Made by a program: the position numbers and the translations under genes | Sequence record: OZ335964.1 | DNA from: a phage | Direction: 5' to 3' (one strand) | DNA length: 64,000 bases | In this document: positions 1 through 64,000 of the stretch, in pieces | How the letters are laid out: every line of letters begins with the position of its first letter | Position numbering within the stretch: position 1 is the stretch's first letter | Notes under the pieces: generated by a model | Seen by the model: only the letters and a program-made list of their open reading frames with translations | Databases searched by the model: none | What the model was told of the DNA's origin: nothing

Positions 1-530
1 CCCACATATTCTAGCATCATTTCTCGGATAATGTCAAGTGCTTTTTCATCACCTGATTTTAACTCGAACTCAAGTTCATAATGAGCAGTGTCGCCAATTC
101 CTTCGCCTACTTTGCCATAATAGAAAGTGTCTTTGCACATTTCCACTATACCACAATCCATATCTAGAGTCAATGACTTGCGATATGTCATTACTTGCAT
201 TATTGTAGTGATATAGTCGGAGTTTACCCCTAGACTATCAATAAAATGGACGAACTCATCCCAATTTGAAAATGTAATTTCCTCGCGGTTGAATAGTCCA
301 GATTCATTATCACCAATTTTGACCATGATCTCTGATTTTCTACAGTCAAGTCGTGCATAAATTCCTTTTTGACGTAGAGCATGATCTTCGGTATCATAAT
401 AAAATTCGTGTTTTAGAATGTTATCTCGGTCTAAGAGATTGTACCCGTCATACATTGCCACCCACAAATCACAGATGGTTTCGACGCCAATTTGTGAGTG
501 TGCATAGTATTTTAATTCAAGTTCTTTCAT
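1..530 (-). CDS. CYTH-like (triphosphate tunnel) protein, 5' part only; continues past window start
   Basis: ATG at 528-530 (minus) 10 nt after rnh stop; open frame to position 1 (at least 176 codons); N-terminal MKELELK (ExExK) and later GIGDTAHYELEFELK acidic strand resemble CYTH domains; absent from ORF track because truncated. Confidence 0.4.
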   Translation of the reverse strand, partial: MKELELKYYAHSQIGVETICDLWVAMYDGYNLLDRDNILKHEFYYDTEDHALRQKGIYARLDCRKSEIMVKIGDNESGLFNREEITFSNWDEFVHFIDSLGVNSDYITTIMQVMTYRKSLTLDMDCGIVEMCKDTFYYGKVGEGIGDTAHYELEFELKSGDEKALDIIREMMLEYV

Positions 531-540
531 GTGTCAACCC

Positions 541-1488
541 TTAGAACTCACCAATTTTCTGCAACATTTTAACTAACGCATTTGTTACAAAATAGTTATA
601 AATTTTACCGCGTGGTGCTGGTTTAGATTTTTCCCATGACTCCAGAATCTGGTTCTGAATATCATCTGGGATGTAATCAAAATCAATAAGTTCGCGGTTT
701 TCGTCAAAGCGTCGTGCTTCTTCCTCTGTCATCAAAGACTTTGGATCTTCGGCATCGAAAATTTGCTCTAACCATTTGGTCGCAACTGGTTTAGCTCGCT
801 CCCCTTCCAGTCGAGAGATAATAAAATCACTACGACATTTGACAGAAGCTACACCGTCTTTTGCGTCACCCTTAACACATTTTACCATAAGGTCTTTGTA
901 AGGACTACCATATTTGCATTTCTTCCATGCTTTCTGTACTGGCGCCCACTGTTTCACGTTTTTGTATTTGTGCAACTGTGTGTAGTCACCATCACCGGAG
1001 TTGATCAGCACCTGACGACCTTCTACAGAAAACTTTTTAGTTAACACAGCGATTATATCATCCGCTTCAACTTTGTCAACCTTAATAACGTGATAAGGCA
1101 TGTTCTCTTTAAACTCTTCTGTGATCTTATTGATCGCAGCAAAGATCATCTCCCAATCACGCGGGTCTGCGTCTCGCTTTTCCTTGCGGTTACGCTTGTA
1201 ATAAGGTGCGATATCACGTCGCCAGTAACCTTTGCTTGAATCAAAAGCAAGTACCGTAATCGGGTATTGCTCTTTGAATTTTGTCATATTATAACGCATG
1301 GTGTCAAGAATAAGATGACGGATCATGCCTTCACTAATAGGATCTTCCGGTTTAAAGGTATGCGAGATAGTAGCAATCATAAGCTGCGACATATCAATCA
1401 AATGCACACCTTCCGGCAGTTTATCTTCTGGATCATCGAAGAAATCATTAAGTGTAGCGGTAGTTTTTGTAAACGGGTTATACGTCAT
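541..1488 (-). CDS. rnh: RNase H / 5'-3' flap exonuclease
   Basis: 315-aa ORF with T4 RNase H-like blocks (GYWRRD, VDKVEADD, SGDGDYTQLHKY, PRGKIYNYF C-terminus); divergent from gene 34 as in T4. Confidence 0.85.
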   Translation of the reverse strand: MTYNPFTKTTATLNDFFDDPEDKLPEGVHLIDMSQLMIATISHTFKPEDPISEGMIRHLILDTMRYNMTKFKEQYPITVLAFDSSKGYWRRDIAPYYKRNRKEKRDADPRDWEMIFAAINKITEEFKENMPYHVIKVDKVEADDIIAVLTKKFSVEGRQVLINSGDGDYTQLHKYKNVKQWAPVQKAWKKCKYGSPYKDLMVKCVKGDAKDGVASVKCRSDFIISRLEGERAKPVATKWLEQIFDAEDPKSLMTEEEARRFDENRELIDFDYIPDDIQNQILESWEKSKPAPRGKIYNYFVTNALVKMLQKIGEF

Positions 1489-1490
1489 AA

Positions 1491-1676
1491 TTAAGTTCTC
1501 TCCACTCTCACAACAACAGACTCATCAAACGAGCTAGATACTTCACGATCATACCCGTATTTCTCCATAACTCGCAGAATTGCATTGTTTAATTCGGCAC
1601 GGAAATAATTGTAATCCTTATCTGGGATTCTGTCAACTATCCATTTTGCACCGTCTGACAAATCAACTTTAACCAT
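1491..1676 (-). CDS. hypothetical protein (61 aa)
   Basis: Track ORF immediately upstream of rnh on the same strand; no recognisable motif. Confidence 0.4.
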   Translation of the reverse strand: MVKVDLSDGAKWIVDRIPDKDYNYFRAELNNAILRVMEKYGYDREVSSSFDESVVVRVERT

Positions 1677-1712
1677 AATAACATCCTCTCTTTATTTGTC
1701 AAGCCTTCATTT

Positions 1713-1720
1713 TATAAATA
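1713..1720 (+). promoter_or_regulatory. T4-type late promoter (TATAAATA) for gene 34
   Basis: Exact TATAAATA 29 nt upstream of gene 34 ATG, followed by AGGAG SD. Confidence 0.6.
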
Positions 1721-1748
1721 ATCTCATACTATAACAGGAGATCATATA

Positions 1749-4700
1749 ATGGCAGATTTATTAAATCAACATTTTAAAGCCACATTTGGCTTTGATGCTG
1801 GTAACGAAAAAGTCGTTAATGTAGCACTTGCAGATAAGAACACTCTCACTGATGCCGTTAACGTCGAATTTTTCAATTACCATAACGGTATTACGCAGTA
1901 TGACACAACTCGCGGTTATGATCAATACGGTACTGCAATCTATCAAAACCGTCCTTACTATGCAAAAGAAGATATCGCAAAACCAGCCGGAGAATTTGAT
2001 CCGACTAAATGGCAAGCACTGCGTACTGATCCACGTTGGGATTACATTGCAGCGACGTCCGGCGATACTCCCTTAAAGTCCGGTGATTATATCGCGGCGG
2101 ATTGCCAATTTGCAAACTTGACTTTCTCTATGCCTAACAAACCAGCCGAGGGAGATACTATAACAGTAAAAGATATCGGTGGCAAGTGTGGCGTAAACGA
2201 ATTATCGTTCCTTAGTTCCGGTCATGAGTTCTATCATAACGGAAACGTGTATAATCGCAAGTGGTATTGCACTACCCCTTATTCTATGGTGTATTTCATC
2301 TTTGCTCGTAACCGTTGGCATGTCTATCAGACTGGAACGGAGCCGCGCGGGGTATATGCACAACCAGCGATCGATCCTATCCAGATGCAGAACGGCGATC
2401 AGATATTCCGTCGCAGTGCGTTAGGTGAAATCAGTCTCGTGTTGCCTAAATTCGCTAATAATGGTGATGTGGTTTATACCACGGATCTGGATGGTCTGAC
2501 AGCAACCAACCACGTTACGATCAAGACTCATGAAGGAGCGCCGGATCATTCAATTGGCGCGGCTGGCGTGAAAGAGATTGTTGGTAAACGTAGCGGTCAT
2601 GGTGCATTCATCTTTGATATTGCAGAAAACTTATGGCGTGTCTGGGATGGCGACCAGTCTGTTCGTTTAAATCCGATTGTATCGGATACCCGTTTATCTC
2701 CGAATAGCTATGTTGCTGTATTTGGTGACAAAGATGTTACTCTGACTCTTCCTAGCAATGTAGAAATTGGTGACCGTATTCAGGTATCTATGCAGTATAT
2801 GCACGGAAACCAGAATTGCAAAATCGTAACTGCTGACGCAGATACAAAAATTCTTATGCAAAAGAATATGTTACAATTCCCTAAACGCAGTGAATACCCA
2901 TTCAACGGCGTTAATACATGGGGCGAAGTAACAGAATTATCATTCAATGCAGAGAAAGATTATGTTCCTTATCTGGAGTTCTCTTATACAGAAGGTGATG
3001 ACGGTAAGAAACACTGGTTGATTGCACATGCTCACCCGATGGTTGAACGCGTCGATCCTAAGCGTAAAGCGCGTGTAGGTGTTATTGCACTGGCTACTCA
3101 GGAAGAAACCAATAAAAACCATGAAGATAATCCTAACGATGAAGTAGCAGTTACCCCAAAAATGCTGGCTAACAAAACCGCAACCGAAACACGACGCGGT
3201 ATTGCTCGCATTGCTACTCAGGCGGAAACTCATCAAAATACTGGTTCCAACTTCCTCGATGATGTTATTGTTACGCCTAAAAAGCTGAATAACTGCGTTG
3301 CTACCGAAGAACGACGCGGGGTACTGGAAATCGCTACCCAGAATGAAACTAACGAAGGCTTAGACGATACCCGCGCTATTACTCCTAAGAAATTAGAAGA
3401 ACGTCGCGCTAGCGAAACTCTGGCAGGGATCGCGGAAATTGTAACTAATGGCGGTAAAGCTGCAACCGTTCGCGGTCAAACTGGCACTGGCATTTATGAT
3501 ATTAATGACCATGCTAAGATTGTTACCCCGCATAACCTGAATGAAGTTAAAGCTACCGAAACGTCTCGCGGTGTGGGTTATCTGGCAACTGATGCAGAAG
3601 TGCAAGGAGCAACGGAAACAACGCCACAAGATGCATTATTCATCACTACCCGTACTTTAACTAAGCGCACAGCAACAGAAACACGCACCGGGATCGCGGA
3701 GATTGCAACTCAGGAAGAAACCAACTTAGGGCAAAGTGATAACCATATTGTTACGCCTAAAAAGCTGCATACTCGCCGTGCTACTGAAACACTTCACGGT
3801 TTGGCTGAAATTGCCACACAAGACGAGTTTGACGCAGGACGCGATGATGCTCGCATTTCTACCCCGTTGAAGATTAAAACTTTCTTTGAACGTGCACAAC
3901 GTCTGAAAGTAGATCCGACTCAAGGGCTTAATCTTGAGGGTAATTTGTGGGATGGTATCACGATTCGCGGTTTGGATGCAAATGAAACCACTAAAGGTGT
4001 TGCTAAAGTTGCTACCCAGCAATTAACCGATGAAGGTCAAGATGATACTACCATTATCACGCCGAAAAAGCTACATGCTAAAAAGGCAACAGAAGATAAA
4101 GAAGGTATTATTCGAGTTGCTACAGAAGAAGAGGCTAAAGGTGGTGATTTAGGTAATGTTGCAATCACTCCTAAAACCTTTAAACTGGTTGTTCAGGATG
4201 CAGAAGACTGGAAAGCTACCGAAGGACGACGCGGATTCCTGAAAGTATCAACCAAAGAAAACTGTTTCGTTGGTGACAATTTACAGGGTTCTACTCAAGC
4301 ACTTGAACAATACCAGCATGAAGGGATTGCCGTAACTCCACGCGGTTTAAACTATGCTCTTGATAATTTCTTACCGAAAATGGCAACCGCTCAGAATAGT
4401 TTGAAATTAGGCAACGTAGAGGCCGCTAAATGGGCGCGTAGAGACGTAGATCAGGTTATTGAGTCCAACTATACCTTTAATAAAAAAGTCACTGTAAAAG
4501 GCGAATTAGAGGGATTAAAATCTGGATCGTTTGAAACTCTTTATATAACCAAAAATTCAACAGAAGAGGCGAGTACAGGGAATCTTGTTTTAGGTCTTCG
4601 TGGACAGAATGGTCATACCGGAATTGCACTGCATGGAACAACCGGAGACGTTGAGAACTCATGGGCTATGCTGGTAGGTGGCACTGGAACGAATCAAATC

Positions 4701-5480
4701 ACCAGTCCAACGGCAATTGCTTTTGGTGGAATTAATGATGTTGGTTATATTGACCATTATGCTTTTGCAATTGAACGTAATGGTGATGTTGCAGCATATC
4801 AGGATTTTATCGCAGGTCGTAACCTGATGGCTAAATCAGGTGGTCTTTACATCGGTGATCATGAAAATGCGGCAATGACTTACGCTTCCGGTGTTCTTAA
4901 TATTGGACACGGTAAAGTAAACTTTAAGGCTGGTTATCAGGAATTGACCACAGAGATCGCAGGACAGAAATATCAAATTGTTCATGCAGGAAACGCTGAC
5001 GAAGTTCTTAACCGTCAATTTGTTAAGAATGCTGGTGATACGATGACCGGAAAGCTGATTATGGACAATGCCGCAATTGTTTCTGTTAAACATGAAGCAA
5101 CGGCAGCAACCGCACCAGCCATCGGTAATATCGGCTTCTGGAATATGCGCGTGGCAACACAGAATATTGCAGACACCTACCCAGAAAAGAAAAATGGTAC
5201 ATTGATGCAATGGGGTACTGATGAAAACGGCCTTACCCAAATCTGGTCGCCTGATGGTACTCATAAGCATTATATCCGTTCCGGTACAGATGGTCAATGG
5301 ACCGCATGGGGCGAAATTTACACCAAACAGAACAAGCCTACTGCTCAGGAAATCGGGGCAGTGGTTGCCGAAGGTGGTTTGATGAACTCTATGACGGTGC
5401 GTGACTGGATCAAGGTTGGTAATGTTAAAATCATCGCCAATAATCTGACTCGTACCGTAGATTTTATCTGGGAAGACTAA
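1749..5480 (+). CDS. 34: long tail fibre proximal subunit gp34
   Basis: 1243 aa; N-terminal block and repeated GIAxIATQxETN...TPKKL motifs typical of T4 gp34; late promoter and SD upstream. Confidence 0.85.
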   Translation: MADLLNQHFKATFGFDAGNEKVVNVALADKNTLTDAVNVEFFNYHNGITQYDTTRGYDQYGTAIYQNRPYYAKEDIAKPAGEFDPTKWQALRTDPRWDYIAATSGDTPLKSGDYIAADCQFANLTFSMPNKPAEGDTITVKDIGGKCGVNELSFLSSGHEFYHNGNVYNRKWYCTTPYSMVYFIFARNRWHVYQTGTEPRGVYAQPAIDPIQMQNGDQIFRRSALGEISLVLPKFANNGDVVYTTDLDGLTATNHVTIKTHEGAPDHSIGAAGVKEIVGKRSGHGAFIFDIAENLWRVWDGDQSVRLNPIVSDTRLSPNSYVAVFGDKDVTLTLPSNVEIGDRIQVSMQYMHGNQNCKIVTADADTKILMQKNMLQFPKRSEYPFNGVNTWGEVTELSFNAEKDYVPYLEFSYTEGDDGKKHWLIAHAHPMVERVDPKRKARVGVIALATQEETNKNHEDNPNDEVAVTPKMLANKTATETRRGIARIATQAETHQNTGSNFLDDVIVTPKKLNNCVATEERRGVLEIATQNETNEGLDDTRAITPKKLEERRASETLAGIAEIVTNGGKAATVRGQTGTGIYDINDHAKIVTPHNLNEVKATETSRGVGYLATDAEVQGATETTPQDALFITTRTLTKRTATETRTGIAEIATQEETNLGQSDNHIVTPKKLHTRRATETLHGLAEIATQDEFDAGRDDARISTPLKIKTFFERAQRLKVDPTQGLNLEGNLWDGITIRGLDANETTKGVAKVATQQLTDEGQDDTTIITPKKLHAKKATEDKEGIIRVATEEEAKGGDLGNVAITPKTFKLVVQDAEDWKATEGRRGFLKVSTKENCFVGDNLQGSTQALEQYQHEGIAVTPRGLNYALDNFLPKMATAQNSLKLGNVEAAKWARRDVDQVIESNYTFNKKVTVKGELEGLKSGSFETLYITKNSTEEASTGNLVLGLRGQNGHTGIALHGTTGDVENSWAMLVGGTGTNQITSPTAIAFGGINDVGYIDHYAFAIERNGDVAAYQDFIAGRNLMAKSGGLYIGDHENAAMTYASGVLNIGHGKVNFKAGYQELTTEIAGQKYQIVHAGNADEVLNRQFVKNAGDTMTGKLIMDNAAIVSVKHEATAATAPAIGNIGFWNMRVATQNIADTYPEKKNGTLMQWGTDENGLTQIWSPDGTHKHYIRSGTDGQWTAWGEIYTKQNKPTAQEIGAVVAEGGLMNSMTVRDWIKVGNVKIIANNLTRTVDFIWED

Positions 5481-5486
5481 TTAAAA

Positions 5487-5502
5487 GGGGGCGAAAGCCC
5501 CC
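5487..5502 (+). terminator. GC stem-loop between genes 34 and 35 (possible attenuator)
   Basis: GGGGGCGAAAGCCCCC hairpin; downstream tract only weakly U-rich, gene 35 starts 14 nt later. Confidence 0.35.
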
Positions 5503-5515
5503 CTATGGGGTTATT

Positions 5516-6655
5516 ATGACACAAGAGATAGAATTACGCAATACTGGAATTAAGTTTGCGCATTTCGACGAAGACTCCGCGACATTTACAAGCATTTCAG
5601 AAAACAACTCTGTGATGTATAAGCTGGAAGTGCGCGGATCTAATGCGGATTCTTCCAAACCAGCAAGGATTAGATTTAATGGAGTGGAGATCGTCGGGAC
5701 TGGCTATGAGACTGGCCTAAACTTTAAAGTTCTTACTCCAACTGGACAATTGCACGAAGAAAAGGTATTCTATGGTCGTGGTGCTGTATTGGCAATGCGT
5801 GATTATCTTTCTTTACTGAAAGGGGATTATATTATCGCAATGGCATCACATGGAGAACTATTTGCAGATGTTGTAAGTGATGGCATATTTGCTAAGTTAG
5901 GATCTGTATCATTCCCAAATCACATTTTGTTACAGCAAATGCCTCGTGTGTCCTATGCTGCAATTTATTCTACTAAAATGGGTAAAATTGTGTGCGAAGG
6001 GATGCAAGCAACGCACGGAGAAGGTCAAGATTCGTCTATACAAATTGAGAAAGTTTATGATACTATAGACGATCTTGCAATTACAGGAACACCACAACGA
6101 TTTTTAGATTATCCGGTCGAGTATGTTAGCGAAGATGCCGAACATTTCGAGCTAATACAATGGCCTCATGATGAGATCAGCGCACCACTTGAAGATTTTA
6201 ACATCAAGACAGGTGACAAACTATCAATATCTTTTGAATTGTTCCGTGATAGTGCCGCAGCCGCAGCCAACGTAACAGCGCGATTCTTCCATAACTATTT
6301 TATGGAGGGTCAATATAAAACTGGCGTTCGTTATAATGCCAGCCAGAAAGATCAATGGGAAAAGTTCGAAGCTGTTTATACTGTACCGGAAGGTGTCGAT
6401 AGTGTAGTAACTGGTTGTATCAGATATCCAACCAACTCCAATGAAGGTGTTGTTAAGGTTAGAAACATCCTGATCACTCCTATAAGTGGTGTCGTCAAAA
6501 CTACCGGACCTACTTCCTTTGGTGTTAACGGTATTAGAACAACTCACATTCAGGATAACGGTGATTTTACTAACCCTGTTATGAGTCTTCTTAAACTACC
6601 TAGAGACAATAAACATATCACATCCAACAACTTTAAAGAGTTCGATGTTGATTAA
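5516..6655 (+). CDS. 35: long tail fibre hinge protein gp35 (by synteny and size)
   Basis: 379 aa ORF between 34 and 36; size close to T4 gp35; no motif-level confirmation. Confidence 0.55.
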   Translation: MTQEIELRNTGIKFAHFDEDSATFTSISENNSVMYKLEVRGSNADSSKPARIRFNGVEIVGTGYETGLNFKVLTPTGQLHEEKVFYGRGAVLAMRDYLSLLKGDYIIAMASHGELFADVVSDGIFAKLGSVSFPNHILLQQMPRVSYAAIYSTKMGKIVCEGMQATHGEGQDSSIQIEKVYDTIDDLAITGTPQRFLDYPVEYVSEDAEHFELIQWPHDEISAPLEDFNIKTGDKLSISFELFRDSAAAAANVTARFFHNYFMEGQYKTGVRYNASQKDQWEKFEAVYTVPEGVDSVVTGCIRYPTNSNEGVVKVRNILITPISGVVKTTGPTSFGVNGIRTTHIQDNGDFTNPVMSLLKLPRDNKHITSNNFKEFDVD

Positions 6656-6665
6656 CATTTTTAAC

Positions 6666-6697
6666 AAGCCGATCCTCGTGGTCGGCTTTATTTTTAT
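6666..6697 (+). terminator. rho-independent terminator after gene 35
   Basis: AAGCCGATC..GGTCGGCTT hairpin followed by TTATTTTTATA. Confidence 0.6.
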
Positions 6698-6816
6698 ACA
6701 GTTGGTTAAAACATAACCAAAACGAAGAAAGATCTTTAGAATAATAGAAAATTTGTTTCGGCTAAAAAATAGTCAGTGCCTACGGCACGTCGCGAAGCGA
6801 TATTTTGTTAACATTC

Positions 6817-6824
6817 TATAAATA
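6817..6824 (+). promoter_or_regulatory. T4-type late promoter (TATAAATA) for genes 36-37
   Basis: Exact TATAAATA 34 nt upstream of gene 36 ATG. Confidence 0.55.
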
Positions 6825-6857
6825 CTCGGAACTATAACTAATTTTTGAGGTTACTTT

Positions 6858-8348
6858 ATGGCAGATTTGAAACATGGATCTACTGTAGGTGGATCTCCCA
6901 TTTGGACGCAAGGAAACTTGACGATCCAGCCAGCGGGTGATCAGCTTTTCTACAAAGGTCATAAAATCTATACCGCTTTTGATAAACCTTCGGCTGCCGA
7001 TTTTGATGCTGTTAGTGCATCCGAAGGTGGTACATTTCAGAAACTGGTCCATTTTGAGGAAGGTTTAAGCGTAGGTAGCGCATCGGCGGGTGAAACCAAA
7101 AAGAATGGTATCTTTAAAGGCCAGAGTGATGCTGCTAATTTTGACGGTGTAAGCTGGGGTTTGCATTCATGGAAGTCAATCGGCTTTGTTAATGCCCGTG
7201 ATGGCGTTATCATGGCGTATATTGACACCACAACGGGCGAATTTAAGTCTAAAGGGACTATCGAAGGGACAACCATTAAAGACACAGGTCAACGCGTCTA
7301 TAGCCCTGTTAATAAACCAACGAATAATGATTTAGATTTGGTGTCTCGTCGCGGTGATACCCTCACAGGAACATATAATTTAAACACTGTCACTGTTAAA
7401 CTATCGGTTGATTCGAAATTAATTGCAAGGGAACGTGATTTAATTAATTTTGATGCGACTAAGATCTATTATGGTAACGTTCTTGATACGTTGGTCTTCC
7501 GAAGTAAAGATGAGCCTACCATTTTTGTTAATGGCAAAGAAGGTCGTTTTTATCACACCAACAATAAACCAACTAAAGCCGATGTTGGACTAGGCAATGT
7601 CACCAATGATGCACAGGTTAAACGTGCTGGTGATATTATGGAAGGCAACTTGCAAGCGCCTAGAATGCTGGCGACAAACGATCCTGCTGGTCCTAATGAA
7701 TTGGTTCGTTTGAGCTACTTTGAGAAAAAATCAATGGTAGCAAATCCAACCATCATTGGAAACGTTGATTGGAACACTCTTATTAATCGCGGTATCTATC
7801 GTGTGGAAAATGCTGGATCAGGTACTAATAAACCGTCTGATAGCTATTATAACGGCGTTTTGATGGTATATCGCCCAGAAGATGCGGTCGGTACTCGTCG
7901 AATTGTTCAGGTGTATTATCCTGAATCTATTGACCATCCGATGTGCTGGCGTTCTTGTTCTAATGAATCGTGGACTGCATGGAACTATGTAGATCACCGT
8001 AAATTAGCCGATATTCGCTATGTTAACGTAACTGGCGATACCATGACAGGACCGTTAACTGTTCCGGCTGCAAATGGAGTTAGAACGGCTAAAACTAACT
8101 ATAATGGGGATAATTGCTATGCGGCTTTAAGTGGTGCTGATGGCACTGCTATGATTCACCGTATTAGTGATATTAAAGGGACCGAAAAGCTGGGGATCAC
8201 CCACGACTCAAAGGTCGTGTTTTTCCGTTCTAGAAACAATACTCAAACCGTAGACCGCTATCAGCTTTATCATGAAGGTAATAAACCAACTCCGGCTGAT
8301 GTTGGCGCAGTTCCACTTAATGCGGTGATTGATTTTGGTACTTTCTAA
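6858..8348 (+). CDS. 36: long tail fibre distal hinge subunit gp36
   Basis: 496 aa; N-terminal MADLKHGSTVGGSPIWTQGN block shared by T-even gp36/gp37 N-termini; larger than T4 gp36. Confidence 0.7.
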   Translation: MADLKHGSTVGGSPIWTQGNLTIQPAGDQLFYKGHKIYTAFDKPSAADFDAVSASEGGTFQKLVHFEEGLSVGSASAGETKKNGIFKGQSDAANFDGVSWGLHSWKSIGFVNARDGVIMAYIDTTTGEFKSKGTIEGTTIKDTGQRVYSPVNKPTNNDLDLVSRRGDTLTGTYNLNTVTVKLSVDSKLIARERDLINFDATKIYYGNVLDTLVFRSKDEPTIFVNGKEGRFYHTNNKPTKADVGLGNVTNDAQVKRAGDIMEGNLQAPRMLATNDPAGPNELVRLSYFEKKSMVANPTIIGNVDWNTLINRGIYRVENAGSGTNKPSDSYYNGVLMVYRPEDAVGTRRIVQVYYPESIDHPMCWRSCSNESWTAWNYVDHRKLADIRYVNVTGDTMTGPLTVPAANGVRTAKTNYNGDNCYAALSGADGTAMIHRISDIKGTEKLGITHDSKVVFFRSRNNTQTVDRYQLYHEGNKPTPADVGAVPLNAVIDFGTF

Positions 8349-8352
8349 TTTT

Positions 8353-8380
8353 AGCGGGGATTATCTCCCCGCTTTTCTAA
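8353..8380 (+). terminator. stem-loop / partial terminator after gene 36
   Basis: AGCGGGGATTATCTCCCCGCT hairpin followed by TTTTCT. Confidence 0.5.
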
Positions 8381-8418
8381 ATAATATTATTCTAATAACC
8401 GTTTAAGGATTTTATAAA

Positions 8419-11049
8419 ATGGCAGATTTAAGCAGAATCCAATTTAAACGCACTAGCACTAAAGGCCGTCGACCTGATGCTGGTACGATGAATCCGGGGG
8501 AATTGGCAATCAATCTTGCGGATCAATATCTTCTTACTAAAAATGATTCCGGTGCTATTATCAATTTAAGTTGTCCTCCGGTTTATGACCGTGATGTTAC
8601 AATGGCGGGTAAAGTTAAAGGAAATAATTATATTTTAAGTAAAACCGCTAACTATCTGGAAGATCAGACAGCGCGAGATCTTAACTACTTTGGTGCTTTC
8701 CGTACCAATGGTCTTGATGGTTTTCTCGAACTCACGCTAAACGTTCCTCATTCTTCTGGTGTTCAGCATGGTCGAGGATTTACTTTCCAGTATGGACACA
8801 CAGGAAACCGTGTAGAAACTTATGGTTATAATAAAGAAGGACAAAAAGCATTTAGTTATAAAATGTATCACGAAGGTGATAAACCAACTCCAGGAGAATT
8901 GAACGTCTATAGCAAACAAGAAATTGACCGTATGTTTGTGAAAAACGTTAAAATGTCTGTTCCTTCCGGTGACGCAACTCGTGGTTACTTTAAGATCGCG
9001 ACCGCAATGATTCCGCAGAATGGTCGAATGGCATTTTTACGAATTTACGGCGGAAACGGATATAATGTTAACTCCTACGACCAGGTTGATTTCCTTGAAA
9101 TTGTGATTCGCGGTGGTAATAATAACCCTAAAGGTGTTAGTATTGCTGCATATCGTCGAAATTCTTTGAACGTACATGAGGTATTTGCAATTAATACTTC
9201 CGGTGATAACTATGACATTTATGTTAACTATGGTCGTTACACCGATAACGTTATTGTCGAGTTTGGAAAAACTGTTGATGTTGCATTGACTGTTCATGAT
9301 GTTCCTGAATTTTCTGCGACTAAACCAGCAACCGGAACTAAATTTGATGCTCGTGTTATTACGATGTTCAACACCGAAAACAAAGCCGGAACGTTGATGT
9401 TTGATAATAACTCACAAGCAACCTATGATATTGTGAGCCTTAATAACGTACCAGACAACAATAAAAAATATATGCGTAAATTCCGCAGTCGTGCGGCGGA
9501 AACAATATGGCATGAAACTGTTCAAGGTGATGTGTATCGTTTGGCTACTGGTTCTACCGACCAAAAAGAAGTATTAAAAATTGTTGGTAGTGATGGTTTA
9601 TTTGTCGATAGACTTCATCTGCAAGGCAATAACGCGATTCGTATGTGGCGTCCTACTGGTCGTAGTAACTATTTTGAATATATGGATCAGCGAGATGGTG
9701 CTAATAAGCGTCAAGGTTGGTTTGGCTTTGGTTCTATAGATACTAACGATTTTCAATGGTATAGTGACGAAGGTAAAAACTTTGTTAAGCTAGAAGCAAG
9801 TGGTCAAGTATCTTTAAGTACTGGTGCGACCAAAATTGTATACACTAATGGTCAATATGTAGCTGCCAATTCTGATGCATACCGTATGATCTTTGGTAAT
9901 TACGGTGCATTCTGGCGTAATGACGGCACTAAAGTTTATCTTCTTTCTACGGCTGAAAATGATAAATTTGGTGGCTGGAATACCTACCGACCGTTTATCT
10001 ATAATTTAGTATCTGGAAACGTTGATTTGGGTGGTGATACCACAGCCTCCGCATTGACCTTAGAAGGTGCAAGCAAAACCGCTCGATTTGGTGGTCATGT
10101 TTATACAGGCGGTAACTTACATAATACAGGTCAGTATATAACTATGGAGGCCGGACTTGCTGGTCAATCAATGGATTATATTCGTTTTAACCATTGGGGT
10201 AGTAGCAGCACCGGACGAAATAACATCTTGTATGTTGAAGACAGCAAAGGTCGTCATTTTTCTACCGAACGTTCTTCCACAGGAGCACTTAAAGCTGACT
10301 TTTTAGGTGAACTCGAAGTTGGTGGTAAGCTGACATGGGGTAAGGGTACAGCTAAATCCTCGTTTAACTTACGAGTGTGGGGCAATGATTCCCGTAAACA
10401 AGTGTTTGAATGTGCGGACGAAAGCGGTTGGCATTTCTATACCCAGCGTGCGGGTGGTCCTGGAACTAATGTAATTGAGTTTAACGTAAACGGTAGGATT
10501 ACTGTTCCTGAATTATATGTTGGTACTGCTGCATCAATATCTAAAATCAATGGTGCTTTTGGTGTCGGTACTACTAATGGATTAGGTGGTAGTTCAATTA
10601 CTCTGGGTGATAGTGATACTGGCTTTAAGCAAAATGGCGATGGCAACCTTGATGTTTATGCTAACAACGTTGCAGTAATGCGTTTTACTTCTGGTGCGAT
10701 TACCGCAAACAAACAATTGAACGTATCTGGTCGTGTTAACCCGTCTGATTATGGAAACTTTGATGGTCGTTATATCAAAAAGACCAGAGGATGGACTAGA
10801 ATATGGACGGGTACACTAGGTGGGAATACTCAGACCGGAACATTGCCTCAAGACCTTCGCTACCGTAACGTGTGGATCGTAATGGCTGATGGATTTAAAA
10901 ACTTCTTCCGTTTTGGTGATGACGGTACTTATTATCTGTCTGGTTATGGAGGTTGGATTAAAATGCAACTTCACTCTAGTGGTAAGATCTTTAAAAATAT
11001 TCAAGACCATTATTGCGTTCCTCGCGAAATTTGGGTTGAAAACGAATAA
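8419..11049 (+). CDS. 37: long tail fibre distal subunit gp37 (receptor-binding fibre)
   Basis: 876 aa; conserved N-terminal MADLSRIQFKRTSTKGRRP..GELAINLADQ block; C-terminal ~150 aa divergent, no His-rich T4-type tip. Confidence 0.8.
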   Translation: MADLSRIQFKRTSTKGRRPDAGTMNPGELAINLADQYLLTKNDSGAIINLSCPPVYDRDVTMAGKVKGNNYILSKTANYLEDQTARDLNYFGAFRTNGLDGFLELTLNVPHSSGVQHGRGFTFQYGHTGNRVETYGYNKEGQKAFSYKMYHEGDKPTPGELNVYSKQEIDRMFVKNVKMSVPSGDATRGYFKIATAMIPQNGRMAFLRIYGGNGYNVNSYDQVDFLEIVIRGGNNNPKGVSIAAYRRNSLNVHEVFAINTSGDNYDIYVNYGRYTDNVIVEFGKTVDVALTVHDVPEFSATKPATGTKFDARVITMFNTENKAGTLMFDNNSQATYDIVSLNNVPDNNKKYMRKFRSRAAETIWHETVQGDVYRLATGSTDQKEVLKIVGSDGLFVDRLHLQGNNAIRMWRPTGRSNYFEYMDQRDGANKRQGWFGFGSIDTNDFQWYSDEGKNFVKLEASGQVSLSTGATKIVYTNGQYVAANSDAYRMIFGNYGAFWRNDGTKVYLLSTAENDKFGGWNTYRPFIYNLVSGNVDLGGDTTASALTLEGASKTARFGGHVYTGGNLHNTGQYITMEAGLAGQSMDYIRFNHWGSSSTGRNNILYVEDSKGRHFSTERSSTGALKADFLGELEVGGKLTWGKGTAKSSFNLRVWGNDSRKQVFECADESGWHFYTQRAGGPGTNVIEFNVNGRITVPELYVGTAASISKINGAFGVGTTNGLGGSSITLGDSDTGFKQNGDGNLDVYANNVAVMRFTSGAITANKQLNVSGRVNPSDYGNFDGRYIKKTRGWTRIWTGTLGGNTQTGTLPQDLRYRNVWIVMADGFKNFFRFGDDGTYYLSGYGGWIKMQLHSSGKIFKNIQDHYCVPREIWVENE

Positions 11050-11091
11050 GGAAAACTCCCAGGGAAGGGAAACTACTAAGGAGAAACGGCT

Positions 11092-11331
11092 ATGGTCTAT
11101 AATATCGTCATTGGTGCTTTGTCTAATTTCGGAATGAAATTATTGTCAAAGTTAATTAGTGAAAAGATGCTCACTAAAATTTTCTTCTACTGCGCTCGTC
11201 GTCTTGCGGCGTATACCAATACGCCAATTGATGATCGTTTTGTGGAAGAACTTTATAAGGAGTTTAATAAAGATCAGTCAGAAGATAGCAACGAGCAAAA
11301 TAAAAATAGTGATAGTCAAGTACCTAAATAA
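11092..11331 (+). CDS. hypothetical small protein (79 aa) between gp37 and holin
   Basis: AAGGAG SD 8 nt upstream; hydrophobic/amphipathic N-terminal half, acidic C-terminus; occupies the slot where gp38 sits in T4. Confidence 0.45.
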   Translation: MVYNIVIGALSNFGMKLLSKLISEKMLTKIFFYCARRLAAYTNTPIDDRFVEELYKEFNKDQSEDSNEQNKNSDSQVPK

Positions 11332-11364
11332 GAGTACACTGTCATAGTTATTTTAGGGCATTAT

Positions 11365-12021
11365 ATGCAAGTTTCTGAAAAAGAGAAAGACTTTGCTATC
11401 TCAAATGTCCTGCGCGCTATTTTCACAACTAAAAGCACGGAGTTGCTCGTACTTCGTGTTTTTGCTGCCGTCGTGTTGTCCATATTAGCATTTGTCGTTT
11501 ATAGCAAAAACGAGTTATTTGCCTTGTATAAAGAGACTCGTTATGAGACTTATGCTCACGTTCTCCAGGTAGAGAAAGACCGCAATTTTGATAATGCAGC
11601 ACAGGAGCAGTTACAGATAGTTCATGTGTCGGCTGATGCCGATTTTTCTGCTGTTTTTAGTTTTCGTCCGAAAAACCTAAATTATTTTGTTGATTTGGTG
11701 GCATATGAAGGAAAGCTACCGCATACAATCGATGAAAAAAATTTAGGCGGATTTCCTATCAATAAAACGAGTGAAGAATATCGTAGGCATCTTTTAGGTA
11801 AATCCTATTTTACCGATAAAGATTTCCAGTATATTCCGTCGAGGGAGAAAAAATTAGAGAATATCGATATAGGGTTTATGTATTCTTGTCCTATATTCAA
11901 TCTCGATAATGTCTATTCTGGTAGTATCGCCATTGCATGGAAGAATAAACCGGATATTGACATTGAGAATTTAGATACTCTTTGCAATCAATCTGCCAGA
12001 ATCCTCGGAAGGATTAGATAA
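11365..12021 (+). CDS. t: holin (T4 t-type)
   Basis: 218 aa; single N-proximal TM (LLVLRVFAAVVLSILAFVVY) plus large C-terminal domain; conserved T-holin blocks (LQIVHVSADADFSAVFSFRPKNLNYFVDLVAYEGKLP, ARILGR end). Confidence 0.75.
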   Translation: MQVSEKEKDFAISNVLRAIFTTKSTELLVLRVFAAVVLSILAFVVYSKNELFALYKETRYETYAHVLQVEKDRNFDNAAQEQLQIVHVSADADFSAVFSFRPKNLNYFVDLVAYEGKLPHTIDEKNLGGFPINKTSEEYRRHLLGKSYFTDKDFQYIPSREKKLENIDIGFMYSCPIFNLDNVYSGSIAIAWKNKPDIDIENLDTLCNQSARILGRIR

Positions 12022-12025
12022 CTTA

Positions 12026-12058
12026 AAGGGGAAGCCTTTCGGCCTCCCCTTCTTTTTT
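12026..12058 (+). terminator. rho-independent terminator ending the plus-strand late unit
   Basis: AGGGGAAGCC-TTTC-GGCCTCCCCT hairpin followed by TCTTTTTTAT. Confidence 0.65.
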
Positions 12059-12305
12059 ATTGGCGCATAGAAGCCCCTGAATCACATTTTGACGCTGTAT
12101 GATGAAAACATGTAGCGTACCAGTCATCGGCTTGTTTGTCTTCGTCAGAGAACGCATAGTTTCGTTGTATGCCGTTTTCTACTTTGACCAGTACAATAGC
12201 TGTTTCTGGAAGATCAATCAATCGGACAAAATCACCATCTTCCCACTCTACACGAGCAATATCATAACCCATCTCAAAATAAACAATCGCTTGCTCTAAT
12301 CTCAT
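12057..12305 (-). CDS. hypothetical protein (82 aa), possible DUF2829/Tad2-like fold
   Basis: ATGA overlap with upstream ORF; LEQAIVYFEMGYDIARVEW ... DKQADDWYA pattern loosely resembles DUF2829; unverified. Confidence 0.4.
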   Translation of the reverse strand: MRLEQAIVYFEMGYDIARVEWEDGDFVRLIDLPETAIVLVKVENGIQRNYAFSDEDKQADDWYATCFHHTASKCDSGASMRQ

Positions 12306-12613
12306 TCTGGAAACTTCCCGTAAATGTTTTCTGCCAACATACGCGCATCGCTAATGATATCTTTCATGCTATGACCGTAGTGTTCAGCCATTGAGTTGAC
12401 ACAATCAACAAAGAAATTATAACGTCGACGGTTTAAGATTTCTTCTCTGTTATAGTTTTCATATTTGACGGTCGAGTGTGCTTTCTCTATTGCCTTGATC
12501 GCTATATTGACTTCATTGATAATGGTTTTAGCATTGTATGCGCCACGACGGATCAGGATATTTGTCAATTCTCTTGCAATATCTTGCAATTCTTCATATT
12601 CATGTTCAAACAT
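12302..12613 (-). CDS. hypothetical protein (103 aa)
   Basis: Track ORF 12302..12634 begins at a TTG; first ATG (M8) has GAGAGG SD. Confidence 0.45.
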   Translation of the reverse strand: MFEHEYEELQDIARELTNILIRRGAYNAKTIINEVNIAIKAIEKAHSTVKYENYNREEILNRRRYNFFVDCVNSMAEHYGHSMKDIISDARMLAENIYGKFPE

Positions 12614-12637
12614 AATCAACCTCTCAAAATACAATCC

Positions 12638-12970
12638 TTACAGATGAAAACCTGTTACAATTACCGCATCGATCATACCGCTAGGGATAAACGGTTCACC
12701 CTCTTTTATCTCAACTTTGAATTGATGCCATTTCGCTAATACTTCTTCCGGTACACCCAGAGATTCGGCATCTGCTTTAGTTTCATCCATAATCCAACTA
12801 GGCTGCATGAGAGCATAGTTTACATAGTCCATTTCTGGGGTCATGTCATCAATGTTAATATATTTGCAGTTGACGCGTTTCAGAATTTCAAATTCTTTAT
12901 TGTCAACCTGTACCATGTATAATTCAGTAGTTTCTGGAATCAGTTCCCACACAATCAGTACATTTTTCAT
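12638..12970 (-). CDS. hypothetical protein (110 aa)
   Basis: ATG with GAGGTGA SD; tightly packed in early cluster. Confidence 0.5.
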   Translation of the reverse strand: MKNVLIVWELIPETTELYMVQVDNKEFEILKRVNCKYINIDDMTPEMDYVNYALMQPSWIMDETKADAESLGVPEEVLAKWHQFKVEIKEGEPFIPSGMIDAVIVTGFHL

Positions 12971-12978
12971 AGTTCACC

Positions 12979-13347
12979 TCACTTAACAAAGATTTTCTTT
13001 AATGCTTTCAGGATCGTTGCTTCCGGCGCTTCTTCCGGTGGAGGAAGCAATTCTACCACTTCCTCTTCCAACTCGATATAGTCTACCAGATATTCTACAT
13101 AGAATGCAAGTGCTTCCATGAAATTAAATGCTACATCCGATTCACCACAAGCGCCTACATGCATTGTATAAACATCACTGCGATCAAGTTTGTGGATGCT
13201 CCCCAGATAGTTCCGGTTATACCAGACTTCCCACACTTTCAGCTTTCCAGTTTTGGTTGCTGTTTTATAATCGGTTTCGTAGTGGTGCAATTGACGTTGC
13301 AGATCATTGATAATAACACATTTTTCGTAATTGTTTTGAATTTCCAT
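12979..13347 (-). CDS. hypothetical protein (122 aa), acidic C-terminus
   Basis: ATG with GAGGATT SD. Confidence 0.5.
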   Translation of the reverse strand: MEIQNNYEKCVIINDLQRQLHHYETDYKTATKTGKLKVWEVWYNRNYLGSIHKLDRSDVYTMHVGACGESDVAFNFMEALAFYVEYLVDYIELEEEVVELLPPPEEAPEATILKALKKIFVK

Positions 13348-13357
13348 GATGTAATCC

Positions 13358-13549
13358 TCACTTATCGTTAAGAAGTTCTAAAACTTTCTGTCGTACTTTG
13401 TCAATATTAGTTGATTCAAAAACTGTACGGTATCCCCAGCTTTGACCGTATGAGCGCGAGCAATCCCCATATCCCCATTGTTCAACCTGATAGTATTCAA
13501 GGAATGGATGTTGCCGAACTATGATACCATCACGATTAAAAATTACCAT
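13358..13549 (-). CDS. hypothetical protein (63 aa)
   Basis: ATG with GAGGATT SD. Confidence 0.45.
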   Translation of the reverse strand: MVIFNRDGIIVRQHPFLEYYQVEQWGYGDCSRSYGQSWGYRTVFESTNIDKVRQKVLELLNDK

Positions 13550-13572
13550 AATATAATCCTCAAGTCAACAAC

Positions 13573-13854
13573 TTATTTTCGGTTGTACTTCTGCCACTTT
13601 CGGTAATACTGCTTGTAAACCTGTTTTGCGTTTTCACCATCTTTACTATACATGTTATCTACCATCAAGTCAATAAGACCTTCCGGTGTCTGGTAGTTCC
13701 CCGCTCGAATAAGTTCTTTAATTAAAGTGTCCTGATGATCTTTGTATACTACGTTAATGATGGTCTTTTCTGCTTTCTTCGTCCCGATCATCCGGTGATT
13801 AGCTTTCATCGCATCCCACCAATCTTTTGTGATCTTCATGTTATTGAATTGCAT
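13573..13854 (-). CDS. hypothetical protein (93 aa)
   Basis: ATG with AGAGGT SD. Confidence 0.5.
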   Translation of the reverse strand: MQFNNMKITKDWWDAMKANHRMIGTKKAEKTIINVVYKDHQDTLIKELIRAGNYQTPEGLIDLMVDNMYSKDGENAKQVYKQYYRKWQKYNRK

Positions 13855-13865
13855 AATTTAACCTC

Positions 13866-14624
13866 TTACTTGCACACGTATTGATCTACATCAATTGCGC
13901 CACCGAATGTAGGATGACGTTTTTCAAATCGAATAGTTCCGTCGTTTGGTTCGAAAACGGAGTATTCATATAGATCTTTCTTGCCAACATTCTTATAAAA
14001 CCCGCCTTTAGTCATAACGGTTTCTTGTACGTTTGCTTTGTGTACGTTGTATTCGTCAATGTATACAAAATCAACCATCTTCCCATTTTTAATGGTTACT
14101 TTAAGATCTCCTGGTTGGTTTCCATATTTTGCATACAGTGGAGCTTCTTTAATTTTGGTGGAAATTCCATCTTTCATACTCCACTCATAACGAACGGTGC
14201 ATTGATAGGTAAAAGTTTCGACCTTCGGTTCTTCCACCACTTTTTCTTCCTGTTTCGGTTGTTCTTCGTCAACCTTCACGGAAGTCTCTGAATCGCTTTC
14301 TGACGCGGTTTCTTCTTTAGGTAATACATTCATCAAGTTTTGGATTTGAGCGTTGTATACAGCCTCCAGTGGCTGAATCTGCCCGATATTGATCATTGTA
14401 TCACGAACAGTTTTATTCCAGTTGCGTTGCTCTTGTTTCAGAGACGGATCAATCTTAACAGCCTTAACATATACTTCATGAAGTTTCGAATCCAGTGCGG
14501 AGATTGACTCATTAGCACAAATAAACTTCTCTGATTTGGTAGTGGCTTTAGCGCAATCAAAGGACGCAGCATTAGCACCGAAAGCAGTAGCAGAAAGAAC
14601 GATAGCAGCGATAATGTTTTTCAT
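13866..14624 (-). CDS. secreted LprI-like protein (signal peptide + DUF1311-like domain + Cys-bracketed C-terminal domain)
   Basis: Track ORF 13866..14687 trimmed to M22 with GAGGA SD; MKNIIAAIVLSATAFGANA signal peptide; FDCAKATTKSEKFICANESISALDSKLHEVY..QRNWNK matches DUF1311 pattern; C-terminal domain bracketed by YQC and YVCK cysteines. Confidence 0.6.
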   Translation of the reverse strand: MKNIIAAIVLSATAFGANAASFDCAKATTKSEKFICANESISALDSKLHEVYVKAVKIDPSLKQEQRNWNKTVRDTMINIGQIQPLEAVYNAQIQNLMNVLPKEETASESDSETSVKVDEEQPKQEEKVVEEPKVETFTYQCTVRYEWSMKDGISTKIKEAPLYAKYGNQPGDLKVTIKNGKMVDFVYIDEYNVHKANVQETVMTKGGFYKNVGKKDLYEYSVFEPNDGTIRFEKRHPTFGGAIDVDQYVCK

Positions 14625-14652
14625 AATATATTCCTCAGTGTTTTGTCTTGAT

Positions 14653-14687
14653 GGGAGTATCTTACTACTCCCCTGTTCTGGTGTCAA
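14653..14687 (-). promoter_or_regulatory. early promoter/stem-loop cassette (PeSL-like)
   Basis: Minus strand reads TTGACA-N9-GGGAGTAGTAAGATACTCCC; -10-like TAAGAT inside a 7-bp inverted repeat; upstream of LprI-like gene. Confidence 0.55.
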
Positions 14688-14694
14688 CTACTTT

Positions 14695-14850
14695 TTAAAT
14701 TTCTTCTACAGTAAAGTCTTCAATGTTGTTGTGCTCGGCGAACGTTGCCAGACCAGCATCCCATGCATCATCCTCAGAGAAGAATACACCGTAACGTTCA
14801 TATCCTTTAGCGCCTTCAAATTTAACCATTAATTTATGAGTATGTTTCAT
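14695..14850 (-). CDS. hypothetical small protein (51 aa)
   Basis: Not in ORF track (under 60 aa); ATG with AAGGAG SD; translated by hand as MKHTHKLMVKFEGAKGYERYGVFFSEDDAWDAGLATFAEHNNIEDFTVEEI. Confidence 0.4.
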   Translation of the reverse strand: MKHTHKLMVKFEGAKGYERYGVFFSEDDAWDAGLATFAEHNNIEDFTVEEI

Positions 14851-14882
14851 TTTTGATTCTCCTTCGTTGTCTTGATGAGTTT

Positions 14883-14911
14883 AGTATAGGGGATCGCCGA
14901 TCCCCTGTCAA
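14883..14911 (-). promoter_or_regulatory. early promoter/stem-loop cassette (variant)
   Basis: Minus strand reads TTGACA + 17-nt palindrome GGGGATCGGCGATCCCC + TATACT. Confidence 0.5.
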
Positions 14912-14920
14912 CCGCTATTT

Positions 14921-15133
14921 TTAATTTTTACCCGCTCGTGCATTAATACGCATTTTCTGCATAGCCATGATCTGGGTTATTGCTTCTTCTTTACGTTCTT
15001 GTGTGATAACGTGACCAGATTCCGCAAACTCTCCAGCGACTTCTTCCACGATCTCGCGAATTTGAGAACGTCCAAAGATGCGGTTTCCTTCGTAGCTCAT
15101 AAACTCGGTTACTACTTGCTCGATAGATTTCAT
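14921..15133 (-). CDS. hypothetical protein (70 aa)
   Basis: Track ORF 14921..15178 trimmed to M16, which has AAGGAG SD; the promoter cassette lies inside the track's N-terminal extension. Confidence 0.45.
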   Translation of the reverse strand: MKSIEQVVTEFMSYEGNRIFGRSQIREIVEEVAGEFAESGHVITQERKEEAITQIMAMQKMRINARAGKN

Positions 15134-15156
15134 GTGATTCTCCTTTCGTTTGGTAT

Positions 15157-15191
15157 GGGAGTATGTTACTACTCCCATTTCTTTACGTCAA
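15157..15191 (-). promoter_or_regulatory. early promoter/stem-loop cassette (PeSL-like)
   Basis: TTGACG-N9-GGGAGTAGTAACATACTCCC on minus strand. Confidence 0.55.
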
Positions 15192-15194
15192 CAA

Positions 15195-15356
15195 CTATTT
15201 TAAATTATTTTCGACCTTCATCCATTCCGCGTATTCTTGCGCGGCTACTTTCGGATTTAGTCCGTCTTCGTACATTGCTTCAAGTAATTCTTCGTCGGTG
15301 GGCTTATACCCTAGATAAGCCTCCACCTGATTTTTCCAAATTTTATACCAGTTCAT
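15195..15356 (-). CDS. hypothetical small protein (53 aa)
   Basis: Track ORF trimmed to M24 (MNWYKIWKNQ...) so it does not overlap the upstream gene. Confidence 0.4.
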   Translation of the reverse strand: MNWYKIWKNQVEAYLGYKPTDEELLEAMYEDGLNPKVAAQEYAEWMKVENNLK

Positions 15357-15360
15357 ATTA

Positions 15361-15633
15361 TCACCAGTCAAGAGCGCGTGTCTCTGCGTCTTCCCATGCT
15401 TGGTCCATAACAGCCTTGAAAACATATTCTAAAGTATCATCTTTAGAGAATCCGAAGACCTTAGACGGAATATCTTCAATTGCTACTCCCGCAACTTCTG
15501 CATTACGCGCTTGGCAATAATGCAACTCTAAGTTATCGAGATAGCGACCGCCTAATTTCTCCATATCATCCCAGCATTTCCAGTAACCTACTTTATCTGC
15601 AATTGCCAACACTTTGCTGTTTTTGTTGCTCAT
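15361..15633 (-). CDS. hypothetical protein (90 aa)
   Basis: Track ORF trimmed to M21 with AGGAG SD. Confidence 0.5.
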   Translation of the reverse strand: MSNKNSKVLAIADKVGYWKCWDDMEKLGGRYLDNLELHYCQARNAEVAGVAIEDIPSKVFGFSKDDTLEYVFKAVMDQAWEDAETRALDW

Positions 15634-15658
15634 CTTTGATTCTCCTTTTGTTTGATAT

Positions 15659-15693
15659 GGGAGTATATTACTACTCCCATTATTCACTGTCAA
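15659..15693 (-). promoter_or_regulatory. early promoter/stem-loop cassette (PeSL-like)
   Basis: TTGACA-N9-GGGAGTAGTAATATACTCCC on minus strand. Confidence 0.55.
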
Positions 15694-15699
15694 TAGATT

Positions 15700-15906
15700 T
15701 TATTCGATTATTTCAAATTTTGCTACCGGATCACCGTTTCGTTTGGTTGCAGTAAGTTTCTGTTTGTCAAAGTAAAACCAAATATAGTCACCATGAACTA
15801 CATCAAATGTGTTTCCGCTATTGTCCGTGAATACATCAACATCATAATCACACCCAACACTAAAGCTATAATTGATGTGATCGGTTTCAATGCAACGTAC
15901 TTTCAT
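15700..15906 (-). CDS. hypothetical protein (68 aa)
   Basis: Track ORF trimmed to M25 with AAGGAG SD. Confidence 0.45.
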   Translation of the reverse strand: MKVRCIETDHINYSFSVGCDYDVDVFTDNSGNTFDVVHGDYIWFYFDKQKLTATKRNGDPVAKFEIIE

Positions 15907-15977
15907 TTTTGAATCTCCTTTTTGTTTCACTGTGTGTATTATGCAATGCTGGATTATGGAAGTCAAACAACTTTTCA

Positions 15978-16007
15978 AATAAAAAAGCCGACCACAAGGA
16001 TCGGCTT
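15978..16007 (-). terminator. rho-independent terminator (minus strand)
   Basis: Minus-strand hairpin GCCGATCC-TTGT-GGTCGGC followed by TTTTTTATTTG. Confidence 0.5.
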
Positions 16008-16016
16008 AATAGTCAG

Positions 16017-16412
16017 TTACTTACTAAATTTCTTTTTGGCTTCGTCTACTGCATGAGATGCCAGCACCGCTGCCGCATGTGCACTTTTATCTGTGTTGCA
16101 TAGAACACCCAGATAAACATCACGCCAAAGTTTAATCATCTCGTAGATCATATCAATATCATTTTCTTGTTTGTTGGCGATGCTATTCGTCGTTATCTGG
16201 TAAGGCAACGGTTTGATCTGTACTGGTTCCGCCATCGGGCTAATCGGTTTCGGATCGGTCATAATAGGTGCTGTTGTTGGTGATGTTTTCCATACGTCAT
16301 TATTCCACGGTTTAACGGTTGTACCGTATATTTTATAAGGATTTTTGTCTGGATCAACCATCCATGTATGATGGATACCTAAACCATTTGAAGTGATGCG
16401 TCGTTCAGTCAT
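16017..16412 (-). CDS. hypothetical protein (131 aa)
   Basis: ATG with GAGGGGG SD. Confidence 0.5.
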   Translation of the reverse strand: MTERRITSNGLGIHHTWMVDPDKNPYKIYGTTVKPWNNDVWKTSPTTAPIMTDPKPISPMAEPVQIKPLPYQITTNSIANKQENDIDMIYEMIKLWRDVYLGVLCNTDKSAHAAAVLASHAVDEAKKKFSK

Positions 16413-16611
16413 GTTTTACCCCCTCTGATAATTCTTTCATCAAGCTGTCGATCTTTGCTCTGTGTTCTGGCGTGTTTGTCATCTCTGCTAATTTGCTCAG
16501 AGATTCACCGGTGATCCGGTTGGATTCTTCCAGTGTTTCAACGACAATTGGCACAATCTTTTTATTGTTGTACAGAAATGCAATATAACCGCCTTCTGGA
16601 TATTCTTTCAT
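16405..16611 (-). CDS. hypothetical protein (68 aa)
   Basis: Track ORF starts at TTG; ATG (M3) lies 2 nt after the gp52 stop. Confidence 0.45.
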   Translation of the reverse strand: MKEYPEGGYIAFLYNNKKIVPIVVETLEESNRITGESLSKLAEMTNTPEHRAKIDSLMKELSEGVKHD

Positions 16612-16613
16612 AA

Positions 16614-17978
16614 TCAACCCTTCTTAAGTTCTTTAAGATCTTTCTTATATTCCTTCATTGCGGTCGTCTTTGTCCAATACTCATATTCACTATGATGTTT
16701 ATCGGCATCTTTGACCAGTCGATCATACTCTTCTTGAGTAACGCTATACAATGGCATAGAAACGAGCTTATCGGCATATGGACGCAGTTTTTCATGTTCA
16801 TTGATGGATTGCATTACCTCGGCCTTTTTCTTGCCCTGTAGCTCGATTTCGCCCTTAATTACGCGGTCGATAAATTCGGCTTTAGCCATTGCATAATTGT
16901 ATGCTTCCAGTGTTTCGGCTTGCATCAATTCAATGCGTTTATCGACATACCCTAAGCGGATTTCGACGAATCGACGAATCAGGTCGCTAGCTTTCTCGAA
17001 TACTTCAACTAAACCACGTTCATTAACCACTACGATATTCTGGGCTACTAACTGCGTTAGTTTAAAATCCTTCATGATTTGCTCATGTCGAGCGGATTCA
17101 TCTTCGCTTTTGAAATAATCTCGTTTCAGTGTTACTTCAAATCTGAAACCATCCTTAGAGCAACGGTCATTATACGATACAATCAGATCTTTTTCTTCCA
17201 GTGCATCCAGCACCGCTACATATTCTTCACGGTCGAACTTATAAGGAACTTCCGTTATTGTCAGCTTAGTCTTGCCATTTAATTCATATGTACCCTCAAG
17301 AATCACGCCATCGCGATCATCTCGCGGGATAACTTTACCCGTGAATTTCGGGAATTGAACACTAGGTTCTTTATCCAGTTTTCCGGCAAGTGCTAGCTCT
17401 GTGCATTCAATGAGGCTTTCCAGTGAATGCGGTAAAATGTCAGTTTTATACCCTGTAGCAATACCACTAATACCATTAGCCAATACCATTGGCACAACTG
17501 GCAAGTAGAAGGCTGGCGGGATGTGTTCCAGATCTTCGTGCTTAGGTGCGCAATTCATATCTTTATAGATTTTAAAGAAGTTTTCATGCACACGAGCAAA
17601 GATATAACGTGCCGCACCTGCTTTCTGGACTAAACGCGATCCGAAGTTACCTTGACCGTCAAGCAGTGGAGTATTATTGCTCCATGTATTCGCCATGAGT
17701 GATCCGGCTTCTACGGCATTAGTTTCCCCGTGGTGATAACCCAACTCAGCAACACCAGATCCAATATCTGCCATCTTACGGAATTTCTTACGGTCGCCTT
17801 TACTCTTTTGAAGTGCACATTCCATAACAAAGCGTTGCACTGGTTTAAGCCCATCTACCAATTGAGGAATCCCGCGTTCCTCGGCAGAATAGATCGCATA
17901 TTCCTTAGCTTCATTATGTACAATGCTTTCAAGGCTGCGGTAAGTAAATGTGTTTACAATTTGACTAATTTTATCCAT
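16614..17978 (-). CDS. 52: DNA topoisomerase II medium subunit gp52 (GyrA-like)
   Basis: Conserved blocks KPVQRF, GYHHGE, LLDGQGNFGS, HIPPAFYLP, GIATGY; start set to M6 ATG with GAGGTGA SD (track start is GTG). Confidence 0.85.
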   Translation of the reverse strand: MDKISQIVNTFTYRSLESIVHNEAKEYAIYSAEERGIPQLVDGLKPVQRFVMECALQKSKGDRKKFRKMADIGSGVAELGYHHGETNAVEAGSLMANTWSNNTPLLDGQGNFGSRLVQKAGAARYIFARVHENFFKIYKDMNCAPKHEDLEHIPPAFYLPVVPMVLANGISGIATGYKTDILPHSLESLIECTELALAGKLDKEPSVQFPKFTGKVIPRDDRDGVILEGTYELNGKTKLTITEVPYKFDREEYVAVLDALEEKDLIVSYNDRCSKDGFRFEVTLKRDYFKSEDESARHEQIMKDFKLTQLVAQNIVVVNERGLVEVFEKASDLIRRFVEIRLGYVDKRIELMQAETLEAYNYAMAKAEFIDRVIKGEIELQGKKKAEVMQSINEHEKLRPYADKLVSMPLYSVTQEEYDRLVKDADKHHSEYEYWTKTTAMKEYKKDLKELKKG

Positions 17979-17985
17979 CTTCACC

Positions 17986-18348
17986 TCATACACGCTTACA
18001 AATCACATTCTTTACTTTATCAGATTTATCAGCCCAATCCAATAGCCATTTTAACGGAAGGATTGAAACAATAAACGGGGCAGCAATCAAAGCAAACATG
18101 ATACACCGGATAATCAGGAAAACGCAAGTGACAAAACTAGCGATAGTGATCCCGACAAAACAAAATACCATAGAAAACAGAGTAATGATATAGAAAGGCC
18201 AGAATACCCACTCCCGCATCTTAACGCCTTTGTATTCTCTGAATTGCTTAAAATCTACAAACAACTCTCGGATAGACGCGTACAGGACCGAAAAATCATC
18301 TTTCATTGCTCTGAATGAGCAATCTTCTATTTTAGAATGACCTAACAT
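17986..18348 (-). CDS. hypothetical membrane protein (120 aa, at least 2 TM)
   Basis: Long hydrophobic segments (WVFWPFYIITLFSMVFCFVGITIASFVTCVFLII...). Confidence 0.5.
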   Translation of the reverse strand: MLGHSKIEDCSFRAMKDDFSVLYASIRELFVDFKQFREYKGVKMREWVFWPFYIITLFSMVFCFVGITIASFVTCVFLIIRCIMFALIAAPFIVSILPLKWLLDWADKSDKVKNVICKRV

Positions 18349-18350
18349 TA

Positions 18351-18644
18351 TTAACCGCCTTTCATCATTGATACTGGAATTGTTTTCTGATTTGTGTATA
18401 ATTGGCCTACTTCAATTTTTTCTTGAATCACCACAACGTTACAATATCCACTGTCTTTAAGTTTTCTGATAATGACTCGCTTTTGTTCGTCGGTGATAGG
18501 ATTGACTGTTCTCACCAATTCACCGCAAATAATAGCACCATCTTTACAATTACCAGTAACTTTCATGCTACGACCGTGAACAACAACCACATCACCGTAA
18601 ATCACATTTTCGTCGTCGTATTTGGTAATAACCGTGACCGTCAT
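18351..18644 (-). CDS. hypothetical protein (97 aa)
   Basis: ATG with AGAGGGA SD. Confidence 0.5.
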   Translation of the reverse strand: MTVTVITKYDDENVIYGDVVVVHGRSMKVTGNCKDGAIICGELVRTVNPITDEQKRVIIRKLKDSGYCNVVVIQEKIEVGQLYTNQKTIPVSMMKGG

Positions 18645-18659
18645 AATGTATTCCCTCTA

Positions 18660-18682
18660 AGAAAGGCCGCGCAAAGCGGCCT
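18660..18682 (-). terminator. stem-loop / terminator (minus strand)
   Basis: GGCCGC-TTTGC-GCGGCC hairpin followed by TTTCTTAG on minus strand. Confidence 0.45.
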
Positions 18683-18689
18683 ATGTTGA

Positions 18690-19016
18690 TTATTGTTCTA
18701 CAGTATAACCGTTGTTTTCAAGCCATGCAATAACAATCTTTTCACCAATTTCATCGAGCATTTCATCAGAACCATATTCTTTGATGAAAGTCGATGGATC
18801 ATTATTGCTTACTACGTGCTGGATCACAACATGTTCAGGAATTGCGTCTAGCAGTTCGCTATGATCATACTCATTAACGATATCTTCAACACTAACATTA
18901 TTAACCAAATCAACATCATCCATAGTCACAGTAACGCGACCGGACGGACGCAGTGAATATTGGCTACTTTCAACTTCAACATGTGCACTTTCGCAAGTAA
19001 CTTTCATATCAACCAT
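18690..19016 (-). CDS. hypothetical acidic protein (108 aa)
   Basis: ATG with AGAGGA SD. Confidence 0.5.
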   Translation of the reverse strand: MVDMKVTCESAHVEVESSQYSLRPSGRVTVTMDDVDLVNNVSVEDIVNEYDHSELLDAIPEHVVIQHVVSNNDPSTFIKEYGSDEMLDEIGEKIVIAWLENNGYTVEQ

Positions 19017-19030
19017 AATTAATTCCTCTG

Positions 19031-20023
19031 TTAGTAATGGCTAAAACCTTCGGTTACATCTTCAACCACATAGTAACGATGACAGCGCATTTTGGCATTC
19101 GCATAATCTTTCGGGATACTTACAACGTGACGCGGATCAACTTTACATTTAATGATTCTGCCTCGTCCACCGCCATAGTGCGGAATATAGTGTTTCGCTG
19201 CAACATGGAGGCCATTAGAGCAAGTACGGTCATCATCTGGGTCCACGTCTTTACGCTTCATTTTAACCGTGCGCCCTGGGCTATTATCAAACGTATGCGT
19301 AAAGAAATCTTTATAATCAACATCAACACGTTTCCATGCATAGAAACAACCATCTTCCCCGATCTCAATGTCGTTGTGCTCTAAGAAGTCAAACAGACGA
19401 TCTACGGCCTTACGGCTAGGGTTTTTCTTGCACTTCTCAAAGAAGTTCAGATAGTGCGTATATGGCTTATTCTCTTTAATCGACTCCACAACTCGACGAG
19501 TCAGATTATTATCAAGAACAATATTATGATAATACACAATACCATTTTCGATACGGAAAGCGCCGTGATAATATACTTCAACCGCTTTCTTAATGTCAAT
19601 CAGCGTAATTGCTTTAATGAAATCATTCTGCTTAACTGCTTCCAGTGCTTCATTAAAGTTAACATGTGATGGATCAGCAGTATAAACAATGTCACCACAT
19701 GTAATAGTAATAAACTTAGTTGAGGCTATGGCTACGATTTTTGAGGAAGTAGTCACGGGCTTTTTTGCGCGTTCACCGCCTTTTCCTTTACTGGTTTTAC
19801 GGCGTGCTTTACGTTTTTCTAGTGCCTTGCGACCTTCCGCTACTGCGTCTTTCTGAATCAGTAATACACGGGAGGCAGTGCGACGAGATACACCAAATGC
19901 TGCCGCAAGTGCTTCGCGGGTAGTAAACTTACCTTCGCCCCACTGTTTAGCCAGTTTGATTTGTTTTGCAGAGTCCAGACATTGAACGTTACGGTCAGAG
20001 ACGGTGATTTTTGCTTTAGTCAT
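19031..20023 (-). CDS. rIIB: rIIB protein
   Basis: N-terminal HTH plus conserved C-terminal blocks (NPSRKAVDRLFDFL, FYAWK, FDNSPG, DDDRTCSNGLHV, HVVSIPKDYANAKMR, YVVEDVTE); directly downstream of rIIA; start set to M4 (AGAGGA SD abuts M1). Confidence 0.75.
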   Translation of the reverse strand: MTKAKITVSDRNVQCLDSAKQIKLAKQWGEGKFTTREALAAAFGVSRRTASRVLLIQKDAVAEGRKALEKRKARRKTSKGKGGERAKKPVTTSSKIVAIASTKFITITCGDIVYTADPSHVNFNEALEAVKQNDFIKAITLIDIKKAVEVYYHGAFRIENGIVYYHNIVLDNNLTRRVVESIKENKPYTHYLNFFEKCKKNPSRKAVDRLFDFLEHNDIEIGEDGCFYAWKRVDVDYKDFFTHTFDNSPGRTVKMKRKDVDPDDDRTCSNGLHVAAKHYIPHYGGGRGRIIKCKVDPRHVVSIPKDYANAKMRCHRYYVVEDVTEGFSHY

Positions 20024-20039
20024 AGTATTCATTCCTCTA

Positions 20040-20084
20040 TTAGTGGGCGACTCTCGCCGCCCGATTCACATCATTATACCAGAA
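20040..20084 (-). promoter_or_regulatory. candidate rIIB promoter (extended -10 TGgTATAAT) with stem-loop in the leader
   Basis: Minus strand reads TGGTATAAT just after the mini-ORF stop, then GGGCGGCGAGAGTCGCCC hairpin, then AGAGGA SD. Confidence 0.4.
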
Positions 20085-20216
20085 TTATTTTGCTTCTACA
20101 ACCTTGCGGATTGTGCGGTCTGATACATTATAGATTCGTGCCAGTTCGCCTTTAGTCAAGCCGCGAGCGTATTGTTTACGGATGGTTTCTTTCTGGATAG
20201 CGGTCAGTTTAGTCAT
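20085..20216 (-). CDS. small HTH protein (43 aa) between rIIA and rIIB
   Basis: Not in ORF track; ATG with GAGGTGA SD directly after rIIA stop; MTKLTAIQKETIRKQYARGLTKGELARIYNVSDRTIRKVVEAK is a classic HTH resembling the rIIB N-terminal module. Confidence 0.5.
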   Translation of the reverse strand: MTKLTAIQKETIRKQYARGLTKGELARIYNVSDRTIRKVVEAK

Positions 20217-20227
20217 AATATCACCTC

Positions 20228-22336
20228 TTAAAATTTAACATTCTTAACCAGTTTCATAAAGTCTTGTGCTCGTTTGTCGTTGTGCAGAATACGATACCAG
20301 TTATCTACAATATCATACAGTAACGGGCTATTCTCTTTAAACTTCGCACAAACTGCTTTAATTCGTTCGTTTGCTGCCGTGAATTTTTCATCACAAATCT
20401 TTTTAGTTTCTTCGTCCATAATCCAACGGGTGTGAAGGAGTAACTTGGAAACCACTTTATTATAATGACGACCGTACAGTCTGTCAATAAATTCTGGAAC
20501 ACAGCGTTCTAATTCATCGTCATGATACAACATAGTGATCACACCCAGATATTCGCCATACCCCAGATGATTGGTCTTAACCTTCTTAGCCAGACCAGCC
20601 AGCTTACCGCGAACAAATTCTAGCGCACATTCCAGTTGTTCGTCAACGAGATATTTTTGTGTCTCATTACGGGTAATAATATACTTTGTTACCCCGAAGT
20701 AGTCAAGCGCCGTGTGTAATGTATTTTCATTATAGATCGATTGACGGCTACGGCTTTCGAATGCATCACCCACGCGGAACATGTGCAAGCCTGATAACTC
20801 GCGAATCTCTGCCGCTTTCATGTGATGGCTGGTTTTATGCCAACTGTCACCGATCTTTTCCACAATATACACGTTAGGCAGCTTAGGAGTCGCTTCACGC
20901 TGTACACGTTCTGTCTTCTCCGGCTTAACTGCTTTAGCACGCAGGTCGTCGGCCTCGGATACCTTAATCACGGTCATTTCAGATTCATCATAATACTGTT
21001 TGATGTACTCGAAAGTCTCCATATGTTTTTCGTTGTTCTGACGGAACACCAGTACCTTTTTATTGATGCCGTATTCCTGGACCATGCCGTTAAGAGTCAG
21101 TGCACGCAGTTTCGGTTTATCGGTATCATCAATAAGACATGTAATATCTTCTTTATGCATCCATACAAAATGCGTAATGTTGTATTGACTGCTAACGAAA
21201 GCAGGGCGCAATTTACTGATTGTATGTCGAGTACGATACAGAGTATACACTTGACCTTCTACGTCATTAGGCGAATCTTTACCAGCATTAACAAACTTAT
21301 TATAGATTTCTACCGGATCATCCCATTGTCCGATCTTACCCATCTTGCTAATAATATTGCGTTGAGTCGATGAATACTCGCTCATAAATTGCGCAAGTTT
21401 GCGCTCTGTTTTAATGTTGGCGATCTTTTCTTTAACCTTTTCCAACATCATTTCATTGATTTCTGCAATGCGTTTTTCGATGTTCGCTTTAGTCTCAATT
21501 GACAAGTGAACTTCTTCACGCGATGGCATCAGGTCCAGATCACCCAACTCAAAATTAATGTAAATGGTCTGGTGCTGGCGGTTTACAGCTTCTAACCATG
21601 TTCCGCGAACATATTCATACGGGATCGGATACTGGATCTTACCCATGATTGCATATACCACATAGGAATCGTTATCACGTCCATTACACACATAATAATT
21701 ATCAAAGCTAGGGAAATAATTAATTTCGATGGCATTGATATTAGGTTTGTGTTCCCCAAAATGACGCAGTACAAATTGTGCTTCTCGATGCCATGTCTGA
21801 ATATCTTTTTCCTTCACCGGAATAGTGATTTTCAGACCGTTGTCTTCATAGGTCGGTTCGTCGAAAATCTGCACCATTTTCGGCATAGAGTTTTGCACGA
21901 ATGCAGTAAAGCCATAAGCACGACCATTGTAGTAGTTTACGATTGTAAAGGTGTCGGTGTAGCTATAAGCAGATTTCGCACCTAAACCAAAAGATCCGAT
22001 ATAATCATTAGTCTGGTCTTTGGTTGATTCAAAGTAAACAGTAAACAGTTGTTCTAATTCTTTCTTAGACGGAATACCAGTACCATAATCACGCACAGAA
22101 AAATACGGTTCGATTGCAGTCGGTAAATGAATATCAAACGGACGATCTAAGGTTCCGGCTTCTTTGTGAGTGTCGGTAGCATTACATGAATACTCACGGA
22201 CGCAAGCACGCTCACAATATTGATAAGTGTTCTTAGAAAGCACCATAAAAGCCTTGCTACTTGCTTTCAGTGAAAAATCAACCGCACCGCTCAAGTCACT
22301 GCCAAATACTTCTTCATTATCAATATGCATTTTCAT
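20228..22336 (-). CDS. rIIA: rIIA protein (GHKL ATPase-like N-terminal domain)
   Basis: 702 aa; N-box VREYSCNATD and G1-box VRDYGTGIP of a GHKL fold; GAGGATT SD; adjacent to rIIB. Confidence 0.8.
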   Translation of the reverse strand: MKMHIDNEEVFGSDLSGAVDFSLKASSKAFMVLSKNTYQYCERACVREYSCNATDTHKEAGTLDRPFDIHLPTAIEPYFSVRDYGTGIPSKKELEQLFTVYFESTKDQTNDYIGSFGLGAKSAYSYTDTFTIVNYYNGRAYGFTAFVQNSMPKMVQIFDEPTYEDNGLKITIPVKEKDIQTWHREAQFVLRHFGEHKPNINAIEINYFPSFDNYYVCNGRDNDSYVVYAIMGKIQYPIPYEYVRGTWLEAVNRQHQTIYINFELGDLDLMPSREEVHLSIETKANIEKRIAEINEMMLEKVKEKIANIKTERKLAQFMSEYSSTQRNIISKMGKIGQWDDPVEIYNKFVNAGKDSPNDVEGQVYTLYRTRHTISKLRPAFVSSQYNITHFVWMHKEDITCLIDDTDKPKLRALTLNGMVQEYGINKKVLVFRQNNEKHMETFEYIKQYYDESEMTVIKVSEADDLRAKAVKPEKTERVQREATPKLPNVYIVEKIGDSWHKTSHHMKAAEIRELSGLHMFRVGDAFESRSRQSIYNENTLHTALDYFGVTKYIITRNETQKYLVDEQLECALEFVRGKLAGLAKKVKTNHLGYGEYLGVITMLYHDDELERCVPEFIDRLYGRHYNKVVSKLLLHTRWIMDEETKKICDEKFTAANERIKAVCAKFKENSPLLYDIVDNWYRILHNDKRAQDFMKLVKNVKF

Positions 22337-22350
22337 AATATAATCCTCAC

Positions 22351-22608
22351 TTAATTAAAATCTTCTTTGTCCATCTCTGCGTAGATTGCATCCCACGCCC
22401 ATAAATCAATAAACGCATTATATGTCACGGTGCAATCGTTGTCAATCACTTCTTTCGCATATTTCTTGATGTTTTCGTAGGAAACTTGCGGATTAATTTT
22501 GTTCTTCCGAAGGTGCGCATATTCATACCTCAAACATTTCATAAACAGGTCCATCGATTTCTTTTCTCGATGACACTTGGCGATCATAAAATCAAAACTT
22601 CGACTCAT
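22351..22608 (-). CDS. hypothetical protein (85 aa)
   Basis: ATG with AAGGAG SD. Confidence 0.5.
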   Translation of the reverse strand: MSRSFDFMIAKCHREKKSMDLFMKCLRYEYAHLRKNKINPQVSYENIKKYAKEVIDNDCTVTYNAFIDLWAWDAIYAEMDKEDFN

Positions 22609-22619
22609 TTTTCTACTCC

Positions 22620-22814
22620 TTACACATTTTCAATCACCCATTGCAGATGGGCTTCTTCGGCAACCAGTTCAGCGCGGCTTTTCTCTAAGCACTTGCTGTA
22701 TTCTTTACGTTCCCACTCGGCAATTTCGTTTTTCAGGACTTCTTCATAGTAAGCAATTACTCCTTTCAGGTCTGAAACTTTACGGTTTGCCAATTCGATG
22801 TAATGGTTACGCAT
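22620..22814 (-). CDS. hypothetical protein (64 aa)
   Basis: ATG with AAGGAG SD. Confidence 0.45.
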   Translation of the reverse strand: MRNHYIELANRKVSDLKGVIAYYEEVLKNEIAEWERKEYSKCLEKSRAELVAEEAHLQWVIENV

Positions 22815-23001
22815 TTTGATTCTCCTTTGTTACTAGATAACGAATTTGGTCTTGCATTGCGATCAGTTCCCAGCGTGCTACTTTCATCATGGAAACTGAC
22901 TCTTTGAACATAATATTAGCTTTTTCCTTCTCCCCTGTCAAGTAGATTTCTGCAATTTTTTCACAAAATTTTTGAGTTTCTTCATTCTTAAACGGTTTCA
23001 T
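22807..23001 (-). CDS. hypothetical protein (64 aa)
   Basis: Track ORF starts at TTG; first ATG is M4. Confidence 0.45.
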   Translation of the reverse strand: MKPFKNEETQKFCEKIAEIYLTGEKEKANIMFKESVSMMKVARWELIAMQDQIRYLVTKENQNA

Positions 23002-23025
23002 ATAAGTCAACCTTTTGTTTTCGAT

Positions 23026-23060
23026 GGGGACATTATGATATATCCCCGATCCAGTGACAA
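23026..23060 (-). promoter_or_regulatory. early promoter/stem-loop cassette (variant)
   Basis: Minus strand reads TTGTCA-N7-GGGGATATATCATAATGTCCCC, with CATAAT as -10 inside the palindrome. Confidence 0.4.
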
Positions 23061-23067
23061 CAGATTT

Positions 23068-23367
23068 TTAATCTTTTTTCAGTGCATCCATTACTCGCTC
23101 TGCGATCAGTTCTCGTAAGCACTGATAACCATGATATTTGATGGCAATGTCACGCAGATCATTAACCAGTTCCCGTACTTCATGGTCTTTCAGATCGTCT
23201 CTGTATTTCGATTTAATCGTATCTTTAGGTGGATTGCGGATAACCTGAAAACCTTGTTCTGCAATCACTGCGGCTTCTCGCTGGCGTTCATGCTGTACTG
23301 TATTTTTGATCAGGTCTGCTTCCATGAACTTTGCCATACTCATCATCATGTTATTCTTTTTGCTCAT
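23068..23367 (-). CDS. hypothetical protein (99 aa)
   Basis: Track ORF trimmed to M13 with GAGGA SD. Confidence 0.5.
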   Translation of the reverse strand: MSKKNNMMMSMAKFMEADLIKNTVQHERQREAAVIAEQGFQVIRNPPKDTIKSKYRDDLKDHEVRELVNDLRDIAIKYHGYQCLRELIAERVMDALKKD

Positions 23368-23390
23368 TATTAAATCCTCATAAAAGAAAA

Positions 23391-23429
23391 GGGAGACTCC
23401 CATTATAGAGAATCTCCCTTGTATGTCAA
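23391..23429 (-). promoter_or_regulatory. early promoter/stem-loop cassette (variant)
   Basis: Minus strand reads TTGACA-tacaa-GGGAGATTCTC-TATAAT-GGGAGTCTCCC. Confidence 0.5.
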
Positions 23430-23989
23430 CTAAAATTTAAAGATGCAAACTCCCCGTGATGAATTTTTGCATATTCATCATATGCTCTAGCGGCTTCCTC
23501 CTGAGTAGCAAACGATCCTATGTATTTTCTGTATCCGTTTATCCTTATTTGTGCTTGCCACGGTCTTTTGCTAGATCCTTTGCGATGAGTAACACCATTA
23601 TATATGCTCGTGCACCCGTCCATTTTCTTTTTATTGTACATGTTTTGTTGTTGTGTTGCCTCCCGTAAATTTGGTGGATTGTTGTTTTCTGGATTCCCGT
23701 CTATGTGGTCTATTACCTTAACCTGTGTTCCATATTCAAGAAACCAGACAATTCTATGTACAAGATATGTAGATGTTCTCTTTTTAACCTTATTGTAAAC
23801 ATCTATTGCCAAATGACCGTAATTTAACTTTTTTGTTTTTACTTTATCACCGACTCGGTAGAAATATCCCTCTGGTAGACCATTAAAAGACGGACTATTT
23901 GTTTTGTGATATAGAACACCTTCCGTGTGTTCAAATCTGCGTTTTAATTCCTCTTGAATTTCAGTATTCCAAAATTTCGCACTTTTCAT
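23426..23989 (-). CDS. HNH homing endonuclease (HNH_3 + AP2 domain)
   Basis: IDHIDGNPENNNPPNLREATQQQN HNH motif; C-terminal AP2-like GVTHRKGSSKRPWQAQIRINGYRKYIGSFATQEEAARAYDEYA; ATG 1 nt after the topo II large-subunit stop. Confidence 0.8.
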   Translation of the reverse strand: MKSAKFWNTEIQEELKRRFEHTEGVLYHKTNSPSFNGLPEGYFYRVGDKVKTKKLNYGHLAIDVYNKVKKRTSTYLVHRIVWFLEYGTQVKVIDHIDGNPENNNPPNLREATQQQNMYNKKKMDGCTSIYNGVTHRKGSSKRPWQAQIRINGYRKYIGSFATQEEAARAYDEYAKIHHGEFASLNFS

Positions 23990-23990
23990 A

Positions 23991-25814
23991 TTATGACGCC
24001 ATCCATGCCTTCCTCATGTCTGAATCTTCACTATAGAGCAAATCGAATAGCTCTTTATAGTTTTCCGGTAACGTGATGATTTCCATTACAGGATCGTTGA
24101 TCACGCGATGATAATCTGATTCTGTAAGCGATGCTAACCCTTTGATATATCGAATGTTGTAACCTTTGATATTATCGCGATCGTTCTCGAAATCTTCTAG
24201 GTCATAATACCATCGAACATCATCACCTTTCTTTGGTTCCGCAATGATAATAGGTGTTTTGATAAACCGGATTCGTCCATCTTCGAACAATTCAGGCCAA
24301 CGAGCAAAGAAAGAGATCAGACTAGGTTTAATAGACCCGATGCCGTCAGTATCAGCGTCAGTCATAATCGCAATATTTTTGTATTGCATAACTTCCAGCG
24401 CATCAACACCAAATTGCAAACCAGTGATCGCCATGATGTTAAAAATTTCGGCGTTCTTAACGATCTTTGCCTCCGGTTGTTCCCACGTTGTAAGAGTTTT
24501 GCCTCGCAACGGGAAACCGCCATGTAAATCTTGATCACGTACAGAGATCAGATAGTTGATCGCGGAATCACCTTCCGTCAAAAACAGGGTAGTTTCTGCG
24601 TCAGTTCCAATAAGGTTAGCTTTAACGTGTTTTGCTACCTTAGCCCGTTTTGCTGCCTTTGCTGCCTTAGTCGCTGCCGCTTTATCTGCTGCCTCTTTGC
24701 GTGCCAAAACTACAGCAATAATAGGCATGATAATGTTTTCTTTCTTCGCAATGACTTTAGCCAGTTTTTTAAAATCCAGATCAATGTGTCGCTTGATATC
24801 ACCAGTTGGATTAGTCAAGCGTTCTTTTGTCTGTGAATCAAAACGAAGGTTAGGCAATTCACGAACAATAAGAATACAGGTCAATCCAGACTTAACCGCA
24901 GCTTTAGTAACATCAACCTTATATTCTTTCTTGATTCGTTTTACAATCTCTTCACAAAGATCATCTGTCACGTAGTCTACGTGTGTTCCCCCGTTTTTGG
25001 TAAACAGACCATTAGCAAATGATACTGATTTAAAACCTTCACCTTCAACCGCAGGAACTAGGGCAAGTGAAAAGTTTTTATCTTCAATGACAAACGGATC
25101 ATCATTGTATAGTTTAGCATAATCCTTGAACTTACTAACAATACGTTTACCATTAAACTTAAACGTGATCTTAGGAAAGATTACGCTCAATGATTGCAGA
25201 CGATCATGAACAATATCTAAAACAGAGTTGTCCATCATATAACCTTCGAAGTGGTCGAAGTCTGGGCAAAATGTAACCTTTGTTCCCTTCAATTTTGATG
25301 GTTTTGATGACCATGTGATATTTTCAGCACCGTTTGTGCACTGTACGGTCATTTCTGTTTCGCCGTCACAGGTCACACCAGTAAACCAATCGCTAAAGAA
25401 ATTTGACAACGACGATCCTACGCCGTTCATCCCTTGCGTGAGTCGATTTGTATCATCAAAGTTAGACCCTGCTTTTGTTCGTGTCCAAGCGGCTACAGGT
25501 TGCGGAATCTGCGTGCCCTCTGGGGTAGTAACCATATGTTGAGGAATACCGCGACCATTGTCTGTTACCGTAACAATATTGTTTTGGATATCGACGCTAA
25601 TCACATTGGCAAATTCAAAGTTAGTGCGGATCGCCTCGTCTACAGAGTTGTCGATGATCTCATCAATGATTTTAACCAGTCCAGGAACGTATGAAATTTT
25701 TGTCCACTTACCGAACAGGAAACGTTGATGTTCTTCGTATGTAGTTGACCCTATGTACATCCCAGCACGCTTAAGGACATGTTCACGATCAGATAAAATG
25801 CGGAACTCACTCAT
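23991..25814 (-). CDS. 39: DNA topoisomerase II large subunit (GyrB-like; gp39 and gp60 fused)
   Basis: 607 aa; GHKL N-box IIDNSVDEA, G1 DNGRGIP, C-terminal TOPRIM (LFLTEGDSA, IMTDADTDG); contiguous frame, so no gene-60-type split or bypass. Confidence 0.85.
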   Translation of the reverse strand: MSEFRILSDREHVLKRAGMYIGSTTYEEHQRFLFGKWTKISYVPGLVKIIDEIIDNSVDEAIRTNFEFANVISVDIQNNIVTVTDNGRGIPQHMVTTPEGTQIPQPVAAWTRTKAGSNFDDTNRLTQGMNGVGSSLSNFFSDWFTGVTCDGETEMTVQCTNGAENITWSSKPSKLKGTKVTFCPDFDHFEGYMMDNSVLDIVHDRLQSLSVIFPKITFKFNGKRIVSKFKDYAKLYNDDPFVIEDKNFSLALVPAVEGEGFKSVSFANGLFTKNGGTHVDYVTDDLCEEIVKRIKKEYKVDVTKAAVKSGLTCILIVRELPNLRFDSQTKERLTNPTGDIKRHIDLDFKKLAKVIAKKENIIMPIIAVVLARKEAADKAAATKAAKAAKRAKVAKHVKANLIGTDAETTLFLTEGDSAINYLISVRDQDLHGGFPLRGKTLTTWEQPEAKIVKNAEIFNIMAITGLQFGVDALEVMQYKNIAIMTDADTDGIGSIKPSLISFFARWPELFEDGRIRFIKTPIIIAEPKKGDDVRWYYDLEDFENDRDNIKGYNIRYIKGLASLTESDYHRVINDPVMEIITLPENYKELFDLLYSEDSDMRKAWMAS

Positions 25815-25913
25815 TATTAAACCTCTTCATAACATAACCATAACTTACTGCAACCGCCACAAAGACGGCTGCAACAATCATATTAAAAATTGAGTGATTG
25901 TCAAGTATATGAC

Positions 25914-26087
25914 TCATGACACGCGCACATTTTTATCGTAATACCCGCCATTAATCCCGCGCGGGGCAGTCAATCCCTGTTTGCATTCTTTACCGCATTC
26001 AGGGCATTCTGCCTTTTCACGCTCGGAAATTTTGCGGATTTTCTGAAATTGACCGTGTTCTTCACAAGAATAATCGTATAATGGCAT
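25914..26087 (-). CDS. small zinc-ribbon protein (FmdB-like, 57 aa)
   Basis: Track ORF trimmed to M28; YSCEEHGQF...CPECGK pairs of cysteines. Confidence 0.5.
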   Translation of the reverse strand: MPLYDYSCEEHGQFQKIRKISEREKAECPECGKECKQGLTAPRGINGGYYDKNVRVS

Positions 26088-26088
26088 A

Positions 26089-26757
26089 TTATCCCCTTTG
26101 TTTCTTAACTGAATTTGGATCTGGATTTTCTGGTAGGTCTTCCAGACCCATAGCATAACGTTGTGCATAGATTAGCATAAGAATATCGCGAGCGCAATCA
26201 TGAATTGCATCATGTGCGATAAAACCATCTAGCGTACCCATTGGTAACGGACACTCACACATCCCGCGATGCATCAATGTACGCTCAATGGCGGTGCGAA
26301 CATCTCGGATGTTCCAGAATCGCACAGGTTCAAGATTGAACGTCTCTCGTGTATTGTGTGCATCGCGGATCATATCAACTAGTAACGGAATATCAAACGC
26401 ATTACCGCGTGACCACATTACGGATTTAACCGGATCTATTCCTACGGATTCACAGAATGCGTTAAAACGCGCTAAACCTTCTTTAGTTGATACTTCCGTA
26501 CCATTTGTGATTAATTGCTTTCTCATGCCTTCTGAGGCGGTATTCTTCCACCATTCAACCACACCATGATCAAACACCCTTACACCTTTCTGGGAAGGAA
26601 TATCAAATTTTACCAGAAAGGAGTTGTCAACCAGTTCTTTAAATGTAGGTGGATTGTGCGGATCTTCTTTAAATCCGATTGCCGCCATATTGATCACCGC
26701 CCCATCAGGTGGATAACCTAAACTTTCAAAGTCAATCATTAAATCCACTGGAAGCAT
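26089..26757 (-). CDS. dexA: exonuclease A (DexA, DEDD-type)
   Basis: Track ORF trimmed to M25 (MLPVDLMIDFESLG); DEDD-type exonuclease blocks (IDFE, WWKN, TLDGFIAHDAIHDCARD). Confidence 0.8.
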   Translation of the reverse strand: MLPVDLMIDFESLGYPPDGAVINMAAIGFKEDPHNPPTFKELVDNSFLVKFDIPSQKGVRVFDHGVVEWWKNTASEGMRKQLITNGTEVSTKEGLARFNAFCESVGIDPVKSVMWSRGNAFDIPLLVDMIRDAHNTRETFNLEPVRFWNIRDVRTAIERTLMHRGMCECPLPMGTLDGFIAHDAIHDCARDILMLIYAQRYAMGLEDLPENPDPNSVKKQRG

Positions 26758-26758
26758 T

Positions 26759-27001
26759 TTAAATATCCTCCGCGATGTGCCGGAATAACTCCAGATCATT
26801 TTTATCAAGAATGAAACCGCTACAATCAATAATTCCTTTACCGTAATTATCGGTTAATAGTCGGTCCGTTGCCATGTATGCGCGTACTTTGTTGTTAAAA
26901 TTCATTACATGTTGTGCATAGTCACAATGAATCTTTTGACGGTTCCACGCGACAATTGATTCAAGATGAATTACCTTAGAGATATCGTTAATAACAACCA
27001 T
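26759..27001 (-). CDS. hypothetical protein (80 aa)
   Basis: ATG with GAGGT SD. Confidence 0.5.
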   Translation of the reverse strand: MVVINDISKVIHLESIVAWNRQKIHCDYAQHVMNFNNKVRAYMATDRLLTDNYGKGIIDCSGFILDKNDLELFRHIAEDI

Positions 27002-27002
27002 A

Positions 27003-27170
27003 TCAAAAACCTCGCTTAGTGAAATGTTCGATCATTTTATTGATACATGCAGCTTCACTATCGCCGGACACATTCCAGCCATATAGACCCCATCTAAAAC
27101 ACATGGTAACAGTTCCATTGTGACGGCTTACCGTCACATCATTAAATTCTGGGATACTTCGCATAATCAT
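27003..27170 (-). CDS. hypothetical small protein (55 aa)
   Basis: Not in ORF track; ATG with GAGGAA SD overlapping the dda stop; MIMRSIPEFNDVTVSRHNGTVTMCFRWGLYGWNVSGDSEAACINKMIEHFTKRGF. Confidence 0.4.
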   Translation of the reverse strand: MIMRSIPEFNDVTVSRHNGTVTMCFRWGLYGWNVSGDSEAACINKMIEHFTKRGF

Positions 27171-27180
27171 AATAATTTCC

Positions 27181-28572
27181 TCAAATATAGTCTACTCGAT
27201 ACCGCGCACGGGTAACACCCACATATAATAACTGCATTGCCAATTCAAAGTCAACATTGTCTGTACACATGCAAGGAGTATACAGGAACACGCGGTCTAC
27301 GCTTATCCCTTGTGACTTATGAATGGTGCAAGCTGGTAATGCTTTTACATTCAAGAACATACGTTTCATCGTCCAGAAGGAATCCCAATCTGGTTTAAAT
27401 TTTGGATTCTCTTTCTTCATTTCGCGATATTGTCCGGCGACCGTATTCAGATAGATAGAGAAAATGTTCTTCTGACGTTGTTCTGTCAGAATGTTGATTT
27501 CTACTAAATCCGGTTTATCTGTAGTGATTCCGACTGCATCTAAACCGACTTTCTGATTTAGGATTTCTTTGTCTTCGTCATCATCGACGCTTTCCACTTT
27601 CAGAGTATAGCCTAAAACTGGTTGCGGATCTACCCCTGTGCAACGTAATGTAAATTCGCGCGGGATAACCTCTTTAACTCGGATCATCTCACCATTGTTA
27701 AAAATAACATTGGGAATCTTCTTCCCGCGTTCATCTCGCAGATATTCGATCAACGGTTCCTGAGTAACCAGAATTTCATCTACAATCACTGGTTCATCGG
27801 TGTTATAAACGCGCTTACGCACAATTTCATTGAGTTTTTCGACGCTCTTGTTAGTGTAGGCCAGAATACGGTTTTCCAACAAGTCTTCCGGCGTTTTAAC
27901 AGCTTCAAAATAATGTTTCATGAACTCTGGCAGCGTTGAGCTATGGAATACACCCTCGTTGTCGCACTGCTTTTCGAATACCCATTTACCGTTACGGACA
28001 GCAGTCGCCACATCAATTATTGGCGCATTAGATCGTTTAATCTCTGTAAGTTCTACATTCTGGAACCTTTCATCTGTGAAGAAAGGAGAGATCGACGTTG
28101 CACCGCTCGGATCAACTGGTCGTAACTGGTACAGATCACCCACGGCAATAATAACAATTCGACCGTTGATACTCTTCATGAGAATATCAAATAGTTTCTT
28201 ATCGACCATACTCGCTTCATCAACAATGATGATCTGAACATCATCTAGCTTAGGAGTATCTTTTTGTTCAAATACTTGAGTATCTTCATAGTTGGTTGGA
28301 TTTAGTCGCAGTAGTGCATGTAAAGTAAATGCTTGACGACCTACCGCCTTACTCAAAACTTTTTTAGCCTGGTGGGTAGGCGTTGCCAAAACCACACCAG
28401 TTACACCACGGCGGACCATTTCCTGGACAATGAATTTCATCATTGCGGTTTTACCAGTACCCGCCGCACCACGGACAGTTGTATGCTTCTTTTGTTCAAT
28501 GCGTTTCATTAGAACATCAAAAGCATGTTTTTGTCCGTCTGTCAACATATCGAAAGTTAATACTCTGCTCAT
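27181..28572 (-). CDS. dda: Dda DNA helicase (SF1)
   Basis: Walker A GAAGTGKT, Walker B IIIVDEASM, and C-terminal block LYVGVTRAR. Confidence 0.85.
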   Translation of the reverse strand: MSRVLTFDMLTDGQKHAFDVLMKRIEQKKHTTVRGAAGTGKTAMMKFIVQEMVRRGVTGVVLATPTHQAKKVLSKAVGRQAFTLHALLRLNPTNYEDTQVFEQKDTPKLDDVQIIIVDEASMVDKKLFDILMKSINGRIVIIAVGDLYQLRPVDPSGATSISPFFTDERFQNVELTEIKRSNAPIIDVATAVRNGKWVFEKQCDNEGVFHSSTLPEFMKHYFEAVKTPEDLLENRILAYTNKSVEKLNEIVRKRVYNTDEPVIVDEILVTQEPLIEYLRDERGKKIPNVIFNNGEMIRVKEVIPREFTLRCTGVDPQPVLGYTLKVESVDDDEDKEILNQKVGLDAVGITTDKPDLVEINILTEQRQKNIFSIYLNTVAGQYREMKKENPKFKPDWDSFWTMKRMFLNVKALPACTIHKSQGISVDRVFLYTPCMCTDNVDFELAMQLLYVGVTRARYRVDYI

Positions 28573-28886
28573 TATCCTAAAATCCTCACCTTGCGAACAC
28601 AGATAGTATTGAGTTCTCGCCGTACCCGTTCTTTTTCATATTCAGGAATTTTGTATTCTATACCATCCCGAACAATTTCAGAAGACCGGATTATACCAAA
28701 TTTTCGTTTAGGCACAACCTTGTATTTCGGTTCACCTGCCAATAGACTCTCACAATAATCTATCTGATCACACATTGACGCTAAAGCTGCATCATGTGTT
28801 TCGCAAGTTAGGACGCGACCTTTCGCGTCCACTGAGTATTGAAAGAATCCGTCTTTATCACGATAACATACAGCAAATACATGCAT
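28572..28886 (-). CDS. hypothetical protein (104 aa)
   Basis: TAATG overlap with dda start (translational coupling). Confidence 0.5.
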   Translation of the reverse strand: MHVFAVCYRDKDGFFQYSVDAKGRVLTCETHDAALASMCDQIDYCESLLAGEPKYKVVPKRKFGIIRSSEIVRDGIEYKIPEYEKERVRRELNTICVRKVRILG

Positions 28887-29641
28887 TATAAACCTACCTT
28901 CGCTTTCATCAATTCAATCCACGACGCATCAATCGGAAGCCCGTATTTCACGCGTTCTTTTTGTGCTGGCGTTAAGTTCTCATACTTAGAAAGAGATTCA
29001 ATCAAAACGCTGGTATATTTTAGCACGATTTCGGTATTGTTTGCAATAGCCTTAAGTTTTTCCTCTTTCTTGTTGATTTCGCTAAGGGCTTGCTTGAGAT
29101 CTGCAATTTTCTGATAACGTTCTTCCATACGGAAGAGAGTATTTTTAATCGCTCGCTCGGCTGCCTCTGCTTTCTCCGGTTCGTTGTGCTTTTTGTGGCG
29201 CTCGATTGCTAATTTCTTTTCTTCGATTGCCATTTCCTGATTTTTGATGCGATTCTCGTTAAGTTCGATCCACTCTATGTACTTCGCACGTAGGGCAATT
29301 TCATCATCAGAAAGTTTACCGTTAGTTCCTAGTTCTTGGATCTCTTTAAGAGATTCGATAGTGTGATTACCACGGAAAGAATTGTATTTCAGTTTAACCG
29401 GAATCACATTTCCATCAACATAGCCCAGATTGCAATCAATGCGCTCTAAGGAGAGTCCATCATCACCTTCACCAAACTCCTCACCTGAATATGCGCAATG
29501 AGTCTGGCGATAGATGTTACGCACAGTGACTAAGCTCATAGAGAAGTCTTTGTTACGACGAGAAGCGCCAGCCATGATAGAGTTCAAACGGAAAACAACC
29601 AGCGCCAATTCTTCGTTAGATTTAAAAGCAAACAGTTTCAT
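28886..29641 (-). CDS. hypothetical protein (251 aa) with long coiled-coil and degenerate HNH-like motif
   Basis: AAGGAG SD; CAYSGEEFG...LERIDCNLGYVDGNVIPV..NSFRGN resembles an HNH core lacking the catalytic His; E/K-rich helical C-terminal half. Confidence 0.5.
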   Translation of the reverse strand: MKLFAFKSNEELALVVFRLNSIMAGASRRNKDFSMSLVTVRNIYRQTHCAYSGEEFGEGDDGLSLERIDCNLGYVDGNVIPVKLKYNSFRGNHTIESLKEIQELGTNGKLSDDEIALRAKYIEWIELNENRIKNQEMAIEEKKLAIERHKKHNEPEKAEAAERAIKNTLFRMEERYQKIADLKQALSEINKKEEKLKAIANNTEIVLKYTSVLIESLSKYENLTPAQKERVKYGLPIDASWIELMKAKVGL

Positions 29642-29702
29642 AATTGATTCTCCTTAGTTGGTATGTGTGTATTATTGTCTATCTGGTTTGTGCTGTCAAC
29701 AC

Positions 29703-30206
29703 TTAAATTAAAGAAAATTTGTAAATCTCTATCAGGTCGCCATTGCACGCGTAAACTTCCTCGATCTCATCAAGGATCATGGTCGTCCCTGTCTTGTATA
29801 TGCACTCGCGCTCATCCGCCAACATAGCATACAAAGACAGTCGAGTAGTCGGATTGTCATACTCTTTAGACACCACTCGGTCTATAGCATGTTCGTAATA
29901 ATTCATGCAAGGCTTGGTAGGTTTTATTGCAATAATCTTTCCTGTTGCATAAACATCGGTTGCAAAGTCCTCTGCTGTTGATTGTAGTGGCGTAAAGCTC
30001 ATAGGACGCTCTACAACGAAAGAATCACCTACAATTAAGGTATCCAGCTTACGGCCTTCTCTTTTGCTCACACCGCGATACAAGGCTTCGTGATGCACTA
30101 ACCGTTCAGTCTTTTCAATCAATCCATTAAGGATCGACATATCGATATTTTCTTTAGAGTTCATCACTTCATCAATGATGTTAAGTTCTTCTGGTGTGAA
30201 TTGCAT
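29703..30206 (-). CDS. hypothetical protein; possible ADP-ribosyltransferase (ModA/ModB-like)
   Basis: Y-R-G (R44), S-T near 70-77, E-R-E (132-134) spaced like an R-S-ExE ART triad; sits where modA/modB lie in T4 (upstream of dda); unverified. Confidence 0.35.
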   Translation of the reverse strand: MQFTPEELNIIDEVMNSKENIDMSILNGLIEKTERLVHHEALYRGVSKREGRKLDTLIVGDSFVVERPMSFTPLQSTAEDFATDVYATGKIIAIKPTKPCMNYYEHAIDRVVSKEYDNPTTRLSLYAMLADERECIYKTGTTMILDEIEEVYACNGDLIEIYKFSLI

Positions 30207-30239
30207 AATAAAAAAGCCTCCAATCTTTCGACGGGAGGC
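30207..30239 (-). terminator. rho-independent terminator whose stem supplies the SD of the next gene
   Basis: Minus-strand hairpin GCCTCC..GGAGGC followed by TTTTTTATT then ATG. Confidence 0.45.
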
Positions 30240-30324
30240 ATAATAAAACCATTATAGAGTAGTGTCAATCACAAAGTGTATGTGATCTATAAATAAGTTT
30301 GCTAGAACTAAAGGAGACCACAAA

Positions 30325-31254
30325 ATGAACTATAAACGTATTTATGATAACCTGATTGAACGTGCTAAGACTAGAACTATCGACGGATATACAGAAAAGC
30401 ATCACATCATACCACGTTGTATGAATGGAAGCGATGATGATAGCAATCTAGTTAGACTCACCCCAGAGGAACATTACATTGCTCACCTTCTGTTAGTTAA
30501 GATTTACCCAGATAACAGTAAATTGGTTTATGCTGCAAATATGATGTGCGTTTCTTCTGATTCACATAATGGAGAAAGACAGTCAAATAAACGTCATGGT
30601 TGGTTGCGTAGAAAAATGGCAGAGGCACATAGTAAAAGAATCCGCGATAGAATGGAGAACGATCCTGAATATAGAGCTAAGGTTTCGGAATGGGCTAGAA
30701 AAATGGGTAAAGCCATGAAAGGAGTTAAGCGAGGACCGGAATTTAGCAGAAAGTTGGCAGAAAGAAACAGAAATACCGTGATGAAAGAAGAAACTAAACG
30801 TAAAATCGGGGAAGCCAACAAAGGAAGGAAACGTACAGAAGAATATAAAAGAAAACATAGTGAGCGGTATAAGGGTGAAGGTAATCCGATGTATGGTAAA
30901 CGAGGAAAGGAACATCCGGCATATGGTACTAAACCGTGGAACAACCAAACATCATTTGTTGAGCAGAAAGCATGGTGGCGGTTCGCTGGCATGTTCTATG
31001 ACTGGTATCAGATGGATATTGACCGTGGGAAACATAAACGCCACGGTCATAAAAGAATGCTTGATGAATTGGGTTTTGTTGGTTGGCGAGAAAAAGAGCC
31101 AGCCGCAGCAAGACGATCAATTGAAATGTTTGCTAAAGGCTGGAATCCTTATGAAGACCAAGAATGGTTAGATTATATTAATACCCGCTTTCCAAACGAC
31201 GATAGTTTTCCGCGTTCTTCAACATATACAAAACAAACAAATCCTTTGCAGTAA
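30325..31254 (+). CDS. HNH homing endonuclease with NUMOD3-like repeats (opposite strand)
   Basis: EKHHIIPRCMNGSDDDSNLVRLTPEEHYIAH HNH motif; repeated GxxNxxYGK motifs; AAGGAG SD; only plus-strand gene in the early region. Confidence 0.8.
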   Translation: MNYKRIYDNLIERAKTRTIDGYTEKHHIIPRCMNGSDDDSNLVRLTPEEHYIAHLLLVKIYPDNSKLVYAANMMCVSSDSHNGERQSNKRHGWLRRKMAEAHSKRIRDRMENDPEYRAKVSEWARKMGKAMKGVKRGPEFSRKLAERNRNTVMKEETKRKIGEANKGRKRTEEYKRKHSERYKGEGNPMYGKRGKEHPAYGTKPWNNQTSFVEQKAWWRFAGMFYDWYQMDIDRGKHKRHGHKRMLDELGFVGWREKEPAAARRSIEMFAKGWNPYEDQEWLDYINTRFPNDDSFPRSSTYTKQTNPLQ

Positions 31255-31696
31255 GACCTAATGCTAGGAATTTACACATAATAAAATGGAGTTGGTCCAC
31301 CGCCTCTAGGTATGTTTCGAGACGATCCGCCTCTGGCAAATCACTAAAGAGGCGGTTTCGTGCTTCCATGTGATTTGCTTTCCAGTGTTTCCATACCGCG
31401 CTCGCGTCCTTCCCGTTAGACATTCCACCTAATGCAGTATACAATTCTCGTGTTTCGTCGTCAAGAGCATTATCATTCGCTCGAATAAAATCTAAAATTT
31501 CTCCACACGTTTTCAATTCGTCAATTTTTGCTACCCACGGACGGTCCTTAGACACCTGATCCTGTAACGCTTTTTGCATATTCATCATGTGTTGGAACGG
31601 GTTATCACCGTTGGCGATGATTTCTTTATATTTTTCTTCTGCAAAATTCAGAGTTTCCGCATTTACTAAGTGTGCACAAGAATTAAATTCTGACAT
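31178..31696 (-). CDS. 56: dCTP/dUTP pyrophosphatase gp56 (MazG-type all-alpha NTP-PPase)
   Basis: Track ORF trimmed to M3 with GAGGTGA SD; conserved blocks CAHL, ASAVWKHWKA, YMLKNAENY...GY. Confidence 0.7.
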   Translation of the reverse strand: MSEFNSCAHLVNAETLNFAEEKYKEIIANGDNPFQHMMNMQKALQDQVSKDRPWVAKIDELKTCGEILDFIRANDNALDDETRELYTALGGMSNGKDASAVWKHWKANHMEARNRLFSDLPEADRLETYLEAVDQLHFIMCKFLALGLTAKDLFVLYMLKNAENYRRLESGY

Positions 31697-31710
31697 ATTC
31701 ACCTCATTAA

Positions 31711-32739
31711 TTAAAATTTACAATATTTCATAAACCGCATTTTAGCCATCAGACCTTGTACGGTGTTCTCTTTGATATATTCCATGATCTGGTCGCGTGT
31801 AGCGCCCTCGTCCTGAATCATGGCGTTAACGTCTTTAGAATGCCACGGGCAACGGTCCCACAATACAATCTTTTCCCCTGCATTGATAAACTTTTCCAGT
31901 CGGTGCATTGTATCGGCTGACCGTGGTTCCGCATCAAGTACAAACACTCGCTGGTCTGGGAAAGGTATTTCATCTAATCCCAAAGTACCGCCAGTAATTG
32001 CACACCCGTTATCAATAAACAATGAATCGATCGGACCTTCTAAGAAATACACTGGTTTGCTCGGATCGGCGCGTTCAAGACCATAGACCTTACTCGCTAA
32101 CTCATGAGTTTTAATCGTCATATATTTGGTCTTTCCGTAATCCTTTCTCAATGCTCGCCCCTGAATGGATTCTATCTTGTTCTCACGGTTAAAGATAGGA
32201 ATCACTAAACGCGGTTCAGGTTGTGGATTCTTGAAAGTATCAGCTTTAATGTGATTTGCTACCTTTTGCCATTCTCTCGTGAAATACAGAAGATCCCATT
32301 TATCGTGAGGAATACAGCGATCACTAACATACTTTACTATAGGATGATTAGCCGGAAGAGTATCTAATCTCTCGCAGAAAGGCAATGTTTGCACTTTCTT
32401 AATCTCCGGCTTTTCTACCTTTTTCAGTGGCTTGAACGTGGTGTTCTTGTGGTCGCCTTGTTCCTTCCGTCTCTCCATAAGCCATTCCCTGAATAGGTCC
32501 GGCTTATACTGTTTGAGAAATTCACCTAACGGCTGATTGTAGTTACAGTTGAAACAACCACAACGCAAACTATCCTTATAGGTATAGATACGGAATCGCG
32601 CCATTGTGCTATTCTTTTTGGAATCTCCGCAGATCGGACAACTTGCTACTAACGTAAATGAGTTAGTATGTAACCGCTTGAAATTTCGTTCGCCGTATAA
32701 TGCTTTTTCGGCTATTTCATAATCTGCGTAGTAAATCAT
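31711..32739 (-). CDS. 61: DNA primase gp61
   Basis: Zinc ribbon CPICGDS...CFNCNY; TOPRIM blocks (EGPIDSLF, VLDAEPR); GAGGAT SD. Confidence 0.85.
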   Translation of the reverse strand: MIYYADYEIAEKALYGERNFKRLHTNSFTLVASCPICGDSKKNSTMARFRIYTYKDSLRCGCFNCNYNQPLGEFLKQYKPDLFREWLMERRKEQGDHKNTTFKPLKKVEKPEIKKVQTLPFCERLDTLPANHPIVKYVSDRCIPHDKWDLLYFTREWQKVANHIKADTFKNPQPEPRLVIPIFNRENKIESIQGRALRKDYGKTKYMTIKTHELASKVYGLERADPSKPVYFLEGPIDSLFIDNGCAITGGTLGLDEIPFPDQRVFVLDAEPRSADTMHRLEKFINAGEKIVLWDRCPWHSKDVNAMIQDEGATRDQIMEYIKENTVQGLMAKMRFMKYCKF

Positions 32740-32746
32740 AAGATCC

Positions 32747-33310
32747 TCACTGTATATTTTTACTTCTTTGCTTTCCTATCCAGATCCGTCTAACTGTTTC
32801 CGCATTAACATCATATATTTTTGCGATCTTTGCCGCAGATCCGGTTCCTTTTAGAGTTTTGATTTCTTCAATCTGATCTTTGGTTAATTTAGCCCAATGG
32901 TGTGCATCACCATAACACGAACTCAGACCGTGTGTCAATGCATGAATCTGATTTTCTGATTGTGTAACCCATTCAAGATTATATAGGTCATGGTTTCTTT
33001 TGTTTCCATCGATATGATTAACAAACGGCAAATTGTTTACGTTTGGTATAAACGCTTCTGCTTTTGCTCTGTGTATGTATATCGATAGAGATTTAACCCT
33101 AGACCCTGAACTAGTTTTATTACCGTAAGGATCTCTGATTCTTGCTACGGCGTATCCACCGCTTCTTCCGGCTACAGATTCTCTATAAATCTTTCCTGTT
33201 TTCTTGTTTCTAATGCGTCCATATGAGCTAACCTCGTAGCCTGGCATTTCGACGCCCATATAAACAAGGTCTTTCCATTCTTCTGGATGTTCGTCACAAT
33301 ACCGTTTCAT
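32747..33310 (-). CDS. HNH homing endonuclease (NUMOD4 + HNH_3 + C-terminal HTH)
   Basis: GYEVSSYGRIRN NUMOD4 motif; VNHIDGNKRNHDLYNLEWVTQSEN HNH; C-terminal HTH AAKIAKIYDVNAETVRRI. Confidence 0.8.
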   Translation of the reverse strand: MKRYCDEHPEEWKDLVYMGVEMPGYEVSSYGRIRNKKTGKIYRESVAGRSGGYAVARIRDPYGNKTSSGSRVKSLSIYIHRAKAEAFIPNVNNLPFVNHIDGNKRNHDLYNLEWVTQSENQIHALTHGLSSCYGDAHHWAKLTKDQIEEIKTLKGTGSAAKIAKIYDVNAETVRRIWIGKQRSKNIQ

Positions 33311-33325
33311 GATGTTATTAACCTC

Positions 33326-33529
33326 TTATAGCTCAAATTTCATGAAAGTTCCTACACTTTCATTTTCATTCTCTCCGTTCTCATCTAAGCCAAATTTGTA
33401 GACACTACCATCTGGCGATGTGTAAGAGAATACACGAAAACGGCCTACCGGATCAAGTTCCATGAACTCATATTCTTTTCCGGCTTCAAACAGTGCATAT
33501 GTGCTCTTAAGACATTTCATCGTAATCAT
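33326..33529 (-). CDS. hypothetical protein (67 aa)
   Basis: ATGA overlap with the upstream ORF stop. Confidence 0.45.
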   Translation of the reverse strand: MITMKCLKSTYALFEAGKEYEFMELDPVGRFRVFSYTSPDGSVYKFGLDENGENENESVGTFMKFEL

Positions 33530-33717
33530 TTAAGTGCCACCGACAACAGAATGAGAACTACACCAACATACATTGTGATCTCGGATAACTTTTCTGTTTT
33601 TGTTTTGTGTCCAGATAATCCGAAAACAACAACACCGATAATAGCGGACAGCAAGCCAACGATAAACATGATGATACTAAGCACCGTCTTTCTCCTTCTT
33701 GCGTTTTTCTTTACCAA
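33526..33717 (-). CDS. small membrane protein (63 aa, 2 predicted TM)
   Basis: Basic N-terminus then two hydrophobic helices (LSIIMFIVGLLSAIIGVVVFGL, ITMYVGVVLILLSVAL). Confidence 0.45.
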   Translation of the reverse strand: MVKKNARRRKTVLSIIMFIVGLLSAIIGVVVFGLSGHKTKTEKLSEITMYVGVVLILLSVALK

Positions 33718-33853
33718 CTACACTAGGTCCACGATTGGTAATAGATCCGCTCGTTTCCCCCGCTGCGATCTTCTCAGGATTGCCGCCAGCATCGCCAGCG
33801 GTCATATCTTCTTTGAGTTTATTTTCTTCAACAAACTGTTTAAAGCCAATCAT
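33677..33853 (-). CDS. possible small protein (58 aa); overlaps the membrane-protein ORF
   Basis: Not in ORF track; ATGA overlap with upstream stop; Gly/Lys-rich, low complexity; could be a shadow frame. Confidence 0.25.
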   Translation of the reverse strand: MIGFKQFVEENKLKEDMTAGDAGGNPEKIAAGETSGSITNRGPSVVGKEKRKKEKDGA

Positions 33854-34224
33854 AGAATAATCTCTTTCAGTAAGTCAACAATCTGGTCTTTCGTCAGTTT
33901 ATCCTGATTCTCTACAATCTTGATGACACAAGCGTTAACATCTTTGCGAGTCACGCGGGAGATCGTTTTAATACGATGAAACGGTTCGTAGAAATATACT
34001 GCTTCATTATAGAGCGCAGCAATTTTTCGACGCATTTGATCTTTATCAGCCAGAAAAACAATTGCAGTTTTCGGATCTACGCCAGCCACATCATAAAGTT
34101 CGGCGACTCCCCAGCGTCCTTCCGGTTCAATCATTCCGGCGTGTTTACCGTCGATAAAAATAAGAATATCTCCGTTGAATGCGGTTTTGAATGCTACATC
34201 TTCCGGCGTAATCATATTTTTCAT
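33850..34224 (-). CDS. hypothetical protein (124 aa)
   Basis: ATG with AAGGAG SD. Confidence 0.5.
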   Translation of the reverse strand: MKNMITPEDVAFKTAFNGDILIFIDGKHAGMIEPEGRWGVAELYDVAGVDPKTAIVFLADKDQMRRKIAALYNEAVYFYEPFHRIKTISRVTRKDVNACVIKIVENQDKLTKDQIVDLLKEIIL

Positions 34225-34254
34225 AATATAGTCTCCTTAGAGTTTCATTATAGA

Positions 34255-34890
34255 TCAAGCGAATGTAGAAAGCAAATGTTTTGTTTCTTTCAGTTGTCGT
34301 TCAAGATCTTTGCGTTTCTCTTTAAGTTGCATTTTAGCATTGTTTCGCTGTTTTTCAACATCTTTATCGATGTGCTTAGTCCAATTATCAATATCAGAAT
34401 AAGTTGGCATACCCAATTCTAAGCCTAATGCGGTTGGATACAGGGTAACAGTCCATAAACCGCTAATCTTCTTAAATAGGTCGGGATGTAGTGTACTACC
34501 TACATCTTCCGGTGTCAACTCTTTTTCTTCTTTCAGTGGTGGGATCTCGTCATATGGTTCCAGCGCATTTACTTTAATATCAGATACCTCATCAAAGAAT
34601 CCGCGTACATCCGCAGGAAATACACAGGCAATTTCCCAACCGTGATCACGCAGAGAAGTAATATTTTTCACTCCCCCACCATGCGTGATGATTGATGTGA
34701 CATTGCCATCAAGGTCCACCGAATTTACGAGAAATGGCTTATCGTCTGTCAGATCATTATAAAACTGTGCTTCGGCTGTAGTCATCTCCAGAAACAGATC
34801 TCGGATCGGACGACCATCAGGTGCGTTACCTTCCTTGAGAGTATAAAAGCGACTTACGATCCATTTTGGCGGTAAAGCATTAGCGATCAT
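34255..34890 (-). CDS. hypothetical protein (211 aa)
   Basis: ATG with AGGAG SD; no recognised motif. Confidence 0.55.
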   Translation of the reverse strand: MIANALPPKWIVSRFYTLKEGNAPDGRPIRDLFLEMTTAEAQFYNDLTDDKPFLVNSVDLDGNVTSIITHGGGVKNITSLRDHGWEIACVFPADVRGFFDEVSDIKVNALEPYDEIPPLKEEKELTPEDVGSTLHPDLFKKISGLWTVTLYPTALGLELGMPTYSDIDNWTKHIDKDVEKQRNNAKMQLKEKRKDLERQLKETKHLLSTFA

Positions 34891-34918
34891 GTTATATCTC
34901 CTATCAAATCATTCACCA

Positions 34919-34934
34919 GCGCCCCGTAGGGCGC
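34919..34934 (-). other. intercistronic GC stem-loop downstream of gene 41
   Basis: GCGCCC-CGTA-GGGCGC hairpin between gp41 stop and the next SD. Confidence 0.35.
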
Positions 34935-34940
34935 ATTTTA

Positions 34941-36353
34941 TTAGAAAGTCATGTTATTTGCTAGCTCGTCGAGTTTTTCTCGTTTCTCGGCTTGCTGTGC
35001 GCTTTGTGGTTTAACTTGTGCATTCTCCTGATCTGCGATCTGGTTTGGAACTTCATACCAACGCTGATTTCCTTTTTTCACACCAACGTTAAACCGTGAA
35101 TAGTAGTTCTTATCGCCGTAACGAGACTTGATCTGCTTCATGAGTTGAACGCCCATTTTAGCAAGGTCTTCGGTTTCGATAACACCCAACATAAAATCGG
35201 CTGTAGCCGGAAGACCTGCTGATTCAGCGGTATCACTCATGTTAAGGTCTGACGCATCCCAACCCGCGCGGGTAGTCTGTGCCGCAGTCCAACCAACAAC
35301 ATCCCACTTAACAAAAAAACCTCGCAGTTCTTCCGCAATCGCCTTAACTAGTGTGTAACTATTTTCAGAGTATACACGCAAGCGAGACGATGCGCAAATC
35401 CCCAGATAGTCAACAATCACAACATCAGGTTTAAACTGTTTCTTGAGTCGCAATTCATTCATTAACGCCTCAAAGTGATTGGAGTTCGCGCCACCAGTCG
35501 GATACTGCTTGATCATCAATTTTCCAACCGGACGATCTCCGATCTTCTTATTCTTAACACGCTTCATACGTGCGGAATATTCCGCAAAAGAAACATTACC
35601 ATTATCCAATTCATCTAATGTAATGTCAAGCAAGTTTGCGTCAATACGTTTGGCTACGACATGCTCTGCCATCTCCATTGAGATATACAATACATCATAA
35701 CCACATTCCATATAATCCGCAGCAAGAGAACACAATCCAAGCGATTTACCAACATTTACACCAGCAAGCAACACATTTAGCGTTTTTCTTTCCGCCCCTC
35801 CTTTCGTGATTTTATTCAACATCGGCAGCTTAAACGGGATCTTATTCGCTTTAGTCTGATATAGCAAGAATCGTTTTTCAAAGTCATTAAACCAGTCATG
35901 ACCTACATCAGAATCAAACGTAATGGATAGTGCTTCCTGCATGATCTCAGGAATAGCTCCCTCACCCGGCAATTTCTTATTCTGTTTCTCTTTTGGTAGT
36001 TGTGCGTTCGCTTGAATCTCTAGCGCCCGTGACATTGCATTGTACATAGCGCGGTCGCGGATAAATTTTTCGGTTTCCTTCATTAACCAATCAAGGTCTT
36101 CCGGTGTATTCTCCAGCGAATCGAGAAGAGTTTTAGCCCCTTCATATGTTGTCTGATTGCCTCTCTCCTTGTCTAAAGCAATCTGTAATGCAGTTGGCGT
36201 AGGAATGTTGGAATATTCGTCTACGTGCTTTTTAATCAGCTTATAAATCAGTTTTTCTTCGTCTTCGGTGAAGTAGTCCGCTTTAAGATGAGGCCATACA
36301 TTCGTAAAGAATGCGCCATTGTAAATCAACTGTGAAAAGATAGTTTTAATCAT
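34941..36353 (-). CDS. 41: replicative DNA helicase gp41 (DnaB family)
   Basis: 470 aa; Walker A GVNVGKS and DnaB-like blocks; located between uvsX and primase as in T4. Confidence 0.9.
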   Translation of the reverse strand: MIKTIFSQLIYNGAFFTNVWPHLKADYFTEDEEKLIYKLIKKHVDEYSNIPTPTALQIALDKERGNQTTYEGAKTLLDSLENTPEDLDWLMKETEKFIRDRAMYNAMSRALEIQANAQLPKEKQNKKLPGEGAIPEIMQEALSITFDSDVGHDWFNDFEKRFLLYQTKANKIPFKLPMLNKITKGGAERKTLNVLLAGVNVGKSLGLCSLAADYMECGYDVLYISMEMAEHVVAKRIDANLLDITLDELDNGNVSFAEYSARMKRVKNKKIGDRPVGKLMIKQYPTGGANSNHFEALMNELRLKKQFKPDVVIVDYLGICASSRLRVYSENSYTLVKAIAEELRGFFVKWDVVGWTAAQTTRAGWDASDLNMSDTAESAGLPATADFMLGVIETEDLAKMGVQLMKQIKSRYGDKNYYSRFNVGVKKGNQRWYEVPNQIADQENAQVKPQSAQQAEKREKLDELANNMTF

Positions 36354-36667
36354 ACATAGCCCCCAACTACACGCATAACAAAGGTCTTGAGTTTATACCA
36401 GAAAGTTTCTTTTTTCAACTTTTCTTCTGCTTCTTTGATTTGCGCTGTTAACGCCTTAATGACGTGAGGATATACCACATCACGATCTGACGGCGTGGAG
36501 TAGTCGACCACAATACCTTTAGTGTCTGGATCGTATTCAACATTATGAATATAGACAATATGATGTTCTCCCTCTTCATCAACAATTATCAATTCCTGAA
36601 TAACTGTCTTCATTGCTTCTTGAATCAAGCCGTGTGCTTCTTCTAAACTGGTTGGTTTCTTATCCAT
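36350..36667 (-). CDS. hypothetical protein (105 aa) at the gene-40 position
   Basis: ATGA overlap with gene 41 start; GAGAGG SD; identity with gp40 not verified. Confidence 0.5.
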   Translation of the reverse strand: MDKKPTSLEEAHGLIQEAMKTVIQELIIVDEEGEHHIVYIHNVEYDPDTKGIVVDYSTPSDRDVVYPHVIKALTAQIKEAEEKLKKETFWYKLKTFVMRVVGGYV

Positions 36668-36688
36668 AATATAATCCTCTCTAGATAT

Positions 36689-36710
36689 GAAAAAGGGGCA
36701 CGTAGCCCCT
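36689..36710 (-). terminator. rho-independent terminator after uvsX
   Basis: Minus-strand hairpin AGGGGC-TACGT-GCCCCT followed by TTTTTC. Confidence 0.55.
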
Positions 36711-36722
36711 TTACTACCATTG

Positions 36723-37793
36723 TTATGCTAACATATCTTCGATTTCTTTGTCAACTGCTTCGTCGCTGATCACTTGCCCCAGCTTATAATGATCGTTGAT
36801 TGCTTCGTTAAACTTATCGTTTGTCAGAAGTGGTTTCCAGAACTCAATGCTATTGGTTTCTTTAGCACGGAACTTGCGTTCTTCGGTTTCCATCTCTCCG
36901 GTCTCCGTATTCAGGATTGAACGAGAATACCAGCCGTTTGACGGTTTCACTACCCAACCTAACTCTACAGCCAACTCCAGCAAACCGGAATAAGGATCGA
37001 TGCCACCGCTAAACGTTACGCTAATCGGGAACTTAGATTTTTCTTTAACGGTTCGTGATTTTTCCGCATTCAGGATAAAATCATAGCCAGTAATTTCGGT
37101 TCCTTCTTTCTGCTGACGACGACCAATAATGAAAACTTCATTGGCTGAATACATCGCGCCCGTACCGCCGGACATAACGGTCTTACTAAACATTTCTTGC
37201 GTTTCGTAAGTGTGGTTAATAGCGATGCACGGGATATCATTCATAGTCAGATATGGCGTCACCATACGGAACAAGCCTTTAAGTGCTTTAGCTCGCGTCA
37301 TATCCTGTGCGGATTTCTCATTAATCGCGTCTTCAACTTCTTTTTTACTTGCTAAGTTACCGATTGAGTCAATAAAGATGATCACTTTATCTTCACGGGT
37401 AATTTGCTCAAGCTGGTTCATGATTTCAAATTTAAGTTCTTCGATGTTCTTGATTGGAACATGCACCACGCGATCAGGATCTACACCCATAGATTCAAGA
37501 TAAGCGGATGTAATACCGAACTCAGAATCAAAGAACAAACACGCCGCATCAGGATTCTGTTTCATGTATGCACTAACGCAAGTTAATCCCATGTTTGATT
37601 TAAAGTGCTTAGACGGACCAGCAAAGAAAATCAGACCAGATTGAAAGCCTTTTTTAAGATCACCGGAAAACGCAATATTCAGCATCGGGATCTTAGTGCG
37701 AGTATTTGTTTTTTCGTTAAAGAAGCTGGATTTAGACAGTACCGCAGTAGTTTTCAGGGTAGAGTTCTTTTTCAGTTTTTCCAGTACAGACAT
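36723..37793 (-). CDS. uvsX: UvsX recombinase (RecA-like)
   Basis: 356 aa; Walker A GPSKHFKS and RecA-fold blocks; AGAGGT SD. Confidence 0.9.
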   Translation of the reverse strand: MSVLEKLKKNSTLKTTAVLSKSSFFNEKTNTRTKIPMLNIAFSGDLKKGFQSGLIFFAGPSKHFKSNMGLTCVSAYMKQNPDAACLFFDSEFGITSAYLESMGVDPDRVVHVPIKNIEELKFEIMNQLEQITREDKVIIFIDSIGNLASKKEVEDAINEKSAQDMTRAKALKGLFRMVTPYLTMNDIPCIAINHTYETQEMFSKTVMSGGTGAMYSANEVFIIGRRQQKEGTEITGYDFILNAEKSRTVKEKSKFPISVTFSGGIDPYSGLLELAVELGWVVKPSNGWYSRSILNTETGEMETEERKFRAKETNSIEFWKPLLTNDKFNEAINDHYKLGQVISDEAVDKEIEDMLA

Positions 37794-37804
37794 TATTAAT
37801 ACCT

Positions 37805-37993
37805 CTATTCAGTTAATCCGTAATACTTTAATTGCTTCATTGTTATTCGATCTTTGTAGTGCTCTTGAATTAACTTTTTCATCGCATCAACATCGATCGT
37901 CACAAATACTTCGTTGCTGTGATTTCCGTGAACTTTCTTGAAATGCTCTATGCCTTCCTCACGTTCACGTTTAATCTTTTCAATGTCTCTCAT
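37805..37993 (-). CDS. hypothetical protein (62 aa)
   Basis: Track ORF starts at GTG; first ATG is M14; only gene in the uvsX-43 gap. Confidence 0.4.
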   Translation of the reverse strand: MRDIEKIKREREEGIEHFKKVHGNHSNEVFVTIDVDAMKKLIQEHYKDRITMKQLKYYGLTE

Positions 37994-38054
37994 AGTATAT
38001 TTCTCACGTTGGCGGGTATCGTCACCCAACACCCGCCATTATACACACTTTATC

Positions 38055-39239
38055 TTAAATGTCAAACAGGTCAGTCAGAGAAGCAACTTTTTCATATTGC
38101 AGCTTTGCAGCCGTGGTAATGTTCTCCAGTGGTTTGACGAAAGTCTTATTAAACAACAAAGGCCAGTCTAACCACTTTAACACCTCGCTTTCAATTTCTG
38201 GAGGAATACGAGTACCGGACAACCAACCAAAACAGATTTCTCCAAACGGATTTCGATCTTTAAGCGGTACGATCATAACCTTCTCGCCTTCACGAATCGG
38301 ATCTAGTCCGAATTTTCGAGCATTACGATTATAACACAATACACTCTTAACCGCATACGGACAACCCTTAATCGGATACCCGTTTGAATCGCTGTATTTC
38401 TGTAGGTTGTTTGCAGATGATACCGCAGCAACCTCAAGATAGTCAAGTTTTCTAAACTCTTGCTCAAAAATACCGTAGTATTCCTGTAGCGATTCTTCCC
38501 CTTCCTGCAACATACGGCGAATACATTCTTTCAGTGATTTCTGACATGCTTTAGGGGTGGAGCTACGTTGCGTTTCCAAGCCCATGATTTTTAGCTTAGG
38601 TTCAGCAAAGCGCGTTCCTTCCATATCCCAAACATTAAGAGCATAACGCTTTTTGCCAGTCCAGAATCCACCGATACCCGCAGATTTCAACGGAGGACCA
38701 GCAATTGCCTCACGGTCCATAAACATCAAGTGCTCATAGTTATTCATGTACTCGCATAACTCGCGATATCCCTTGTCGATAATAGGTTCCATCCGATGTT
38801 TACCGAAATTATCAAGGAAGTCAACAAGTTTTTCGGTATCGTCGAAACGGTCTTCCCCGCCAACCTTATCAACAACATTGTTAACCAGCACATAAACGGA
38901 GTCAGTATCACAATAACGAACATATGCAAAATCAGTTGTTCCGCAAAGCTCGTTTAAGTATTCGTTAATCTTACGCTCAATCCATCTAATAGCGACCTGT
39001 CCAAATAGCGTAATCGCACTAGCATTACGCAGATCGTATAGGCGGAAACGTGGATTCCCAAGCGCGCCATAAAGGCTATTAATCAATACCTTACGAGAAA
39101 GCTGGTTTGTATTACATAAAACCGATTCGTTTTGACAATAGGTTAATAACTGCTTTAACTCATCTACAGACATTGACTCGAATTGTTCTAGCTGTTCGTC
39201 GGTGAAGTCTGAACGAACATCAATATTTTTAATATCCAA
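38055..39239 (-). CDS. 43: DNA polymerase gp43, C-terminal fragment (palm motifs B and C, thumb)
   Basis: Contains KILINSLYGALG (motif B) and YCDTDSVYV (motif C); begins at a TTG preceded by strong GGGGGTGA SD; no in-frame ATG nearby. Confidence 0.85.
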   Translation of the reverse strand: MDIKNIDVRSDFTDEQLEQFESMSVDELKQLLTYCQNESVLCNTNQLSRKVLINSLYGALGNPRFRLYDLRNASAITLFGQVAIRWIERKINEYLNELCGTTDFAYVRYCDTDSVYVLVNNVVDKVGGEDRFDDTEKLVDFLDNFGKHRMEPIIDKGYRELCEYMNNYEHLMFMDREAIAGPPLKSAGIGGFWTGKKRYALNVWDMEGTRFAEPKLKIMGLETQRSSTPKACQKSLKECIRRMLQEGEESLQEYYGIFEQEFRKLDYLEVAAVSSANNLQKYSDSNGYPIKGCPYAVKSVLCYNRNARKFGLDPIREGEKVMIVPLKDRNPFGEICFGWLSGTRIPPEIESEVLKWLDWPLLFNKTFVKPLENITTAAKLQYEKVASLTDLFDI

Positions 39240-39816
39240 TATTTCACCCCCATCAACGATTAATGTATAATTGCATATTCGCCATGATATTGTACTATAT
39301 GCCTATTATACGCGTCAATAGCTTCTTCTTCCGAATCAAAGTATCCTATATGATGCGTCTCGTGGTTTACTGTTATTCGAACACGCCATTTATCATAACC
39401 TCTCACCTTTGAGATTCCTTTGTATTTTGAAGTCCTTCCCTCAATAGAAATTGATCCATTGCTATTAATCTGATTTTCGTTATGAGAAGCCGCCCTTAAA
39501 TTTTCAATTCTATTATTGGTTCGAACTCTATCAACATGATCTATTTGAGTTTTTCCATTAATAGGTCTTTCCTTGCTAGGACAATGACCATGAAACATAT
39601 GGTATATCACACGATGAATTTTTCTAGCTTTGCCATCTATCCAAACTTTGCAATATCCTTGCTTGTCAGGAAACCTCCCGATCACCTGACCTTTTTGTGC
39701 TTGACTGCTGGTAGATATCTTTCTAATCAATATTCCATCGTCATATTGAAATAATCTGTGATAGAGTTCATAAAGTCTCTTATCTTCGTCATTGTAATGA
39801 ATAACTTGATACATCA
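39240..39816 (-). mobile_element. HNH endonuclease cassette interrupting gene 43
   Basis: Free-standing HNH ORF lies exactly between the two halves of an otherwise collinear B-family polymerase. Confidence 0.7.
39260..39814 (-). CDS. HNH homing endonuclease (HNH_3 + AP2 domain) inside gene 43
   Basis: QIDHVDRVRTNNRIENLRAASHNEN HNH motif; AP2-like KYKGISKVRGYDKWRVRI; ATG overlaps the stop of the polymerase N-fragment (TGATG). Confidence 0.85.
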   Translation of the reverse strand: MYQVIHYNDEDKRLYELYHRLFQYDDGILIRKISTSSQAQKGQVIGRFPDKQGYCKVWIDGKARKIHRVIYHMFHGHCPSKERPINGKTQIDHVDRVRTNNRIENLRAASHNENQINSNGSISIEGRTSKYKGISKVRGYDKWRVRITVNHETHHIGYFDSEEEAIDAYNRHIVQYHGEYAIIH

Positions 39817-41301
39817 CAACTCACCTCGCTTCTTCAATATTTCTTTTATTCGTTCAGCATTACGGTCACACGCCAACATCATGTTTTTGTACTGCTTACG
39901 CTGATCGAATACTTTCTTGATCTCAATCGGTATAATTCCATGAATATCTTTACGATACATCCAACCGTTAGGAGAACACGAGTATTCATCGCTAGGTCGT
40001 GGTGCTGTCTTATTAACATAATCATCAATTGGCGCGGCTTCAAACGATCCAGCGATTGTTTCCGGCGAAATGTTAACCTGTCGAATAATAGATGGGTACA
40101 GACTTGTTAAGTCAAAGCTCATCATCCAACGGTAAGCATTAGGTACTGGCTCTTTTACGAATGCGCCCGGATAAGTCTGCTTAGGCTGTATCTTATTTTC
40201 CGGTACTACTTTACCCTCAGCTTTCAGAGATCCGAAGATAATAGCATCCCATACTTTCATCGGGTTATAAACATGGTTAAATTTAATCTTTGCATAGAAA
40301 CATAGACTATACACAAGATCGATAAATCCACGCTTTTTATCAATCGCCAGCACACGATCAACGTCGCCGATGTTATAATCGATGTAAAGTTGATGGTTAT
40401 CATCACGCAATTTCTTTAACGGACCATCATAATCAACCTTACCGATTCCTGTCTCATATTCAGCAACATAATCTAATGCATATGTTGGTTGAGTCGTAAA
40501 GCTAAATTTCTTGTATAAGTCAATGTAGTCAAGGCTTTCGATCCCCATGATCGTAAATGCTTCACGCTCGTTGCCAAAATCATCCTGTGAGATTCGGGAT
40601 TTAATCTTACCGCACGGGCTTAGACGGTTAGCGGTTCTACTTCCGAACTTATTACTGATACGTTTAATGATATATGGAATATCGAATGTTTCTGTGTTCC
40701 AGCCAGTGAAACCAACGGGTCGGTTTTCCTCAAAGAATCGGATGTATTCTAACAGCAATTCATCTTCTGTATCATAGACGTTATAAACAACGCGCTCTAC
40801 AATATCAGGTCGAAGAATAGACTTTCTTGCTTCCCAGATTTCACCGTTTTTTCCTTTCAAATCAAACACAAAGAAACGATCATGTACGGAATCATAATGC
40901 GTAATTGCATCGATAGGATATTTCGCTTCTTCTGGTTTAGGAAATTCCGGTGCAGTGACCTCGATATCAACCCATGCTACACGGATTTTATTTCGGTCAT
41001 ATCGAATCTCGCCTTTATATGTATCGGACAGATAGGAGATGATAAAATCATCCATCCCTAGCGCCTCTTGCCCCATTTCCCCCATCTTTTTACGCCATTT
41101 GTTGGCCTCGTTCATAGATGGGAATTTTTTAGCAATGCAAGGCTTGCCATAGATATCTTTATAATTTGTAACCATACCAGGCGCGGCATGATGAAATAAA
41201 GTTGGCGTATATTCAACGTAACGCTCTTGTTCTTGTCCAGCATCATCAATATAACGCTCGTAGATCTTATCACCTACTCGCTCACATGACAGAAAATACA
41301 T
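39814..41301 (-). CDS. 43: DNA polymerase gp43, N-terminal fragment (3'-5' exonuclease + motif A)
   Basis: Exo I AWVDIEVT and polymerase motif A DLTSLYPSII; start set to M11 with GAAGGAG SD (track start is GTG). Confidence 0.85.
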   Translation of the reverse strand: MYFLSCERVGDKIYERYIDDAGQEQERYVEYTPTLFHHAAPGMVTNYKDIYGKPCIAKKFPSMNEANKWRKKMGEMGQEALGMDDFIISYLSDTYKGEIRYDRNKIRVAWVDIEVTAPEFPKPEEAKYPIDAITHYDSVHDRFFVFDLKGKNGEIWEARKSILRPDIVERVVYNVYDTEDELLLEYIRFFEENRPVGFTGWNTETFDIPYIIKRISNKFGSRTANRLSPCGKIKSRISQDDFGNEREAFTIMGIESLDYIDLYKKFSFTTQPTYALDYVAEYETGIGKVDYDGPLKKLRDDNHQLYIDYNIGDVDRVLAIDKKRGFIDLVYSLCFYAKIKFNHVYNPMKVWDAIIFGSLKAEGKVVPENKIQPKQTYPGAFVKEPVPNAYRWMMSFDLTSLYPSIIRQVNISPETIAGSFEAAPIDDYVNKTAPRPSDEYSCSPNGWMYRKDIHGIIPIEIKKVFDQRKQYKNMMLACDRNAERIKEILKKRGEL

Positions 41302-41383
41302 AATATAAACTCCTTCACTTACGAAAGACACTCATTATAGGGGAATCGACTTAGTTTGTCAATACCCCTATCCCATCAGTATC

Positions 41384-41746
41384 TTATCGCCCGATCTGAT
41401 ATTTCTCGATCAGCGTCCACTCTTCTTTCTGTTTAAAAGACAGTACACGGAAATTATTAACTTCTGTAGTTTCAAAATCACTATCAATCAGGGTGCATAG
41501 ATTCCACTGCGCAAGAAGTTTTGCAATATTATTACGGCGCAATTCATCTTCCCACGTCATCTTAACACTACGACCATCTAATTTCAACAACTCCTTGAAA
41601 TGAACGATGTAATAGCGCCCCTTCTTCTGGAGAATATGACAAGACTGATACAGTGTCTTGTCTCGATTGTTGGCAATGCCGCAGCGGGTTAAAGTCTCCT
41701 TAATTTTAAGGAAGTTTTCAGGATTAATCAAATTAATTTCAATCAT
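41384..41746 (-). CDS. regA: RegA translational repressor
   Basis: 120 aa; near-identical blocks to T4 RegA (CHILQKKG, YYIVHFKE, NNFRVISFKQK); AAGGTGG SD. Confidence 0.85.
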   Translation of the reverse strand: MIEINLINPENFLKIKETLTRCGIANNRDKTLYQSCHILQKKGRYYIVHFKELLKLDGRSVKMTWEDELRRNNIAKLLAQWNLCTLIDSDFETTEVNNFRVLSFKQKEEWTLIEKYQIGR

Positions 41747-41747
41747 T

Positions 41748-42326
41748 TTACCACCTTTCTATAATCTTTTTAAGTCGTTTCCTTTCTGTCTGATTCTTAG
41801 TAACACCCGCCAAAAGTTCATCGGTCGCATACGGTTTAATGTGCTTCAATAACTTGTCCATATATCCCTTTTCATTAGCCAAATCGAGATAAAATCGGGC
41901 GTCATCCATATTTACACAATATGCTTTCGCCACTGCCATTAAAACCAATTTTTGGTCTAATTCTTCTGTTAGTTTAGCCCATTTACCGTATCGTTTCCCC
42001 TTAGAAATACTCTGTAAGAGATAATCAAAATGCATTTGATCTGGGAGGCCATGACCGATTAAATTCATCACATACGCGCTATATAGGCAATCTGCGTGCT
42101 GGGAAAGAGCGGTATTAATCCATCTCTGATTGTATGCAGAATTATTCCCAACATTAACGCGCTGTTTATCTAAGGTGATATGATCCATCAGAGCAAATAA
42201 TGCATTGTCGGTTTTCTCGGTGAATGTGTCCGCTAGTTCAGACACTTTTTCCCAATCACGAGAGCGCCATGCAATTTCATGCTCGTTTAATTGTGTATCA
42301 TCTTCACCGAAAAATTGACCTAACAT
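41748..42326 (-). CDS. 62: clamp loader small subunit gp62 (by synteny and size)
   Basis: 192 aa between gp44 and regA; TAATG overlap with the gp44 stop. Confidence 0.65.
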   Translation of the reverse strand: MLGQFFGEDDTQLNEHEIAWRSRDWEKVSELADTFTEKTDNALFALMDHITLDKQRVNVGNNSAYNQRWINTALSQHADCLYSAYVMNLIGHGLPDQMHFDYLLQSISKGKRYGKWAKLTEELDQKLVLMAVAKAYCVNMDDARFYLDLANEKGYMDKLLKHIKPYATDELLAGVTKNQTERKRLKKIIERW

Positions 42327-43300
42327 TATACGAACTCCAATTCAACCATTAATTGCATTAACAAAAAGACAATGTGAATCTCTTTATCAGCCGCGTGCGC
42401 AAACATCTGATTATTTTCACCGATAATCTCGGTCAGTCGGATAATCGACGCTGGCTTAACTTGAGTATACAACTCATTATAAAGTTTCTTGACAAATTGA
42501 GCGTATGTGTTGGTATATCGCGGTGCTAGTTTACGCACATTAGCAAACTGTTTAGTTTTAAGTGCTTCCACCACATCGGTTACTTCGGTATTGCTACTTT
42601 CGATAACCATGCTCAATACGCCAGCATCAATTTTACCATGTTTAGCGTAGCGGTCCAAAAGTTTCATTACGCGCCGGAAGTCTGGGAAGTTCTGCTTAAC
42701 CAGTTCCGCCAATACGCGCATTTCTTCTACTGGCACACCTTCTTTATCAAGAATTGCTTTACACCGGACGATCATTTCTTTCATCATGCGAAGCTGATCA
42801 TCTTTGGTCGGAGATCCAAACGTGATTGGGTCAAATCGAGATCGCAACGCTGGGATAATACCTTCTAGATCATTTGCTGTAATGATGAATGTCACATTGT
42901 TTGAGTATGCCTCAGAGAAACTACGCAAGTGTCTTTGAGCATCAGCCAGCCCCGCTCGGTCATACTCATCGATAATAACAACTTTGCCTTTTTCTCGTTT
43001 TTCTTCATCGAGTGATACACTCTGCGCAAAGCGTGTAATCTCATCGCGGATAAAATCAATCTTACAATCTGCGCCGTTAACAAACAGATAATCAACACCC
43101 ACATCTTCGCAAAGCGCCTTAGCAACGGTTGTTTTACCAGTACCCGGCGATGGGCTATGCAGAATCATTGAAGGGATTCGGCCTTGCTTAACAATCTGCG
43201 CGAAGATCTTTTTATCTGCTTCCGGCAGAATACATTCAGAAATTGATTTCGGACGGTATTTCTGTTCCCACTGAAACTCATTTTCATTAACACTCAGCAT
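42326..43300 (-). CDS. 44: clamp loader large subunit gp44 (AAA+)
   Basis: Walker A SPGTGKTT, Walker B IIDEYD; start set to M6 with GAGAGGTGA SD (324 aa). Confidence 0.85.
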   Translation of the reverse strand: MLSVNENEFQWEQKYRPKSISECILPEADKKIFAQIVKQGRIPSMILHSPSPGTGKTTVAKALCEDVGVDYLFVNGADCKIDFIRDEITRFAQSVSLDEEKREKGKVVIIDEYDRAGLADAQRHLRSFSEAYSNNVTFIITANDLEGIIPALRSRFDPITFGSPTKDDQLRMMKEMIVRCKAILDKEGVPVEEMRVLAELVKQNFPDFRRVMKLLDRYAKHGKIDAGVLSMVIESSNTEVTDVVEALKTKQFANVRKLAPRYTNTYAQFVKKLYNELYTQVKPASIIRLTEIIGENNQMFAHAADKEIHIVFLLMQLMVELEFV

Positions 43301-43333
43301 ATAATCACCTCTCACAAATTACATCATTAAAAC

Positions 43334-43353
43334 GGGGAGTATTTACACTCCCC
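43334..43353 (-). other. intercistronic stem-loop between genes 45 and 44
   Basis: GGGGAGT-GTAAAT-ACTCCCC hairpin just after the gp45 stop; same stem sequence family as the promoter cassettes. Confidence 0.4.
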
Positions 43354-43365
43354 ACAAACATTATA

Positions 43366-44052
43366 TTAGTCGGTGTAGCTGGAGTCAAGGTCACACGCGA
43401 TCATATAAGATACGGTTTCACTTGCCAGCCATACAGCCTTACGGCGAGTGAAGCTCAGTTTGTAATCGCCGAAGTCAGTAGCAACCAGTTTCATGTTATC
43501 TTTACGAATAAAGAAATGGAAGTCTGCGGTTCCGGCATATTCGCCCATATCAAGACAAAACATCTCATTAGGATTATTTTTGTCAATCTCTTCCCAACCT
43601 TTGATCATCAGACGACCATCAATCGGTAGAAACTCAAGTCGATCCACTTTAAGCTGATTGCTCATTTTCATAAGCTGTTTCAGATCGTCGTTGCTCAGTT
43701 CGTAATCTACATCGCTTGCAGGTGGAGTAACTCTGCCTTTCGGTGATACGATAGCGGCAGCACTAGCACCAGGATAATTAATTTTCAGACGATCGTTAGA
43801 CACACGAATGTTACCAGTGCGGTTATCAACCGTAATATCTGCTTCATCACCTACCAGATTCAGAATACCCAGGAAAGAGTTAAGATCATAGATCCCGATT
43901 TCGTGTTCCAGTTCTTGATTCAGAGTCGCTTCACCATATACAACGTTTGTCATGTTTTTGGTGATCAGGACGTTTCCTTTTTTCAGGATGATACCTGGGT
44001 TAATAGCGGAAAAGTTTTTCAGGGTAGCAATGGTTTCTTTAGTCAGTTTCAT
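43366..44052 (-). CDS. 45: sliding clamp gp45
   Basis: 228 aa from the first ATG with AAGGTGA SD (track start is TTG); size and position match T4 gp45. Confidence 0.75.
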   Translation of the reverse strand: MKLTKETIATLKNFSAINPGIILKKGNVLITKNMTNVVYGEATLNQELEHEIGIYDLNSFLGILNLVGDEADITVDNRTGNIRVSNDRLKINYPGASAAAIVSPKGRVTPPASDVDYELSNDDLKQLMKMSNQLKVDRLEFLPIDGRLMIKGWEEIDKNNPNEMFCLDMGEYAGTADFHFFIRKDNMKLVATDFGDYKLSFTRRKAVWLASETVSYMIACDLDSSYTD

Positions 44053-44082
44053 CAAATCACCTTTATCATGTTAATCAATTAA

Positions 44083-44460
44083 TTACGGGTTTACTTCGTG
44101 CTCGTTTTGAATCTTTAGCATTCTTTCGATAAATTTTTTCTCGGCTTCCTTGTCGGAAGAGTGAGTATACTTCAATCCAATGTAAGCTGTCAAGTATTGT
44201 TGCAGAGCATAGACAGTAACAGGATTCTTTGCGGTCTTTTTGCCGTCGAGATATACCAGATCACCACGAACATCAAACGCAAGTTTACGACGAATTACAT
44301 CATCAACAAATTTATCTAGGACAAAATACCACTCAATACATTCTATCCCGTGACGGTAGTTCATTACATCATTATCTTTGATATAGTCAAACGGAATATG
44401 ACATAATTTACGATTTTGTAGGATGAATAGCATTTGTTCTTTTAAGCCCATACGTTTCAT
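44083..44460 (-). CDS. hypothetical protein at the rpbA position (possible RNA polymerase-binding protein)
   Basis: Immediately upstream of gene 45; start placed at M8 after the upstream stop; identity by synteny only. Confidence 0.4.
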   Translation of the reverse strand: MKRMGLKEQMLFILQNRKLCHIPFDYIKDNDVMNYRHGIECIEWYFVLDKFVDDVIRRKLAFDVRGDLVYLDGKKTAKNPVTVYALQQYLTAYIGLKYTHSSDKEAEKKFIERMLKIQNEHEVNP

Positions 44461-44464
44461 TCTA

Positions 44465-44842
44465 TCACTTCCCATCAGCAATTGCGATCAGACGAGTTAC
44501 TACTACGCTAGCGGCTTCAATCAGCAGTTCATCGGTGTCAATCTGATAACCCTTTTCGAGAATATCTTTACCACGAATAGTTTTAGCGCCTTTAGCAATT
44601 GAATCATCGTAATACTTGCGCATTGCCGCGATCCATTCTTTTTGCACCATATCATCAATATGCGCATACAGTTCAAAGCGTGCTTGCTGCGGGATAACCT
44701 TCATTTTAGCTTTCTCACTTTCCGGCATTTGCAGTACCCACGCTTTACGGATCTTGTTCATTGCTCGGTCAAATTCGAGGCTGGTTTTCTTGTTCTGAAT
44801 GTCTGCTACAGTAATTTTAGCCAGGTTTGCGGAAGTAGTCAT
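44465..44842 (-). CDS. hypothetical protein (125 aa)
   Basis: Track ORF starts at TTG; M6 ATG has GGAGA SD. Confidence 0.45.
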   Translation of the reverse strand: MTTSANLAKITVADIQNKKTSLEFDRAMNKIRKAWVLQMPESEKAKMKVIPQQARFELYAHIDDMVQKEWIAAMRKYYDDSIAKGAKTIRGKDILEKGYQIDTDELLIEAASVVVTRLIAIADGK

Positions 44843-44872
44843 AATATTAATCTCCAAAATAAAATCAGTATA

Positions 44873-45103
44873 TCACGTTCTAAAGTTTGTTGCAACCCCA
44901 GCATCAGGGTAATCAAGTTTATCAAAGTTGGGGACCAGCATAAACTCATGATGACGACAAGACAACATTTTTGTTATGTCTTCATCGCTGTATATGCTGT
45001 TTTTCATATCCCCCATACTAACTACATATTCTTCACCGGAATATAGATTGATTAATGTATACAATTCTAACTCCGGCTGCGTTACTCTGTCAAATGTTAA
45101 CAT
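44873..45103 (-). CDS. hypothetical protein (76 aa)
   Basis: Track ORF; weak SD; overlaps the gp46 3' end by 14 nt. Confidence 0.4.
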   Translation of the reverse strand: MLTFDRVTQPELELYTLINLYSGEEYVVSMGDMKNSIYSDEDITKMLSCRHHEFMLVPNFDKLDYPDAGVATNFRT

Positions 45104-46772
45104 TCATTTCAGTGAATCGCCCACGTTTAACCATCTTGAGATGACGGCTAAAATCATCAGGGTTATGGTCACGATGGCTGATAATATACACGTTATCATC
45201 TAACTTGTCAATGATGGAATCAAGTGCTTTTACGCCTTGAACGTCGGTCGCTCCATCATAAATTTCGTCGAGTACCAACAAAGAAATATTAGTACCAGAT
45301 ACCTTACCAGCAACATCACGCCATGTAAAGAGCATCGCAAGATCAATACGTGCTTTTTCGCCTTGACTGAATGATGTATACGAAAACGATTCACGCCCCC
45401 GTGATTTGATTGTTTCGTTAAACTCTTCATCTAGCGTAAAGATATAATCTGCTTCCATGATATCAAGATAATACGCAATCCGATCATTGAAATATGGAAT
45501 ATATTTCTTGACGATAGACGCCTTAACACCGGAATCCTTCAACATTTCTGTTACAAATCCACGATGATATTTTTCAAGAACTAGCTTTGATTTTTCATTA
45601 GTAATCTCTACCAGTTCGTGTTCCAGTTTAGCAAGTTCTTCGGAATTGTCAACCCTTTCTTTTTGTAATTCCTGAATTGCTTTCTGGATCTGTTTAGCAC
45701 GACCTACAGATGCCGTTAAATTCGCTCTCTGTGACTCTATAGCGCGTTTAATTTCCAAGACCTTAGTTTGTGCTGTCTGGAAAGAATTGGCTTTCTCTGC
45801 GTATTCTACGCGTTTCTCGTCAATAAGAGACAGTTTATGTTCCGCTTGTGCTTTTTGTTCGCGTACAGCCTGATCATTACCCTGAATGATCGGTTGTGTG
45901 CACGTCGGGCAGACCCCGCCTTTCTCGTGCATATGGATAACACGATCAAAGTTCTGGATCTGTGCACCAATCTGTGCGATAGCCGTATTAATTTTAGCCA
46001 ATGCCGCGCTAGGATCTTCCGGCATAACAACAGCCAATAGCTCATCGGTCAAGCGCGTTTCTTCGGCTTTGAATGCTTTAGCCGATTCTACCTCTTTATC
46101 ATACATATTCTGCAAACGCTGTAGATTCTCGGCACTCGCCTTGCTAGCGTCTTCTATGTACTTTTTATGAGTGTTGATTTGTTGCTGAACGTGATTAGCT
46201 TTCATTTCCTGCATTTGGATATTCTGGGTAATCTCGCGCACATACGCTTTATTCAGTTTATCCATTTCGCCTAGCGTAGCAATATCAAGCAAATCCTCGA
46301 CCAGTTTACGGCGACCCGCTGCCGGAAGACTCATAAACGGAACATAACCAGCAGTACCTAAAACAACGATCTGTTTAAAGCTGGCTAGGTTCATGCCTAT
46401 GATACCTTCAAAATATTCCTGAAAGTCTTTGGTGCTTGCGCTCTCGTCGATCTTTTGACCGTCGCGATGCACTTCGAATACTTCCGGTTTTTGACCACGT
46501 TTGATATAAAACTCTTTCCCGTCCAGTTCAAACCAGACTTCGACTAACAGTTTCTTTTTGTTGACGCTGTTAATCAATTGGCCTTTCTTGATACTACGAA
46601 ACGGTTTACCGAACAACACAAAGCAAAGAGCCTCGATCATGGTCGATTTACCAGCACCGTTAACACCAGTGATTAGTGTCTTTTTGAATCCGTCTAGCTG
46701 AATCTCAACAGGTTCAGCACCCACGCTCATTATATTTTGATAGCGCAAGGTTTTAAAATTTAACTTTGCCAT
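45090..46772 (-). CDS. 46: recombination endonuclease subunit gp46 (SbcC/Rad50-like ATPase)
   Basis: Walker A GVNGAGKST, long coiled-coil middle, C-terminal Walker B LLVLDE; start set to M6 with GGAGTGG SD (560 aa). Confidence 0.85.
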   Translation of the reverse strand: MAKLNFKTLRYQNIMSVGAEPVEIQLDGFKKTLITGVNGAGKSTMIEALCFVLFGKPFRSIKKGQLINSVNKKKLLVEVWFELDGKEFYIKRGQKPEVFEVHRDGQKIDESASTKDFQEYFEGIIGMNLASFKQIVVLGTAGYVPFMSLPAAGRRKLVEDLLDIATLGEMDKLNKAYVREITQNIQMQEMKANHVQQQINTHKKYIEDASKASAENLQRLQNMYDKEVESAKAFKAEETRLTDELLAVVMPEDPSAALAKINTAIAQIGAQIQNFDRVIHMHEKGGVCPTCTQPIIQGNDQAVREQKAQAEHKLSLIDEKRVEYAEKANSFQTAQTKVLEIKRAIESQRANLTASVGRAKQIQKAIQELQKERVDNSEELAKLEHELVEITNEKSKLVLEKYHRGFVTEMLKDSGVKASIVKKYIPYFNDRIAYYLDIMEADYIFTLDEEFNETIKSRGRESFSYTSFSQGEKARIDLAMLFTWRDVAGKVSGTNISLLVLDEIYDGATDVQGVKALDSIIDKLDDNVYIISHRDHNPDDFSRHLKMVKRGRFTEMNVNI

Positions 46773-47016
46773 TAATCCACTCCGCAATCACACATTCCAT
46801 AATATTAAATGCTAACACATCTTCATCAATGTTGTAAACACTTGCTGCCTTCACTTTAACTAATGTGTCTCTGCGATCTGGCAGCATGATCACATAATCC
46901 AGTGTCGCCGGATCATATGTCATAAAGGGATCAATGTAAATCCCTTTATTCAATGCCAGATATTCGCGAAGACCTTCTATAACCCTGTGTCTAAGGTAGG
47001 TCATCGATAGAATCAT
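46753..47016 (-). CDS. hypothetical protein (87 aa)
   Basis: ATGA overlap with upstream ORF; lies between genes 47 and 46. Confidence 0.45.
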   Translation of the reverse strand: MILSMTYLRHRVIEGLREYLALNKGIYIDPFMTYDPATLDYVIMLPDRRDTLVKVKAASVYNIDEDVLAFNIMECVIAEWINGKVKF

Positions 47017-47609
47017 TTTAGTTTATGTTCCTCTAAAAATTCTTCAATTTCACCTTGCAGGTCTTCCGCTTGTTGTTCCAGAATATCGCGAAATTCACCT
47101 ACAGTCAAGCGATAATCACACTTCACCAGTCGATGTGGGAGAATATACCCTTTATACATCGTCTCTGACGCTTCCAGGAATACCCCACTATGCATGACAG
47201 AGATCCAACCTGTTAGCGTCAATGGAGTATTCGGAAAATAATACTTGCTGGATTGTTTCCACTGGACGAAAGCACCATATACAATCGGATTATATTCACC
47301 AACCACACTCTTAATAATGGCTTCTACTTTGTCTTTTACAAATACGCCAATGTCCATAGTTACCATCAAATCCTGTGGATGAATCACTTTAAGGTAACGA
47401 CGATAACCGTCATCATACCACATCTTAACCACTGGCTGACCCCACATTTTAGCAATACGCGCTTTCAGATAGCCATAGATCGGATTCTTGCAATGTGATT
47501 GTTTTAGTGTGTATGTGTGCACCAATTCAATAAAATGTTCCATTACCAGCGAATCAGAATCAGCCGCGACCATAGTCGTATTCATAATATGTTCCTCGTT
47601 CAATTTCAT
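47013..47609 (-). CDS. hypothetical protein (198 aa)
   Basis: Track ORF; no recognised motif. Confidence 0.5.
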   Translation of the reverse strand: MKLNEEHIMNTTMVAADSDSLVMEHFIELVHTYTLKQSHCKNPIYGYLKARIAKMWGQPVVKMWYDDGYRRYLKVIHPQDLMVTMDIGVFVKDKVEAIIKSVVGEYNPIVYGAFVQWKQSSKYYFPNTPLTLTGWISVMHSGVFLEASETMYKGYILPHRLVKCDYRLTVGEFRDILEQQAEDLQGEIEEFLEEHKLK

Positions 47610-47877
47610 ATTGTTTCAGGTCTTCTAAAAGCTCATCCATTGCTTGTTTCAGCGTATGACGTAGCGTAAAGTAATAGCTTTCATCAAATTCTATTTCTGC
47701 GCGAGGGATAGAGCGAAACTTACACTTAACGGTAGTATCAGTGAGTCGCTTTTCGACCATCATCCGAACTTCTTCATGCTCTTTGGAATACCATACATCA
47801 ACGGAGATCCCCTTACGTCGAGCAAACATAGGCAAAGCTGCATTAAATTCTACTACTTTTTGTGCAAGTGTTTTCAT
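47560..47877 (-). CDS. hypothetical protein (105 aa)
   Basis: Track ORF trimmed to M10. Confidence 0.45.
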   Translation of the reverse strand: MKTLAQKVVEFNAALPMFARRKGISVDVWYSKEHEEVRMMVEKRLTDTTVKCKFRSIPRAEIEFDESYYFTLRHTLKQAMDELLEDLKQYEIERGTYYEYDYGRG

Positions 47878-47878
47878 T

Positions 47879-48124
47879 TTACATACTCCACGATTCACGG
47901 GCAATCACATTCTGGGTAATATCAGCAATCTTACGGGATACGATGTTTGTTAGCCCCTCTTTGGTGATATTTTCACGATCAAATGGGATTTCGTCATGAG
48001 TCCATAACCCAGAGTTAGACCGAAATGATAGCATATACTGACCATCTCGCACAACCTCAAATACATGGATCTTTGTGAACTTCGCTAAACCTTCGTTGAT
48101 TTCTTTCAGTGCATTAGTAATCAT
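47879..48124 (-). CDS. hypothetical protein (81 aa)
   Basis: Track ORF starts at TTG; M5 ATG has GGAGG SD. Confidence 0.45.
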   Translation of the reverse strand: MITNALKEINEGLAKFTKIHVFEVVRDGQYMLSFRSNSGLWTHDEIPFDRENITKEGLTNIVSRKIADITQNVIARESWSM

Positions 48125-48150
48125 AACAACCTCCAATCAATTTTTTAGAG

Positions 48151-48179
48151 AGTATAACGGGGATTTCTCCCCGCGTCAA
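48151..48179 (-). promoter_or_regulatory. early promoter/stem-loop cassette (variant)
   Basis: Minus strand reads TTGACG + CGGGGAGAAATCCCCG hairpin + TATACT, directly after the gp47 stop. Confidence 0.5.
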
Positions 48180-49205
48180 CTAACTTTTTGCGCTATTTAC
48201 TTCGGCTAAAAGTTCATCAGAAATACGCTTGACCGCCGCAAGTTCTTCTGGTTCTAGGTTTTGTTCTTCCAGATATTCATAGACCATCTGAATAGTGCTT
48301 TTAACTTCAATAACACCTGTTTCCTGTGATGCGCTACTCTCCAGCTTATGGACCACTTTTAGCTTGTGCACAACGGCCTCTAACGCGCTTTCTAACTTAG
48401 TTAACCCATTATCAGCGACCGTTGCGATAAGACGCACACTAAGCCCCTTAAAGCGTTCTACATCGATTTTATCATCTGACGGGTAAGTAATACGCACATG
48501 ATAAGTTTTGTCATTCTGAATAAACTCTTTTTTGTGTGTATCGGTATCGAATACCCAAAAACCACGCGGATCGTTTTCGTCACCCGCCGTTAGTGTGTAT
48601 GGTGTACCAATATATGTTACGTTACCGCCATCGCTGATAGTATGAAAGTGACCGGAAAACACTTCACGGTATTTCTTGAGGAAGTCCGCGCTATAACCTT
48701 CGGATTTTAGCCCTTTATAGAAATAGTAACCGGACAATTCCCAATGGCCTACACAATATTCGCTGAATGAGTTTTGAATAAACTCTAAAATCTCTGATTT
48801 ATTGTCATCACAAAACCACGGGAACAGATCAAATGATACACCATCAAAGGTAACTGTTTCCGGCTTATCAATGACCTTAATGCAATCATACTGGCTTAAC
48901 ACTTCACGCGGTGCGTTAGGCTGGATCTTATTGCGCTTAAACATATCATGATTCCCGACCGTGATATAACAAGTAATACCAGCCTCTTCCAGTAACGGGA
49001 TGACCTTAGTACGGTTAAATTTCATGGTTTCATGAGTAATTGCTTTTCGGCAATCAAACCAATCCCCTGTTTGAATCCATGTCTTAATATTATGCTCTTT
49101 GGAGTATTCAACCGCTTTCTTGATGGTATCAAGAATATACTCATGCACCCACGGATCATCGCCACCGATACCAGTATGCAGATCACCTAAAAGCAAAATT
49201 TTCAT
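48180..49205 (-). CDS. 47: recombination endonuclease subunit gp47 (Mre11-like phosphoesterase)
   Basis: Calcineurin-like phosphoesterase motifs LLLGDLH, GNHD, GHWE, GHFH; strong collinearity with T4 gp47. Confidence 0.85.
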   Translation of the reverse strand: MKILLLGDLHTGIGGDDPWVHEYILDTIKKAVEYSKEHNIKTWIQTGDWFDCRKAITHETMKFNRTKVIPLLEEAGITCYITVGNHDMFKRNKIQPNAPREVLSQYDCIKVIDKPETVTFDGVSFDLFPWFCDDNKSEILEFIQNSFSEYCVGHWELSGYYFYKGLKSEGYSADFLKKYREVFSGHFHTISDGGNVTYIGTPYTLTAGDENDPRGFWVFDTDTHKKEFIQNDKTYHVRITYPSDDKIDVERFKGLSVRLIATVADNGLTKLESALEAVVHKLKVVHKLESSASQETGVIEVKSTIQMVYEYLEEQNLEPEELAAVKRISDELLAEVNSAKS

Positions 49206-49255
49206 AGTCTCTTCCTCTCTTCGTTTTCGATGCTCTCACTATATCACAGAAAAAT

Positions 49256-49290
49256 AAAAAGGGAAACCCCTTTCGGAGTCTCCCTTATAA
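49256..49290 (-). terminator. possible terminator (weak stem, strong U-tract)
   Basis: Minus-strand short GC stems followed by TTTTTATTTTT. Confidence 0.35.
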
Positions 49291-49295
49291 AGCCA

Positions 49296-49583
49296 TTACA
49301 GCATACTTAATACCGTTTGCCGTGTACTGACCCACATAGCAGAAAGCAGTTCTGGCGTGTGTGGCTGTTTGTAGATATCACGTAACTTTCCGATAGCGTA
49401 GATATACGCATCACGGTTATCATCGATGATAGCTTGTTCAGCCCACCGCTTAAGGCGTGCAATCTCTCGCGAGTTCTTACGCAAGATCTTTTCCGCTTTC
49501 TTAGCGGCTTTCGCCTCTAGTTCTGCTTGAACTTTGTCTACTTCATTCACTACAATCTGGTCATGTTGTTCATCGTAAGTCAT
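49296..49583 (-). CDS. hypothetical protein (95 aa)
   Basis: ATG with AAGGAA SD. Confidence 0.45.
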   Translation of the reverse strand: MTYDEQHDQIVVNEVDKVQAELEAKAAKKAEKILRKNSREIARLKRWAEQAIIDDNRDAYIYAIGKLRDIYKQPHTPELLSAMWVSTRQTVLSML

Positions 49584-49584
49584 A

Positions 49585-49818
49585 TTATTTTCCTTCTGGG
49601 ATATAGTCGATGATTAAAGAAAATTCATCTTCTGATACATTATAGCTATGTGAGATTGTACCCGTAAAGACCTCAAGATCCGGTGACTTGATATTACACG
49701 GATCGATAATCACCGGAACGCCGCAATCTCTCAAAAATAATTTGGCGAAATACGGCACAAGGTCAGTTTCAAACTCTGCTTCTTCCAGCAAACGGGAAAT
49801 GTTAATTTTCAATCTCAT
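49585..49818 (-). CDS. hypothetical protein (77 aa)
   Basis: Track ORF; overlaps the gp55 3' end by 17 nt. Confidence 0.45.
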
Positions 49819-50335
49819 AAAATTGGTCCAGGCTAGGCAATTCCTCGGTCAATACATCTTCAACCTTTGGCGCTTTCGGTTTATTGACCGATTCCTCGTA
49901 GTTGTTGATTTTATCGTAAATGTCCTGTATGAATGCCTCATCCGCAATCTGGCACATATCAGCGTCGCGTTCGTCATATACATGATGCACAAAATATTTG
50001 TATTTTGCGGCTGTCGCTGTTCTTTCTTTTTTAATGCGCTGCACAAAAGCATTAAAGCACGCTTGCGTAATGTAAGCATGAGGATTTTTATACTTTGTCT
50101 CGTCAAAATTAATCAAACCCTTGACCGCCGCTTCGATTCCGTCGTCGATCATTTCTTCGCGCCATGTTTGACTATAGCCAGAAAAGTTAAAACGCCGTGA
50201 TAGATTTTTAGAGATTTGCATAATTGCTAGACCGATTTGGTCGCTCATTGGCACTTGCCGACCTTCTGCTGCAATTCGTTGTTTCCAACGGCAAATTTCT
50301 TCGTAAAGCTCTTTATTGTTTACATAATCAGACAC
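49802..50335 (-). CDS. 55: late-transcription sigma factor gp55
   Basis: Conserved blocks [50 protein letters not shown]; initiates at GTG with GAGGGTG SD, no in-frame ATG upstream. Confidence 0.8.
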
Positions 50336-50346
50336 TTCGCACCCTC

Positions 50347-50370
50347 GCTATTATTTAGGAAATAACCCTT
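50347..50370 (-). other. stem-loop with GAAA tetraloop in the gene 55 leader
   Basis: Minus-strand AAUAGCCC-GAAA-GGGUUAUU just upstream of the gp55 SD. Confidence 0.3.
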
Positions 50371-50375
50371 TCGGG

Positions 50376-51845
50376 CTATTCCCCATTACCATTATACTTT
50401 CTTTGCTTAGTTATCCACACTCTAACCATTTCTACTGATTCGCCGTCAGACGGATCAAGAGTTTTTCCTTTTTTCTTCATGCGGTACTTAAATCCGTTAA
50501 ATCTTGCATTCTCTTGCTCGTTAAAGTCGAACATCTTTTTAAATGATTTTCGCCCTTTACGCTCACCACATTCTAGCGGAATCATTCGGTCTGTTATTAC
50601 ATTGGCATTAGGTAGAAACGTTTTTAGATAATCCACCAACGCCCAATCAGGAACATATAGATTAACATTCTCCTTGCTCTCGTTGTCTCTCAGGTTACAA
50701 CGCAAACATAATTGAAATGCTGGTTCCAGATAATCAGACACATGACGCGCTTTCAAAAACTCGTTTGTCGGGAGATCACAACTATTAGCAAGACCTTTTA
50801 AAATATCAATCTCCCATCGTTGAGGGTTAAAGCTGAACATCACAGCAACATTTTTATGATGAATGTAAGAGTTAAGACCATAAGATCCGTAAGGTATCCG
50901 CTCACCAATACCATTTGTGCACGCTTCTCGGTCCCGATTCACGGTATAAATGAAGTCATCACCACATTCATTTTTAACCATATCAACAAGACGTTCAAAG
51001 GTATTGTTTGTTTCTGACTGGTGACGCGACCATCGTTCAGAGTCCGTCATAAGGATGATGTTAACTCTATCTGTATTTTTATACTCTTTGAAATATAGTC
51101 TGGATTCTAGCGCACTCGGAACAAAATCGCAATTTGCATAGTATCGTAGATACTTCCCACTATATGTATCAAAGAGATTTGCACATGCTATCGTAACCTT
51201 TTTAAAGTCTCCCCACGTACCGTGTTTGTTATCGTTCAAGAAAACAATTTTCGACCCATTCTTCCGGTGTCCTTCGTTATGTTTTACCATAACGTTGATT
51301 TTCTTCTCTAATAACGCCTCATAAAGCCCTCTAAGCGAAGAATCGATCATATCAGTACCATCCTTCGCACTTTCTATCTTTTCTTTGATAGCGGACTTCT
51401 CAGAGTCTTTTAGAACTAAGTTCTGTAGGCATTCCGATTCGTCGGCGATTGGTTCGCAATGCTTCGTGATAAGTTCAAGATTAGACTTAAACGGATACTC
51501 ATTAAATTCAACCAGTTGAGGAACTTCATCAATGTAAAGAGCATAATCACCAAACATTTTTGAACGTTCCATATTAGATAACGCTGTATGTGTAATGAAT
51601 ATCACATCAGCACCGTCTTTAACTGATTGCATTATCGACGCTTGCACTGTCTTAAGGCTTCTTAGTCGTGTGCTATCAATCAAGACAGCACGACCGCCCA
51701 TTCTTTTAAACTTATTGTAAGATTGTTCACTTAAAACACGAGATGGCGAAGCAATAACCGCTTTTTCTTTTGTCTCTAGGACGTGGGAAAGTATAGCATC
51801 AGTTTTCCCCGCCGCTGGCAATGCGATTAATGTTTCAATCTTCAT
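50376..51845 (-). CDS. P-loop NTPase of unknown function (489 aa)
   Basis: N-terminal Walker A ALPAAGKTDA (residues 9-18) and Walker B ALYIDEV (~110); Cys-rich C-terminal half; no T4 counterpart recognised at this position. Confidence 0.6.
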   Translation of the reverse strand: MKIETLIALPAAGKTDAILSHVLETKEKAVIASPSRVLSEQSYNKFKRMGGRAVLIDSTRLRSLKTVQASIMQSVKDGADVIFITHTALSNMERSKMFGDYALYIDEVPQLVEFNEYPFKSNLELITKHCEPIADESECLQNLVLKDSEKSAIKEKIESAKDGTDMIDSSLRGLYEALLEKKINVMVKHNEGHRKNGSKIVFLNDNKHGTWGDFKKVTIACANLFDTYSGKYLRYYANCDFVPSALESRLYFKEYKNTDRVNIILMTDSERWSRHQSETNNTFERLVDMVKNECGDDFIYTVNRDREACTNGIGERIPYGSYGLNSYIHHKNVAVMFSFNPQRWEIDILKGLANSCDLPTNEFLKARHVSDYLEPAFQLCLRCNLRDNESKENVNLYVPDWALVDYLKTFLPNANVITDRMIPLECGERKGRKSFKKMFDFNEQENARFNGFKYRMKKKGKTLDPSDGESVEMVRVWITKQRKYNGNGE

Positions 51846-52132
51846 TAGAAACCCTTACGTCGTGCTTTCTGGCATTTCTTGATCATTTTATCAGAAATTT
51901 CGCGCTTAGGTGCAATCTCTTTCACACCGAAAGCACTAATGCCAAATTCAGAGAGAATATATTCAACCAACAATTCACGCACACGCGCTTTACCGATATT
52001 CACGCCGTTATTTTTCAGATATGTCTGGCCTTCGACTTGCATCAGATCTAAATCTGCGTCGGTAATATTGATTTCTTCCATGCGCCCAAATCGAGAATAA
52101 ACCATGTGTGCGATTGCATTGTGTACTAACAT
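51845..52132 (-). CDS. hypothetical protein (95 aa)
   Basis: Track ORF starts at TTG; M7 ATG has GAGGAA SD. Confidence 0.45.
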   Translation of the reverse strand: MLVHNAIAHMVYSRFGRMEEINITDADLDLMQVEGQTYLKNNGVNIGKARVRELLVEYILSEFGISAFGVKEIAPKREISDKMIKKCQKARRKGF

Positions 52133-52153
52133 AATATATTCCTCACTCAAGAA

Positions 52154-52312
52154 TTACTTAATGATACTTACTTTACCAGATCCATGACAATGAGCGCAAC
52201 ACCCATCACCACGCAATCCTGTTCCGTTACAGTGTTTACACTTCTTCAACGGTAAAGCCATTATAGCAAATAAAGCAATAATGAATACCGAAACTAAATT
52301 CTCAATAATCAT
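52154..52312 (-). CDS. small membrane-anchored zinc-finger protein (52 aa, 2x CxxCxGxG)
   Basis: Not in ORF track; GAGGG SD; MIIENLVSVFIIALFAIMALPLKKCKHCNGTGLRGDGCCAHCHGSGKVSIIK = TM helix + two DnaJ-type CxxCxGxG repeats. Confidence 0.4.
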   Translation of the reverse strand: MIIENLVSVFIIALFAIMALPLKKCKHCNGTGLRGDGCCAHCHGSGKVSIIK

Positions 52313-52571
52313 AAATCGCCCTCAGTTCTTTATAGCCTCCAATGTGCTCGTTGTCAATGAATATCTGGGGGTATACAAACCGGAGGCTCTTTGAGTTCAG
52401 CCTCCCCGCCAGTTCTTCAATCATATCACGGTCGGGAATAATGTCAACCCCGACCTGCTTGAATACTGGTTTAAGTGTATACGGAATACCCAGATCATCC
52501 AGTAGCTTCATTGCACTAATACAACCATAACAATGATAAGCCTCTTTCGGTATACCGTATATCTCGATCAT
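52302..52571 (-). CDS. nrdH: glutaredoxin-like protein (NrdH-like)
   Basis: 89 aa; CYGC active site and glutaredoxin C-terminal block PQIFIDNEHIGGY. Confidence 0.7.
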   Translation of the reverse strand: MIEIYGIPKEAYHCYGCISAMKLLDDLGIPYTLKPVFKQVGVDIIPDRDMIEELAGRLNSKSLRFVYPQIFIDNEHIGGYKELRAIYDY

Positions 52572-53044
52572 TTCTCAGCCTTTAATCTTTCTAGTTCTTC
52601 TTCCAGTTCCTTGATCCGTTGGTCACGTTCAAAGTCACGCTGTAACTTAGTGGCGAATACTCGTTTAAACTGATTGTAATCATCGATTTTAAACACTTCT
52701 TCTTCGCCATAGCGACGCACAGAAACTTCGTAGTTATTGAAGAATTGTTGCATCATTGCTTCGGATGATAGCTCTGCTGATACCACTTTAAAATATTGAT
52801 CTTCTGTAGGCGAAAACCAATTACAAGCATAAAGATAAACCTTTTCATTGTCTGGACACTGGTAAGCCTTACCATCGATTTCAATCACAGAAACATATTC
52901 AGGTATACTAGATGAATCAATAGCTAAGACTTTAAACGCACGGTCCCCGATAAACTCGGAGATCACACGATTCGCATCACTGGTTGCAAATGCTTTACGC
53001 GCTTGTTCGTTTTTCCACTGATAGGTCATACCAACAACAAACAT
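52568..53044 (-). CDS. paralogous family protein (158 aa), N-terminal beta-domain + helical tail
   Basis: Track ORF trimmed to M9 with GAGGATGG SD; GMTYQWKNEQARKAF...IEIDGKAY domain shared with neighbours. Confidence 0.5.
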   Translation of the reverse strand: MFVVGMTYQWKNEQARKAFATSDANRVISEFIGDRAFKVLAIDSSSIPEYVSVIEIDGKAYQCPDNEKVYLYACNWFSPTEDQYFKVVSAELSSEAMMQQFFNNYEVSVRRYGEEEVFKIDDYNQFKRVFATKLQRDFERDQRIKELEEELERLKAEK

Positions 53045-53045
53045 A

Positions 53046-53870
53046 TTACCATCCTCGCTCTTTACCAATCAAAAATTCAACTTCACGACGTTTAATGTCT
53101 TCTTGAAGGTCTTTAATCTTCTGGCGATCTTGCATGATTTCATCCATCTTGTCAAGTGCCGCAATGAAATCATCGAAACGTTCAAAGGTTTTACCTTCAT
53201 TTGCTTCGCCAAATTTAACCATTGTCAGTCCGTAACGACTACTAAACAGACGTTTCAACTGTCCAACGATCTTAGAATCAGTGGTTATAACTTCCAATTC
53301 TTCTACTTCACGAAAGAATTTTCTATCAGAATCAATAAACCAGCTAGTTCCTTTATGGTCTCTATCTTCGGTTGCGCTCATTAGAGTATGGTCTTTACCA
53401 TCAATTTCAATTACATCAATTTGCCCACATGGACTAACATTTTTAACAGTAAAAGGTCTATAATTTATTGCTCGTGCAATAACATAATTAAGGTTAGATA
53501 CGTTTTCAGCATAATGGCAGAAGTCGGTCATAGCATTCGCATCTTTCCAAGTATAAGTTTTACCAACTTCCCATTTCTGGGGAACTTCTTCAACTTCACG
53601 AAAGAATTTTCGATCGAATGGACTAAAGAAATATGTTGCAGTCCAAATGTCTTTTCCTGTAGCAGTTTTCGCCGTATGATAAACACCGTCTAGCTCTATT
53701 GCATTAATCCAACCGTTACCCTCGATCTCGATGATGGTAAATGGCTTGTCACCAATAGCTGCACTAATATCGCTGTTAAGTGGAGAAAGAACACCTTCTC
53801 CGTTAGTAATAAACTCAGTTTTAGCGTTTTCATCTTTCCAAGTGTAAGTTTTACCAATTTCCCATTTCAT
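53046..53870 (-). CDS. paralogous family protein (274 aa), two tandem domain repeats
   Basis: Two copies of KWE(I/V)GKTYTWKD...IE(L/I)DG...DRKFFREVEE within one ORF; AAGGGGA SD. Confidence 0.55.
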   Translation of the reverse strand: MKWEIGKTYTWKDENAKTEFITNGEGVLSPLNSDISAAIGDKPFTIIEIEGNGWINAIELDGVYHTAKTATGKDIWTATYFFSPFDRKFFREVEEVPQKWEVGKTYTWKDANAMTDFCHYAENVSNLNYVIARAINYRPFTVKNVSPCGQIDVIEIDGKDHTLMSATEDRDHKGTSWFIDSDRKFFREVEELEVITTDSKIVGQLKRLFSSRYGLTMVKFGEANEGKTFERFDDFIAALDKMDEIMQDRQKIKDLQEDIKRREVEFLIGKERGW

Positions 53871-53882
53871 AATATATTCCCC

Positions 53883-54347
53883 TTAACCGATTTTATCAAG
53901 TTCGTTTAATGCTTTCTCTGCTTCCTGTATAGCTTGCACCCTTTCCGGCATTTTGTCAAGAAAATCTTTCAACTCTTCAAAACTGGAGATATGACGCAAG
54001 GCGTTAGCACCGATAGCCGCATGTGATTTGCATTCAAAGCGAATTTTATAATTATCCATCGCCAACTTGAGAAGATCAATTAGTTTAGATTCTTCTGGAA
54101 TACTAATTTCTTCAAATCTGCTACGGTCGTGATCCAGAAACCAACAAGATAGACCTACATCGGTTGAACTCATATAAGTTCCATCATGAAGATATACAGA
54201 TCGCACGTATCCTTTTTTCGCATCAACCGACGCAACTTTAAACGGTAATCGCAGATATTTCAAATAATCAACATCATACCATTTAAAAAATTGGTTTGCA
54301 TCTTTTACATCTTTCCACGCATAGGTCTTACCAACTTCCCATTTCAT
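53883..54347 (-). CDS. paralogous family protein (154 aa)
   Basis: Track ORF trimmed to M6 (MKWEVGKTYAWKD...). Confidence 0.5.
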   Translation of the reverse strand: MKWEVGKTYAWKDVKDANQFFKWYDVDYLKYLRLPFKVASVDAKKGYVRSVYLHDGTYMSSTDVGLSCWFLDHDRSRFEEISIPEESKLIDLLKLAMDNYKIRFECKSHAAIGANALRHISSFEELKDFLDKMPERVQAIQEAEKALNELDKIG

Positions 54348-54351
54348 AATA

Positions 54352-54876
54352 TCATCTCTCATTTTTGATACGTGATTCTAATTGGATCATACGGTCTCGC
54401 GTTTGCTTGTATTCACGGATATTGCCGATCCGGCTAGGCATACCATCAAGCACGCTCTTAATCCCTTCTAGGGTAGTGATTTTAGCAATGCTATTATGTA
54501 ACCCCATCTTATCGATCAACTGAATGTCGTAGGCTTCCATAAGCAGACCCAGACGTTCTAAAGTTAGGTCTTCTTTTTCTTCCGATTCTGGAATCTTAGG
54601 TTCAATAGTAACTTCGGTAAAGAAACGACGCTCACCAGCCCAAAACCACACACCGGAAAAGCCAATAGGGGATTCTTTTAACGTCATAGAGTCGTAACCA
54701 CTGCCGATAATAGTAATTTCTCTAACATCACCATCATCGTCAATGTCTTCTACCCTAAACGGGCGACCAGCCAACAAGTCCACAATACGTCTGTTAATAG
54801 ACGACGAAAATTTAGTCAGTTCGGCTTTCGACGCTTCGCATTCAATCTTGTAAGTTTTACCAACTTCCCATTCCAT
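54352..54876 (-). CDS. paralogous family protein (174 aa)
   Basis: Track ORF starts at GTG; M4 (MEWEVGKTY...) has GAGGTGA SD. Confidence 0.5.
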   Translation of the reverse strand: MEWEVGKTYKIECEASKAELTKFSSSINRRIVDLLAGRPFRVEDIDDDGDVREITIIGSGYDSMTLKESPIGFSGVWFWAGERRFFTEVTIEPKIPESEEKEDLTLERLGLLMEAYDIQLIDKMGLHNSIAKITTLEGIKSVLDGMPSRIGNIREYKQTRDRMIQLESRIKNER

Positions 54877-54886
54877 AATAATCACC

Positions 54887-55390
54887 TCAAATAATTTTCA
54901 CTGGAATACTATTAACAATCTTGTATTGTACTTGATTGTCAGACCCCCGCCACGGCTTCTTCGTTGGCATATCTTTAATATAACGCCCATCGATGAACAT
55001 GTCAACTGATTCTACAATTTTTCTTTGCTCATCATTCAATTGGTCAAGGGTATAACCGGACCATAGCCAAATATCTTTATTTGGCATCCATGATTTTACC
55101 TCATCGATGATCCGCTGTACACCCTTTAAATTGCGTTTATACAGTGGATCACCACCTAAGAATGTTAGCCCCTGAATAAAATCAGGTCTAAGCAGATCCA
55201 GAATCAATCCCATTGTATCATCGGTGAATGGTTCCCCGTTCTTAGGATTGAGTAGGCTAGCATTAAAGCAACCATCACATGCGTGTGAACATCCGGTAAC
55301 GTAAAGGGAGACTCTCACTCCCTCACCGTTAACCATATCACAATCTTTAATATCGGCATAGCGTAGTTTGCCGTATGTATCAGAACTCAT
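54887..55390 (-). CDS. nrdG: anaerobic ribonucleotide reductase activating protein NrdG (radical SAM)
   Basis: CxxxCxxC cluster (GCSHACDGCFN) and glycine-rich SAM region; start set to M3. Confidence 0.85.
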   Translation of the reverse strand: MSSDTYGKLRYADIKDCDMVNGEGVRVSLYVTGCSHACDGCFNASLLNPKNGEPFTDDTMGLILDLLRPDFIQGLTFLGGDPLYKRNLKGVQRIIDEVKSWMPNKDIWLWSGYTLDQLNDEQRKIVESVDMFIDGRYIKDMPTKKPWRGSDNQVQYKIVNSIPVKII

Positions 55391-55532
55391 ATTCAATTAC
55401 CCCGAACTCGTTTACAATCTGCGCTTTATAGTAACCACCGCGAGATGCCAATAGATAAGCTGGGCTTAGGTATTCGCATTCACGGATTTCTACTTGTGCG
55501 TTTTCAGTTTCCCAAATCAGTAAAGTCCACAT
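55380..55532 (-). CDS. hypothetical small protein (50 aa)
   Basis: Track ORF trimmed to M26 with AGGAG SD; lies between the promoter cassette and nrdG. Confidence 0.4.
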   Translation of the reverse strand: MWTLLIWETENAQVEIRECEYLSPAYLLASRGGYYKAQIVNEFGVIEYEF

Positions 55533-55574
55533 ATTTGATTCTCCTGTAAAGTTGTATCTCGTCTTGATGAATAT

Positions 55575-55603
55575 AGTATAGGGGATCTCGCGATCCCCGT
55601 CAA
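55575..55603 (-). promoter_or_regulatory. early promoter/stem-loop cassette (variant)
   Basis: Minus strand reads TTGACG + GGGGATCGCGAGATCCCC palindrome + TATACT. Confidence 0.5.
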
Positions 55604-55607
55604 GCAT

Positions 55608-56135
55608 TTATTTTAAATTTTTTCGAATGTATTCAGACCATTCTCTGCCAGTAAGTTCGGTCCCATTCTGGAAACTGAAATACTCATACGGCATCGAGTC
55701 AAGATAAAACAGGATCATACATCGCGCCATATAATACCAATCACGATTAAAGTAAACTACGTTATCACCAGTACCATCAACCCCTTTATCATAACCATCG
55801 CGGGTACGGGCGACCCATTGAATAGTATCATTTTTCTCACGGATCGTAACAGGTTCCCAATATCCAGCACATCCAGCATGACCACACGAACAAGTAAGGA
55901 AATATTGACCTTTTGCTTTGTTGTCATCCCATTCACGATGGATTGGTTCGATCTCGTGAAACAGTGCTAAGCAATCATGATTATGCAACACTGGCTTACC
56001 ATCAATCAATGCATGGAATGTATACAAACGACCAGTAGACAAATAGCTATCCTCACGCTCAACCAGTTCAATAGCAATCTTTTTAGCTCGTTCTTTGTGT
56101 CGTTGTGCTTTACGCTTACGGTTTAATGATTTCAT
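55608..56135 (-). CDS. hypothetical Cys/His-rich protein (175 aa)
   Basis: Track ORF trimmed to M8 with GAGGTGA SD; HNHDC...CSCGHAGCAGYW cluster. Confidence 0.5.
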   Translation of the reverse strand: MKSLNRKRKAQRHKERAKKIAIELVEREDSYLSTGRLYTFHALIDGKPVLHNHDCLALFHEIEPIHREWDDNKAKGQYFLTCSCGHAGCAGYWEPVTIREKNDTIQWVARTRDGYDKGVDGTGDNVVYFNRDWYYMARCMILFYLDSMPYEYFSFQNGTELTGREWSEYIRKNLK

Positions 56136-56152
56136 ATTCACCTCACACATTA

Positions 56153-56695
56153 TCAAAGGTCGCGATATAGTACATTATGAAAATGAGAACTTGCATTACC
56201 AATATTGTAGATAATAAATTCTTCATCCGGCGCTTGCGCTACAAATTGAGTATGAGCAACCGCCACAACCTTAAAAATACGATCCGTGATCTTGTGTTTA
56301 ATTTCGGCTCCTACTTCCATAGGAACATATTCATGTGTTTCTGTTTCAGTCGCAAAACAGCCATCTTCTTCATAAGCACGAACAAATCGATCGCAATCAG
56401 TACGCTTAACAAATTCAAGAGTATACAATTCTCGTGAATTGTCGGTATAGACCAATACAGAATTATTATGATAGCGAATCACATACAGGTTATTATCATC
56501 GTCAATTACGCAAAAGCTACGGATTCCTTCGCCTATACTCCAGCAGATATTAACCACCGTTCCTCTAATAAAAAAACTTTCCTTTAAATTAAAACTAGTC
56601 AATGTGCTAGCGTGCATTTTAACAACAACACCATCGCCAATTTCCAGTTTACGAAGTTTAACTTCTTTGCTCAGTACACAAAACATCATCATCAT
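56153..56695 (-). CDS. hypothetical protein (180 aa)
   Basis: AGAGGA SD; begins with four ATG codons. Confidence 0.5.
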   Translation of the reverse strand: MMMMFCVLSKEVKLRKLEIGDGVVVKMHASTLTSFNLKESFFIRGTVVNICWSIGEGIRSFCVIDDDNNLYVIRYHNNSVLVYTDNSRELYTLEFVKRTDCDRFVRAYEEDGCFATETETHEYVPMEVGAEIKHKITDRIFKVVAVAHTQFVAQAPDEEFIIYNIGNASSHFHNVLYRDL

Positions 56696-56724
56696 GTTGT
56701 CCTCTCGTTGTTTTCGATGTGAGC

Positions 56725-56752
56725 ATTATACATTAGCTAATCATGTTGTCAA
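56725..56752 (-). promoter_or_regulatory. sigma70-type early promoter (TTGACA-N16-TATAAT)
   Basis: Consensus hexamers on minus strand, just after the nrdD terminator. Confidence 0.5.
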
Positions 56753-56764
56753 CACCCCAAAACG

Positions 56765-56790
56765 AAAAAGCCGACCCTTTCGGATCGGCT
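56765..56790 (-). terminator. rho-independent terminator after nrdD
   Basis: Minus-strand hairpin AGCCGAUCC-GAAA-GGGUCGGCU followed by UUUUUCGUUUU. Confidence 0.6.
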
Positions 56791-56795
56791 AAAAA

Positions 56796-58658
56796 TTACA
56801 TGTGCTTAACGCGGTTTACCATCTCGGAGTGTTTCCCGTGGTTAAATGGACGCAGATCAACAGATCCAAGATATCCACTAACGCGCCGGATAACATTCAT
56901 CTTTTCCAGATTGTCATTGCCGCAATCAGGACAAACAAAACCAGACTCGGTCGCTCTCATTTCCTTAGTAGATCCGCATACATGACATACATCAGAAGGA
57001 GTATTAACACCGAAGTAATGCAATTTATCCATTGCATAGTCTACTACAGTTTCAAGACCTTTCAGGTTGTTTTTCATGTCTGGGAACTCAACATAAGAGA
57101 TCATGCCACCGGACGCCAGCCAGTGATAATCTTTCTCAAAGTCGATTTTCTCAAACGGTGTGACTTTCCGGTCTACGTCAAGATGGAATGAGTTGGTGTA
57201 CCAGTCTTTATCGGTAGCACCCTTAACAATACCAAATTGCTCTCGATCCAGTCGATTAAATCGATAGCAAAGGCTCTCGGCTGGCGTACCGTAAAGACTA
57301 AACCCAAGTCCGGTTTCGTCCTTCCATTTTTCAGTATAATGACGCAAGATCTTAAGAATATGTTTACCGTATCGCTGCGCATCTTCCGAATCAAACGGAT
57401 GAACACCAAACAGGACGCTCAATACCTCATGTAAACCAATATATCCAAGAGAGATACTAGCGCGACCATCTTTCAACACTTCCAAAATTTCATCGTTTTG
57501 ATGAATACGGAAAAATGCACCTTCTGTATACAGCACAGGAGCAACATTGGCTTTAGCCCCTTTTAAAGCGTCTACGCGACTCATCAGCGCATCAAAGCAA
57601 ATAGGCATACGATTAGCTAGCTCTTGTTCGAATAGCTCAATTCTGCGCATTACAGACGCTTTACCAGCACGACGCGCGGCAATAAGAGCAATACGCGGAA
57701 GATTCAGAGTCACAACACCTAAGTTATTACGTCCGTCTAATACTTCTTCGCCTTTCTCATTATGCCACACACCCAGGAAGCTACGACAACCCATCGGGCT
57801 AACCGGAACACTAGATCCAGTGATACTACGGTTATTCTTCGCAGAGATATAATCAGGGTAAAGACGCTTACTAGAACATTCCAATGCAAGTTGCTTAATG
57901 TCGTAGTTCGGATCTTCCGGTTTAAGGTTTAATCCTTCTTCTAAGAACATCACCAGCTTAGGAAACACCGGAGTGATACCATCTTTACCTAAACCTTTAG
58001 TTCGAACGTTCAGGATCGCTTTCTGAATCAGTTTTTCTTCCCAGCTAGTACCCATACCAAAGGTTAAAGTCACAAAAGGCGTTTGACCGTTGGTAGAGAA
58101 CAAAGTGTTGATCTCATATTCCAACGCCTGATATCCGTCTAACGTTTCTTTTTCTGTCTTCTCTTGTGCATAGAGAGTATCAGCTTTGATTCCGTAGGTT
58201 TCGGCATCAGCAAGGTGTTTATGATATGTTTTCTCAACATACGGTGCTAACACCTGATCGATGTTTGCAATTGTGGTCCCGCCATATTGATGACTTGCCA
58301 CCTGTGCGATAATTTGAGCGGTTACAGCACAAGCAACGCCGATTGATTTCGGACTTTCGATTTGTGCACTACCCAATTTAAAACCATTCTCTAACATGTC
58401 TTTGAGATTAACAAGACAGCAGTTAGTAAACGGCATAGCGGGTGCATAATCCATATCATGATAATGAATATCACCGTCTACATGCGCTTTATAGATGTGC
58501 TCAGGTAACACGGTTTTAGCAATCTGTTTAGACACAGCACCAGCAATCAGATCTCGACGTGTCGGGAATGTTCGCGCGTCTTTGTTCGCGTTCTCTTTGC
58601 TTACTTCGTTTTCTTTACCCGTTGCGATCTCTGTAATGTCTTTGATTAGTTTTTCCAT
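56796..58658 (-). CDS. nrdD: anaerobic ribonucleoside-triphosphate reductase NrdD
   Basis: 620 aa; C-terminal glycyl-radical motif RRVSGYLGS and zinc ribbon CHVCGS..CPDCG; contiguous frame, no intron. Confidence 0.9.
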   Translation of the reverse strand: MEKLIKDITEIATGKENEVSKENANKDARTFPTRRDLIAGAVSKQIAKTVLPEHIYKAHVDGDIHYHDMDYAPAMPFTNCCLVNLKDMLENGFKLGSAQIESPKSIGVACAVTAQIIAQVASHQYGGTTIANIDQVLAPYVEKTYHKHLADAETYGIKADTLYAQEKTEKETLDGYQALEYEINTLFSTNGQTPFVTLTFGMGTSWEEKLIQKAILNVRTKGLGKDGITPVFPKLVMFLEEGLNLKPEDPNYDIKQLALECSSKRLYPDYISAKNNRSITGSSVPVSPMGCRSFLGVWHNEKGEEVLDGRNNLGVVTLNLPRIALIAARRAGKASVMRRIELFEQELANRMPICFDALMSRVDALKGAKANVAPVLYTEGAFFRIHQNDEILEVLKDGRASISLGYIGLHEVLSVLFGVHPFDSEDAQRYGKHILKILRHYTEKWKDETGLGFSLYGTPAESLCYRFNRLDREQFGIVKGATDKDWYTNSFHLDVDRKVTPFEKIDFEKDYHWLASGGMISYVEFPDMKNNLKGLETVVDYAMDKLHYFGVNTPSDVCHVCGSTKEMRATESGFVCPDCGNDNLEKMNVIRRVSGYLGSVDLRPFNHGKHSEMVNRVKHM

Positions 58659-58671
58659 TGTATCACCTATG

Positions 58672-58693
58672 AAAAAGCGGGATTTCTCCCGCT
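58672..58693 (-). terminator. stem-loop / terminator just upstream of nrdD
   Basis: Minus-strand hairpin AGCGGGA-GAAA-TCCCGCT followed by TTTTTC, then the nrdD SD. Confidence 0.5.
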
Positions 58694-58702
58694 CGTTGAT
58701 AG

Positions 58703-59197
58703 TTATTTTACCAGTTCTGCTAATTCTTTTTCCGCCGCTTCCAGTTCAGCTTTCAGTTGTTTGATCTCTTGTCGCTTCTTATTAGCGGCTTCCTGCTTAC
58801 TATTTCGGATAACCTGATCTAGATACAACTCCCAATCCTGAATATTTTTGATAATGTAGCCGTCAACGTTCAGAGCTTTAATATTAAGAACTTCTTCCAG
58901 CTTACTTAAAGAACGTTGTGTTTCTGGGAAGAAATAGTCATATTCACCTCGGTCAAACCAGTAGCTTATGCCAGCTTTATCTAAACGACGATGCAATTCA
59001 TAAAAATCTCTACCATCTTCGACGATGAGTTTGTCTACATCGCCATTACAGTTAACAGAGACTTTGAATCTAATATTATCAACCCCACCAAAAACATCAA
59101 TAAGGATAGTTCCGATCGTGTTATCCGCGCTTCCAGTATCCATAAAAGATTCTAGTTTTTCTTGATTAGTAACGTACCAAACATCTTGTTTCCACAT
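58703..59197 (-). CDS. hypothetical protein (164 aa) with coiled-coil C-terminus
   Basis: GAGAGGATTATATT-ATG leader identical to neighbouring paralogs; E/K-rich helical tail. Confidence 0.5.
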   Translation of the reverse strand: MWKQDVWYVTNQEKLESFMDTGSADNTIGTILIDVFGGVDNIRFKVSVNCNGDVDKLIVEDGRDFYELHRRLDKAGISYWFDRGEYDYFFPETQRSLSKLEEVLNIKALNVDGYIIKNIQDWELYLDQVIRNSKQEAANKKRQEIKQLKAELEAAEKELAELVK

Positions 59198-59221
59198 AAT
59201 ATAATCCTCTCGTTGTTAAGT

Positions 59222-59255
59222 GGGAGTATTATAGCATACTCCCTTCGCATGTCAA
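59222..59255 (-). promoter_or_regulatory. early promoter/stem-loop cassette (PeSL-like)
   Basis: Minus strand reads TTGACA-N6-GGGAGTATGCTATAATACTCCC; the -35 overlaps the upstream gene stop. Confidence 0.55.
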
Positions 59256-60430
59256 GCACTAACTTTTTTCTTTACTGCTTTCACCTTCTGGCGAATTGCT
59301 CGAATCTCTTCGATCTCTTTTTCAGTCTCTTTAACAATTTCTTTGCGATTCTGAATATCTGTATCGAGATTATCATCAAGTTTAGGCAGCATGTCAATCA
59401 AGAACTTTTTAAAGTCTTTCAGGTTTCTGATAACAGCACCTTCACCCATTACCGCCACCCCTACACCATCCGGCAGATCGCCAAACAGTTTAACCAGTTC
59501 AGACAGATGATCATGATCTTCTAGTGCTTCTTCCGGTTCAGATGGCAGTTCAACAAAGTTATAACGTTCATCATTGCTGATGATGTGATACCAGCAAAGC
59601 CCGAATGATTTCGGTGTATATTCTACACCATCAATTTCAACCGAGTCAACACTTCCATAATCATCTACTTTAGTTACCTTAAATCCTTGTCCCAGCTTTT
59701 GAACAATTTCAACAACATGACTTGATACAGTTTCAGCGGTAAACCAATATGGCAAATTATGCTGATTTGGCTTGTAGCGTTCACCTACTTTAAATCTCTG
59801 ACCAGCCGCTTGCATAGCATGAAATTGTTGTTTCGTGATTTCCGCGAAGTATTCAAATTCGCTACCATCAAACAAGCAATTCCATTGATCACAAAAACGA
59901 TCCGCCTTGACGGTTTCACCTTTCGCGGTGATCACGGTAGCTGATCCGTGCAATTCTTCTTCAACTAAAAAGCCATATTCGACAAAATCGACAAGTTTCA
60001 TGGCTTCTTTGTGCTCTGGATCATTCTCTCCCCAGAATCGCTTAAATTCTTGCAAACCTTCCGGGGTAAACGAATAACATTTACCTTTTTCAAAGTAAGT
60101 CGGCATTGCATCCTCTTTCTTGTTCATAGCTTCGTATGCCTCTTTTGAGATACGTTTAAAGTATTTGCGCTCATTGTGCATAATCATAGTAGCCCAATAA
60201 TAAACGATATCCTCAGCGGAATAAACTACATCTCCAGCTTCAATAGTAATAACATGACCGTGGTCATCTTTTTCTAATACTTTAAAGCCCTTTTCTACGA
60301 TTTCAGCAACCCGAATATGACCACGGCGCGAAGCATCGGTCAGAATAATTGAATAGCGAGAAAAGTCTAGAAACTCATCTTTACCGCCTTCACGGAATGC
60401 ATAGTAATGACCTTCAAAGAATTTAGCCAT
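59252..60430 (-). CDS. paralogous family protein (392 aa), three tandem domain repeats
   Basis: Three copies of the G..Y.F...GF.V...D..G.V domain, with NERKYFKRIS shared with the next paralog; helical tail. Confidence 0.55.
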   Translation of the reverse strand: MAKFFEGHYYAFREGGKDEFLDFSRYSIILTDASRRGHIRVAEIVEKGFKVLEKDDHGHVITIEAGDVVYSAEDIVYYWATMIMHNERKYFKRISKEAYEAMNKKEDAMPTYFEKGKCYSFTPEGLQEFKRFWGENDPEHKEAMKLVDFVEYGFLVEEELHGSATVITAKGETVKADRFCDQWNCLFDGSEFEYFAEITKQQFHAMQAAGQRFKVGERYKPNQHNLPYWFTAETVSSHVVEIVQKLGQGFKVTKVDDYGSVDSVEIDGVEYTPKSFGLCWYHIISNDERYNFVELPSEPEEALEDHDHLSELVKLFGDLPDGVGVAVMGEGAVIRNLKDFKKFLIDMLPKLDDNLDTDIQNRKEIVKETEKEIEEIRAIRQKVKAVKKKVSA

Positions 60431-60454
60431 AATATAATCCTCTCGTTGTTTAGA

Positions 60455-60490
60455 CGGGAGTATCTTACTACTCCCGTTTCATCATGTCAA
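60455..60490 (-). promoter_or_regulatory. early promoter/stem-loop cassette (PeSL-like)
   Basis: Minus strand reads TTGACA-N9-(C)GGGAGTAGTAAGATACTCCC(G). Confidence 0.55.
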
Positions 60491-61053
60491 GCGTTAAATG
60501 ACTTTTGGATCTCTTTCAGTTCAGCTACTTTATCGGCGCTGAATTTAGCGTAGGTATCATGTCGAATAATTTCACTTTCAAGAAAGGTTTCCAGCCGAGA
60601 TCTATTTTCAATAAGGAACTCTTTCAGGTCTTCCGCGTTCTTGATAAAGATTTTATTGTCGGTAATGTCATCTTCAATCGCAAAGGAGATAGAGCGAACT
60701 TTACCAAACAAGTTAATCAGATCTTCCAGAGATTCTTCTTTCTTAACTGGTTTCATTTCTTCAAACTGCTTTTTAGTGATGCGTTTAAAGTATTTGCGCT
60801 CGTTTGCAGCAATCAGAACAGATGCACCTTCATACTCATGAGTTTCTACCAGATACACACGACCCATCGCATCAACAGTGAGAACTTTAAAGCCGTTACA
60901 AAGCACGTCATACAAGAACTTATTATGTTGCGGACATCGTTTGATAAATTCCTCTGCGGACTCAGCATTACGGAAAGTGTAATAACGACCTCGTTCAAAA
61001 ACAGCATCAGTTGAAGACTTAGCCGGATACAATTTATACGTTTTCTGTACCAT
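60487..61053 (-). CDS. paralogous family protein (188 aa)
   Basis: Track ORF trimmed to M7 with GAGGATT SD; NERKYFKRITK block shared with the three-repeat paralog. Confidence 0.5.
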   Translation of the reverse strand: MVQKTYKLYPAKSSTDAVFERGRYYTFRNAESAEEFIKRCPQHNKFLYDVLCNGFKVLTVDAMGRVYLVETHEYEGASVLIAANERKYFKRITKKQFEEMKPVKKEESLEDLINLFGKVRSISFAIEDDITDNKIFIKNAEDLKEFLIENRSRLETFLESEIIRHDTYAKFSADKVAELKEIQKSFNA

Positions 61054-61067
61054 AATATAATCCTCTA

Positions 61068-61340
61068 TCATTTCACTAATTGAACAGCACGAAACAGAAT
61101 GCGGTCACACGGAAGAAGCATAAATTCCCAACGCGGATCAAAGTCTTTAGCGGTATATGTTTTCCCATCAACCGAGATTTCACTTACATAACCAATAGGT
61201 GACACTTTAAGAATAGTAAATCCATTCTTGATGACTTCGTAGGTATCTTTCAATCCTTCGTAGTCATCCTCTAGGAAGTCTTTACGTGCTTGCTCAGATT
61301 TAAAAACATAGGCCACACCGGATTTAAACATCTTACGCAT
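61068..61340 (-). CDS. paralogous family protein (90 aa), single domain
   Basis: EQARKDF ... FTILKV..YVSEISVDGKTY matches the family core; AAGGAG SD. Confidence 0.5.
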   Translation of the reverse strand: MRKMFKSGVAYVFKSEQARKDFLEDDYEGLKDTYEVIKNGFTILKVSPIGYVSEISVDGKTYTAKDFDPRWEFMLLPCDRILFRAVQLVK

Positions 61341-61365
61341 TGTTGATTCTCCTTCTTGATTAGAT

Positions 61366-61400
61366 GGGAGTATTTTACTACTCCCATTTCATGCTGTCAA
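61366..61400 (-). promoter_or_regulatory. early promoter/stem-loop cassette (PeSL-like)
   Basis: Minus strand reads TTGACA-N9-GGGAGTAGTAAAATACTCCC. Confidence 0.55.
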
Positions 61401-61403
61401 CTA

Positions 61404-61877
61404 CTATCTTAATCTTTGTATAAATTGTTTCTTATACTTCTTCGTGATCTCTTCTCTTGTATCCGCGTCACAATAATCGAAACCTTCTGCGTCCATAATA
61501 GCAACCATCTCCGCGCGTGTCAAGCGTGAAAATCGTTTTACTTTATCAACAGCATATTGAGGATGTAAATGATTGTTGGTGTAGTCTCCTTTGATGTAAT
61601 TAACATAGTTTGTAGCCCAAACAACGAAATCAGCACCTAAAGCACCAACACCAAACCGTTTAAAGTCTCCGGTCAACGATCCTTCTAGGCGGTTGCAACA
61701 CGAATGAAGCAATCCCCTTACGCGGCCTTGCCCTTTCCCATCTAGATCGTGGTCGTGGTCAAGATGGTTTTTGCTCATATCCTCAAAAAGTGGCAATTGA
61801 CAAAGGGGGCAAATGCCCCCCTGTTTTTCGAATAGTTCTTGTTTGTACTCTTTAGCACTCTTAGCAGTCAGTAACAT
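61404..61877 (-). CDS. 49: endonuclease VII (Holliday junction resolvase, gp49-like)
   Basis: Track ORF trimmed to M6 with GGAGGGTGA SD; zinc-binding CPLCQ and HLDHDHDLDG..GRVRGLLH core. Confidence 0.75.
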   Translation of the reverse strand: MLLTAKSAKEYKQELFEKQGGICPLCQLPLFEDMSKNHLDHDHDLDGKGQGRVRGLLHSCCNRLEGSLTGDFKRFGVGALGADFVVWATNYVNYIKGDYTNNHLHPQYAVDKVKRFSRLTRAEMVAIMDAEGFDYCDADTREEITKKYKKQFIQRLR

Positions 61878-61901
61878 AAATTCACCCTCCAAAGAAGGTA
61901 T

Positions 61902-62183
61902 TTAACCATTAATCTTGTTTTTGACTACAAAGGATCGGAACTCATCAAAGCCACCAATATAATCACCATTATAGAAAATCTGCGGCATGGTGGCAATAAC
62001 TTCTACCCCTGCGCGATCCTGAATATCGGCAATGATAGAATCAATCTTTACAGGGCGACCGTTTTCGTCAACACCATCATTAACCGGAATGTAGATGTAA
62101 GGGATCTTACGCGATTCACAAAGGCGCTTTGCATTCTGGCAATACTTACAGTTGTAACCTTCAAAACCAAAAATTTCTACCAT
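61902..62183 (-). CDS. nrdC: glutaredoxin/thioredoxin NrdC
   Basis: Track ORF trimmed to M5; CKYC active site and MPQIFYNGDYIGGFDEF C-terminal block. Confidence 0.7.
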   Translation of the reverse strand: MVEIFGFEGYNCKYCQNAKRLCESRKIPYIYIPVNDGVDENGRPVKIDSIIADIQDRAGVEVIATMPQIFYNGDYIGGFDEFRSFVVKNKING

Positions 62184-62191
62184 ATTATACC

Positions 62192-63004
62192 TCAATCTAC
62201 GTTAGTTACATAAACTTCTTGTGTATCAGAAGACTTGCCTCCTGAACGATCTAGGCAATAGGTCTTATTCAACAGGACGCAGTTTAGATCATTCCTCTTG
62301 ATAAAGTCAAGAAGATGATCATTTACCTTTCCCTTATGATGCGTGACATTACTGATACCAAACTGAAAACCACGCACCATAATAGATTCCACCCACTGAT
62401 AGAATTTAATCTCTTCCTCGTCACTCCAGAACTTATTATATTCCGCAGAAGTGATAAGGTACGGCGGGTCCAAATAAACGAAATCGCCTGGCAAGATCTC
62501 GATCTCGTCATATCGTCCAGAAGTAAAATTGATTCGACCGTCTTTGTTTTCTTCTTTAAAATTCAGGACACGCTCTACCGCGTTTTCGTTAAAAGTCCGG
62601 CGACCAAAATTAGCATTAAATTCGCCCTTCCGGTTATGTCGGTTAATGTTGCTAAAACTATGCTGAATCAACACAAACAGCGATAGCGGATCTGGATTCT
62701 CGTTATACTTCTTACGGAATGTCATGTAAGCGTCTTTATCTTCGCGAGACAAACCATTCTCGGCAATAATCCGCTTGATCGTAGAAACCGGATCAGGACA
62801 CTCGTCAATGGCCTTGTAAGCGTCAATTAAACGATGGTCGTAGTCATTAGCCAGCACATCACCTTCGACGTACAGAGACACGCTCAAGCCACCACAAAAG
62901 GCATCGACAAAGCGGTTATAGTGCTTAGGGAAATACTTACTAACACCAGGCAATAACTTTTCCTTATTGCCCGTATAGGGAATTAAACCTAATGCTTTCT
63001 TCAT
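62192..63004 (-). CDS. dam: DNA adenine methyltransferase (Dam-like, N6-A MTase)
   Basis: SAM motif FVDAFCGGLSV and catalytic DPPY (VYLDPPYL); 270 aa. Confidence 0.85.
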   Translation of the reverse strand: MKKALGLIPYTGNKEKLLPGVSKYFPKHYNRFVDAFCGGLSVSLYVEGDVLANDYDHRLIDAYKAIDECPDPVSTIKRIIAENGLSREDKDAYMTFRKKYNENPDPLSLFVLIQHSFSNINRHNRKGEFNANFGRRTFNENAVERVLNFKEENKDGRINFTSGRYDEIEILPGDFVYLDPPYLITSAEYNKFWSDEEEIKFYQWVESIMVRGFQFGISNVTHHKGKVNDHLLDFIKRNDLNCVLLNKTYCLDRSGGKSSDTQEVYVTNVD

Positions 63005-63435
63005 TATCCCTTCCTCAAATACGTTCGCTCAATCTCTACCAGTTCGAAAAATTCTTGCCAACCGCAAGGAAAATTGCAGTTTCCAAAATGATCCTCTTTG
63101 TAAAGTTCTTTACCGGATGGCAGCTTAATATCTGTTACGCTGTAGTATCCGCAACAATCGCAATCACCCTCTGTATATTCTGTTTTAGTCGGAATATCCA
63201 TCATTGCCAGATACAAAGGTACATCGTCTTGCTCAAAGTTCATGTAACCTTCATGGTCAAACGAAACAAAATTGTCATCACCGCCGAAAGGGATATAATG
63301 GTCATAATCGGTTACAGGTTGACCGTGTAATTCCCATTCTACAATTTTAACATTACCGCTAAAATTGATACCCATAATTTCAACAAGAAAATGAGTATCG
63401 TCAATGTAAATCTTACTAGGAGTTGGATAAACCAT
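63004..63435 (-). CDS. hypothetical Cys-rich protein (143 aa)
   Basis: GAGGATT SD; EGDCDCCGYY ... GNCNFPCGW cysteine clusters. Confidence 0.5.
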   Translation of the reverse strand: MVYPTPSKIYIDDTHFLVEIMGINFSGNVKIVEWELHGQPVTDYDHYIPFGGDDNFVSFDHEGYMNFEQDDVPLYLAMMDIPTKTEYTEGDCDCCGYYSVTDIKLPSGKELYKEDHFGNCNFPCGWQEFFELVEIERTYLRKG

Positions 63436-63445
63436 TATATAATCC

Positions 63446-63739
63446 TCATATCTCAGAGAATAGAATCTCTGTTAATCGCACTGACTGCTCTCTGAATGTT
63501 AGCGTATACTCGAAAGGAAAGTCAACACCTAATTTCAGAAGAGAATAGCCTACCGCCTCTTTATGCTTATCTGTTAGGGCAATCCTAACCAATTCCCGTT
63601 GAATCTCTTTAGGCGGTGAATGGATAGTAACACGGGTATCATGTAATGTCCAGTCACCATTTCGAATTAAGATTAACGGTTTATCATCATTGAAGATCAC
63701 CGACCCCTTTCCGGTCGGTGAGTGTTTTATACTAATCAT
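63446..63739 (-). CDS. hypothetical protein (97 aa)
   Basis: Track ORF starts at TTG; ATG is M2. Confidence 0.45.
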   Translation of the reverse strand: MISIKHSPTGKGSVIFNDDKPLILIRNGDWTLHDTRVTIHSPPKEIQRELVRIALTDKHKEAVGYSLLKLGVDFPFEYTLTFREQSVRLTEILFSEI

Positions 63740-63953
63740 CAAATTCTAAGAAATATTCTGGAACGATATAACCGTTAAAGTCATTGCACTTATAAAAATG
63801 TGGTGCATTTAATGCTGGATGAGCATTAGTAAAGAGTTTACCCTCTAGAAACAGAATGTAATTAATAGGTCTAATACCGACAGAATCAGGATCTAATCCC
63901 TTTTCTCTCAGTTCAGCCAGCGTTAAAACTCGTCCAGATCGTAACTTAGCCAT
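63732..63953 (-). CDS. hypothetical protein (73 aa)
   Basis: Track ORF; the stop of a further upstream minus-strand gene lies at about 63957, suggesting continued tight packing to the window end. Confidence 0.45.
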   Translation of the reverse strand: MAKLRSGRVLTLAELREKGLDPDSVGIRPINYILFLEGKLFTNAHPALNAPHFYKCNDFNGYIVPEYFLEFDD

Positions 63954-64000
63954 GATTTACCCCAAATTCATCAAGATTGTGTCGCAGCATTTCAGAGTAT

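What the first reader, a model, noticed from the sequence alone, without database searches (positions are those of the whole stretch)
33326..34890. Insertion of hypothetical genes between helicase gene 41 and primase gene 61
Genes 41 and 61 are adjacent in T4 as I recall it, but here they are separated by a 211-aa and a 124-aa hypothetical protein, a two-TM small membrane protein, a 67-aa ORF and an HNH endonuclease. The 211-aa protein has no recognised motif and could be a replisome accessory or anti-defence cargo.
Basis: partly seen in the sequence, partly recalled or inferred. Interest (0 to 1): 0.4.

Follow-up and report, generated by a model that had tools for sequence, protein, structure and literature searches.

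The report
Accessory gene slot between helicase and primase
The genes between the helicase and primase genes of this RB49-like coliphage are not a new insertion but this phage group's version of a variable accessory-gene slot that T4 also has, and the 211-aa protein is a diverged member of the phage GoF family of small beta-barrel proteins.

Summary
The window is a Krischvirus, an RB49-like T-even coliphage. They have been annotated in RB49 for years as Dc2 (211 aa), Dc1 (124 aa), ORF018c and ORF017c. An HNH homing endonuclease is present in only some isolates.

The premise is wrong. In T4, genes 41 and 61 are separated by dmd, 61.4 (tifA), sp, 61.2 (adfA) and 61.1, a stretch proposed in the literature as an 'anti-toxin island'. 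Only the HNH gene is a true insertion.

Dc2 and Dc1 occur only in Krischvirus and a few uncultured relatives. In every lineage found, the Dc2 homologue lies directly after gene 41. It diverges much faster than its neighbours (22-45% identity against 67-88% for gp41) but is under purifying selection (dN/dS 0.19).

Profile-profile comparison (98% probability), a pLDDT 71 model and fold searches place Dc2 in the GoF/MotB.1/Frd.2 'LSm-like fold' family. Eight more paralogous genes lie in this window.

Its function is inferred, not shown. It is most likely a non-essential RNA- or protein-binding modulator, possibly a counter-defence protein, and not a replisome part. Dc1 remains an orphan. This is an ordinary locus with a modest new family assignment.

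The parts
34941..36353 (-). Gene 41 replicative helicase, the upstream boundary of the slot
   Evidence: Pfam DnaB_C 3.6e-11 and PHROG 19 at 2.6e-128. It is 57% identical to RB14 gp41 and is annotated g41 in RB49.
35601..35629 (-). Sigma-70-like site inside gene 41 (TTGACA, 17 nt, GATAAT), annotated in RB49 as a hypothetical early promoter. It could drive Dc2 and the genes after it.
   Evidence: RB49 regulatory features. The 61-nt stretch is identical in the window. This is a prediction only, not verified.
34919..34934 (-). GC-rich hairpin GCGCCC-UACG-GGGCGC in the 50-nt spacer between the gene 41 stop codon and the Dc2 ribosome-binding site
   Evidence: Read from the sequence. It is part of a -18.5 kcal/mol fold with z = -2.5. 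On the transcribed strand no T-run follows it, so it is more likely an RNA-stability or processing element than an intrinsic terminator. That reading is an inference.
34255..34890 (-). Dc2, 211 aa, a diverged GoF-family protein. N-terminal five-strand beta-barrel domain: about residues 9-104 (nt 34579-34866). Disordered linker: about residues 106-133. C-terminal part: a small alpha/beta unit plus a long helix at residues 172-210.
33850..34224 (-). Dc1, 124 aa, an orphan protein of unknown fold
   Evidence: PHROG 16174, function unknown. It is found only in Krischvirus among isolates. Uncultured relatives carry it at 36-72% identity, and L006 lacks it. Pfam, PDB, PADLOC and NCBIfam give no match. 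dN/dS is 0.13. Its stop codon overlaps the gp61.1 start (ATGA).
33677..33853 (-). gp61.1 homologue, 58 aa.
   Evidence: PHROG 1823 at 2.3e-24. tblastn finds it in 1454 phage records. It is 46% identical to RB14 gp61.1. It sits upstream of gene 61 in T4, RB14, PG7, K65, L004, L006 and L014.
33526..33684 (-). RB49ORF018c-type small two-TM membrane protein, 52 aa from the GTG start (the ORF finder's TTG at 33717 gives 63 aa)
   Evidence: PHROG 18360 at 2.2e-31 aligns from residue 13 of the 63-aa form. JSE annotates 52 aa and RB49 47 aa. An AAGGAG lies before the GTG, and the GTG overlaps the gp61.1 stop codon.
33326..33529 (-). RB49ORF017c-type 67-aa protein
   Evidence: PHROG 9181 at 2.1e-34. 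Homologues at 46-60% identity occur in about 50-kb siphophages, e.g. among small early genes of the drexlervirid BubbaBully. dN/dS is 0.05.
32747..33310 (-). Free-standing HNH/NUMOD4 homing endonuclease, the only true insertion in the slot. It is polymorphic among isolates.
   Evidence: Pfam HNH_3 and NUMOD4, and PHROG 59 at 1.2e-37. It is present in ECD7 and absent in RB49 and JSE, where ORF017c abuts gene 61. This matches the 79% versus 89% coverage classes in megablast.
31711..32739 (-). Gene 61 primase, the downstream boundary of the slot
   Evidence: PHROG 47 at 2.9e-90. It is 51% identical to RB14 gp61 and is annotated as gp61 in RB49.
52568..54885 (-). Four tandem GoF-family paralogues of Dc2: 52568-53068, 53046-53870 (two N-domains), 53883-54362 and 54352-54885
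   Evidence: The Dc2 N-domain profile hits them at 1.3e-11 to 8.5e-3. PHROG 5347 matches at 1e-60 to 1e-92, with secondary hits to goF PHROGs. Their own profile hits T4 GoF at 9e-12.
58703..61340 (-). Four more GoF-family paralogues: 58703-59197, 59252-60430 (three N-domains), 60487-61071 and 61068-61340 (N-domain only)
   Evidence: PHROG 8944 'goF mRNA metabolism modulator' at 7e-213 and 2.6e-99, plus PHROGs 15067 and 16115. Domain census with the A4 profile.

Best explanation
The stretch 33326-34890 is the Krischvirus version of the variable accessory-gene slot that all T4-type phages carry between helicase gene 41 and primase gene 61. It is a tightly packed, co-oriented array: gene 41, hairpin, Dc2, Dc1, gp61.1, ORF018c, ORF017c, then gene 61. 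Dc1 through ORF017c have overlapping stop and start codons. In this isolate an HNH homing endonuclease has been added just before gene 61.

Dc2 is a rapidly evolving member of the phage GoF/MotB.1/Frd.2 family. It has the same three parts as its eight paralogues elsewhere in the window: an N-terminal five-stranded SH3/LSm-like beta-barrel, a flexible linker, and a C-terminal part ending in a long helix.

By analogy with that family, I infer that Dc2 is a non-essential protein expressed before late genes. It would use the barrel to bind RNA or a host or phage protein, and so adjust mRNA fate or host takeover. It may protect phage transcripts from host ribonucleases, as other genes in the equivalent T4 slot do. 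I do not think it works in the replisome.

Shown here: gene order, conservation, family membership and purifying selection. Inferred: expression timing, binding partner and physiological role.

Rough sub-probabilities: Dc2 is a GoF-family member, 0.85. It has a non-replisome accessory role, 0.8. It acts specifically on RNA or post-transcriptionally, 0.35.
For: Identity of the locus: megablast and the annotation of RB49, JSE and ECD7.

The slot is occupied in other T4-type phages: T4, RB14, PG7 and K65. The T4 slot holds Dmd, TifA and AdfA and has been suggested to be an anti-TA island (PMC9391042).

Family membership of Dc2:
- hhalign of the Dc2 family against the window paralogue N-domains gives 97.7% probability, E = 1.3e-12.
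- Against full-length paralogues it gives 98.1%, E = 7.3e-14 over 164 columns.
- Against T4 GoF it gives 77%, E = 2e-5, aligning Dc2 residues 9-105 with GoF residues 4-92.
- Reciprocally, a paralogue profile built without Dc2 finds Dc2 residues 9-103 at 4e-9. It finds Dc2-like proteins of other lineages at 1e-10 to 5e-8, T4 GoF at 9e-12 and MotB.1 at 1e-4.

Structure:
- The AF2 model has five strands in residues 15-102, a low-confidence linker at 106-133 and a helix at 172-210.
- Foldseek against BFVD finds dozens of Straboviridae proteins at E < 1e-3, including other Krischvirus proteins, and one named GoF at E = 3e-3.

Function of the family: T4 goF amber and deletion mutants, motB.1 amber and deletion mutants, and a frd.2 amber mutant are dispensable in the laboratory. 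The GoF(D25Y) mutant stabilises RNA carrying the gene 41 leader.

Evolution: Dc2 follows gp41 directly in six lineages. Its identity is 22-45% where gp41 is 67-88% and gp61 is 60-80%. dN/dS is 0.185 against 0.006 for gp41.
Against: No experiment bears on Dc2 itself.

[quoted passage not shown] Wild-type GoF and MotB.1 had only a slight effect in the RNA reporter assay, so 'RNA-binding' is weakly grounded even for the founding members.

The direct link from Dc2 to T4 GoF is modest: 77% hhalign probability and 16.5 bits. Membership rests mainly on the bridge through the Krischvirus paralogues.

The strict adjacency of Dc2 to gene 41 in every lineage could reflect a functional tie to the helicase that I cannot exclude.
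Confidence: 0.55

Rival explanations
1. Dc2, and perhaps Dc1, ORF018c and ORF017c, are counter-defence proteins. On this reading the Krischvirus slot is the functional equivalent of T4's dmd-tifA-adfA 'anti-toxin island'. Dc2 would neutralise a host abortive-infection or toxin-antitoxin ribonuclease, either directly or by shielding RNA. This overlaps with the best explanation rather than excluding it.
For: Dc2 occupies the position directly after gene 41 that dmd occupies in T4. Three of the five T4 slot genes inhibit toxins, and the authors call the other genes of that region candidates (PMC9391042). TifA is described as an RNA-binding protein (title and abstract of PMC10853763). Dc2 evolves fast relative to its neighbours. 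ORF017c is shared with unrelated siphophages, as mobile accessory genes often are.
Against: Neither sequence nor profile comparison links Dc2 or Dc1 to Dmd, TifA, Sp or AdfA, and PADLOC gives nothing relevant. dN/dS of 0.19 indicates purifying selection, not positive selection, although averaging over sites could hide the latter. The slot also holds genes that are not anti-toxins, such as Sp and gp61.1. GoF-family genes are scattered over the genome, so position alone is weak evidence.
Confidence: 0.22
2. Dc2 is a replisome accessory factor that works with the gp41 helicase and gp61 primase, for example a lineage-specific loader, coupling factor or regulator of the primosome.
Against: Dc2 is absent from T4, RB14, PG7 and K65, whose gp41 and gp61 are clear orthologues. 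From general knowledge, the T4 replisome can be reconstituted without any such protein. Dc2 diverges far faster than gp41 and gp61, and its dN/dS is about 30 times that of gp41. That is not expected of a tightly co-evolving replisome subunit. Dc2 belongs to a multi-copy family whose tested T4 members (goF, motB.1, frd.2) are dispensable. The idea that its C-terminal tail LLSTFA is a clamp-binding motif fails, because the tail is not conserved in distant orthologues or paralogues.
Confidence: 0.1
3. The small ORFs are annotation noise or decaying remnants with no function.
For: There are no database motifs. Several of the ORFs are very short.
Against: All are intact in 59-73 independent genomes. 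dN/dS is 0.05-0.19. Ribosome-binding sites and coupled start/stop overlaps are present. Dc2, Dc1, gp61.1 and ORF017c are kept in lineages whose gp41 is only 67-88% identical.
Confidence: 0.03

Closest known systems
[quoted passage not shown] 2025, PMC12152347)
   Same: Both have an N-terminal domain of about 90 aa forming a five-stranded bent beta-sheet, with the motifs W/F-x-x-G-x-x-Y, PF-x-V and (R/G)-F-F-x-E-V. Both continue with a flexible linker and a variable C-terminal part. Both are restricted to T4-type phages and occur in several copies per genome. Their nearest solved folds are FeoA and IdeR SH3-like domains.
   Different: Dc2 is about 20% identical or less to the paralogues and scores only 16.5 bits against T4 GoF directly. 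It is longer than GoF (211 aa against 141 aa). It has a long C-terminal helix that is shared with the Krischvirus paralogues but was not aligned to GoF. Its fixed position after gene 41 differs from goF, which in T4 lies next to gene 39 and motB. No function is known for the wild-type family members either.
The T4 gene 41-61 interval (dmd, tifA/61.4, sp, adfA/61.2, 61.1), proposed 'anti-TA island' (Srikant et al. 2022, PMC9391042)
   Same: The genomic slot and orientation are the same. Both hold small non-essential genes packed between 41 and 61, and both have gp61.1 next to gene 61.
   Different: Apart from gp61.1 the gene content is unrelated. No dmd, tifA, sp or adfA homologue was found anywhere in the 64-kb window. 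The Krischvirus genes have no demonstrated anti-toxin activity.
RB49 Dc1, Dc2, ORF017c and ORF018c as deposited (AY343333 / NC_005066)
   Same: The window's Dc2 is 100% identical to RB49 Dc2. Dc1 is 95% identical and ORF017c 98.5% identical. The gene order is the same.
   Different: The window also carries the HNH endonuclease between ORF017c and gene 61, as ECD7 does. It carries a second HNH gene between modB and gene 56, as JSE does. No single record in the collection covers more than 91% of the 6-kb query.
Free-standing HNH homing endonucleases of T4-type phages (mob-type genes)
   Same: The window's gene is an intergenic HNH/NUMOD gene lying between conserved genes, with a presence/absence polymorphism among close relatives.
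   Different: Its cleavage target and mobility were not tested here.

Membership tests
GoF/MotB.1/Frd.2 LSm-like fold family (for Dc2) | N-terminal domain of about 80-90 aa, detectably homologous to the GoF N-terminal domain | tested here: met
   hhalign against the window paralogue N-domains gives 97.7%, E = 1.3e-12, and against T4 GoF residues 4-92 gives 77%, E = 2e-5. A reciprocal profile built without Dc2 hits Dc2 residues 9-103 at 4e-9. The same profile hits T4 GoF at 9e-12 and MotB.1 at 1e-4. The direct link to GoF is only moderate; the link through the paralogues is strong.
GoF/MotB.1/Frd.2 LSm-like fold family (for Dc2) | Predicted five-stranded antiparallel bent beta-sheet (SH3/LSm-like), with FeoA-type domains as the nearest solved folds | tested here: met
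GoF/MotB.1/Frd.2 LSm-like fold family (for Dc2) | Flexible linker followed by a separate C-terminal domain | tested here: met
   pLDDT is below 50 over residues 106-133, which is also the most variable segment in the alignments. The C-terminal part aligns with that of the paralogues.
GoF/MotB.1/Frd.2 LSm-like fold family (for Dc2) | Restricted to T4-type phages, with no cellular homologues | tested here: met
   phmmer against 1.84 billion representative proteins found 7 credible relatives. All 5 that could be traced to contigs lie next to T4-type gp41. The two hits in large repeat proteins were judged spurious. All Foldseek BFVD matches that carry an organism name are large myoviruses, mostly Straboviridae.
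GoF/MotB.1/Frd.2 LSm-like fold family (for Dc2) | Early expression and dispensability in laboratory hosts | not testable with these tools
   Only a predicted sigma-70-like site inside gene 41 is available. There are no expression or knockout data.
GoF/MotB.1/Frd.2 LSm-like fold family (for Dc2) | RNA binding or an effect on RNA stability (so far shown only for the GoF(D25Y) mutant) | not testable with these tools
   This needs EMSA, CLIP or a reporter assay. Wild-type GoF and MotB.1 had little effect in the published reporter assay.
T4 anti-toxin proteins Dmd, TifA and AdfA (for Dc2 and Dc1) | Sequence homology to Dmd, TifA (61.4) or AdfA (61.2) | tested here: not met
   tblastn of the RB14 versions of these proteins against the whole window found nothing at E <= 1. 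hmmsearch with the Dc2 and Dc1 profiles against the T4 and RB14 slot proteins gave E >= 0.04, all non-significant.
T4 anti-toxin proteins Dmd, TifA and AdfA (for Dc2 and Dc1) | Location in the 41-61 interval | tested here: met
   Position alone does not establish function.
T4 anti-toxin proteins Dmd, TifA and AdfA (for Dc2 and Dc1) | Inhibition of a host toxin (RnlA, ToxN or DarT) | not testable with these tools
   This requires co-expression and plaque assays.
T4 gp61.1 family (for the 58-aa ORF at 33677-33853) | Sequence homology and a position next to gene 61 | tested here: met
   PHROG 1823 at 2.3e-24. It is 46% identical to RB14 gp61.1 at E = 1e-13. The position differs slightly: it directly precedes gene 61 in T4, RB14, K65, PG7, L004, L006 and L014, but here ORF018c, ORF017c and the HNH gene lie between them.
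HNH homing endonuclease (for 32747-33310) | An HNH catalytic motif with a NUMOD-type DNA-binding module, and presence/absence polymorphism at a fixed intergenic site | tested here: met
   Pfam HNH_3 at 30 bits (cut-off 24.8) and NUMOD4 at 26 bits (cut-off 23.4). It is present in ECD7 and absent in RB49 and JSE. Its activity was not tested.

The most novel reading that the evidence does not exclude
Dc2 is an RNA-binding, GoF-type protein that a whole clade of RB49-like phages has fixed directly behind the helicase gene, where T4 keeps dmd. On this reading it protects phage transcripts from a host endoribonuclease defence, such as a toxin-antitoxin or abortive-infection RNase. That would give the large and enigmatic GoF family its first physiological role: a diversifying set of anti-ribonuclease or RNA-shielding counter-defence proteins.
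Probability: 0.15. Interest if true: 0.55.

Novelty: new member of a known kind. Interest (0 to 1): 0.25.

Why it matters
The locus is ordinary and has long been annotated, so nothing here changes how T4-type replication modules are understood. There are three modest gains.

(1) Dc2 is listed as 'hypothetical protein' or bare 'Dc2' in the 59 records that hold it. It can now be assigned to the GoF/MotB.1/Frd.2 family. That family proves to be heavily expanded in Krischvirus: at least nine genes and thirteen N-domains in this 64-kb window.

(2) The gene 41-61 interval behaves across T4-type phages as a replaceable accessory cassette with one constant member, gp61.1. In T4 three of its genes are anti-toxins, which makes the Krischvirus genes reasonable candidates for counter-defence screens.

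(3) The contrast between Dc2's fixed position and its fast sequence change gives a concrete handle for testing what GoF-type proteins do.

Tried and rejected
- Pfam, NCBIfam and PADLOC scans of Dc2, Dc1, gp61.1, ORF018c and ORF017c gave only sub-threshold noise.
- PDB sequence-profile searches for Dc2 and Dc1 found nothing below E = 0.35.
- The first AF2 run, on a near-identical alignment, gave pLDDT 50.8 and was discarded. Only the second run, on a diverse alignment, was used.
- Foldseek against PDB gave no hit below E = 1. The afdb50 library was not available.
- The search for related loci with the Dc2 alignment failed for lack of a conserved stretch. With P0040 it found no IMG/VR relative.
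- A profile word-index search added only P0040 and P0043.
- Two phmmer hits in large repeat proteins, P0041 and P0042, were judged spurious repeat-amplified matches after reading the sequences.
- A literature search for Dc1 and Dc2 was swamped by dendritic-cell papers. The 2002 RB49 paper is not held. Searches on gp61.1 and on RB49 gene order gave nothing specific.
- I considered whether the conserved C-terminal tail LLSTFA of Dc2 is a sliding-clamp-binding motif like the gp43 C-terminus. I rejected this because the tail is not kept in distant orthologues (LLFSI, LIAELV, LLKGV, LRAF) or in the paralogues.
- I considered whether the 208-aa T4 gp61.2 (AdfA) is the Dc2 counterpart, given its similar length. 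I rejected this because there is no profile similarity.
- I considered horizontal 'cargo' acquisition of Dc2. I rejected this because its position is conserved in six lineages and its base composition resembles its neighbours.
Full report
**What the window is.** Megablast of 31000-37000 finds 61 phage records, 56 of them 95-99% identical. Those whose taxonomy I read (RB49, JSE, ECD7) are Krischvirus, and the rest are Escherichia and Shigella phages of the same RB49-like type. The annotated records of RB49, JSE and ECD7 give the minus-strand order srd, modB, 56, 61, ORF017c, ORF018c, 61.1, Dc1, Dc2, 41, 40, uvsX, 43. The window matches this gene for gene.

**Checking the observation.**
- The 211-aa ORF is 100% identical to RB49 Dc2.
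- The 124-aa ORF is 95% identical to RB49 Dc1.
- The 67-aa ORF is 98.5% identical to RB49ORF017c.
- The two-TM ORF corresponds to RB49ORF018c. The PHROG 18360 alignment, the JSE annotation and an AAGGAG before GTG 33684 all indicate a 52-aa product rather than the 63 aa obtained from the first TTG.

The array is compact. A 50-nt spacer containing a GCGCCC-UACG-GGGCGC hairpin separates gene 41 from Dc2. A further 30 nt separates Dc2 from Dc1. Dc1, gp61.1, ORF018c and ORF017c then overlap stop-to-start (ATGA, GTGCTTAG, ATGA), which suggests translational coupling.

All of these are real genes. Among the window, RB49, JSE and ECD7, dN/dS is 0.185 for Dc2, 0.13 for Dc1, 0.14 for gp61.1 and 0.05 for ORF017c. 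The flanking genes give 0.006 for gp41, 0.015 for uvsX and 0.06 for gp61.

**The premise is wrong.** The T4 record shows 41, dmd, 61.4, sp, 61.2, 61.1, 61. RB14 has the same order. Enterobacter phage PG7 and a Klebsiella phage also have four or five small ORFs there, including spackle and gp61.1. Genes 41 and 61 are therefore never adjacent in these phages.

Srikant et al. describe this T4 stretch as a possible 'anti-TA island': Dmd inhibits RnlA, TifA (61.4) inhibits ToxN, and AdfA (61.2) counters DarT (PMC9391042). The window has no homologue of dmd, tifA, sp or adfA. Only gp61.1 is shared.

The one true insertion is the HNH/NUMOD4 homing endonuclease at 32747-33310. It is present in ECD7 and several other isolates but absent from RB49 and JSE, where ORF017c abuts gene 61.

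**Distribution of Dc2 and Dc1.** Among 50,697 phage records, both occur only in the 59 Krischvirus genomes, at 90% identity or more. In 5.8 billion protein clusters, Dc2 has 13 hits and Dc1 has 22, almost all at 85% identity or more. An exhaustive phmmer search of 1.84 billion representatives added five diverged Dc2 relatives at 23-46% identity, plus two repeat-protein hits that I consider spurious.

The contigs that carry the diverged relatives are uncultured T4-type phages. In every one, the Dc2-like gene lies immediately after gene 41. Identities to the window's proteins are below:

| Locus | gp41 | Dc2 | Dc1 | gp61 |
|---|---|---|---|---|
| L016 | 88% | 45% | 72% | 80% |
| L014 | 79% | 35% | 46% | 71% |
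| L013 | 76% | 35% | not on contig | not on contig |
| L006 | 74% | 22% | absent | 62% |
| L004 | 67% | 29% | 36% | 60% |

The gp41 figures for L016 and L013 are over C-terminal fragments of 98 and 90 residues. What lies between Dc2 and gp61.1 varies from lineage to lineage: nothing, Dc1 alone, or Dc1 with extra ORFs. Dc2 is thus an old, vertically inherited resident of this position in a clade wider than Krischvirus, and it is the fastest-changing gene there.

**What Dc2 is.** Motif libraries and PDB sequence searches are empty.

*Structure.* An AF2 model built from the diverse nine-sequence alignment reaches pLDDT 71.3. It has three parts:
- a confident N-terminal domain (residues about 10-103, pLDDT 75-87) with five strands;
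- a low-confidence linker at residues 106-133;
- a C-terminal part ending in a long helix at residues 172-210.

*Paralogues in the window.* A profile of the Dc2 N-domain searched against all window ORFs finds paralogues clustered around nrdG and nrdD. These are 53046-53870 (1.3e-11), 54352-54885 (5.8e-6), and more weakly 59252-60430, 60487-61071, 53883-54362 and 52568-53068. The paralogues belong to PHROG 5347 and to PHROGs labelled 'goF mRNA metabolism modulator'.

*Profile-profile comparison.*
- The Dc2 family against the paralogue N-domains gives 97.7% probability (E = 1.3e-12).
- Against full-length paralogues it gives 98.1% (E = 7.3e-14) over 164 columns. The C-terminal region is therefore shared as well.
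- Against T4 GoF alone it gives 77% (E = 2e-5), aligning Dc2 residues 9-105 with GoF residues 4-92. The shared motif is PF-x-V ... (R/A)GFFDEV.

*Reciprocal test.* A paralogue profile built without Dc2 gives:
- Dc2 residues 9-103 at 4e-9;
- Dc2-like proteins of other lineages at 1e-10 to 5e-8;
- T4 GoF at 9e-12 and MotB.1 at 1e-4.

*Match to the published family.* Kim et al. [quoted passage not shown] They describe an N-terminal five-stranded 'LSm-like' barrel, a flexible linker and a variable C-terminal domain. They report FeoA, IdeR and SloR as the nearest solved folds. Dc2 matches each structural feature I could test. I therefore file it as a diverged member of that family. The window holds at least nine such genes with thirteen N-domains.

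**How it most likely works.** Nothing is known experimentally about Dc2, and little is known about its family.
- T4 goF amber and deletion mutants, motB.1 amber and deletion mutants, and a frd.2 amber mutant are dispensable in the laboratory.
- Wild-type GoF has no known function.
- The GoF(D25Y) mutant raises the level and half-life of RNA carrying the gene 41 leader.
- Wild-type GoF and MotB.1 have little effect in the same assay.

Combining family membership, position and evolutionary pattern, my best reading is as follows. Dc2 is a non-essential accessory protein transcribed with the 41-61 cluster, possibly also from the predicted early promoter inside gene 41, which is identical in RB49 and the window. 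Its barrel would bind RNA or a protein partner to adjust mRNA fate or host takeover.

A counter-defence role is compatible with this and is suggested by the T4 slot, but there is no direct evidence for it.

A replisome role is unlikely. Dc2 is absent from T4-type phages with orthologous gp41 and gp61, it evolves far faster than they do, and it is one of many paralogues.

**Dc1 and the small proteins.**
- Dc1 has relatives only in Krischvirus and three of the five uncultured lineages. It has no paralogue in the window and no match in any library searched. I could not model it, so its function is open.
- ORF018c is a 52-aa two-TM protein with no informative match.
- ORF017c has homologues at 46-60% identity in roughly 50-kb siphophages. 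In the drexlervirid BubbaBully it sits among small early genes. That pattern is typical of exchangeable accessory genes.

**Verdict.** The locus is a known, conserved feature of RB49-like phages. The only new point is the assignment of Dc2 to the GoF family, together with the extent of that family in Krischvirus. Interest is low to modest.

Noticed in passing
window 52568-54885 and 58703-61340 (minus strand): Two clusters of GoF-family paralogues flank nrdG (54887-55396) and nrdD (56796-58658). They comprise eight genes with twelve N-domain copies. One protein has two copies and another has three, and one 90-aa gene consists of the N-domain alone. This is a striking lineage-specific expansion.
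   Followed up: partly
window 33677-33853 (gp61.1 homologue): tblastn with this 58-aa protein also hits inside the major capsid gene 23 of Aeromonas and Klebsiella T4-type phages, and many records show two matching places. From my memory of the T4 gp23 sequence, the matching part (…GD-x-G-x-N…I-A-x-G-x-TSGA…GP) lies just after the prohead-protease cleavage site of gp23, and gp61.1 keeps an I/L-x-E motif in front of it. I did not verify this against a gp23 sequence. It could be a capsid-protein mimic: a decoy for capsid-sensing defence, or a substrate or regulator of the protease. I found no literature on this.
   Followed up: partly
window 38055-41331: DNA polymerase gene 43 is split into a 505-aa N-terminal ORF (39814-41331) and a C-terminal ORF of about 394 aa (38055-39239). 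A 185-aa HNH endonuclease gene (39260-39817) lies between them. Polymerase CDSs too short to be the whole gene are annotated in JSE and ECD7, and the related contig L006 has gene 43 in two parts.
   Followed up: partly
window 30325-31254 (plus strand): A third homing-endonuclease gene (HNH plus NUMOD3, 309 aa) lies between modB and gene 56, on the opposite strand. Its 3' end overlaps the 3' end of gene 56 by about 77 nt. JSE has the same gene and RB49 and ECD7 lack it. No record in the collection carries both this gene and the HNH gene upstream of gene 61.
   Followed up: no
window 34919-34934: A stable hairpin with a UACG tetraloop, closed by C-G, lies directly after the gene 41 stop codon. 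No U-run follows it on the transcribed strand. It resembles the UNCG hairpins known from T4 intergenic regions; that comparison is from memory.
   Followed up: partly
L004 12108-12380 and L006 10465-10746: In the related uncultured phages, a 90-93-aa gene with a weak Pfam 'Tad2-like' hit lies a short way downstream of gene 56. Tad2 is an anti-Thoeris protein family. L004 also has Mom-like and N6/N4 methyltransferase genes there.
   Followed up: no
window 33326-33529 and L012 2501-2692: The 67-aa ORF017c protein is shared at 46-60% identity with Drexlerviridae and other siphophages of enterobacteria. This implies exchange of the small gene between unrelated phage families.
   Followed up: partly

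Follow-up and report, generated by a model that had tools for sequence, protein, structure and literature searches.

Phage T4 makes its glucosyl-hmC DNA with gp56, gp42, gp1, alpha-gt and beta-gt, together with alc, denB and arn, and holds several of these genes in two slots: segA, beta-gt, 42, imm and imm.1 lie between uvsX and gene 43, while 47.1, alpha-gt, mobB, a-gt.2 and a-gt.3 lie between genes 47 and 55. What stands in these slots in the phage record OZ335964.1, and is the cytosine of this phage modified at all? A first-pass annotation of the window, the whole 64,000-nucleotide stretch analyzed here, gave correct coordinates and gene content and suggested non-glucosylated, possibly unmodified cytosine DNA, while allowing for the missing genes to lie outside the window.

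Gene content of the two slots

Judged by its sequence, the window is a stretch of genome from a Krischvirus, an RB49-like 'pseudo-T-even' relative of T4. It shares ~97% DNA identity with coliphage RB49 (genus Krischvirus) and is collinear with it throughout, and positions 36000-51000 are 97% identical to RB49, W115 and 57 other Krischvirus records. Gene order across both slots is identical in RB49 and W115, which share with the window the 62-aa ORF between uvsX and 43, the a-gt.4/a-gt.5/55 block, dam adjoining nrdC, and gene 56, as well as the lack of tRNAs, gene 42, gt, alc and denB. Relative to RB49, four HNH genes have been gained, one HNH gene is missing and the gene 56 allele has been replaced. 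Synteny with T4 is kept gene by gene on both flanks of each slot, with orthologues in the same order (uvsX, 43, regA, 62, 44, 45, rpbA, 46, 47, a-gt.4, a-gt.5, 55); every gene given with coordinates here is on the minus strand.

The first slot is bordered on the left by the recombinase gene uvsX (36723..37793; PF21134 at 4.7e-35, PF00154; 63% identical to T4 UvsX). As first annotated, a single small ORF (37805..38032) separates uvsX from gene 43. This counterpart of RB49p025 matches phrog_12120 (7e-42, residues 14-75), has no Pfam, NCBIfam or T4 match, and encodes a Krischvirus-specific small protein of unassigned function; translation probably begins at the ATG at 37993, for a product of 62 aa. 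One T4 occupant of this slot, imm, had been grouped with the cytosine-modification genes, but it is a superinfection-exclusion gene. Between the slots runs a conserved replication/recombination block (41384..48136) of regA, 62, 44, 45, rpbA, 45.2, 46 and small Krischvirus-specific ORFs, with which the RB49 annotation is concordant. Its tblastn identities to T4 are 65% for regA, 42% for 62, 53% for 44, 33% for 45, 37% for rpbA and 51% for 46, and the PHROGs matched by its small ORFs have no known function.

The alpha-gt slot begins at gene 47 (48180..49205), which encodes an Mre11/SbcD-like nuclease subunit (PF00149; 56% identical to T4 gp47), and ends at gene 55 (49802..50335), the late sigma factor gene (61% identical to T4 gp55, E = 6e-69; RB49 annotation concordant). 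Next to gene 47 is a 90-bp spacer (49206..49295) where, according to their annotations, T4 has 47.1, alpha-gt, mobB, a-gt.2 and a-gt.3 and RB49 has an HNH-AP2 endonuclease gene that the window lacks; the alignment of the window with RB49 breaks here, at 49206/49202. Two small ORFs do lie between 47 and 55, as the first-pass annotation had it, but they are not unrelated to T4. The ORF at 49296..49583 is the orthologue of T4 a-gt.4 (DUF2654; 44% identity, E = 1e-14; PF10849 at 5.8e-23; phrog_951), and the ORF at 49585..49818 is the orthologue of a-gt.5 (DUF5491; 32% identity over all 72 aa, E = 3e-9; phrog_1169 at 3e-29; PF17595 at 3e-4, under the Pfam cut-off). Neither has an assigned function, and the former is not a glucosyltransferase. 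Because a-gt.4 and a-gt.5 flank gene 55 in T4 too, 47.1, alpha-gt, mobB, a-gt.2 and a-gt.3 are simply missing, without replacement; the slot is empty, with a 90-bp spacer only, rather than refilled with unrelated small ORFs. Both T4 slots are closed up, the first to uvsX, a genus-specific ORF and 43, the second to 47 followed by the a-gt.4, a-gt.5 and 55 block.

Evidence for ordinary cytosine and its alternatives

The search for a hydroxymethylase and glucosyltransferases covered the window and its relatives RB49 and W115, and neither gene 42 nor a gt gene was found. In tblastn searches, gp42, alpha-gt, beta-gt and imm of T4 had no match in the 64-kb window, none in the 100 kb of W115, the closest relative, outside the window's syntenic range, and none in the complete RB49 genome (164 kb) beyond the expected weak family match of gp42 to Td (23% identity, E = 0.009). 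Asn at the diagnostic position marks a dUMP-specific thymidylate synthase, whereas Asp marks a dCMP hydroxymethylase. RB49 Td, the sole thymidylate-synthase-family gene of RB49, reads GLPFNVASY with Asn, which identifies it as a dUMP-type thymidylate synthase. In the annotations of RB49 and W115, td, cd, frd, gene 1 and denA are all listed, whereas 42, gt, alc and denB do not appear. T4 has gp56 and Dam in common with the window, and gp1, cd, td, frd and denA in common with the window's relatives, while its defining enzymes gp42, alpha-gt and beta-gt, plus alc and denB, are absent from this lineage.

That the RB49-like group lacks the T4 cytosine-modification genes is correct and already known, as is its packaging of DNA with ordinary cytosine. 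Both HpaII and NheI digest RB49 DNA, and RB49 has no hydroxymethylase, beta-gt, hmC or glucosyl-hmC (PMC4041780). Table 4 of PMC2993671 lists no alleles of gene 42, gt, alc or denB for RB49-type phages and shows gene 56 to be near-universal. Krischvirus is scored positive for dCTPase and denA and negative for hmC, denB, ndd and alc (PMC12115623 Table 4). The genus has no homologues of the synthase and glucosyltransferases, and the Krischvirus TB34 contains canonical cytosine by HPLC-MS, with no detectable modified nucleosides (PMC13390438).

Restriction-site avoidance sets the window apart from the matching T4 segment. Eighteen of 59 six-base palindromes are absent from the window, against 8 of 1979 non-palindromes, and the median observed/expected ratio is 0.68 for palindromes versus 1.00 for non-palindromes (p = 7e-19); in the syntenic T4 segment, none of 39 palindromes is absent and the median is 0.92. 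Palindromes containing C or G are avoided more strongly (0.59) than AT-only palindromes (0.87). EcoRI, HindIII, BamHI, PstI, KpnI, NcoI, SacII, XhoI and BspEI have zero sites in the 64 kb, and 0 to 2 sites each in the whole RB49 genome, while HpaII, HhaI and AluI have 130, 147 and 133 sites in the window. Restriction-cuttable DNA would be expected to show this pattern, which lends independent support to unmodified cytosine.

The suggestion of non-glucosylated, possibly unmodified cytosine is thus supported by gene absence in the window, RB49 and W115, by palindrome avoidance and by the literature on relatives. The T4 hmC/glucosylation pathway is very probably absent genus-wide, not relocated, and the phage very probably packages ordinary-cytosine DNA. 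The visible genome of this isolate is 64 kb, the other ~100 kb being judged from relatives alone, and the isolate would be expected to behave like those 97%-identical relatives. With gene 42, alpha-gt and beta-gt missing along with alc and denB, T4's tools against cytosine-containing DNA, replication and packaging would proceed on ordinary cytosine, and protection from restriction may come from the near-complete loss of six-base palindromes together with Dam methylation of GATC.

Site-specific methylation in addition to that by Dam, sparse and confined to a few motifs of otherwise unreplaced cytosine (N4- or 5-methylcytosine, for example), is unlikely; if present, 'unmodified cytosine' would hold only approximately. 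Two more putative DNA methyltransferases, RB49p143 and RB49p189, are annotated in RB49 outside the region corresponding to the window, and RB49p143 matches MTS, Eco57I and N6_Mtase-type domains. However, RB49p189 has no Pfam methyltransferase match, neither gene lies within the window, and strong avoidance of CCWGG in the window (22 observed versus 65 expected) argues against Dcm-type self-protection. The absence of modified nucleosides in TB34 (PMC13390438) and the cutting of RB49 DNA by HpaII, a methylation-sensitive enzyme (PMC4041780), point the same way.

Hypermodification by a route without gp42 or glucosyltransferase homologues is highly improbable, although such a case has been reported. 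A 2026 report describes DNA of the Krischvirus SAP as ~1/3 5-hmdC and 2/3 alpha-gentiobiosyl-mdC, cleaved by the modification-dependent BrxU and without genetic explanation (PMC13390438), an observation at odds with ordinary cytosine in this group. SAP is 97.5% identical to the window across the slot region and 99.96% identical to unmodified TB34 (165,332 versus 165,220 bp, records 112 bp apart). SNP analysis by the authors gave no lead, and seven T6-like Tequatrovirus phages from the collection that includes SAP have an identical modification profile (PMC13390438). For SAP, a mixed or swapped sample would be the more economical reading. Many window ORFs lack a Pfam family, but the unassigned ones close to nrdD are paralogues of goF/Frd.2 type and have no enzyme fold. 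Avoidance of C/G-containing palindromes would not persist in glycosylated-hmC DNA, RB49 and TB34 DNA are experimentally unmodified, and the T4 segment shows no such avoidance. A non-homologous modification enzyme among the many unassigned ORFs would lie beyond homology searches.

It is scarcely to be expected that gene 42 and glucosyltransferase genes lie in the ~100 kb beyond the window, for instance in a hyperplastic region of T-even phage origin: Krischvirus genomes are mosaic, and the HNH and gene 56 differences from RB49 indicate that accessory content varies among isolates, but the homologues are found neither in complete RB49 nor in the remaining 100 kb of W115, two surveys report the genus without them (PMC12115623 Table 4; PMC13390438), the genus lacks the alc- and denB-type functions that hmC DNA requires as well, and extreme palindrome avoidance shows a lineage that has long lived with restriction-cuttable DNA.

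Retained gp56 and Dam

Both genes that the first-pass annotation had weighed alongside the slots are present. The gene 56 homologue (31178..31702; dCTPase/dUTPase family) is 40% identical to T4 gp56 (E = 1e-42; phrog_173 at 7e-33), and the Dam-family N6-adenine DNA methyltransferase gene (62192..63004; GATC) is supported by PF02086 (7.6e-30), a TIGR00571 score of 149.5 bits (cut-off 114.85), DPPY at residue 179 as a motif and a concordant RB49 dam annotation. Their retention is evidence neither for nor against cytosine modification, since gene 56 is quasi-core and valued for its dUTPase function and T4 has dam as well, though at a different locus. In an ordinary-cytosine phage, gp56 may be kept as a dUTPase that provides dUMP for thymidylate synthesis rather than as a supplier of an hmC pathway, and its action on dCTP is probably weak or offset by other enzymes. 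True dCTPase activity in the retained gp56 would sit uneasily with a phage's need for dCTP.

The gene 56 allele is of JSE type, just 56% identical to RB49 gp56, in a cassette common to phages JSE and G37-3. As in T4 segF/gene 56, a case of intronless homing and localized marker exclusion, a homing-endonuclease gene directly adjoins this strongly divergent allele and travels with it; the putative endonuclease here is HNH/NUMOD3 and encoded on the opposite strand, whereas SegF is GIY-YIG.

A split gene 43

Gene 43, treated as one gene in the first-pass annotation, spans 38055-41331 as two cistrons parted by an HNH endonuclease ORF. Gene 43A (39814..41331) encodes the N-terminal part of the DNA polymerase, with the exonuclease domain and motif A (DLTSLYPS; PF03104, PF00136); it aligns to RB69 gp43 residues 4-504 and is 98% identical to RB49 gp43 residues 1-489. 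Gene 43B (38055..39239) encodes the C-terminal part, with motif B (KVLINSLYG) and motif C (YCDTDS); it aligns to RB69 gp43 residues 515-902 and is 93% identical to RB49 gp43 residues 503-893. It starts at TTG, preceded by the ribosome-binding site GGGGGTGA. In the polymerase, the break falls at the tip of the fingers domain, and it contains neither an untranslated spacer nor a group I intron, unlike the Aeromonas and Acinetobacter split-gp43 systems described below. Inserted there is a free-standing HNH homing-endonuclease gene (39260..39814; PF13392 at 3e-13; phrog_99 at 7e-48) whose ATG shares bases with the stop codon of 43A (TGATG).

Separate 43A and 43B cistrons also occur in Aeromonas phages 25 and 44RR and in Acinetobacter phages such as Ac42, with or without a free-standing homing-endonuclease gene, and the split point in the window (~500 aa in 43A, ~395 aa in 43B) approximates the ~500-aa 43A of those phages. 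Phage 25, like the window, has a free-standing endonuclease gene between 43A and 43B, according to a passage citing Petrov et al. 2010 (PMC2988022). The Aeromonas/Acinetobacter type is seg (GIY-YIG), whereas that in the window is of the HNH_3 family. In deposited genomes of this coliphage genus, gene 43 is intact or otherwise interrupted, as in kvi; this insert is absent from 60 of 60 Krischvirus records, and three further HNH insertions likewise distinguish the window from RB49. The top tblastn match of the HNH gene among phage records has 46% identity, and same-site homologues in Logan and ENA contigs reach 89% and 82%.

Genome identity and the two T4 slots

Placement in Krischvirus is borne out by high DNA identity to the type phage RB49, with which the sequence is collinear. 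A megablast search with window positions 36000-51000 matches 60 phage records, 59 of them with at least 80% query coverage; these 59 are RB49-like coliphages of the genus, with identity of 95-99% in nearly all. The closest relative, W115, reaches 97.6%, the Krischvirus phage SAP 97.5%, and RB49 97.1% over 95% of the query. The whole window is collinear with the complete RB49 genome, mostly at 94-97% identity, window 1-20227 corresponding to RB49 143292-164018 and window 20228-64000 to RB49 1-41730. The G+C content is about 40%. ARAGORN finds no tRNA genes in the 64-kb window, and absence of tRNA genes is given as a Krischvirus trait (PMC11162368; PMC7552041). The long-tail-fibre genes at 1-11049 (plus strand) are the part least like RB49, with 88% identity over 1-9579, 71% over 9793-10493 and a gap between, a divergence consistent with host-range variation.

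Cytosine-modification genes occupy two places in T4. By annotation, the first, between uvsX and gene 43, holds segA, beta-gt, 42, imm and imm.1, and the second, between genes 47 and 55, holds 47.1, alpha-gt, mobB, a-gt.2, a-gt.3, a-gt.4 and a-gt.5. Comparison of the region's ORFs with T4 15000-45000 (tblastn) establishes orthology on either side of both slots, with identities of 63% for uvsX, 55-58% for 43, 65% for regA, 42% for 62, 53% for 44, 33% for 45, 37% for rpbA, 51% for 46, 56% for 47 and 61% for 55. In the window, every gene concerned sits on the minus strand.

The first slot is bounded by uvsX (36723-37793; PF21134/PF00154) and the DNA polymerase sequence of gene 43 (38055-41331), and the single small ORF that the first-pass annotation placed there is found at 37805-38032. 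Its match to phrog_12120 spans residues 14-75, and it probably encodes a 62-aa protein equivalent to RB49p025. Between gene 47 (48180-49205) and gene 55 (49802-50335) lie the two small ORFs that had been described as unrelated. Their number stands and their description does not: the ORF at 49296-49583 is orthologous to T4 a-gt.4 (44% identity, E = 1e-14; PF10849, DUF2654), and that at 49585-49818 to T4 a-gt.5 (32% over the full length, E = 3e-9). Because both ORFs beside gene 55 are a-gt.4 and a-gt.5 orthologues, the alpha-gt slot is empty, and a 90-bp spacer (49206-49295) is all that remains of it. NCBIfam returns no match for the small ORFs. The HNH-AP2 endonuclease gene that separates 47 from a-gt.4 in RB49 is missing from the window, and the closed-up arrangement is also kept in more distant metagenomic relatives. 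Apart from two corrections, the original observation holds in its essentials.

Missing modification genes, gp56 and Dam

Searches of the 64-kb window with T4 gp42 (dCMP hydroxymethylase), alpha-gt, beta-gt and imm return nothing significant (tblastn, best E = 0.22); the best value for gp42 is 1.1, and the alpha- and beta-glucosyltransferases give E of 0.2 or worse against the window, RB49 and W115. The first reading had cautioned that these genes could lie elsewhere in the genome. In the complete RB49 genome (164 kb, reassembled from four fetched pieces), the single match is between gp42 and the thymidylate synthase gene td (23% over 144 aa, E = 0.009), and the 100 kb of W115 that fall outside the stretch syntenic with the window behave alike, matching through td only, at E = 0.004. 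The caveat was examined in these relatives, and gp42, alpha-gt, beta-gt and imm are not found in the complete RB49 genome or in the other 100 kb of W115.

A match of this kind between gp42 and td is to be expected, as both belong to one superfamily. Against Pfam Thymidylat_synt, RB49 Td gives 1e-84, and its motif GLPFNVASY carries the dUMP-type Asn. Asn specifies dUMP in thymidylate synthases, and Asp stands at the same place in dCMP hydroxymethylases. RB49 td lies beyond the range of the window (43171-44403 of the RB49 locus L004) and encodes a 410-aa protein whose Pfam match falls in two stretches, with an insertion of about 140 aa mid-enzyme. The RB49 and W115 annotations include td, cd, frd, gene 1, denA, nrdAB and tk, and neither lists 42, gt, alc or denB.

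The larger ORFs at 50376-61071 and 63004-63435 were considered as modification enzymes and rejected on Pfam and PHROGs evidence. The ORF at 50376-51845 has only a weak DEAD-helicase match in Pfam, the rest have nothing convincing, and most are goF/Frd.2-like paralogues by PHROGs. Six paralogous ORFs at 52568-54885 and 59252-61071 (minus strand; phrog_5347, phrog_622, phrog_8944) belong to this family, none of the six with a Pfam family above cut-off; two are internally duplicated, and four form a tandem array between nrdH and nrdG. The ORF at 50376-51845 (minus strand, 489 aa), directly after gene 55, is the conserved counterpart of RB49p044 (phrog_2467), is present in an ENA contig relative (L008), and finds nothing in NCBIfam.

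Retention of gp56, claimed as a dCTPase from the sequence alone, is confirmed by a homologue of this dCTPase/dUTPase component of the T4-type hmC system at 31178-31702 (40% to T4 gp56, E = 1e-42). Its match to Pfam dUTPase_2 is below cut-off, and a search of PDB sequences gives matches at chance level only, with no structure close enough to inform substrate. Gene 56 also occurs in phages without gene 42, being listed for all phages surveyed but four giant ones, which have host-like dUTPases, and dUTPase is regarded as the essential function of gp56 (Petrov et al., 2010; PMC2993671, Table 4). A 2021 review likewise records that RB43 and RB49 retain DenA and gp56 homologues despite canonical DNA (PMC8056088).

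The proposed Dam-type methyltransferase also holds up. The gene at 62192-63004 (minus strand) encodes a Dam-family N6-adenine methyltransferase, scoring 104.9 bits against PF02086 (cut-off 22) and 149.5 bits against TIGR00571 (cut-off 114.85), with DPPY at residue 179; judged from its family, it is predicted to be specific for GATC. The observed-to-expected ratio of GATC is 1.02 in the window (366 sites) versus 0.37 in T4 15000-45000, and both phages encode Dam.

Restriction-site avoidance and the state of cytosine

Restriction sites are expected to be lost from DNA that restriction enzymes can cut, and not from glucosylated T4 DNA. With expectations for six-base words taken from a maximal-order Markov model, palindromes in the window have a median observed-to-expected ratio of 0.68, versus 1.00 for non-palindromes (Mann-Whitney p = 7e-19). 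Among words with an expected count of at least 3, 18 of 59 palindromes are absent, as are 8 of 1979 non-palindromes. The complete RB49 genome (164 kb) is alike, with a palindrome median of 0.69 and 20 of 62 palindromes absent (non-palindromes, 6 of 2008). In T4 15-45 kb the median is 0.92 and none of 39 palindromes is absent (non-palindromes, 3 of 1745). Palindromes with C or G are more avoided (0.59) than those of A and T only (0.87); CCWGG occurs 22 times against 65 expected and GGCC at 0.44 of expectation, while GATC is not avoided. This pattern is the signature of a lineage with unmasked cytosines.

Avoidance also affects how a digest should be designed. EcoRI, HindIII, BamHI, PstI, KpnI, NcoI, SacII, XhoI and BspEI have no sites in the 64 kb and 0 to 2 sites each in the entire RB49 genome; 30 kb of T4 contain 13 EcoRI and 24 HindIII sites. 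Common six-base cutters would mislead here, a result of "not cut" falsely pointing to modification. Since sites for these nine enzymes are lacking, a digest test needs enzymes with four-base sites, for example HpaII, HhaI and AluI, for which the window holds 130 (CCGG, HpaII/MspI), 147 and 133 sites, respectively.

Published work agrees. RB49 served as an unmodified T4-like control, described as lacking hydroxymethylase and beta-glucosyltransferase, and its DNA alone was cut by HpaII and NheI (Yaung et al., 2014; PMC4041780). Alleles of gene 42, alc and denB are listed only for T-even, JS98, RB69, CC31, Acinetobacter and 44RR-type phages, and alpha-gt only for T-even types (Petrov et al., 2010; PMC2993671, Table 4). 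A 2025 survey scores Krischvirus as positive for dCTPase and denA and negative for hmC, denB, ndd and alc (PMC12115623, Table 4), and HPLC-MS of the Krischvirus phage TB34 found canonical dC and no modified nucleosides in 2026 (PMC13390438). The suggestion of non-glucosylated, possibly unmodified cytosine DNA is therefore supported by gene absence, site avoidance and the RB49 and TB34 data. Cytosine DNA without modification is a property of Krischvirus already documented, and RB49-type DNA has been exploited in generalized transduction and Cas9 targeting work.

One report departs from this picture. SAP (OZ034687.1) is described as containing about one-third 5-hmdC and two-thirds alpha-gentiobiosyl-mdC, and BrxU cuts its DNA; the genome is 99.96% identical to that of unmodified TB34 (OX001802.1), and the authors found neither pathway genes nor informative SNPs (PMC13390438). 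Read literally and extended to the phage of the window, cytosine would be replaced by hydroxymethyl or gentiobiosyl-methyl cytosine through a pathway without homologues of gp42 or known DNA glucosyltransferases, encoded by some of the numerous ORFs that have no assigned function. Such a pathway is very improbable: the strong avoidance of C/G palindromes implies that the lineage evolved with restriction-cuttable DNA, SAP and TB34 are nearly identical, and seven T6-like Tequatrovirus phages in the collection that includes SAP have an identical profile (PMC13390438). A mixed or swapped sample is more likely, and is favoured because of the palindrome avoidance, the Tequatrovirus-like profile and a 112-bp length difference between the SAP and TB34 records. 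Palindrome avoidance thus offers sequence-level evidence bearing on the unexplained hypermodification reported for SAP in 2026.

If cytosine is indeed unmodified, the phage would make canonical dNTPs with the genes that its relatives possess (nrd, cd, td, frd, gene 1 and tk) and would package cytosine DNA. Protection from restriction may come from purged sites together with Dam methylation of the 366 GATC in the window. gp56 would be kept for hydrolysis of dUTP and dUDP, keeping uracil out of DNA and passing dUMP to Td.

Split gene 43 and HNH insertions

Gene 43 is divided into two cistrons that jointly span PolB and share out its catalytic motifs. 43A (39814-41331, minus strand), which contains motif A, corresponds to residues 4-504 of RB69 gp43; 43B (38055-39239, minus strand), with motifs B and C, corresponds to residues 515-902 and starts at a TTG preceded by the ribosome-binding site GGGGGTGA. 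The break, at RB69 residues 504/515, coincides with the fingers-domain tip of the RB69 structure. Between the cistrons lies a free-standing HNH_3 endonuclease ORF of 184 aa (39260-39814, minus strand), the ATG of which overlaps the 43A stop codon. A group I intron as the cause of the interruption is rejected, as an Rfam scan of the entire window matched no family.

The HNH insert occurs in gene 43 of none of the 60 Krischvirus records, and the best-matching HNH across 50,697 phage records reaches 46% identity; NCBIfam gives no match for the protein. The order 43A-HNH-43B recurs in two Logan assemblies (SRR23924984 and SRR23924983), collinear and 94% identical in DNA with an HNH 89% identical, and in one ENA contig. 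A gp43A of about 500 aa is common in Acinetobacter, Aeromonas and Providencia phages, and 43A of the window is alike; the interruption in phage kvi differs, lying further upstream. The intact motifs, and an allele recurring in independent assemblies, suggest that 43A and 43B could assemble into an active polymerase. Split gp43 products of Aeromonas phage 25 form an active polymerase, as PMC2988022 relates in citing Petrov et al. (2010), and gene 43 of the window adds a further member to this known kind of split polymerase.

The window has three further HNH genes that RB49 lacks. An HNH_3+AP2 gene (23426-23989, minus strand) precedes gene 39, a NUMOD4+HNH_3 gene (32747-33310, minus strand) follows gene 61, and an HNH/NUMOD3 gene (30325-31254, plus strand) is convergent with gene 56, overlapping the 3' end of the latter. 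This third HNH gene is accompanied by a gene 56 allele of the type found in phage JSE, only 56% identical to the RB49 allele, a pairing that recalls T4 segF and gene 56. The cassette of HNH gene and gene 56 (30269-31702) is common to phages JSE (92%) and G37-3 (96%).

What the first reader, a model, noticed from the sequence alone, without database searches (positions are those of the whole stretch)
38055..41301. DNA polymerase gene 43 split by an HNH endonuclease ORF
Exonuclease motifs and polymerase motif A are in the 39814-41301 ORF; motifs B and C are in the 38055-39239 ORF. A 184-aa HNH/AP2 endonuclease ORF lies exactly between them. Its ATG overlaps the N-fragment stop (TGATG), and the C-fragment has no nearby ATG but a strong GGGGGTGA SD five nt before a TTG codon. 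This implies two polypeptides made by coupled translation rather than an intron or intein. Split gp43 has been described in some T4-related phages; the TTG initiation is worth confirming.
Basis: partly seen in the sequence, partly recalled or inferred. Interest (0 to 1): 0.6.

Follow-up and report, generated by a model that had tools for sequence, protein, structure and literature searches.

The report
Homing-endonuclease-split phage DNA polymerase gene
In this RB49-like coliphage the essential DNA polymerase gene is cut into two separately translated genes by a mobile HNH endonuclease gene that arrived with foreign flanking sequence; this arrangement is already known in other T4-like phages, so it is a clean new example and not a new kind of thing.

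Summary
The window is a Krischvirus (RB49-like) genome. Gene 43 is present as 43A (495 aa), a 184-aa HNH-AP2 homing endonuclease gene, and 43B (394 aa). Together the two fragments cover the whole polymerase. The break lies at the fingers tip, at the position homologous to the experimentally studied 43A/43B split of Aeromonas phages 44RR and 25. The insert is not an intron: Rfam finds none here, yet finds group I introns in gene 43 of JSE, MIZ4, phage 25 and three metagenomic relatives. It is not an intein or split intein either, because of the frame and because the lengths add up. Two other contigs carry the same cassette. There 43B starts ATG-TTA-GAT, while the window reads ATA-TTG-GAT, which supports TTG initiation after loss of the ancestral ATG. 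About 1.1 kb around the endonuclease gene (codons ~402-580) is foreign relative to RB49, while the rest is 97-100% identical. That points to acquisition by homing with co-conversion. In sister contigs the same slot holds a GIY-YIG endonuclease related to that of phage 25. This is a new member of a known kind, of moderate interest.

The parts
41334..41362 (-). Sigma-70-type early promoter upstream of 43A (TTGACA-17-TATAAT), presumably driving one transcript across 43A, the endonuclease gene and 43B
   Evidence: 12/12 consensus match. Nearly identical to the annotated RB49 early promoter. No TATAAATA late promoter occurs in 38900-41420.
39814..41301 (-). Cistron 43A: N-terminal, exonuclease and N-terminal palm domains (motif A at 40090-40113) plus the first fingers helix; 495 aa; stop TGA 39816-39814
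   Evidence: Aligns to RB69 gp43 residues 4-504, E 1e-187. 97-100% nt identity to RB49 up to codon ~400.
39260..39814 (-). Free-standing HNH-AP2 homing endonuclease gene, 184 aa. The ATG overlaps the 43A stop (TGATG). HNH_3 domain about 39470-39622; AP2-like DNA-binding domain about 39269-39439
   Evidence: Pfam HNH_3 E 3e-13. Profile hits to AP2/ERF structures (7wq5, E 3e-9) and I-HmuI (1u3e, E 0.006). dN/dS 0.04-0.05 against two orthologs. Absent from all 64 Krischvirus records.
39240..39259 (-). 20-nt intercistronic spacer with Shine-Dalgarno GGGGGTGA (39244-39251) and the relic ATA (39240-39242) of the ancestral ATG start
   Evidence: L004 has GGAGGTGAG-ATG-TTA and L005 has GAGGATGTGAA-ATG-TTA at the homologous place. 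RNA folding shows no significant structure.
38055..39239 (-). Cistron 43B: second fingers helix with motif B (39066-39092), C-terminal palm with motif C (38898-38909), and thumb; 394 aa; predicted start TTG 39237-39239
   Evidence: Aligns to RB69 gp43 residues 515-902, E 8e-163. The TTG is the first ATG/GTG/TTG in the open frame. The AF2 model starts with helices at residues 14-22 and 25-60 (moderate confidence).
38985..40098 (-). Foreign (co-conversion) tract: gene-43 codons ~402-580 plus the endonuclease gene. Diverged from RB49 (40-88% nt) but shared with L004 (89-98%)
   Evidence: Codon-by-codon differences and 20-codon identity profiles. Identity to RB49 returns to 93-100% from codon 581.

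Best explanation
Gene 43 of this Krischvirus is a genuine two-cistron ('fractured') polymerase gene. A free-standing HNH-AP2 homing endonuclease gene sits in the loop at the tip of the fingers domain. The upstream piece (43A) ends at a TGA that overlaps the endonuclease ATG. The downstream piece (43B) is translated on its own from a TTG placed 7 nt after a G-rich Shine-Dalgarno sequence. That TTG replaces an ancestral ATG one codon upstream, which has mutated to ATA. All three ORFs are probably read from the early gene-43 transcript. 43A and 43B then associate non-covalently to rebuild the polymerase; the two antiparallel fingers helices and the palm, with motif A on 43A and motifs B and C on 43B, must come together. 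The cassette was not created in place. It was imported by endonuclease-driven double-strand-break repair (intron-less homing) from a diverged T4-like phage whose gene 43 was already split at this loop. About 280 bp of donor sequence upstream and about 255 bp downstream came with it. Shown here: the anatomy, absence of an intron or intein, homology of the break point, purifying selection, the mosaic tract and the ATG-to-ATA/TTA-to-TTG change. Inferred: use of TTG, translational coupling, subunit assembly and activity, endonuclease activity and its target.
For: Anatomy and domains. The two fragments cover RB69 gp43 residues 4-504 and 515-902, and their lengths add to 889 aa against 892 aa in RB49. 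Rfam finds no intron in the window or L004, with positive controls in the same gene: L005 64.8 bits, JSE 42.9, MIZ4 32.8, phage 25 64.2, L014 50.8. An independent assembly (L004, another Krischvirus) has the same 495/184/395-aa layout, and L005 carries the same cassette. 43B begins ATG-TTA-GAT in both, against ATA-TTG-GAT here; the endonuclease ATG overlaps the 43A stop in all three. dN/dS is 0.04-0.05 for the endonuclease and 0.02-0.13 for the junction-flanking polymerase segments. The break is homologous to the annotated 43A/43B split of 44RR (498+391 aa) and phage 25, whose fragments co-purify and are active according to PMC2988022, citing Petrov 2010. Many stand-alone 43B-type proteins of 383-398 aa exist in Aeromonas, Acinetobacter, Stenotrophomonas and Vibrio phages, one of them named 'split DNA polymerase'. 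The mosaic tract spans codons ~402-580, and its right edge differs in L015 (~codon 640). The cassette is absent from 64 sequenced Krischviruses.
Against: There is no direct evidence for the proteins, their start sites or their activity. The ATA relic lies in frame 4 nt after GGGGGTG and cannot be formally excluded as a weak initiator. A weak sigma-70-like match inside the endonuclease gene (39318-39289, 10/12) could give 43B its own transcript, but such matches occur at chance frequency (15 found, 11.4 expected). The donor lineage has not been found: the tract's best matches in sequenced phages are only ~40-44% identical, so import is inferred from the mosaic pattern alone. Synonymous divergence between the window and L004 is far higher in the endonuclease gene (dS 1.28) than in its flanks (0.14-0.34). 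A single recent acquisition does not explain that.
Confidence: 0.85

Rival explanations
1. The insert is a group I (or other self-splicing) intron carrying an endonuclease ORF, so a single full-length gp43 is made from spliced mRNA.
For: Group I introns do occur in gene 43 of close relatives, at motif A in JSE, MIZ4, L005 and L014 and at motif B in phage 25 (PMC2993671). The insert RNA folds slightly better than shuffles (z -2.3).
Against: There is no Intron_gpI hit at E<=10 in the window or in L004, while five true introns in the same gene were detected. 555 of the 574 inserted nt are endonuclease ORF under strong purifying selection, leaving 20 nt of non-coding sequence. Both polymerase pieces carry their own stop and start, and no segment of the protein is missing. 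The z-score test is uninformative, because a genuine intron scored only -1.7.
Confidence: 0.03
2. The two halves are joined after translation by an intein or split intein (the 'fractured gene' arrangement of Dassa et al. 2009).
For: Fractured phage genes with an endonuclease gene between split-intein halves exist (PMC2677866). Some gp43 homologs in the protein search carry intein domains (PF14890 in P0031, P0092, P0100, P0118, P0125).
Against: The endonuclease ORF is in a different frame from 43A. Pfam finds no intein domain in 43A or 43B. 495+394 aa equals the contiguous length minus 3 aa. Only about 5 and 4 residues lie beyond the RB69 alignment at the two new termini, whereas split-intein halves need about 100 and 35 aa.
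Confidence: 0.01
3. 43B does not start at the TTG. It starts at the relic ATA, at the internal ATG (codon 23), or by re-initiation of ribosomes terminating at the endonuclease stop 20 nt upstream without a defined initiator preference.
For: ATA occupies the exact position of the ancestral ATG. The endonuclease stop is close enough for re-initiation.
Against: ATA is a very poor initiator in E. coli and TTG is a recognised one (established knowledge). The TTG arises from a TTA-to-TTG change next to the lost ATG, a pattern expected for compensation. The spacing from the G-run is 7 nt to TTG and 4 nt to ATA. The ATG at codon 23 has no Shine-Dalgarno sequence, and using it would delete 22 residues that align to RB69 and to other 43B proteins.
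Confidence: 0.1
4. The endonuclease gene inserted de novo into a contiguous Krischvirus gene 43 and created the split on the spot, and the flanks then diverged quickly to adapt to the new termini.
For: Dassa et al. propose that an invading endonuclease gene supplies the stop and start signals (PMC2677866). The non-synonymous changes are concentrated next to the break.
Against: The diverged tract also contains about 90 codons with almost only synonymous changes (codons 402-483, 81-88% nt identity with a nearly unchanged protein). Local adaptation cannot explain that. The tract edges are sharp and differ between loci. The same tail and head sequences flank an unrelated GIY-YIG endonuclease in L014/L015, so the split allele is older than either endonuclease association.
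Confidence: 0.07
5. Sequencing or assembly artefact, or a dead polymerase gene.
For: Only the consensus sequence is available. Several metagenomic contigs break near this polymorphic region.
Against: The same architecture was assembled independently in L004 and L005. All three ORFs are intact and under purifying selection. The gene is essential in T4-type phages (established knowledge).
Confidence: 0.02

Closest known systems
Split gene 43 (43A/43B) of Aeromonas salmonicida phages 44RR2.8t/31 and 25 (Petrov, Ratnayaka and Karam 2010, J Mol Biol 395:457; summarised in PMC2988022 and PMC2993671)
   Same: Same enzyme and the same break point in the fingers-tip loop: 498+391 aa against 495+394 aa. 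Phage 25 also has a free-standing endonuclease gene between the cistrons, and 43B follows it closely. The fragments are reported to co-purify and polymerise DNA.
   Different: The endonuclease here is HNH-AP2, not GIY-YIG (seg-like). There is no 44-49-nt untranslated spacer with a hairpin after 43A, because the endonuclease ATG overlaps the 43A stop. There is no intron in 43B. The host lineage (Krischvirus) normally has a contiguous gene. The start codon is TTG. The junction sequences are no closer to 44RR/25 (~31%) than to RB49 (~31%).
GIY-YIG-split gene 43 in Krischvirus-like metagenomic contigs
   Same: Same phage group, the same break, and related 43A tail (NAERVKEILKKRRGE against NAERIKEILKKRGEL) and 43B head (56% identity).
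   Different: The slot holds a GIY-YIG endonuclease homologous to that of phage 25 (E 9e-50). 43B starts at an ATG overlapping the endonuclease stop. A group I intron sits upstream at motif A. The foreign tract is longer, reaching about codon 640.
nrdA split by mobE in Aeromonas phage Aeh1 (Friedrich et al. 2007; Crona et al. 2011, PMC3045599), and T4 topoisomerase genes 39/60 with mobA
   Same: A free-standing HNH endonuclease gene fractures an essential replication or nucleotide-metabolism gene into two polypeptides that reassemble (PMC2988022).
   Different: A different host gene. In Aeh1, sequences derived from the mobile element serve as interaction domains. Here the fragments have essentially no extra residues.
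Group I introns in gene 43 of JSE-type Krischviruses
   Same: Mobile insertions in the same gene of the same phage genus. GenBank likewise annotates two 'DNA polymerase' CDSs.
   Different: They lie at motif A (between codons 401 and 402), not at the fingers tip. They match the Rfam group I model, and PMC2993671 regards them as introns, so a single polypeptide is expected.
HNH-AP2 homing endonucleases of RB49-type phages (for example RB49p040; counted as a class in Table 5 of PMC2993671)
   Same: The same two-domain architecture and size (184 aa), and the same free-standing, sporadically distributed lifestyle.
   Different: Only about 34% identical to RB49p040 and at most 46% to any endonuclease in sequenced phages. 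The insertion site differs, lying inside an essential gene and not between genes.

Membership tests
Two-cistron (43A/43B) split PolB of T4-like phages | Break located in the fingers-tip loop, homologous to that of 44RR/25 | tested here: met
   43A ends and 43B begins within about 3 residues of the 44RR termini in a joint alignment. The break maps to RB69 residues ~505-514.
Two-cistron (43A/43B) split PolB of T4-like phages | Upstream cistron has its own stop; downstream cistron has its own ribosome-binding site and initiator | tested here: met
   TGA at 39816-39814; GGGGGTGA plus TTG at 39239; homologs have an ATG one codon upstream.
Two-cistron (43A/43B) split PolB of T4-like phages | Both fragments maintained by purifying selection, with all catalytic motifs intact | tested here: met
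   dN/dS 0.02-0.13. Exo I-III and motif A are in 43A; motifs B and C are in 43B.
Two-cistron (43A/43B) split PolB of T4-like phages | The two polypeptides form an active polymerase complex | not testable with these tools
   Shown only for the 44RR/25 proteins in the literature (PMC2988022, citing Petrov 2010).
Free-standing homing endonuclease gene (HNH-AP2 class) | HNH nuclease domain | tested here: met
   Pfam HNH_3, 49.6 bits against a cut-off of 24.8; weak profile match to I-HmuI 1u3e.
Free-standing homing endonuclease gene (HNH-AP2 class) | AP2-type DNA-binding domain | tested here: met
   A profile of four orthologs hits AP2/ERF structures 7wq5 (E 3e-9) and 7et4 (E 9e-4) over residues ~103-182. 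Single-sequence Pfam AP2 was not detected.
Free-standing homing endonuclease gene (HNH-AP2 class) | Sporadic presence among close relatives, with replaced (co-converted) flanks | tested here: met
   Absent from 64 Krischvirus records. The mosaic tract spans codons ~402-580.
Free-standing homing endonuclease gene (HNH-AP2 class) | Site-specific cleavage of the endonuclease-free allele and super-Mendelian inheritance in mixed infection | not testable with these tools
   Needs an in vitro cleavage assay and phage crosses.
Group I intron | Conserved catalytic core (P3-P9) recognisable by the Rfam RF00028 model | tested here: not met
   No hit at E<=10 in window 37500-42000. The same model scores 33-65 bits on five introns in gene 43 of relatives.
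Group I intron | Exons join to restore one continuous reading frame, with sequence otherwise missing | tested here: not met
   Nothing is missing: the fragments abut on the RB69 and RB49 alignments, and each has its own stop or start.
Intein / split-intein fractured gene | In-frame intein blocks, or N- and C-intein halves appended to the fragments | tested here: not met
   Different frame; no intein Pfam hit; 889 aa against 892 aa in total.

The most novel reading that the evidence does not exclude
The element is an actively homing, self-contained 'gene-splitting module'. In one repair event it converts a contiguous essential polymerase gene into a two-subunit enzyme, carrying the matched fingers-tip sequences that let the halves reassemble. 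The intercistronic slot it creates then serves as a reusable landing pad in which unrelated endonuclease genes (HNH-AP2 here, GIY-YIG in sister phages) replace one another. The ATG-to-ATA plus TTA-to-TTG change would be an adaptive retuning of the 43B:43A ratio. The tract edge at the motif-A intron site would reflect interplay (collaborative homing or immunity) between this endonuclease and the neighbouring group I intron, as proposed for phage 25.
Probability: 0.25. Interest if true: 0.55.

Novelty: new member of a known kind. Interest (0 to 1): 0.38.

Why it matters
Split gp43 and endonuclease-fractured genes are established, so this changes no concept. Its value is as a natural near-isogenic pair. 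The phage is ~97% identical to RB49-type phages that carry a contiguous gene 43, yet it makes the polymerase in two pieces. That allows a direct test of what fragmentation costs a replicative polymerase (fidelity, processivity, autoregulation, subunit stoichiometry with a TTG start). It also allows homing of an HNH-AP2 endonuclease into an essential gene to be tested in E. coli, a tractable host. For annotation it separates two things that databases both label as 'DNA polymerase (x2)': true splits like this one, and intron-interrupted genes of the JSE/MIZ4 type.

Tried and rejected
(1) MFE z-score as an intron test: the insert gave z -2.3 and a genuine intron gave -1.7, so it does not discriminate and I did not use it. 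(2) A hairpin covering the endonuclease AUG was re-tested in the three orthologs. It is weak (z -0.85, +0.49, -0.41) and is not predicted in L005, so I dropped it as a regulatory element. (3) Derivation of the junction tract from the Aeromonas 44RR/25 lineage: the tail motif 'IL..RG' looked similar, but head identity is ~31%, the same as to RB49, so I rejected it. (4) Search for the donor or further copies: blastn and tblastn against 50,697 phage records, IMG/VR and JGI metagenomes found no closer relative. Only Logan/ENA contigs L004 and L005 carry the cassette. (5) Exact-sequence look-ups of the window's own endonuclease and 43A found nothing on record. (7) Internal promoter for 43B: there is a 10/12 match at 39318-39289, but promoter-like matches are at chance level. 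(8) The open-access literature did not yield the RB69 domain boundaries. The AF2 model of 43B alone is only moderate (pLDDT 66.9). (9) The list contains no full-length (~890-aa) gp43 at all, so it cannot be used to estimate how common split forms are relative to contiguous ones.
Full report
**1. What is there**

On the minus strand the window carries the T4-type replication cluster gp44, gp62, regA, gene 43, a small ORF and uvsX. Gene 43 is in three parts:
- 43A runs 41301-39814 (495 aa).
- An ORF of 184 aa runs 39814-39260. Its ATG shares one base with the 43A stop (TGATG).
- After a 20-nt spacer, 43B runs 39239-38055 (394 aa) and starts at TTG.

Pfam assigns DNA_pol_B_exo1 plus the first third of DNA_pol_B to 43A, HNH_3 to the middle ORF, and DNA_pol_B to 43B. 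The only corrections are minor. GGGGGTGA ends 4 nt before the TTG. An out-of-frame ATG lies 14 nt upstream. A GTG precedes the endonuclease ATG.

**2. Which genome**

Megablast places the window in Krischvirus (RB49-like coliphages), 95-96% identical to 64 records. All of them lack the insert, and coverage stops at 80%. RB49 gene 43 is one 892-aa ORF. The insert has no DNA relative in 50,697 phage records.

**3. Is it an intron, an intein or a true split?**

Intron:
- Rfam at E<=10 finds no group I or II intron in 37500-42000.
- The same scan is demonstrably sensitive in this gene. It finds group I introns in L005 (64.8 bits), JSE (42.9), MIZ4 (32.8), phage 25 (64.2) and L014 (50.8).
- The JSE- and MIZ4-type 'DNA polymerase x2' annotations are therefore intron cases at motif A (between codons 401 and 402), as Petrov et al. 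suspected for JSE (PMC2993671). The window's case is at codon 495 and is different.
- 555 of the 574 inserted bases are a protein-coding ORF with dN/dS 0.04-0.05.

Intein or split intein:
- The endonuclease ORF is out of frame with 43A.
- 495+394 = 889 aa against 892 aa.
- The fragments align to RB69 gp43 residues 4-504 and 515-902, so no polymerase sequence is missing and none is extra. That excludes inteins and the split-intein 'fractured gene' layout (PMC2677866).

An MFE z-score comparison was uninformative.

**4. Position of the break**

RB69 residues ~505-514 lie in the middle of the fingers domain. That domain spans residues 469-572 as two long antiparallel helices; this is my recollection of Wang et al. 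1997 and was not retrievable here. An AF2 model of 43B, of moderate confidence, begins with a short unstructured stretch and then helices at 14-22 and 25-60, the latter carrying motif B.

The annotated split genes of Aeromonas phages 44RR (498 aa + 49-nt spacer + 391 aa) and 25 (43A, GIY-YIG endonuclease, 43B with intron) break in the same loop, within about 3 residues. Those fragments are reported to co-purify and to be active (PMC2988022, citing Petrov 2010).

A protein search with 43B returned dozens of stand-alone proteins of 383-398 aa starting at this position. They come from Aeromonas, Acinetobacter (one named 'split DNA polymerase'), Stenotrophomonas and Vibrio phages. The break is therefore the canonical 43A/43B site. 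That list lacks full-length gp43 entirely, so it says nothing about relative frequency.

**5. The start of 43B**

Two public contigs carry orthologs of the endonuclease: P0001 (89%) and P0002 (82%). L004 is another Krischvirus with the same 495/184/395-aa layout. L005 has the same cassette. The sequences at the 43B start are:
- L004: GGAGGTGAG ATG TTA GAT ATT AAA
- L005: GAGGATGTGAA ATG TTA GAT ATG AAA
- window: GGGGGTGAA ATA TTG GAT ATT AAA

The ancestral ATG is now ATA, and the next codon has changed from TTA to TTG. The TTG is the first ATG/GTG/TTG in the open frame, and it sits 7 nt after the G-run. The next in-frame ATG (codon 23) lacks a Shine-Dalgarno sequence, and using it would remove conserved residues. 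The mRNA around the site is unstructured. I therefore regard TTG initiation as likely (about 0.8); ATA is the residual alternative.

The endonuclease ATG overlaps the 43A stop in all three loci (TGATG or TAATG). That is compatible with translational coupling but does not prove it. A 12/12 early promoter precedes 43A, and no late promoter motif or convincing internal promoter was found.

**6. The endonuclease**

It has an HNH_3 domain. A C-terminal AP2-type domain is detected with a four-sequence profile against solved AP2/ERF structures (E 3e-9), and there is a weak match to I-HmuI. This is the HNH-AP2 class already counted in RB49-type genomes (PMC2993671, Table 5).

Its best matches in sequenced phages are at most 46% identical and sit at other loci. 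RB49's own HNH-AP2 gene is 34% identical.

**7. How it got there**

Against RB49, nucleotide differences are sparse over most of gene 43 but dense from codon ~402 to 580. They are mostly synonymous at the edges (81-88% nt identity with a nearly unchanged protein) and non-synonymous next to the break (39-51% nt identity). Identity then returns abruptly to 93-100% from codon 581.

L004 shares the tract. In L015 the foreign tract runs to about codon 640. Sharp-edged replacement tracts of variable length, centred on an endonuclease gene, are the classical footprint of homing with co-conversion. Local adaptation cannot explain them.

In contigs L014 and L015, also Krischvirus-like, the same slot holds a GIY-YIG endonuclease homologous to that of phage 25 (E 9e-50). 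It is flanked by a closely related 43A tail and a 56%-identical 43B head. The split allele is therefore older than its association with either endonuclease, and the slot has been re-used.

The donor lineage is unsampled. The tract's best matches among sequenced phages are ~40-44% identical, and it is no closer to 44RR/25 than to RB49.

**8. Unexplained**

- The left edge of the tract in the window and L004 falls within 1-3 codons of the motif-A intron insertion site. Both keep the intron-less form of the upstream exon end and show four consecutive synonymous changes just downstream.
- Synonymous divergence between the window and L004 is 1.28 in the endonuclease gene against 0.14-0.34 in its flanks.

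**9. Verdict**

The mechanism has three parts:
- Two polypeptides are made from one operon.
- A free-standing HNH-AP2 homing endonuclease gene was acquired together with a pre-split fingers-tip allele by gene conversion.
- 43B initiates at a TTG that compensates for a lost ATG.

This is a new member of a known kind (endonuclease-fractured gp43). New details are the endonuclease family at this site, the host lineage, the start-codon shift and the clear mosaic evidence. Interest is moderate (0.38).

Noticed in passing
L005:395-660 (ENA ERZ27235451 k119_3354); also L014:1-196: An ORF-less group I intron (Rfam 64.8 and 50.8 bits) interrupts polymerase motif A (DLTSL|YPS) about 280 nt upstream of the endonuclease-occupied split. 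This is an arrangement like that of phage 25 (intron plus free-standing endonuclease plus split), except that the intron is in 43A and not in 43B.
   Followed up: partly
L002:1886-2360 (JSE) and L003:1903-3010 (MIZ4): GenBank annotates two 'DNA polymerase' CDSs in JSE, MIZ4/5, kvi, JK32, Cognac, G5211 and PTE-Eco09. The interruption is at motif A (codon 401/402) and matches the group I intron model (42.9 and 32.8 bits). In MIZ4 the intron carries a 274-aa HNH ORF. These are intron-interrupted genes, not split genes.
   Followed up: partly
L014:528-1196 and L015:328-996: Krischvirus-like contigs in which the same 43A/43B slot holds a 222-aa GIY-YIG endonuclease. It is homologous to the phage 25 endonuclease (35% identity, E 9e-50). 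43B starts at an ATG overlapping the endonuclease stop (ATGA).
   Followed up: yes
window 40090-40098 (gene-43 codons 402-404): The left boundary of the foreign tract in the window and L004 coincides, within 1-3 codons, with the motif-A intron insertion site. Intron-bearing alleles share a distinctive exon-1 end (CTT ACT TCC CTA), whereas the window keeps the intron-less form (TTA ACA AGT CTG).
   Followed up: partly
window 39260-39814 compared with L004:5001-5555: Synonymous divergence between the two Krischvirus endonuclease alleles (dS 1.28) is 4-9 times that of the flanking polymerase gene (0.14-0.34), although dN/dS is only 0.05. The endonuclease gene seems to have a different history, or a different synonymous rate, from its immediate flanks.
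   Followed up: no
window 23426-23989 (-), 30325-31254 (+), 32747-33310 (-): Three further free-standing endonuclease genes are absent from RB49. One is HNH_3+AP2 (187 aa), directly downstream of gene 39. One is NUMOD3/HNH (309 aa), on the opposite strand between modB and gene 56. One is NUMOD4+HNH_3 (187 aa), after gene 61. The first is only 30% identical to the gene-43 endonuclease.
   Followed up: partly
window ~49202-49206: RB49's own HNH-AP2 endonuclease gene (RB49p040, between gene 47 and a-gt.4) is cleanly absent from the window.
   Followed up: no
L006-L009:4001-4531: Other Krischvirus contigs carry a 176-aa HNH-AP2 endonuclease gene (P0003, 46% identical to the one studied) between regA and a contiguous gene 43. 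This is a third kind of mobile insertion at this locus.
   Followed up: no
window 39189-39253 (-): An out-of-frame ATG (39253) just after the endonuclease stop opens a 21-codon ORF that overlaps the 43B start. It has no Shine-Dalgarno sequence and is probably meaningless.
   Followed up: no
one search hit list (P0031, P0092, P0100, P0118, P0125): Some gp43 C-terminal homologs in metagenomes carry intein domains (PF14890). So gene 43 of T4-like phages hosts introns, inteins and free-standing endonuclease genes in different lineages.
   Followed up: no
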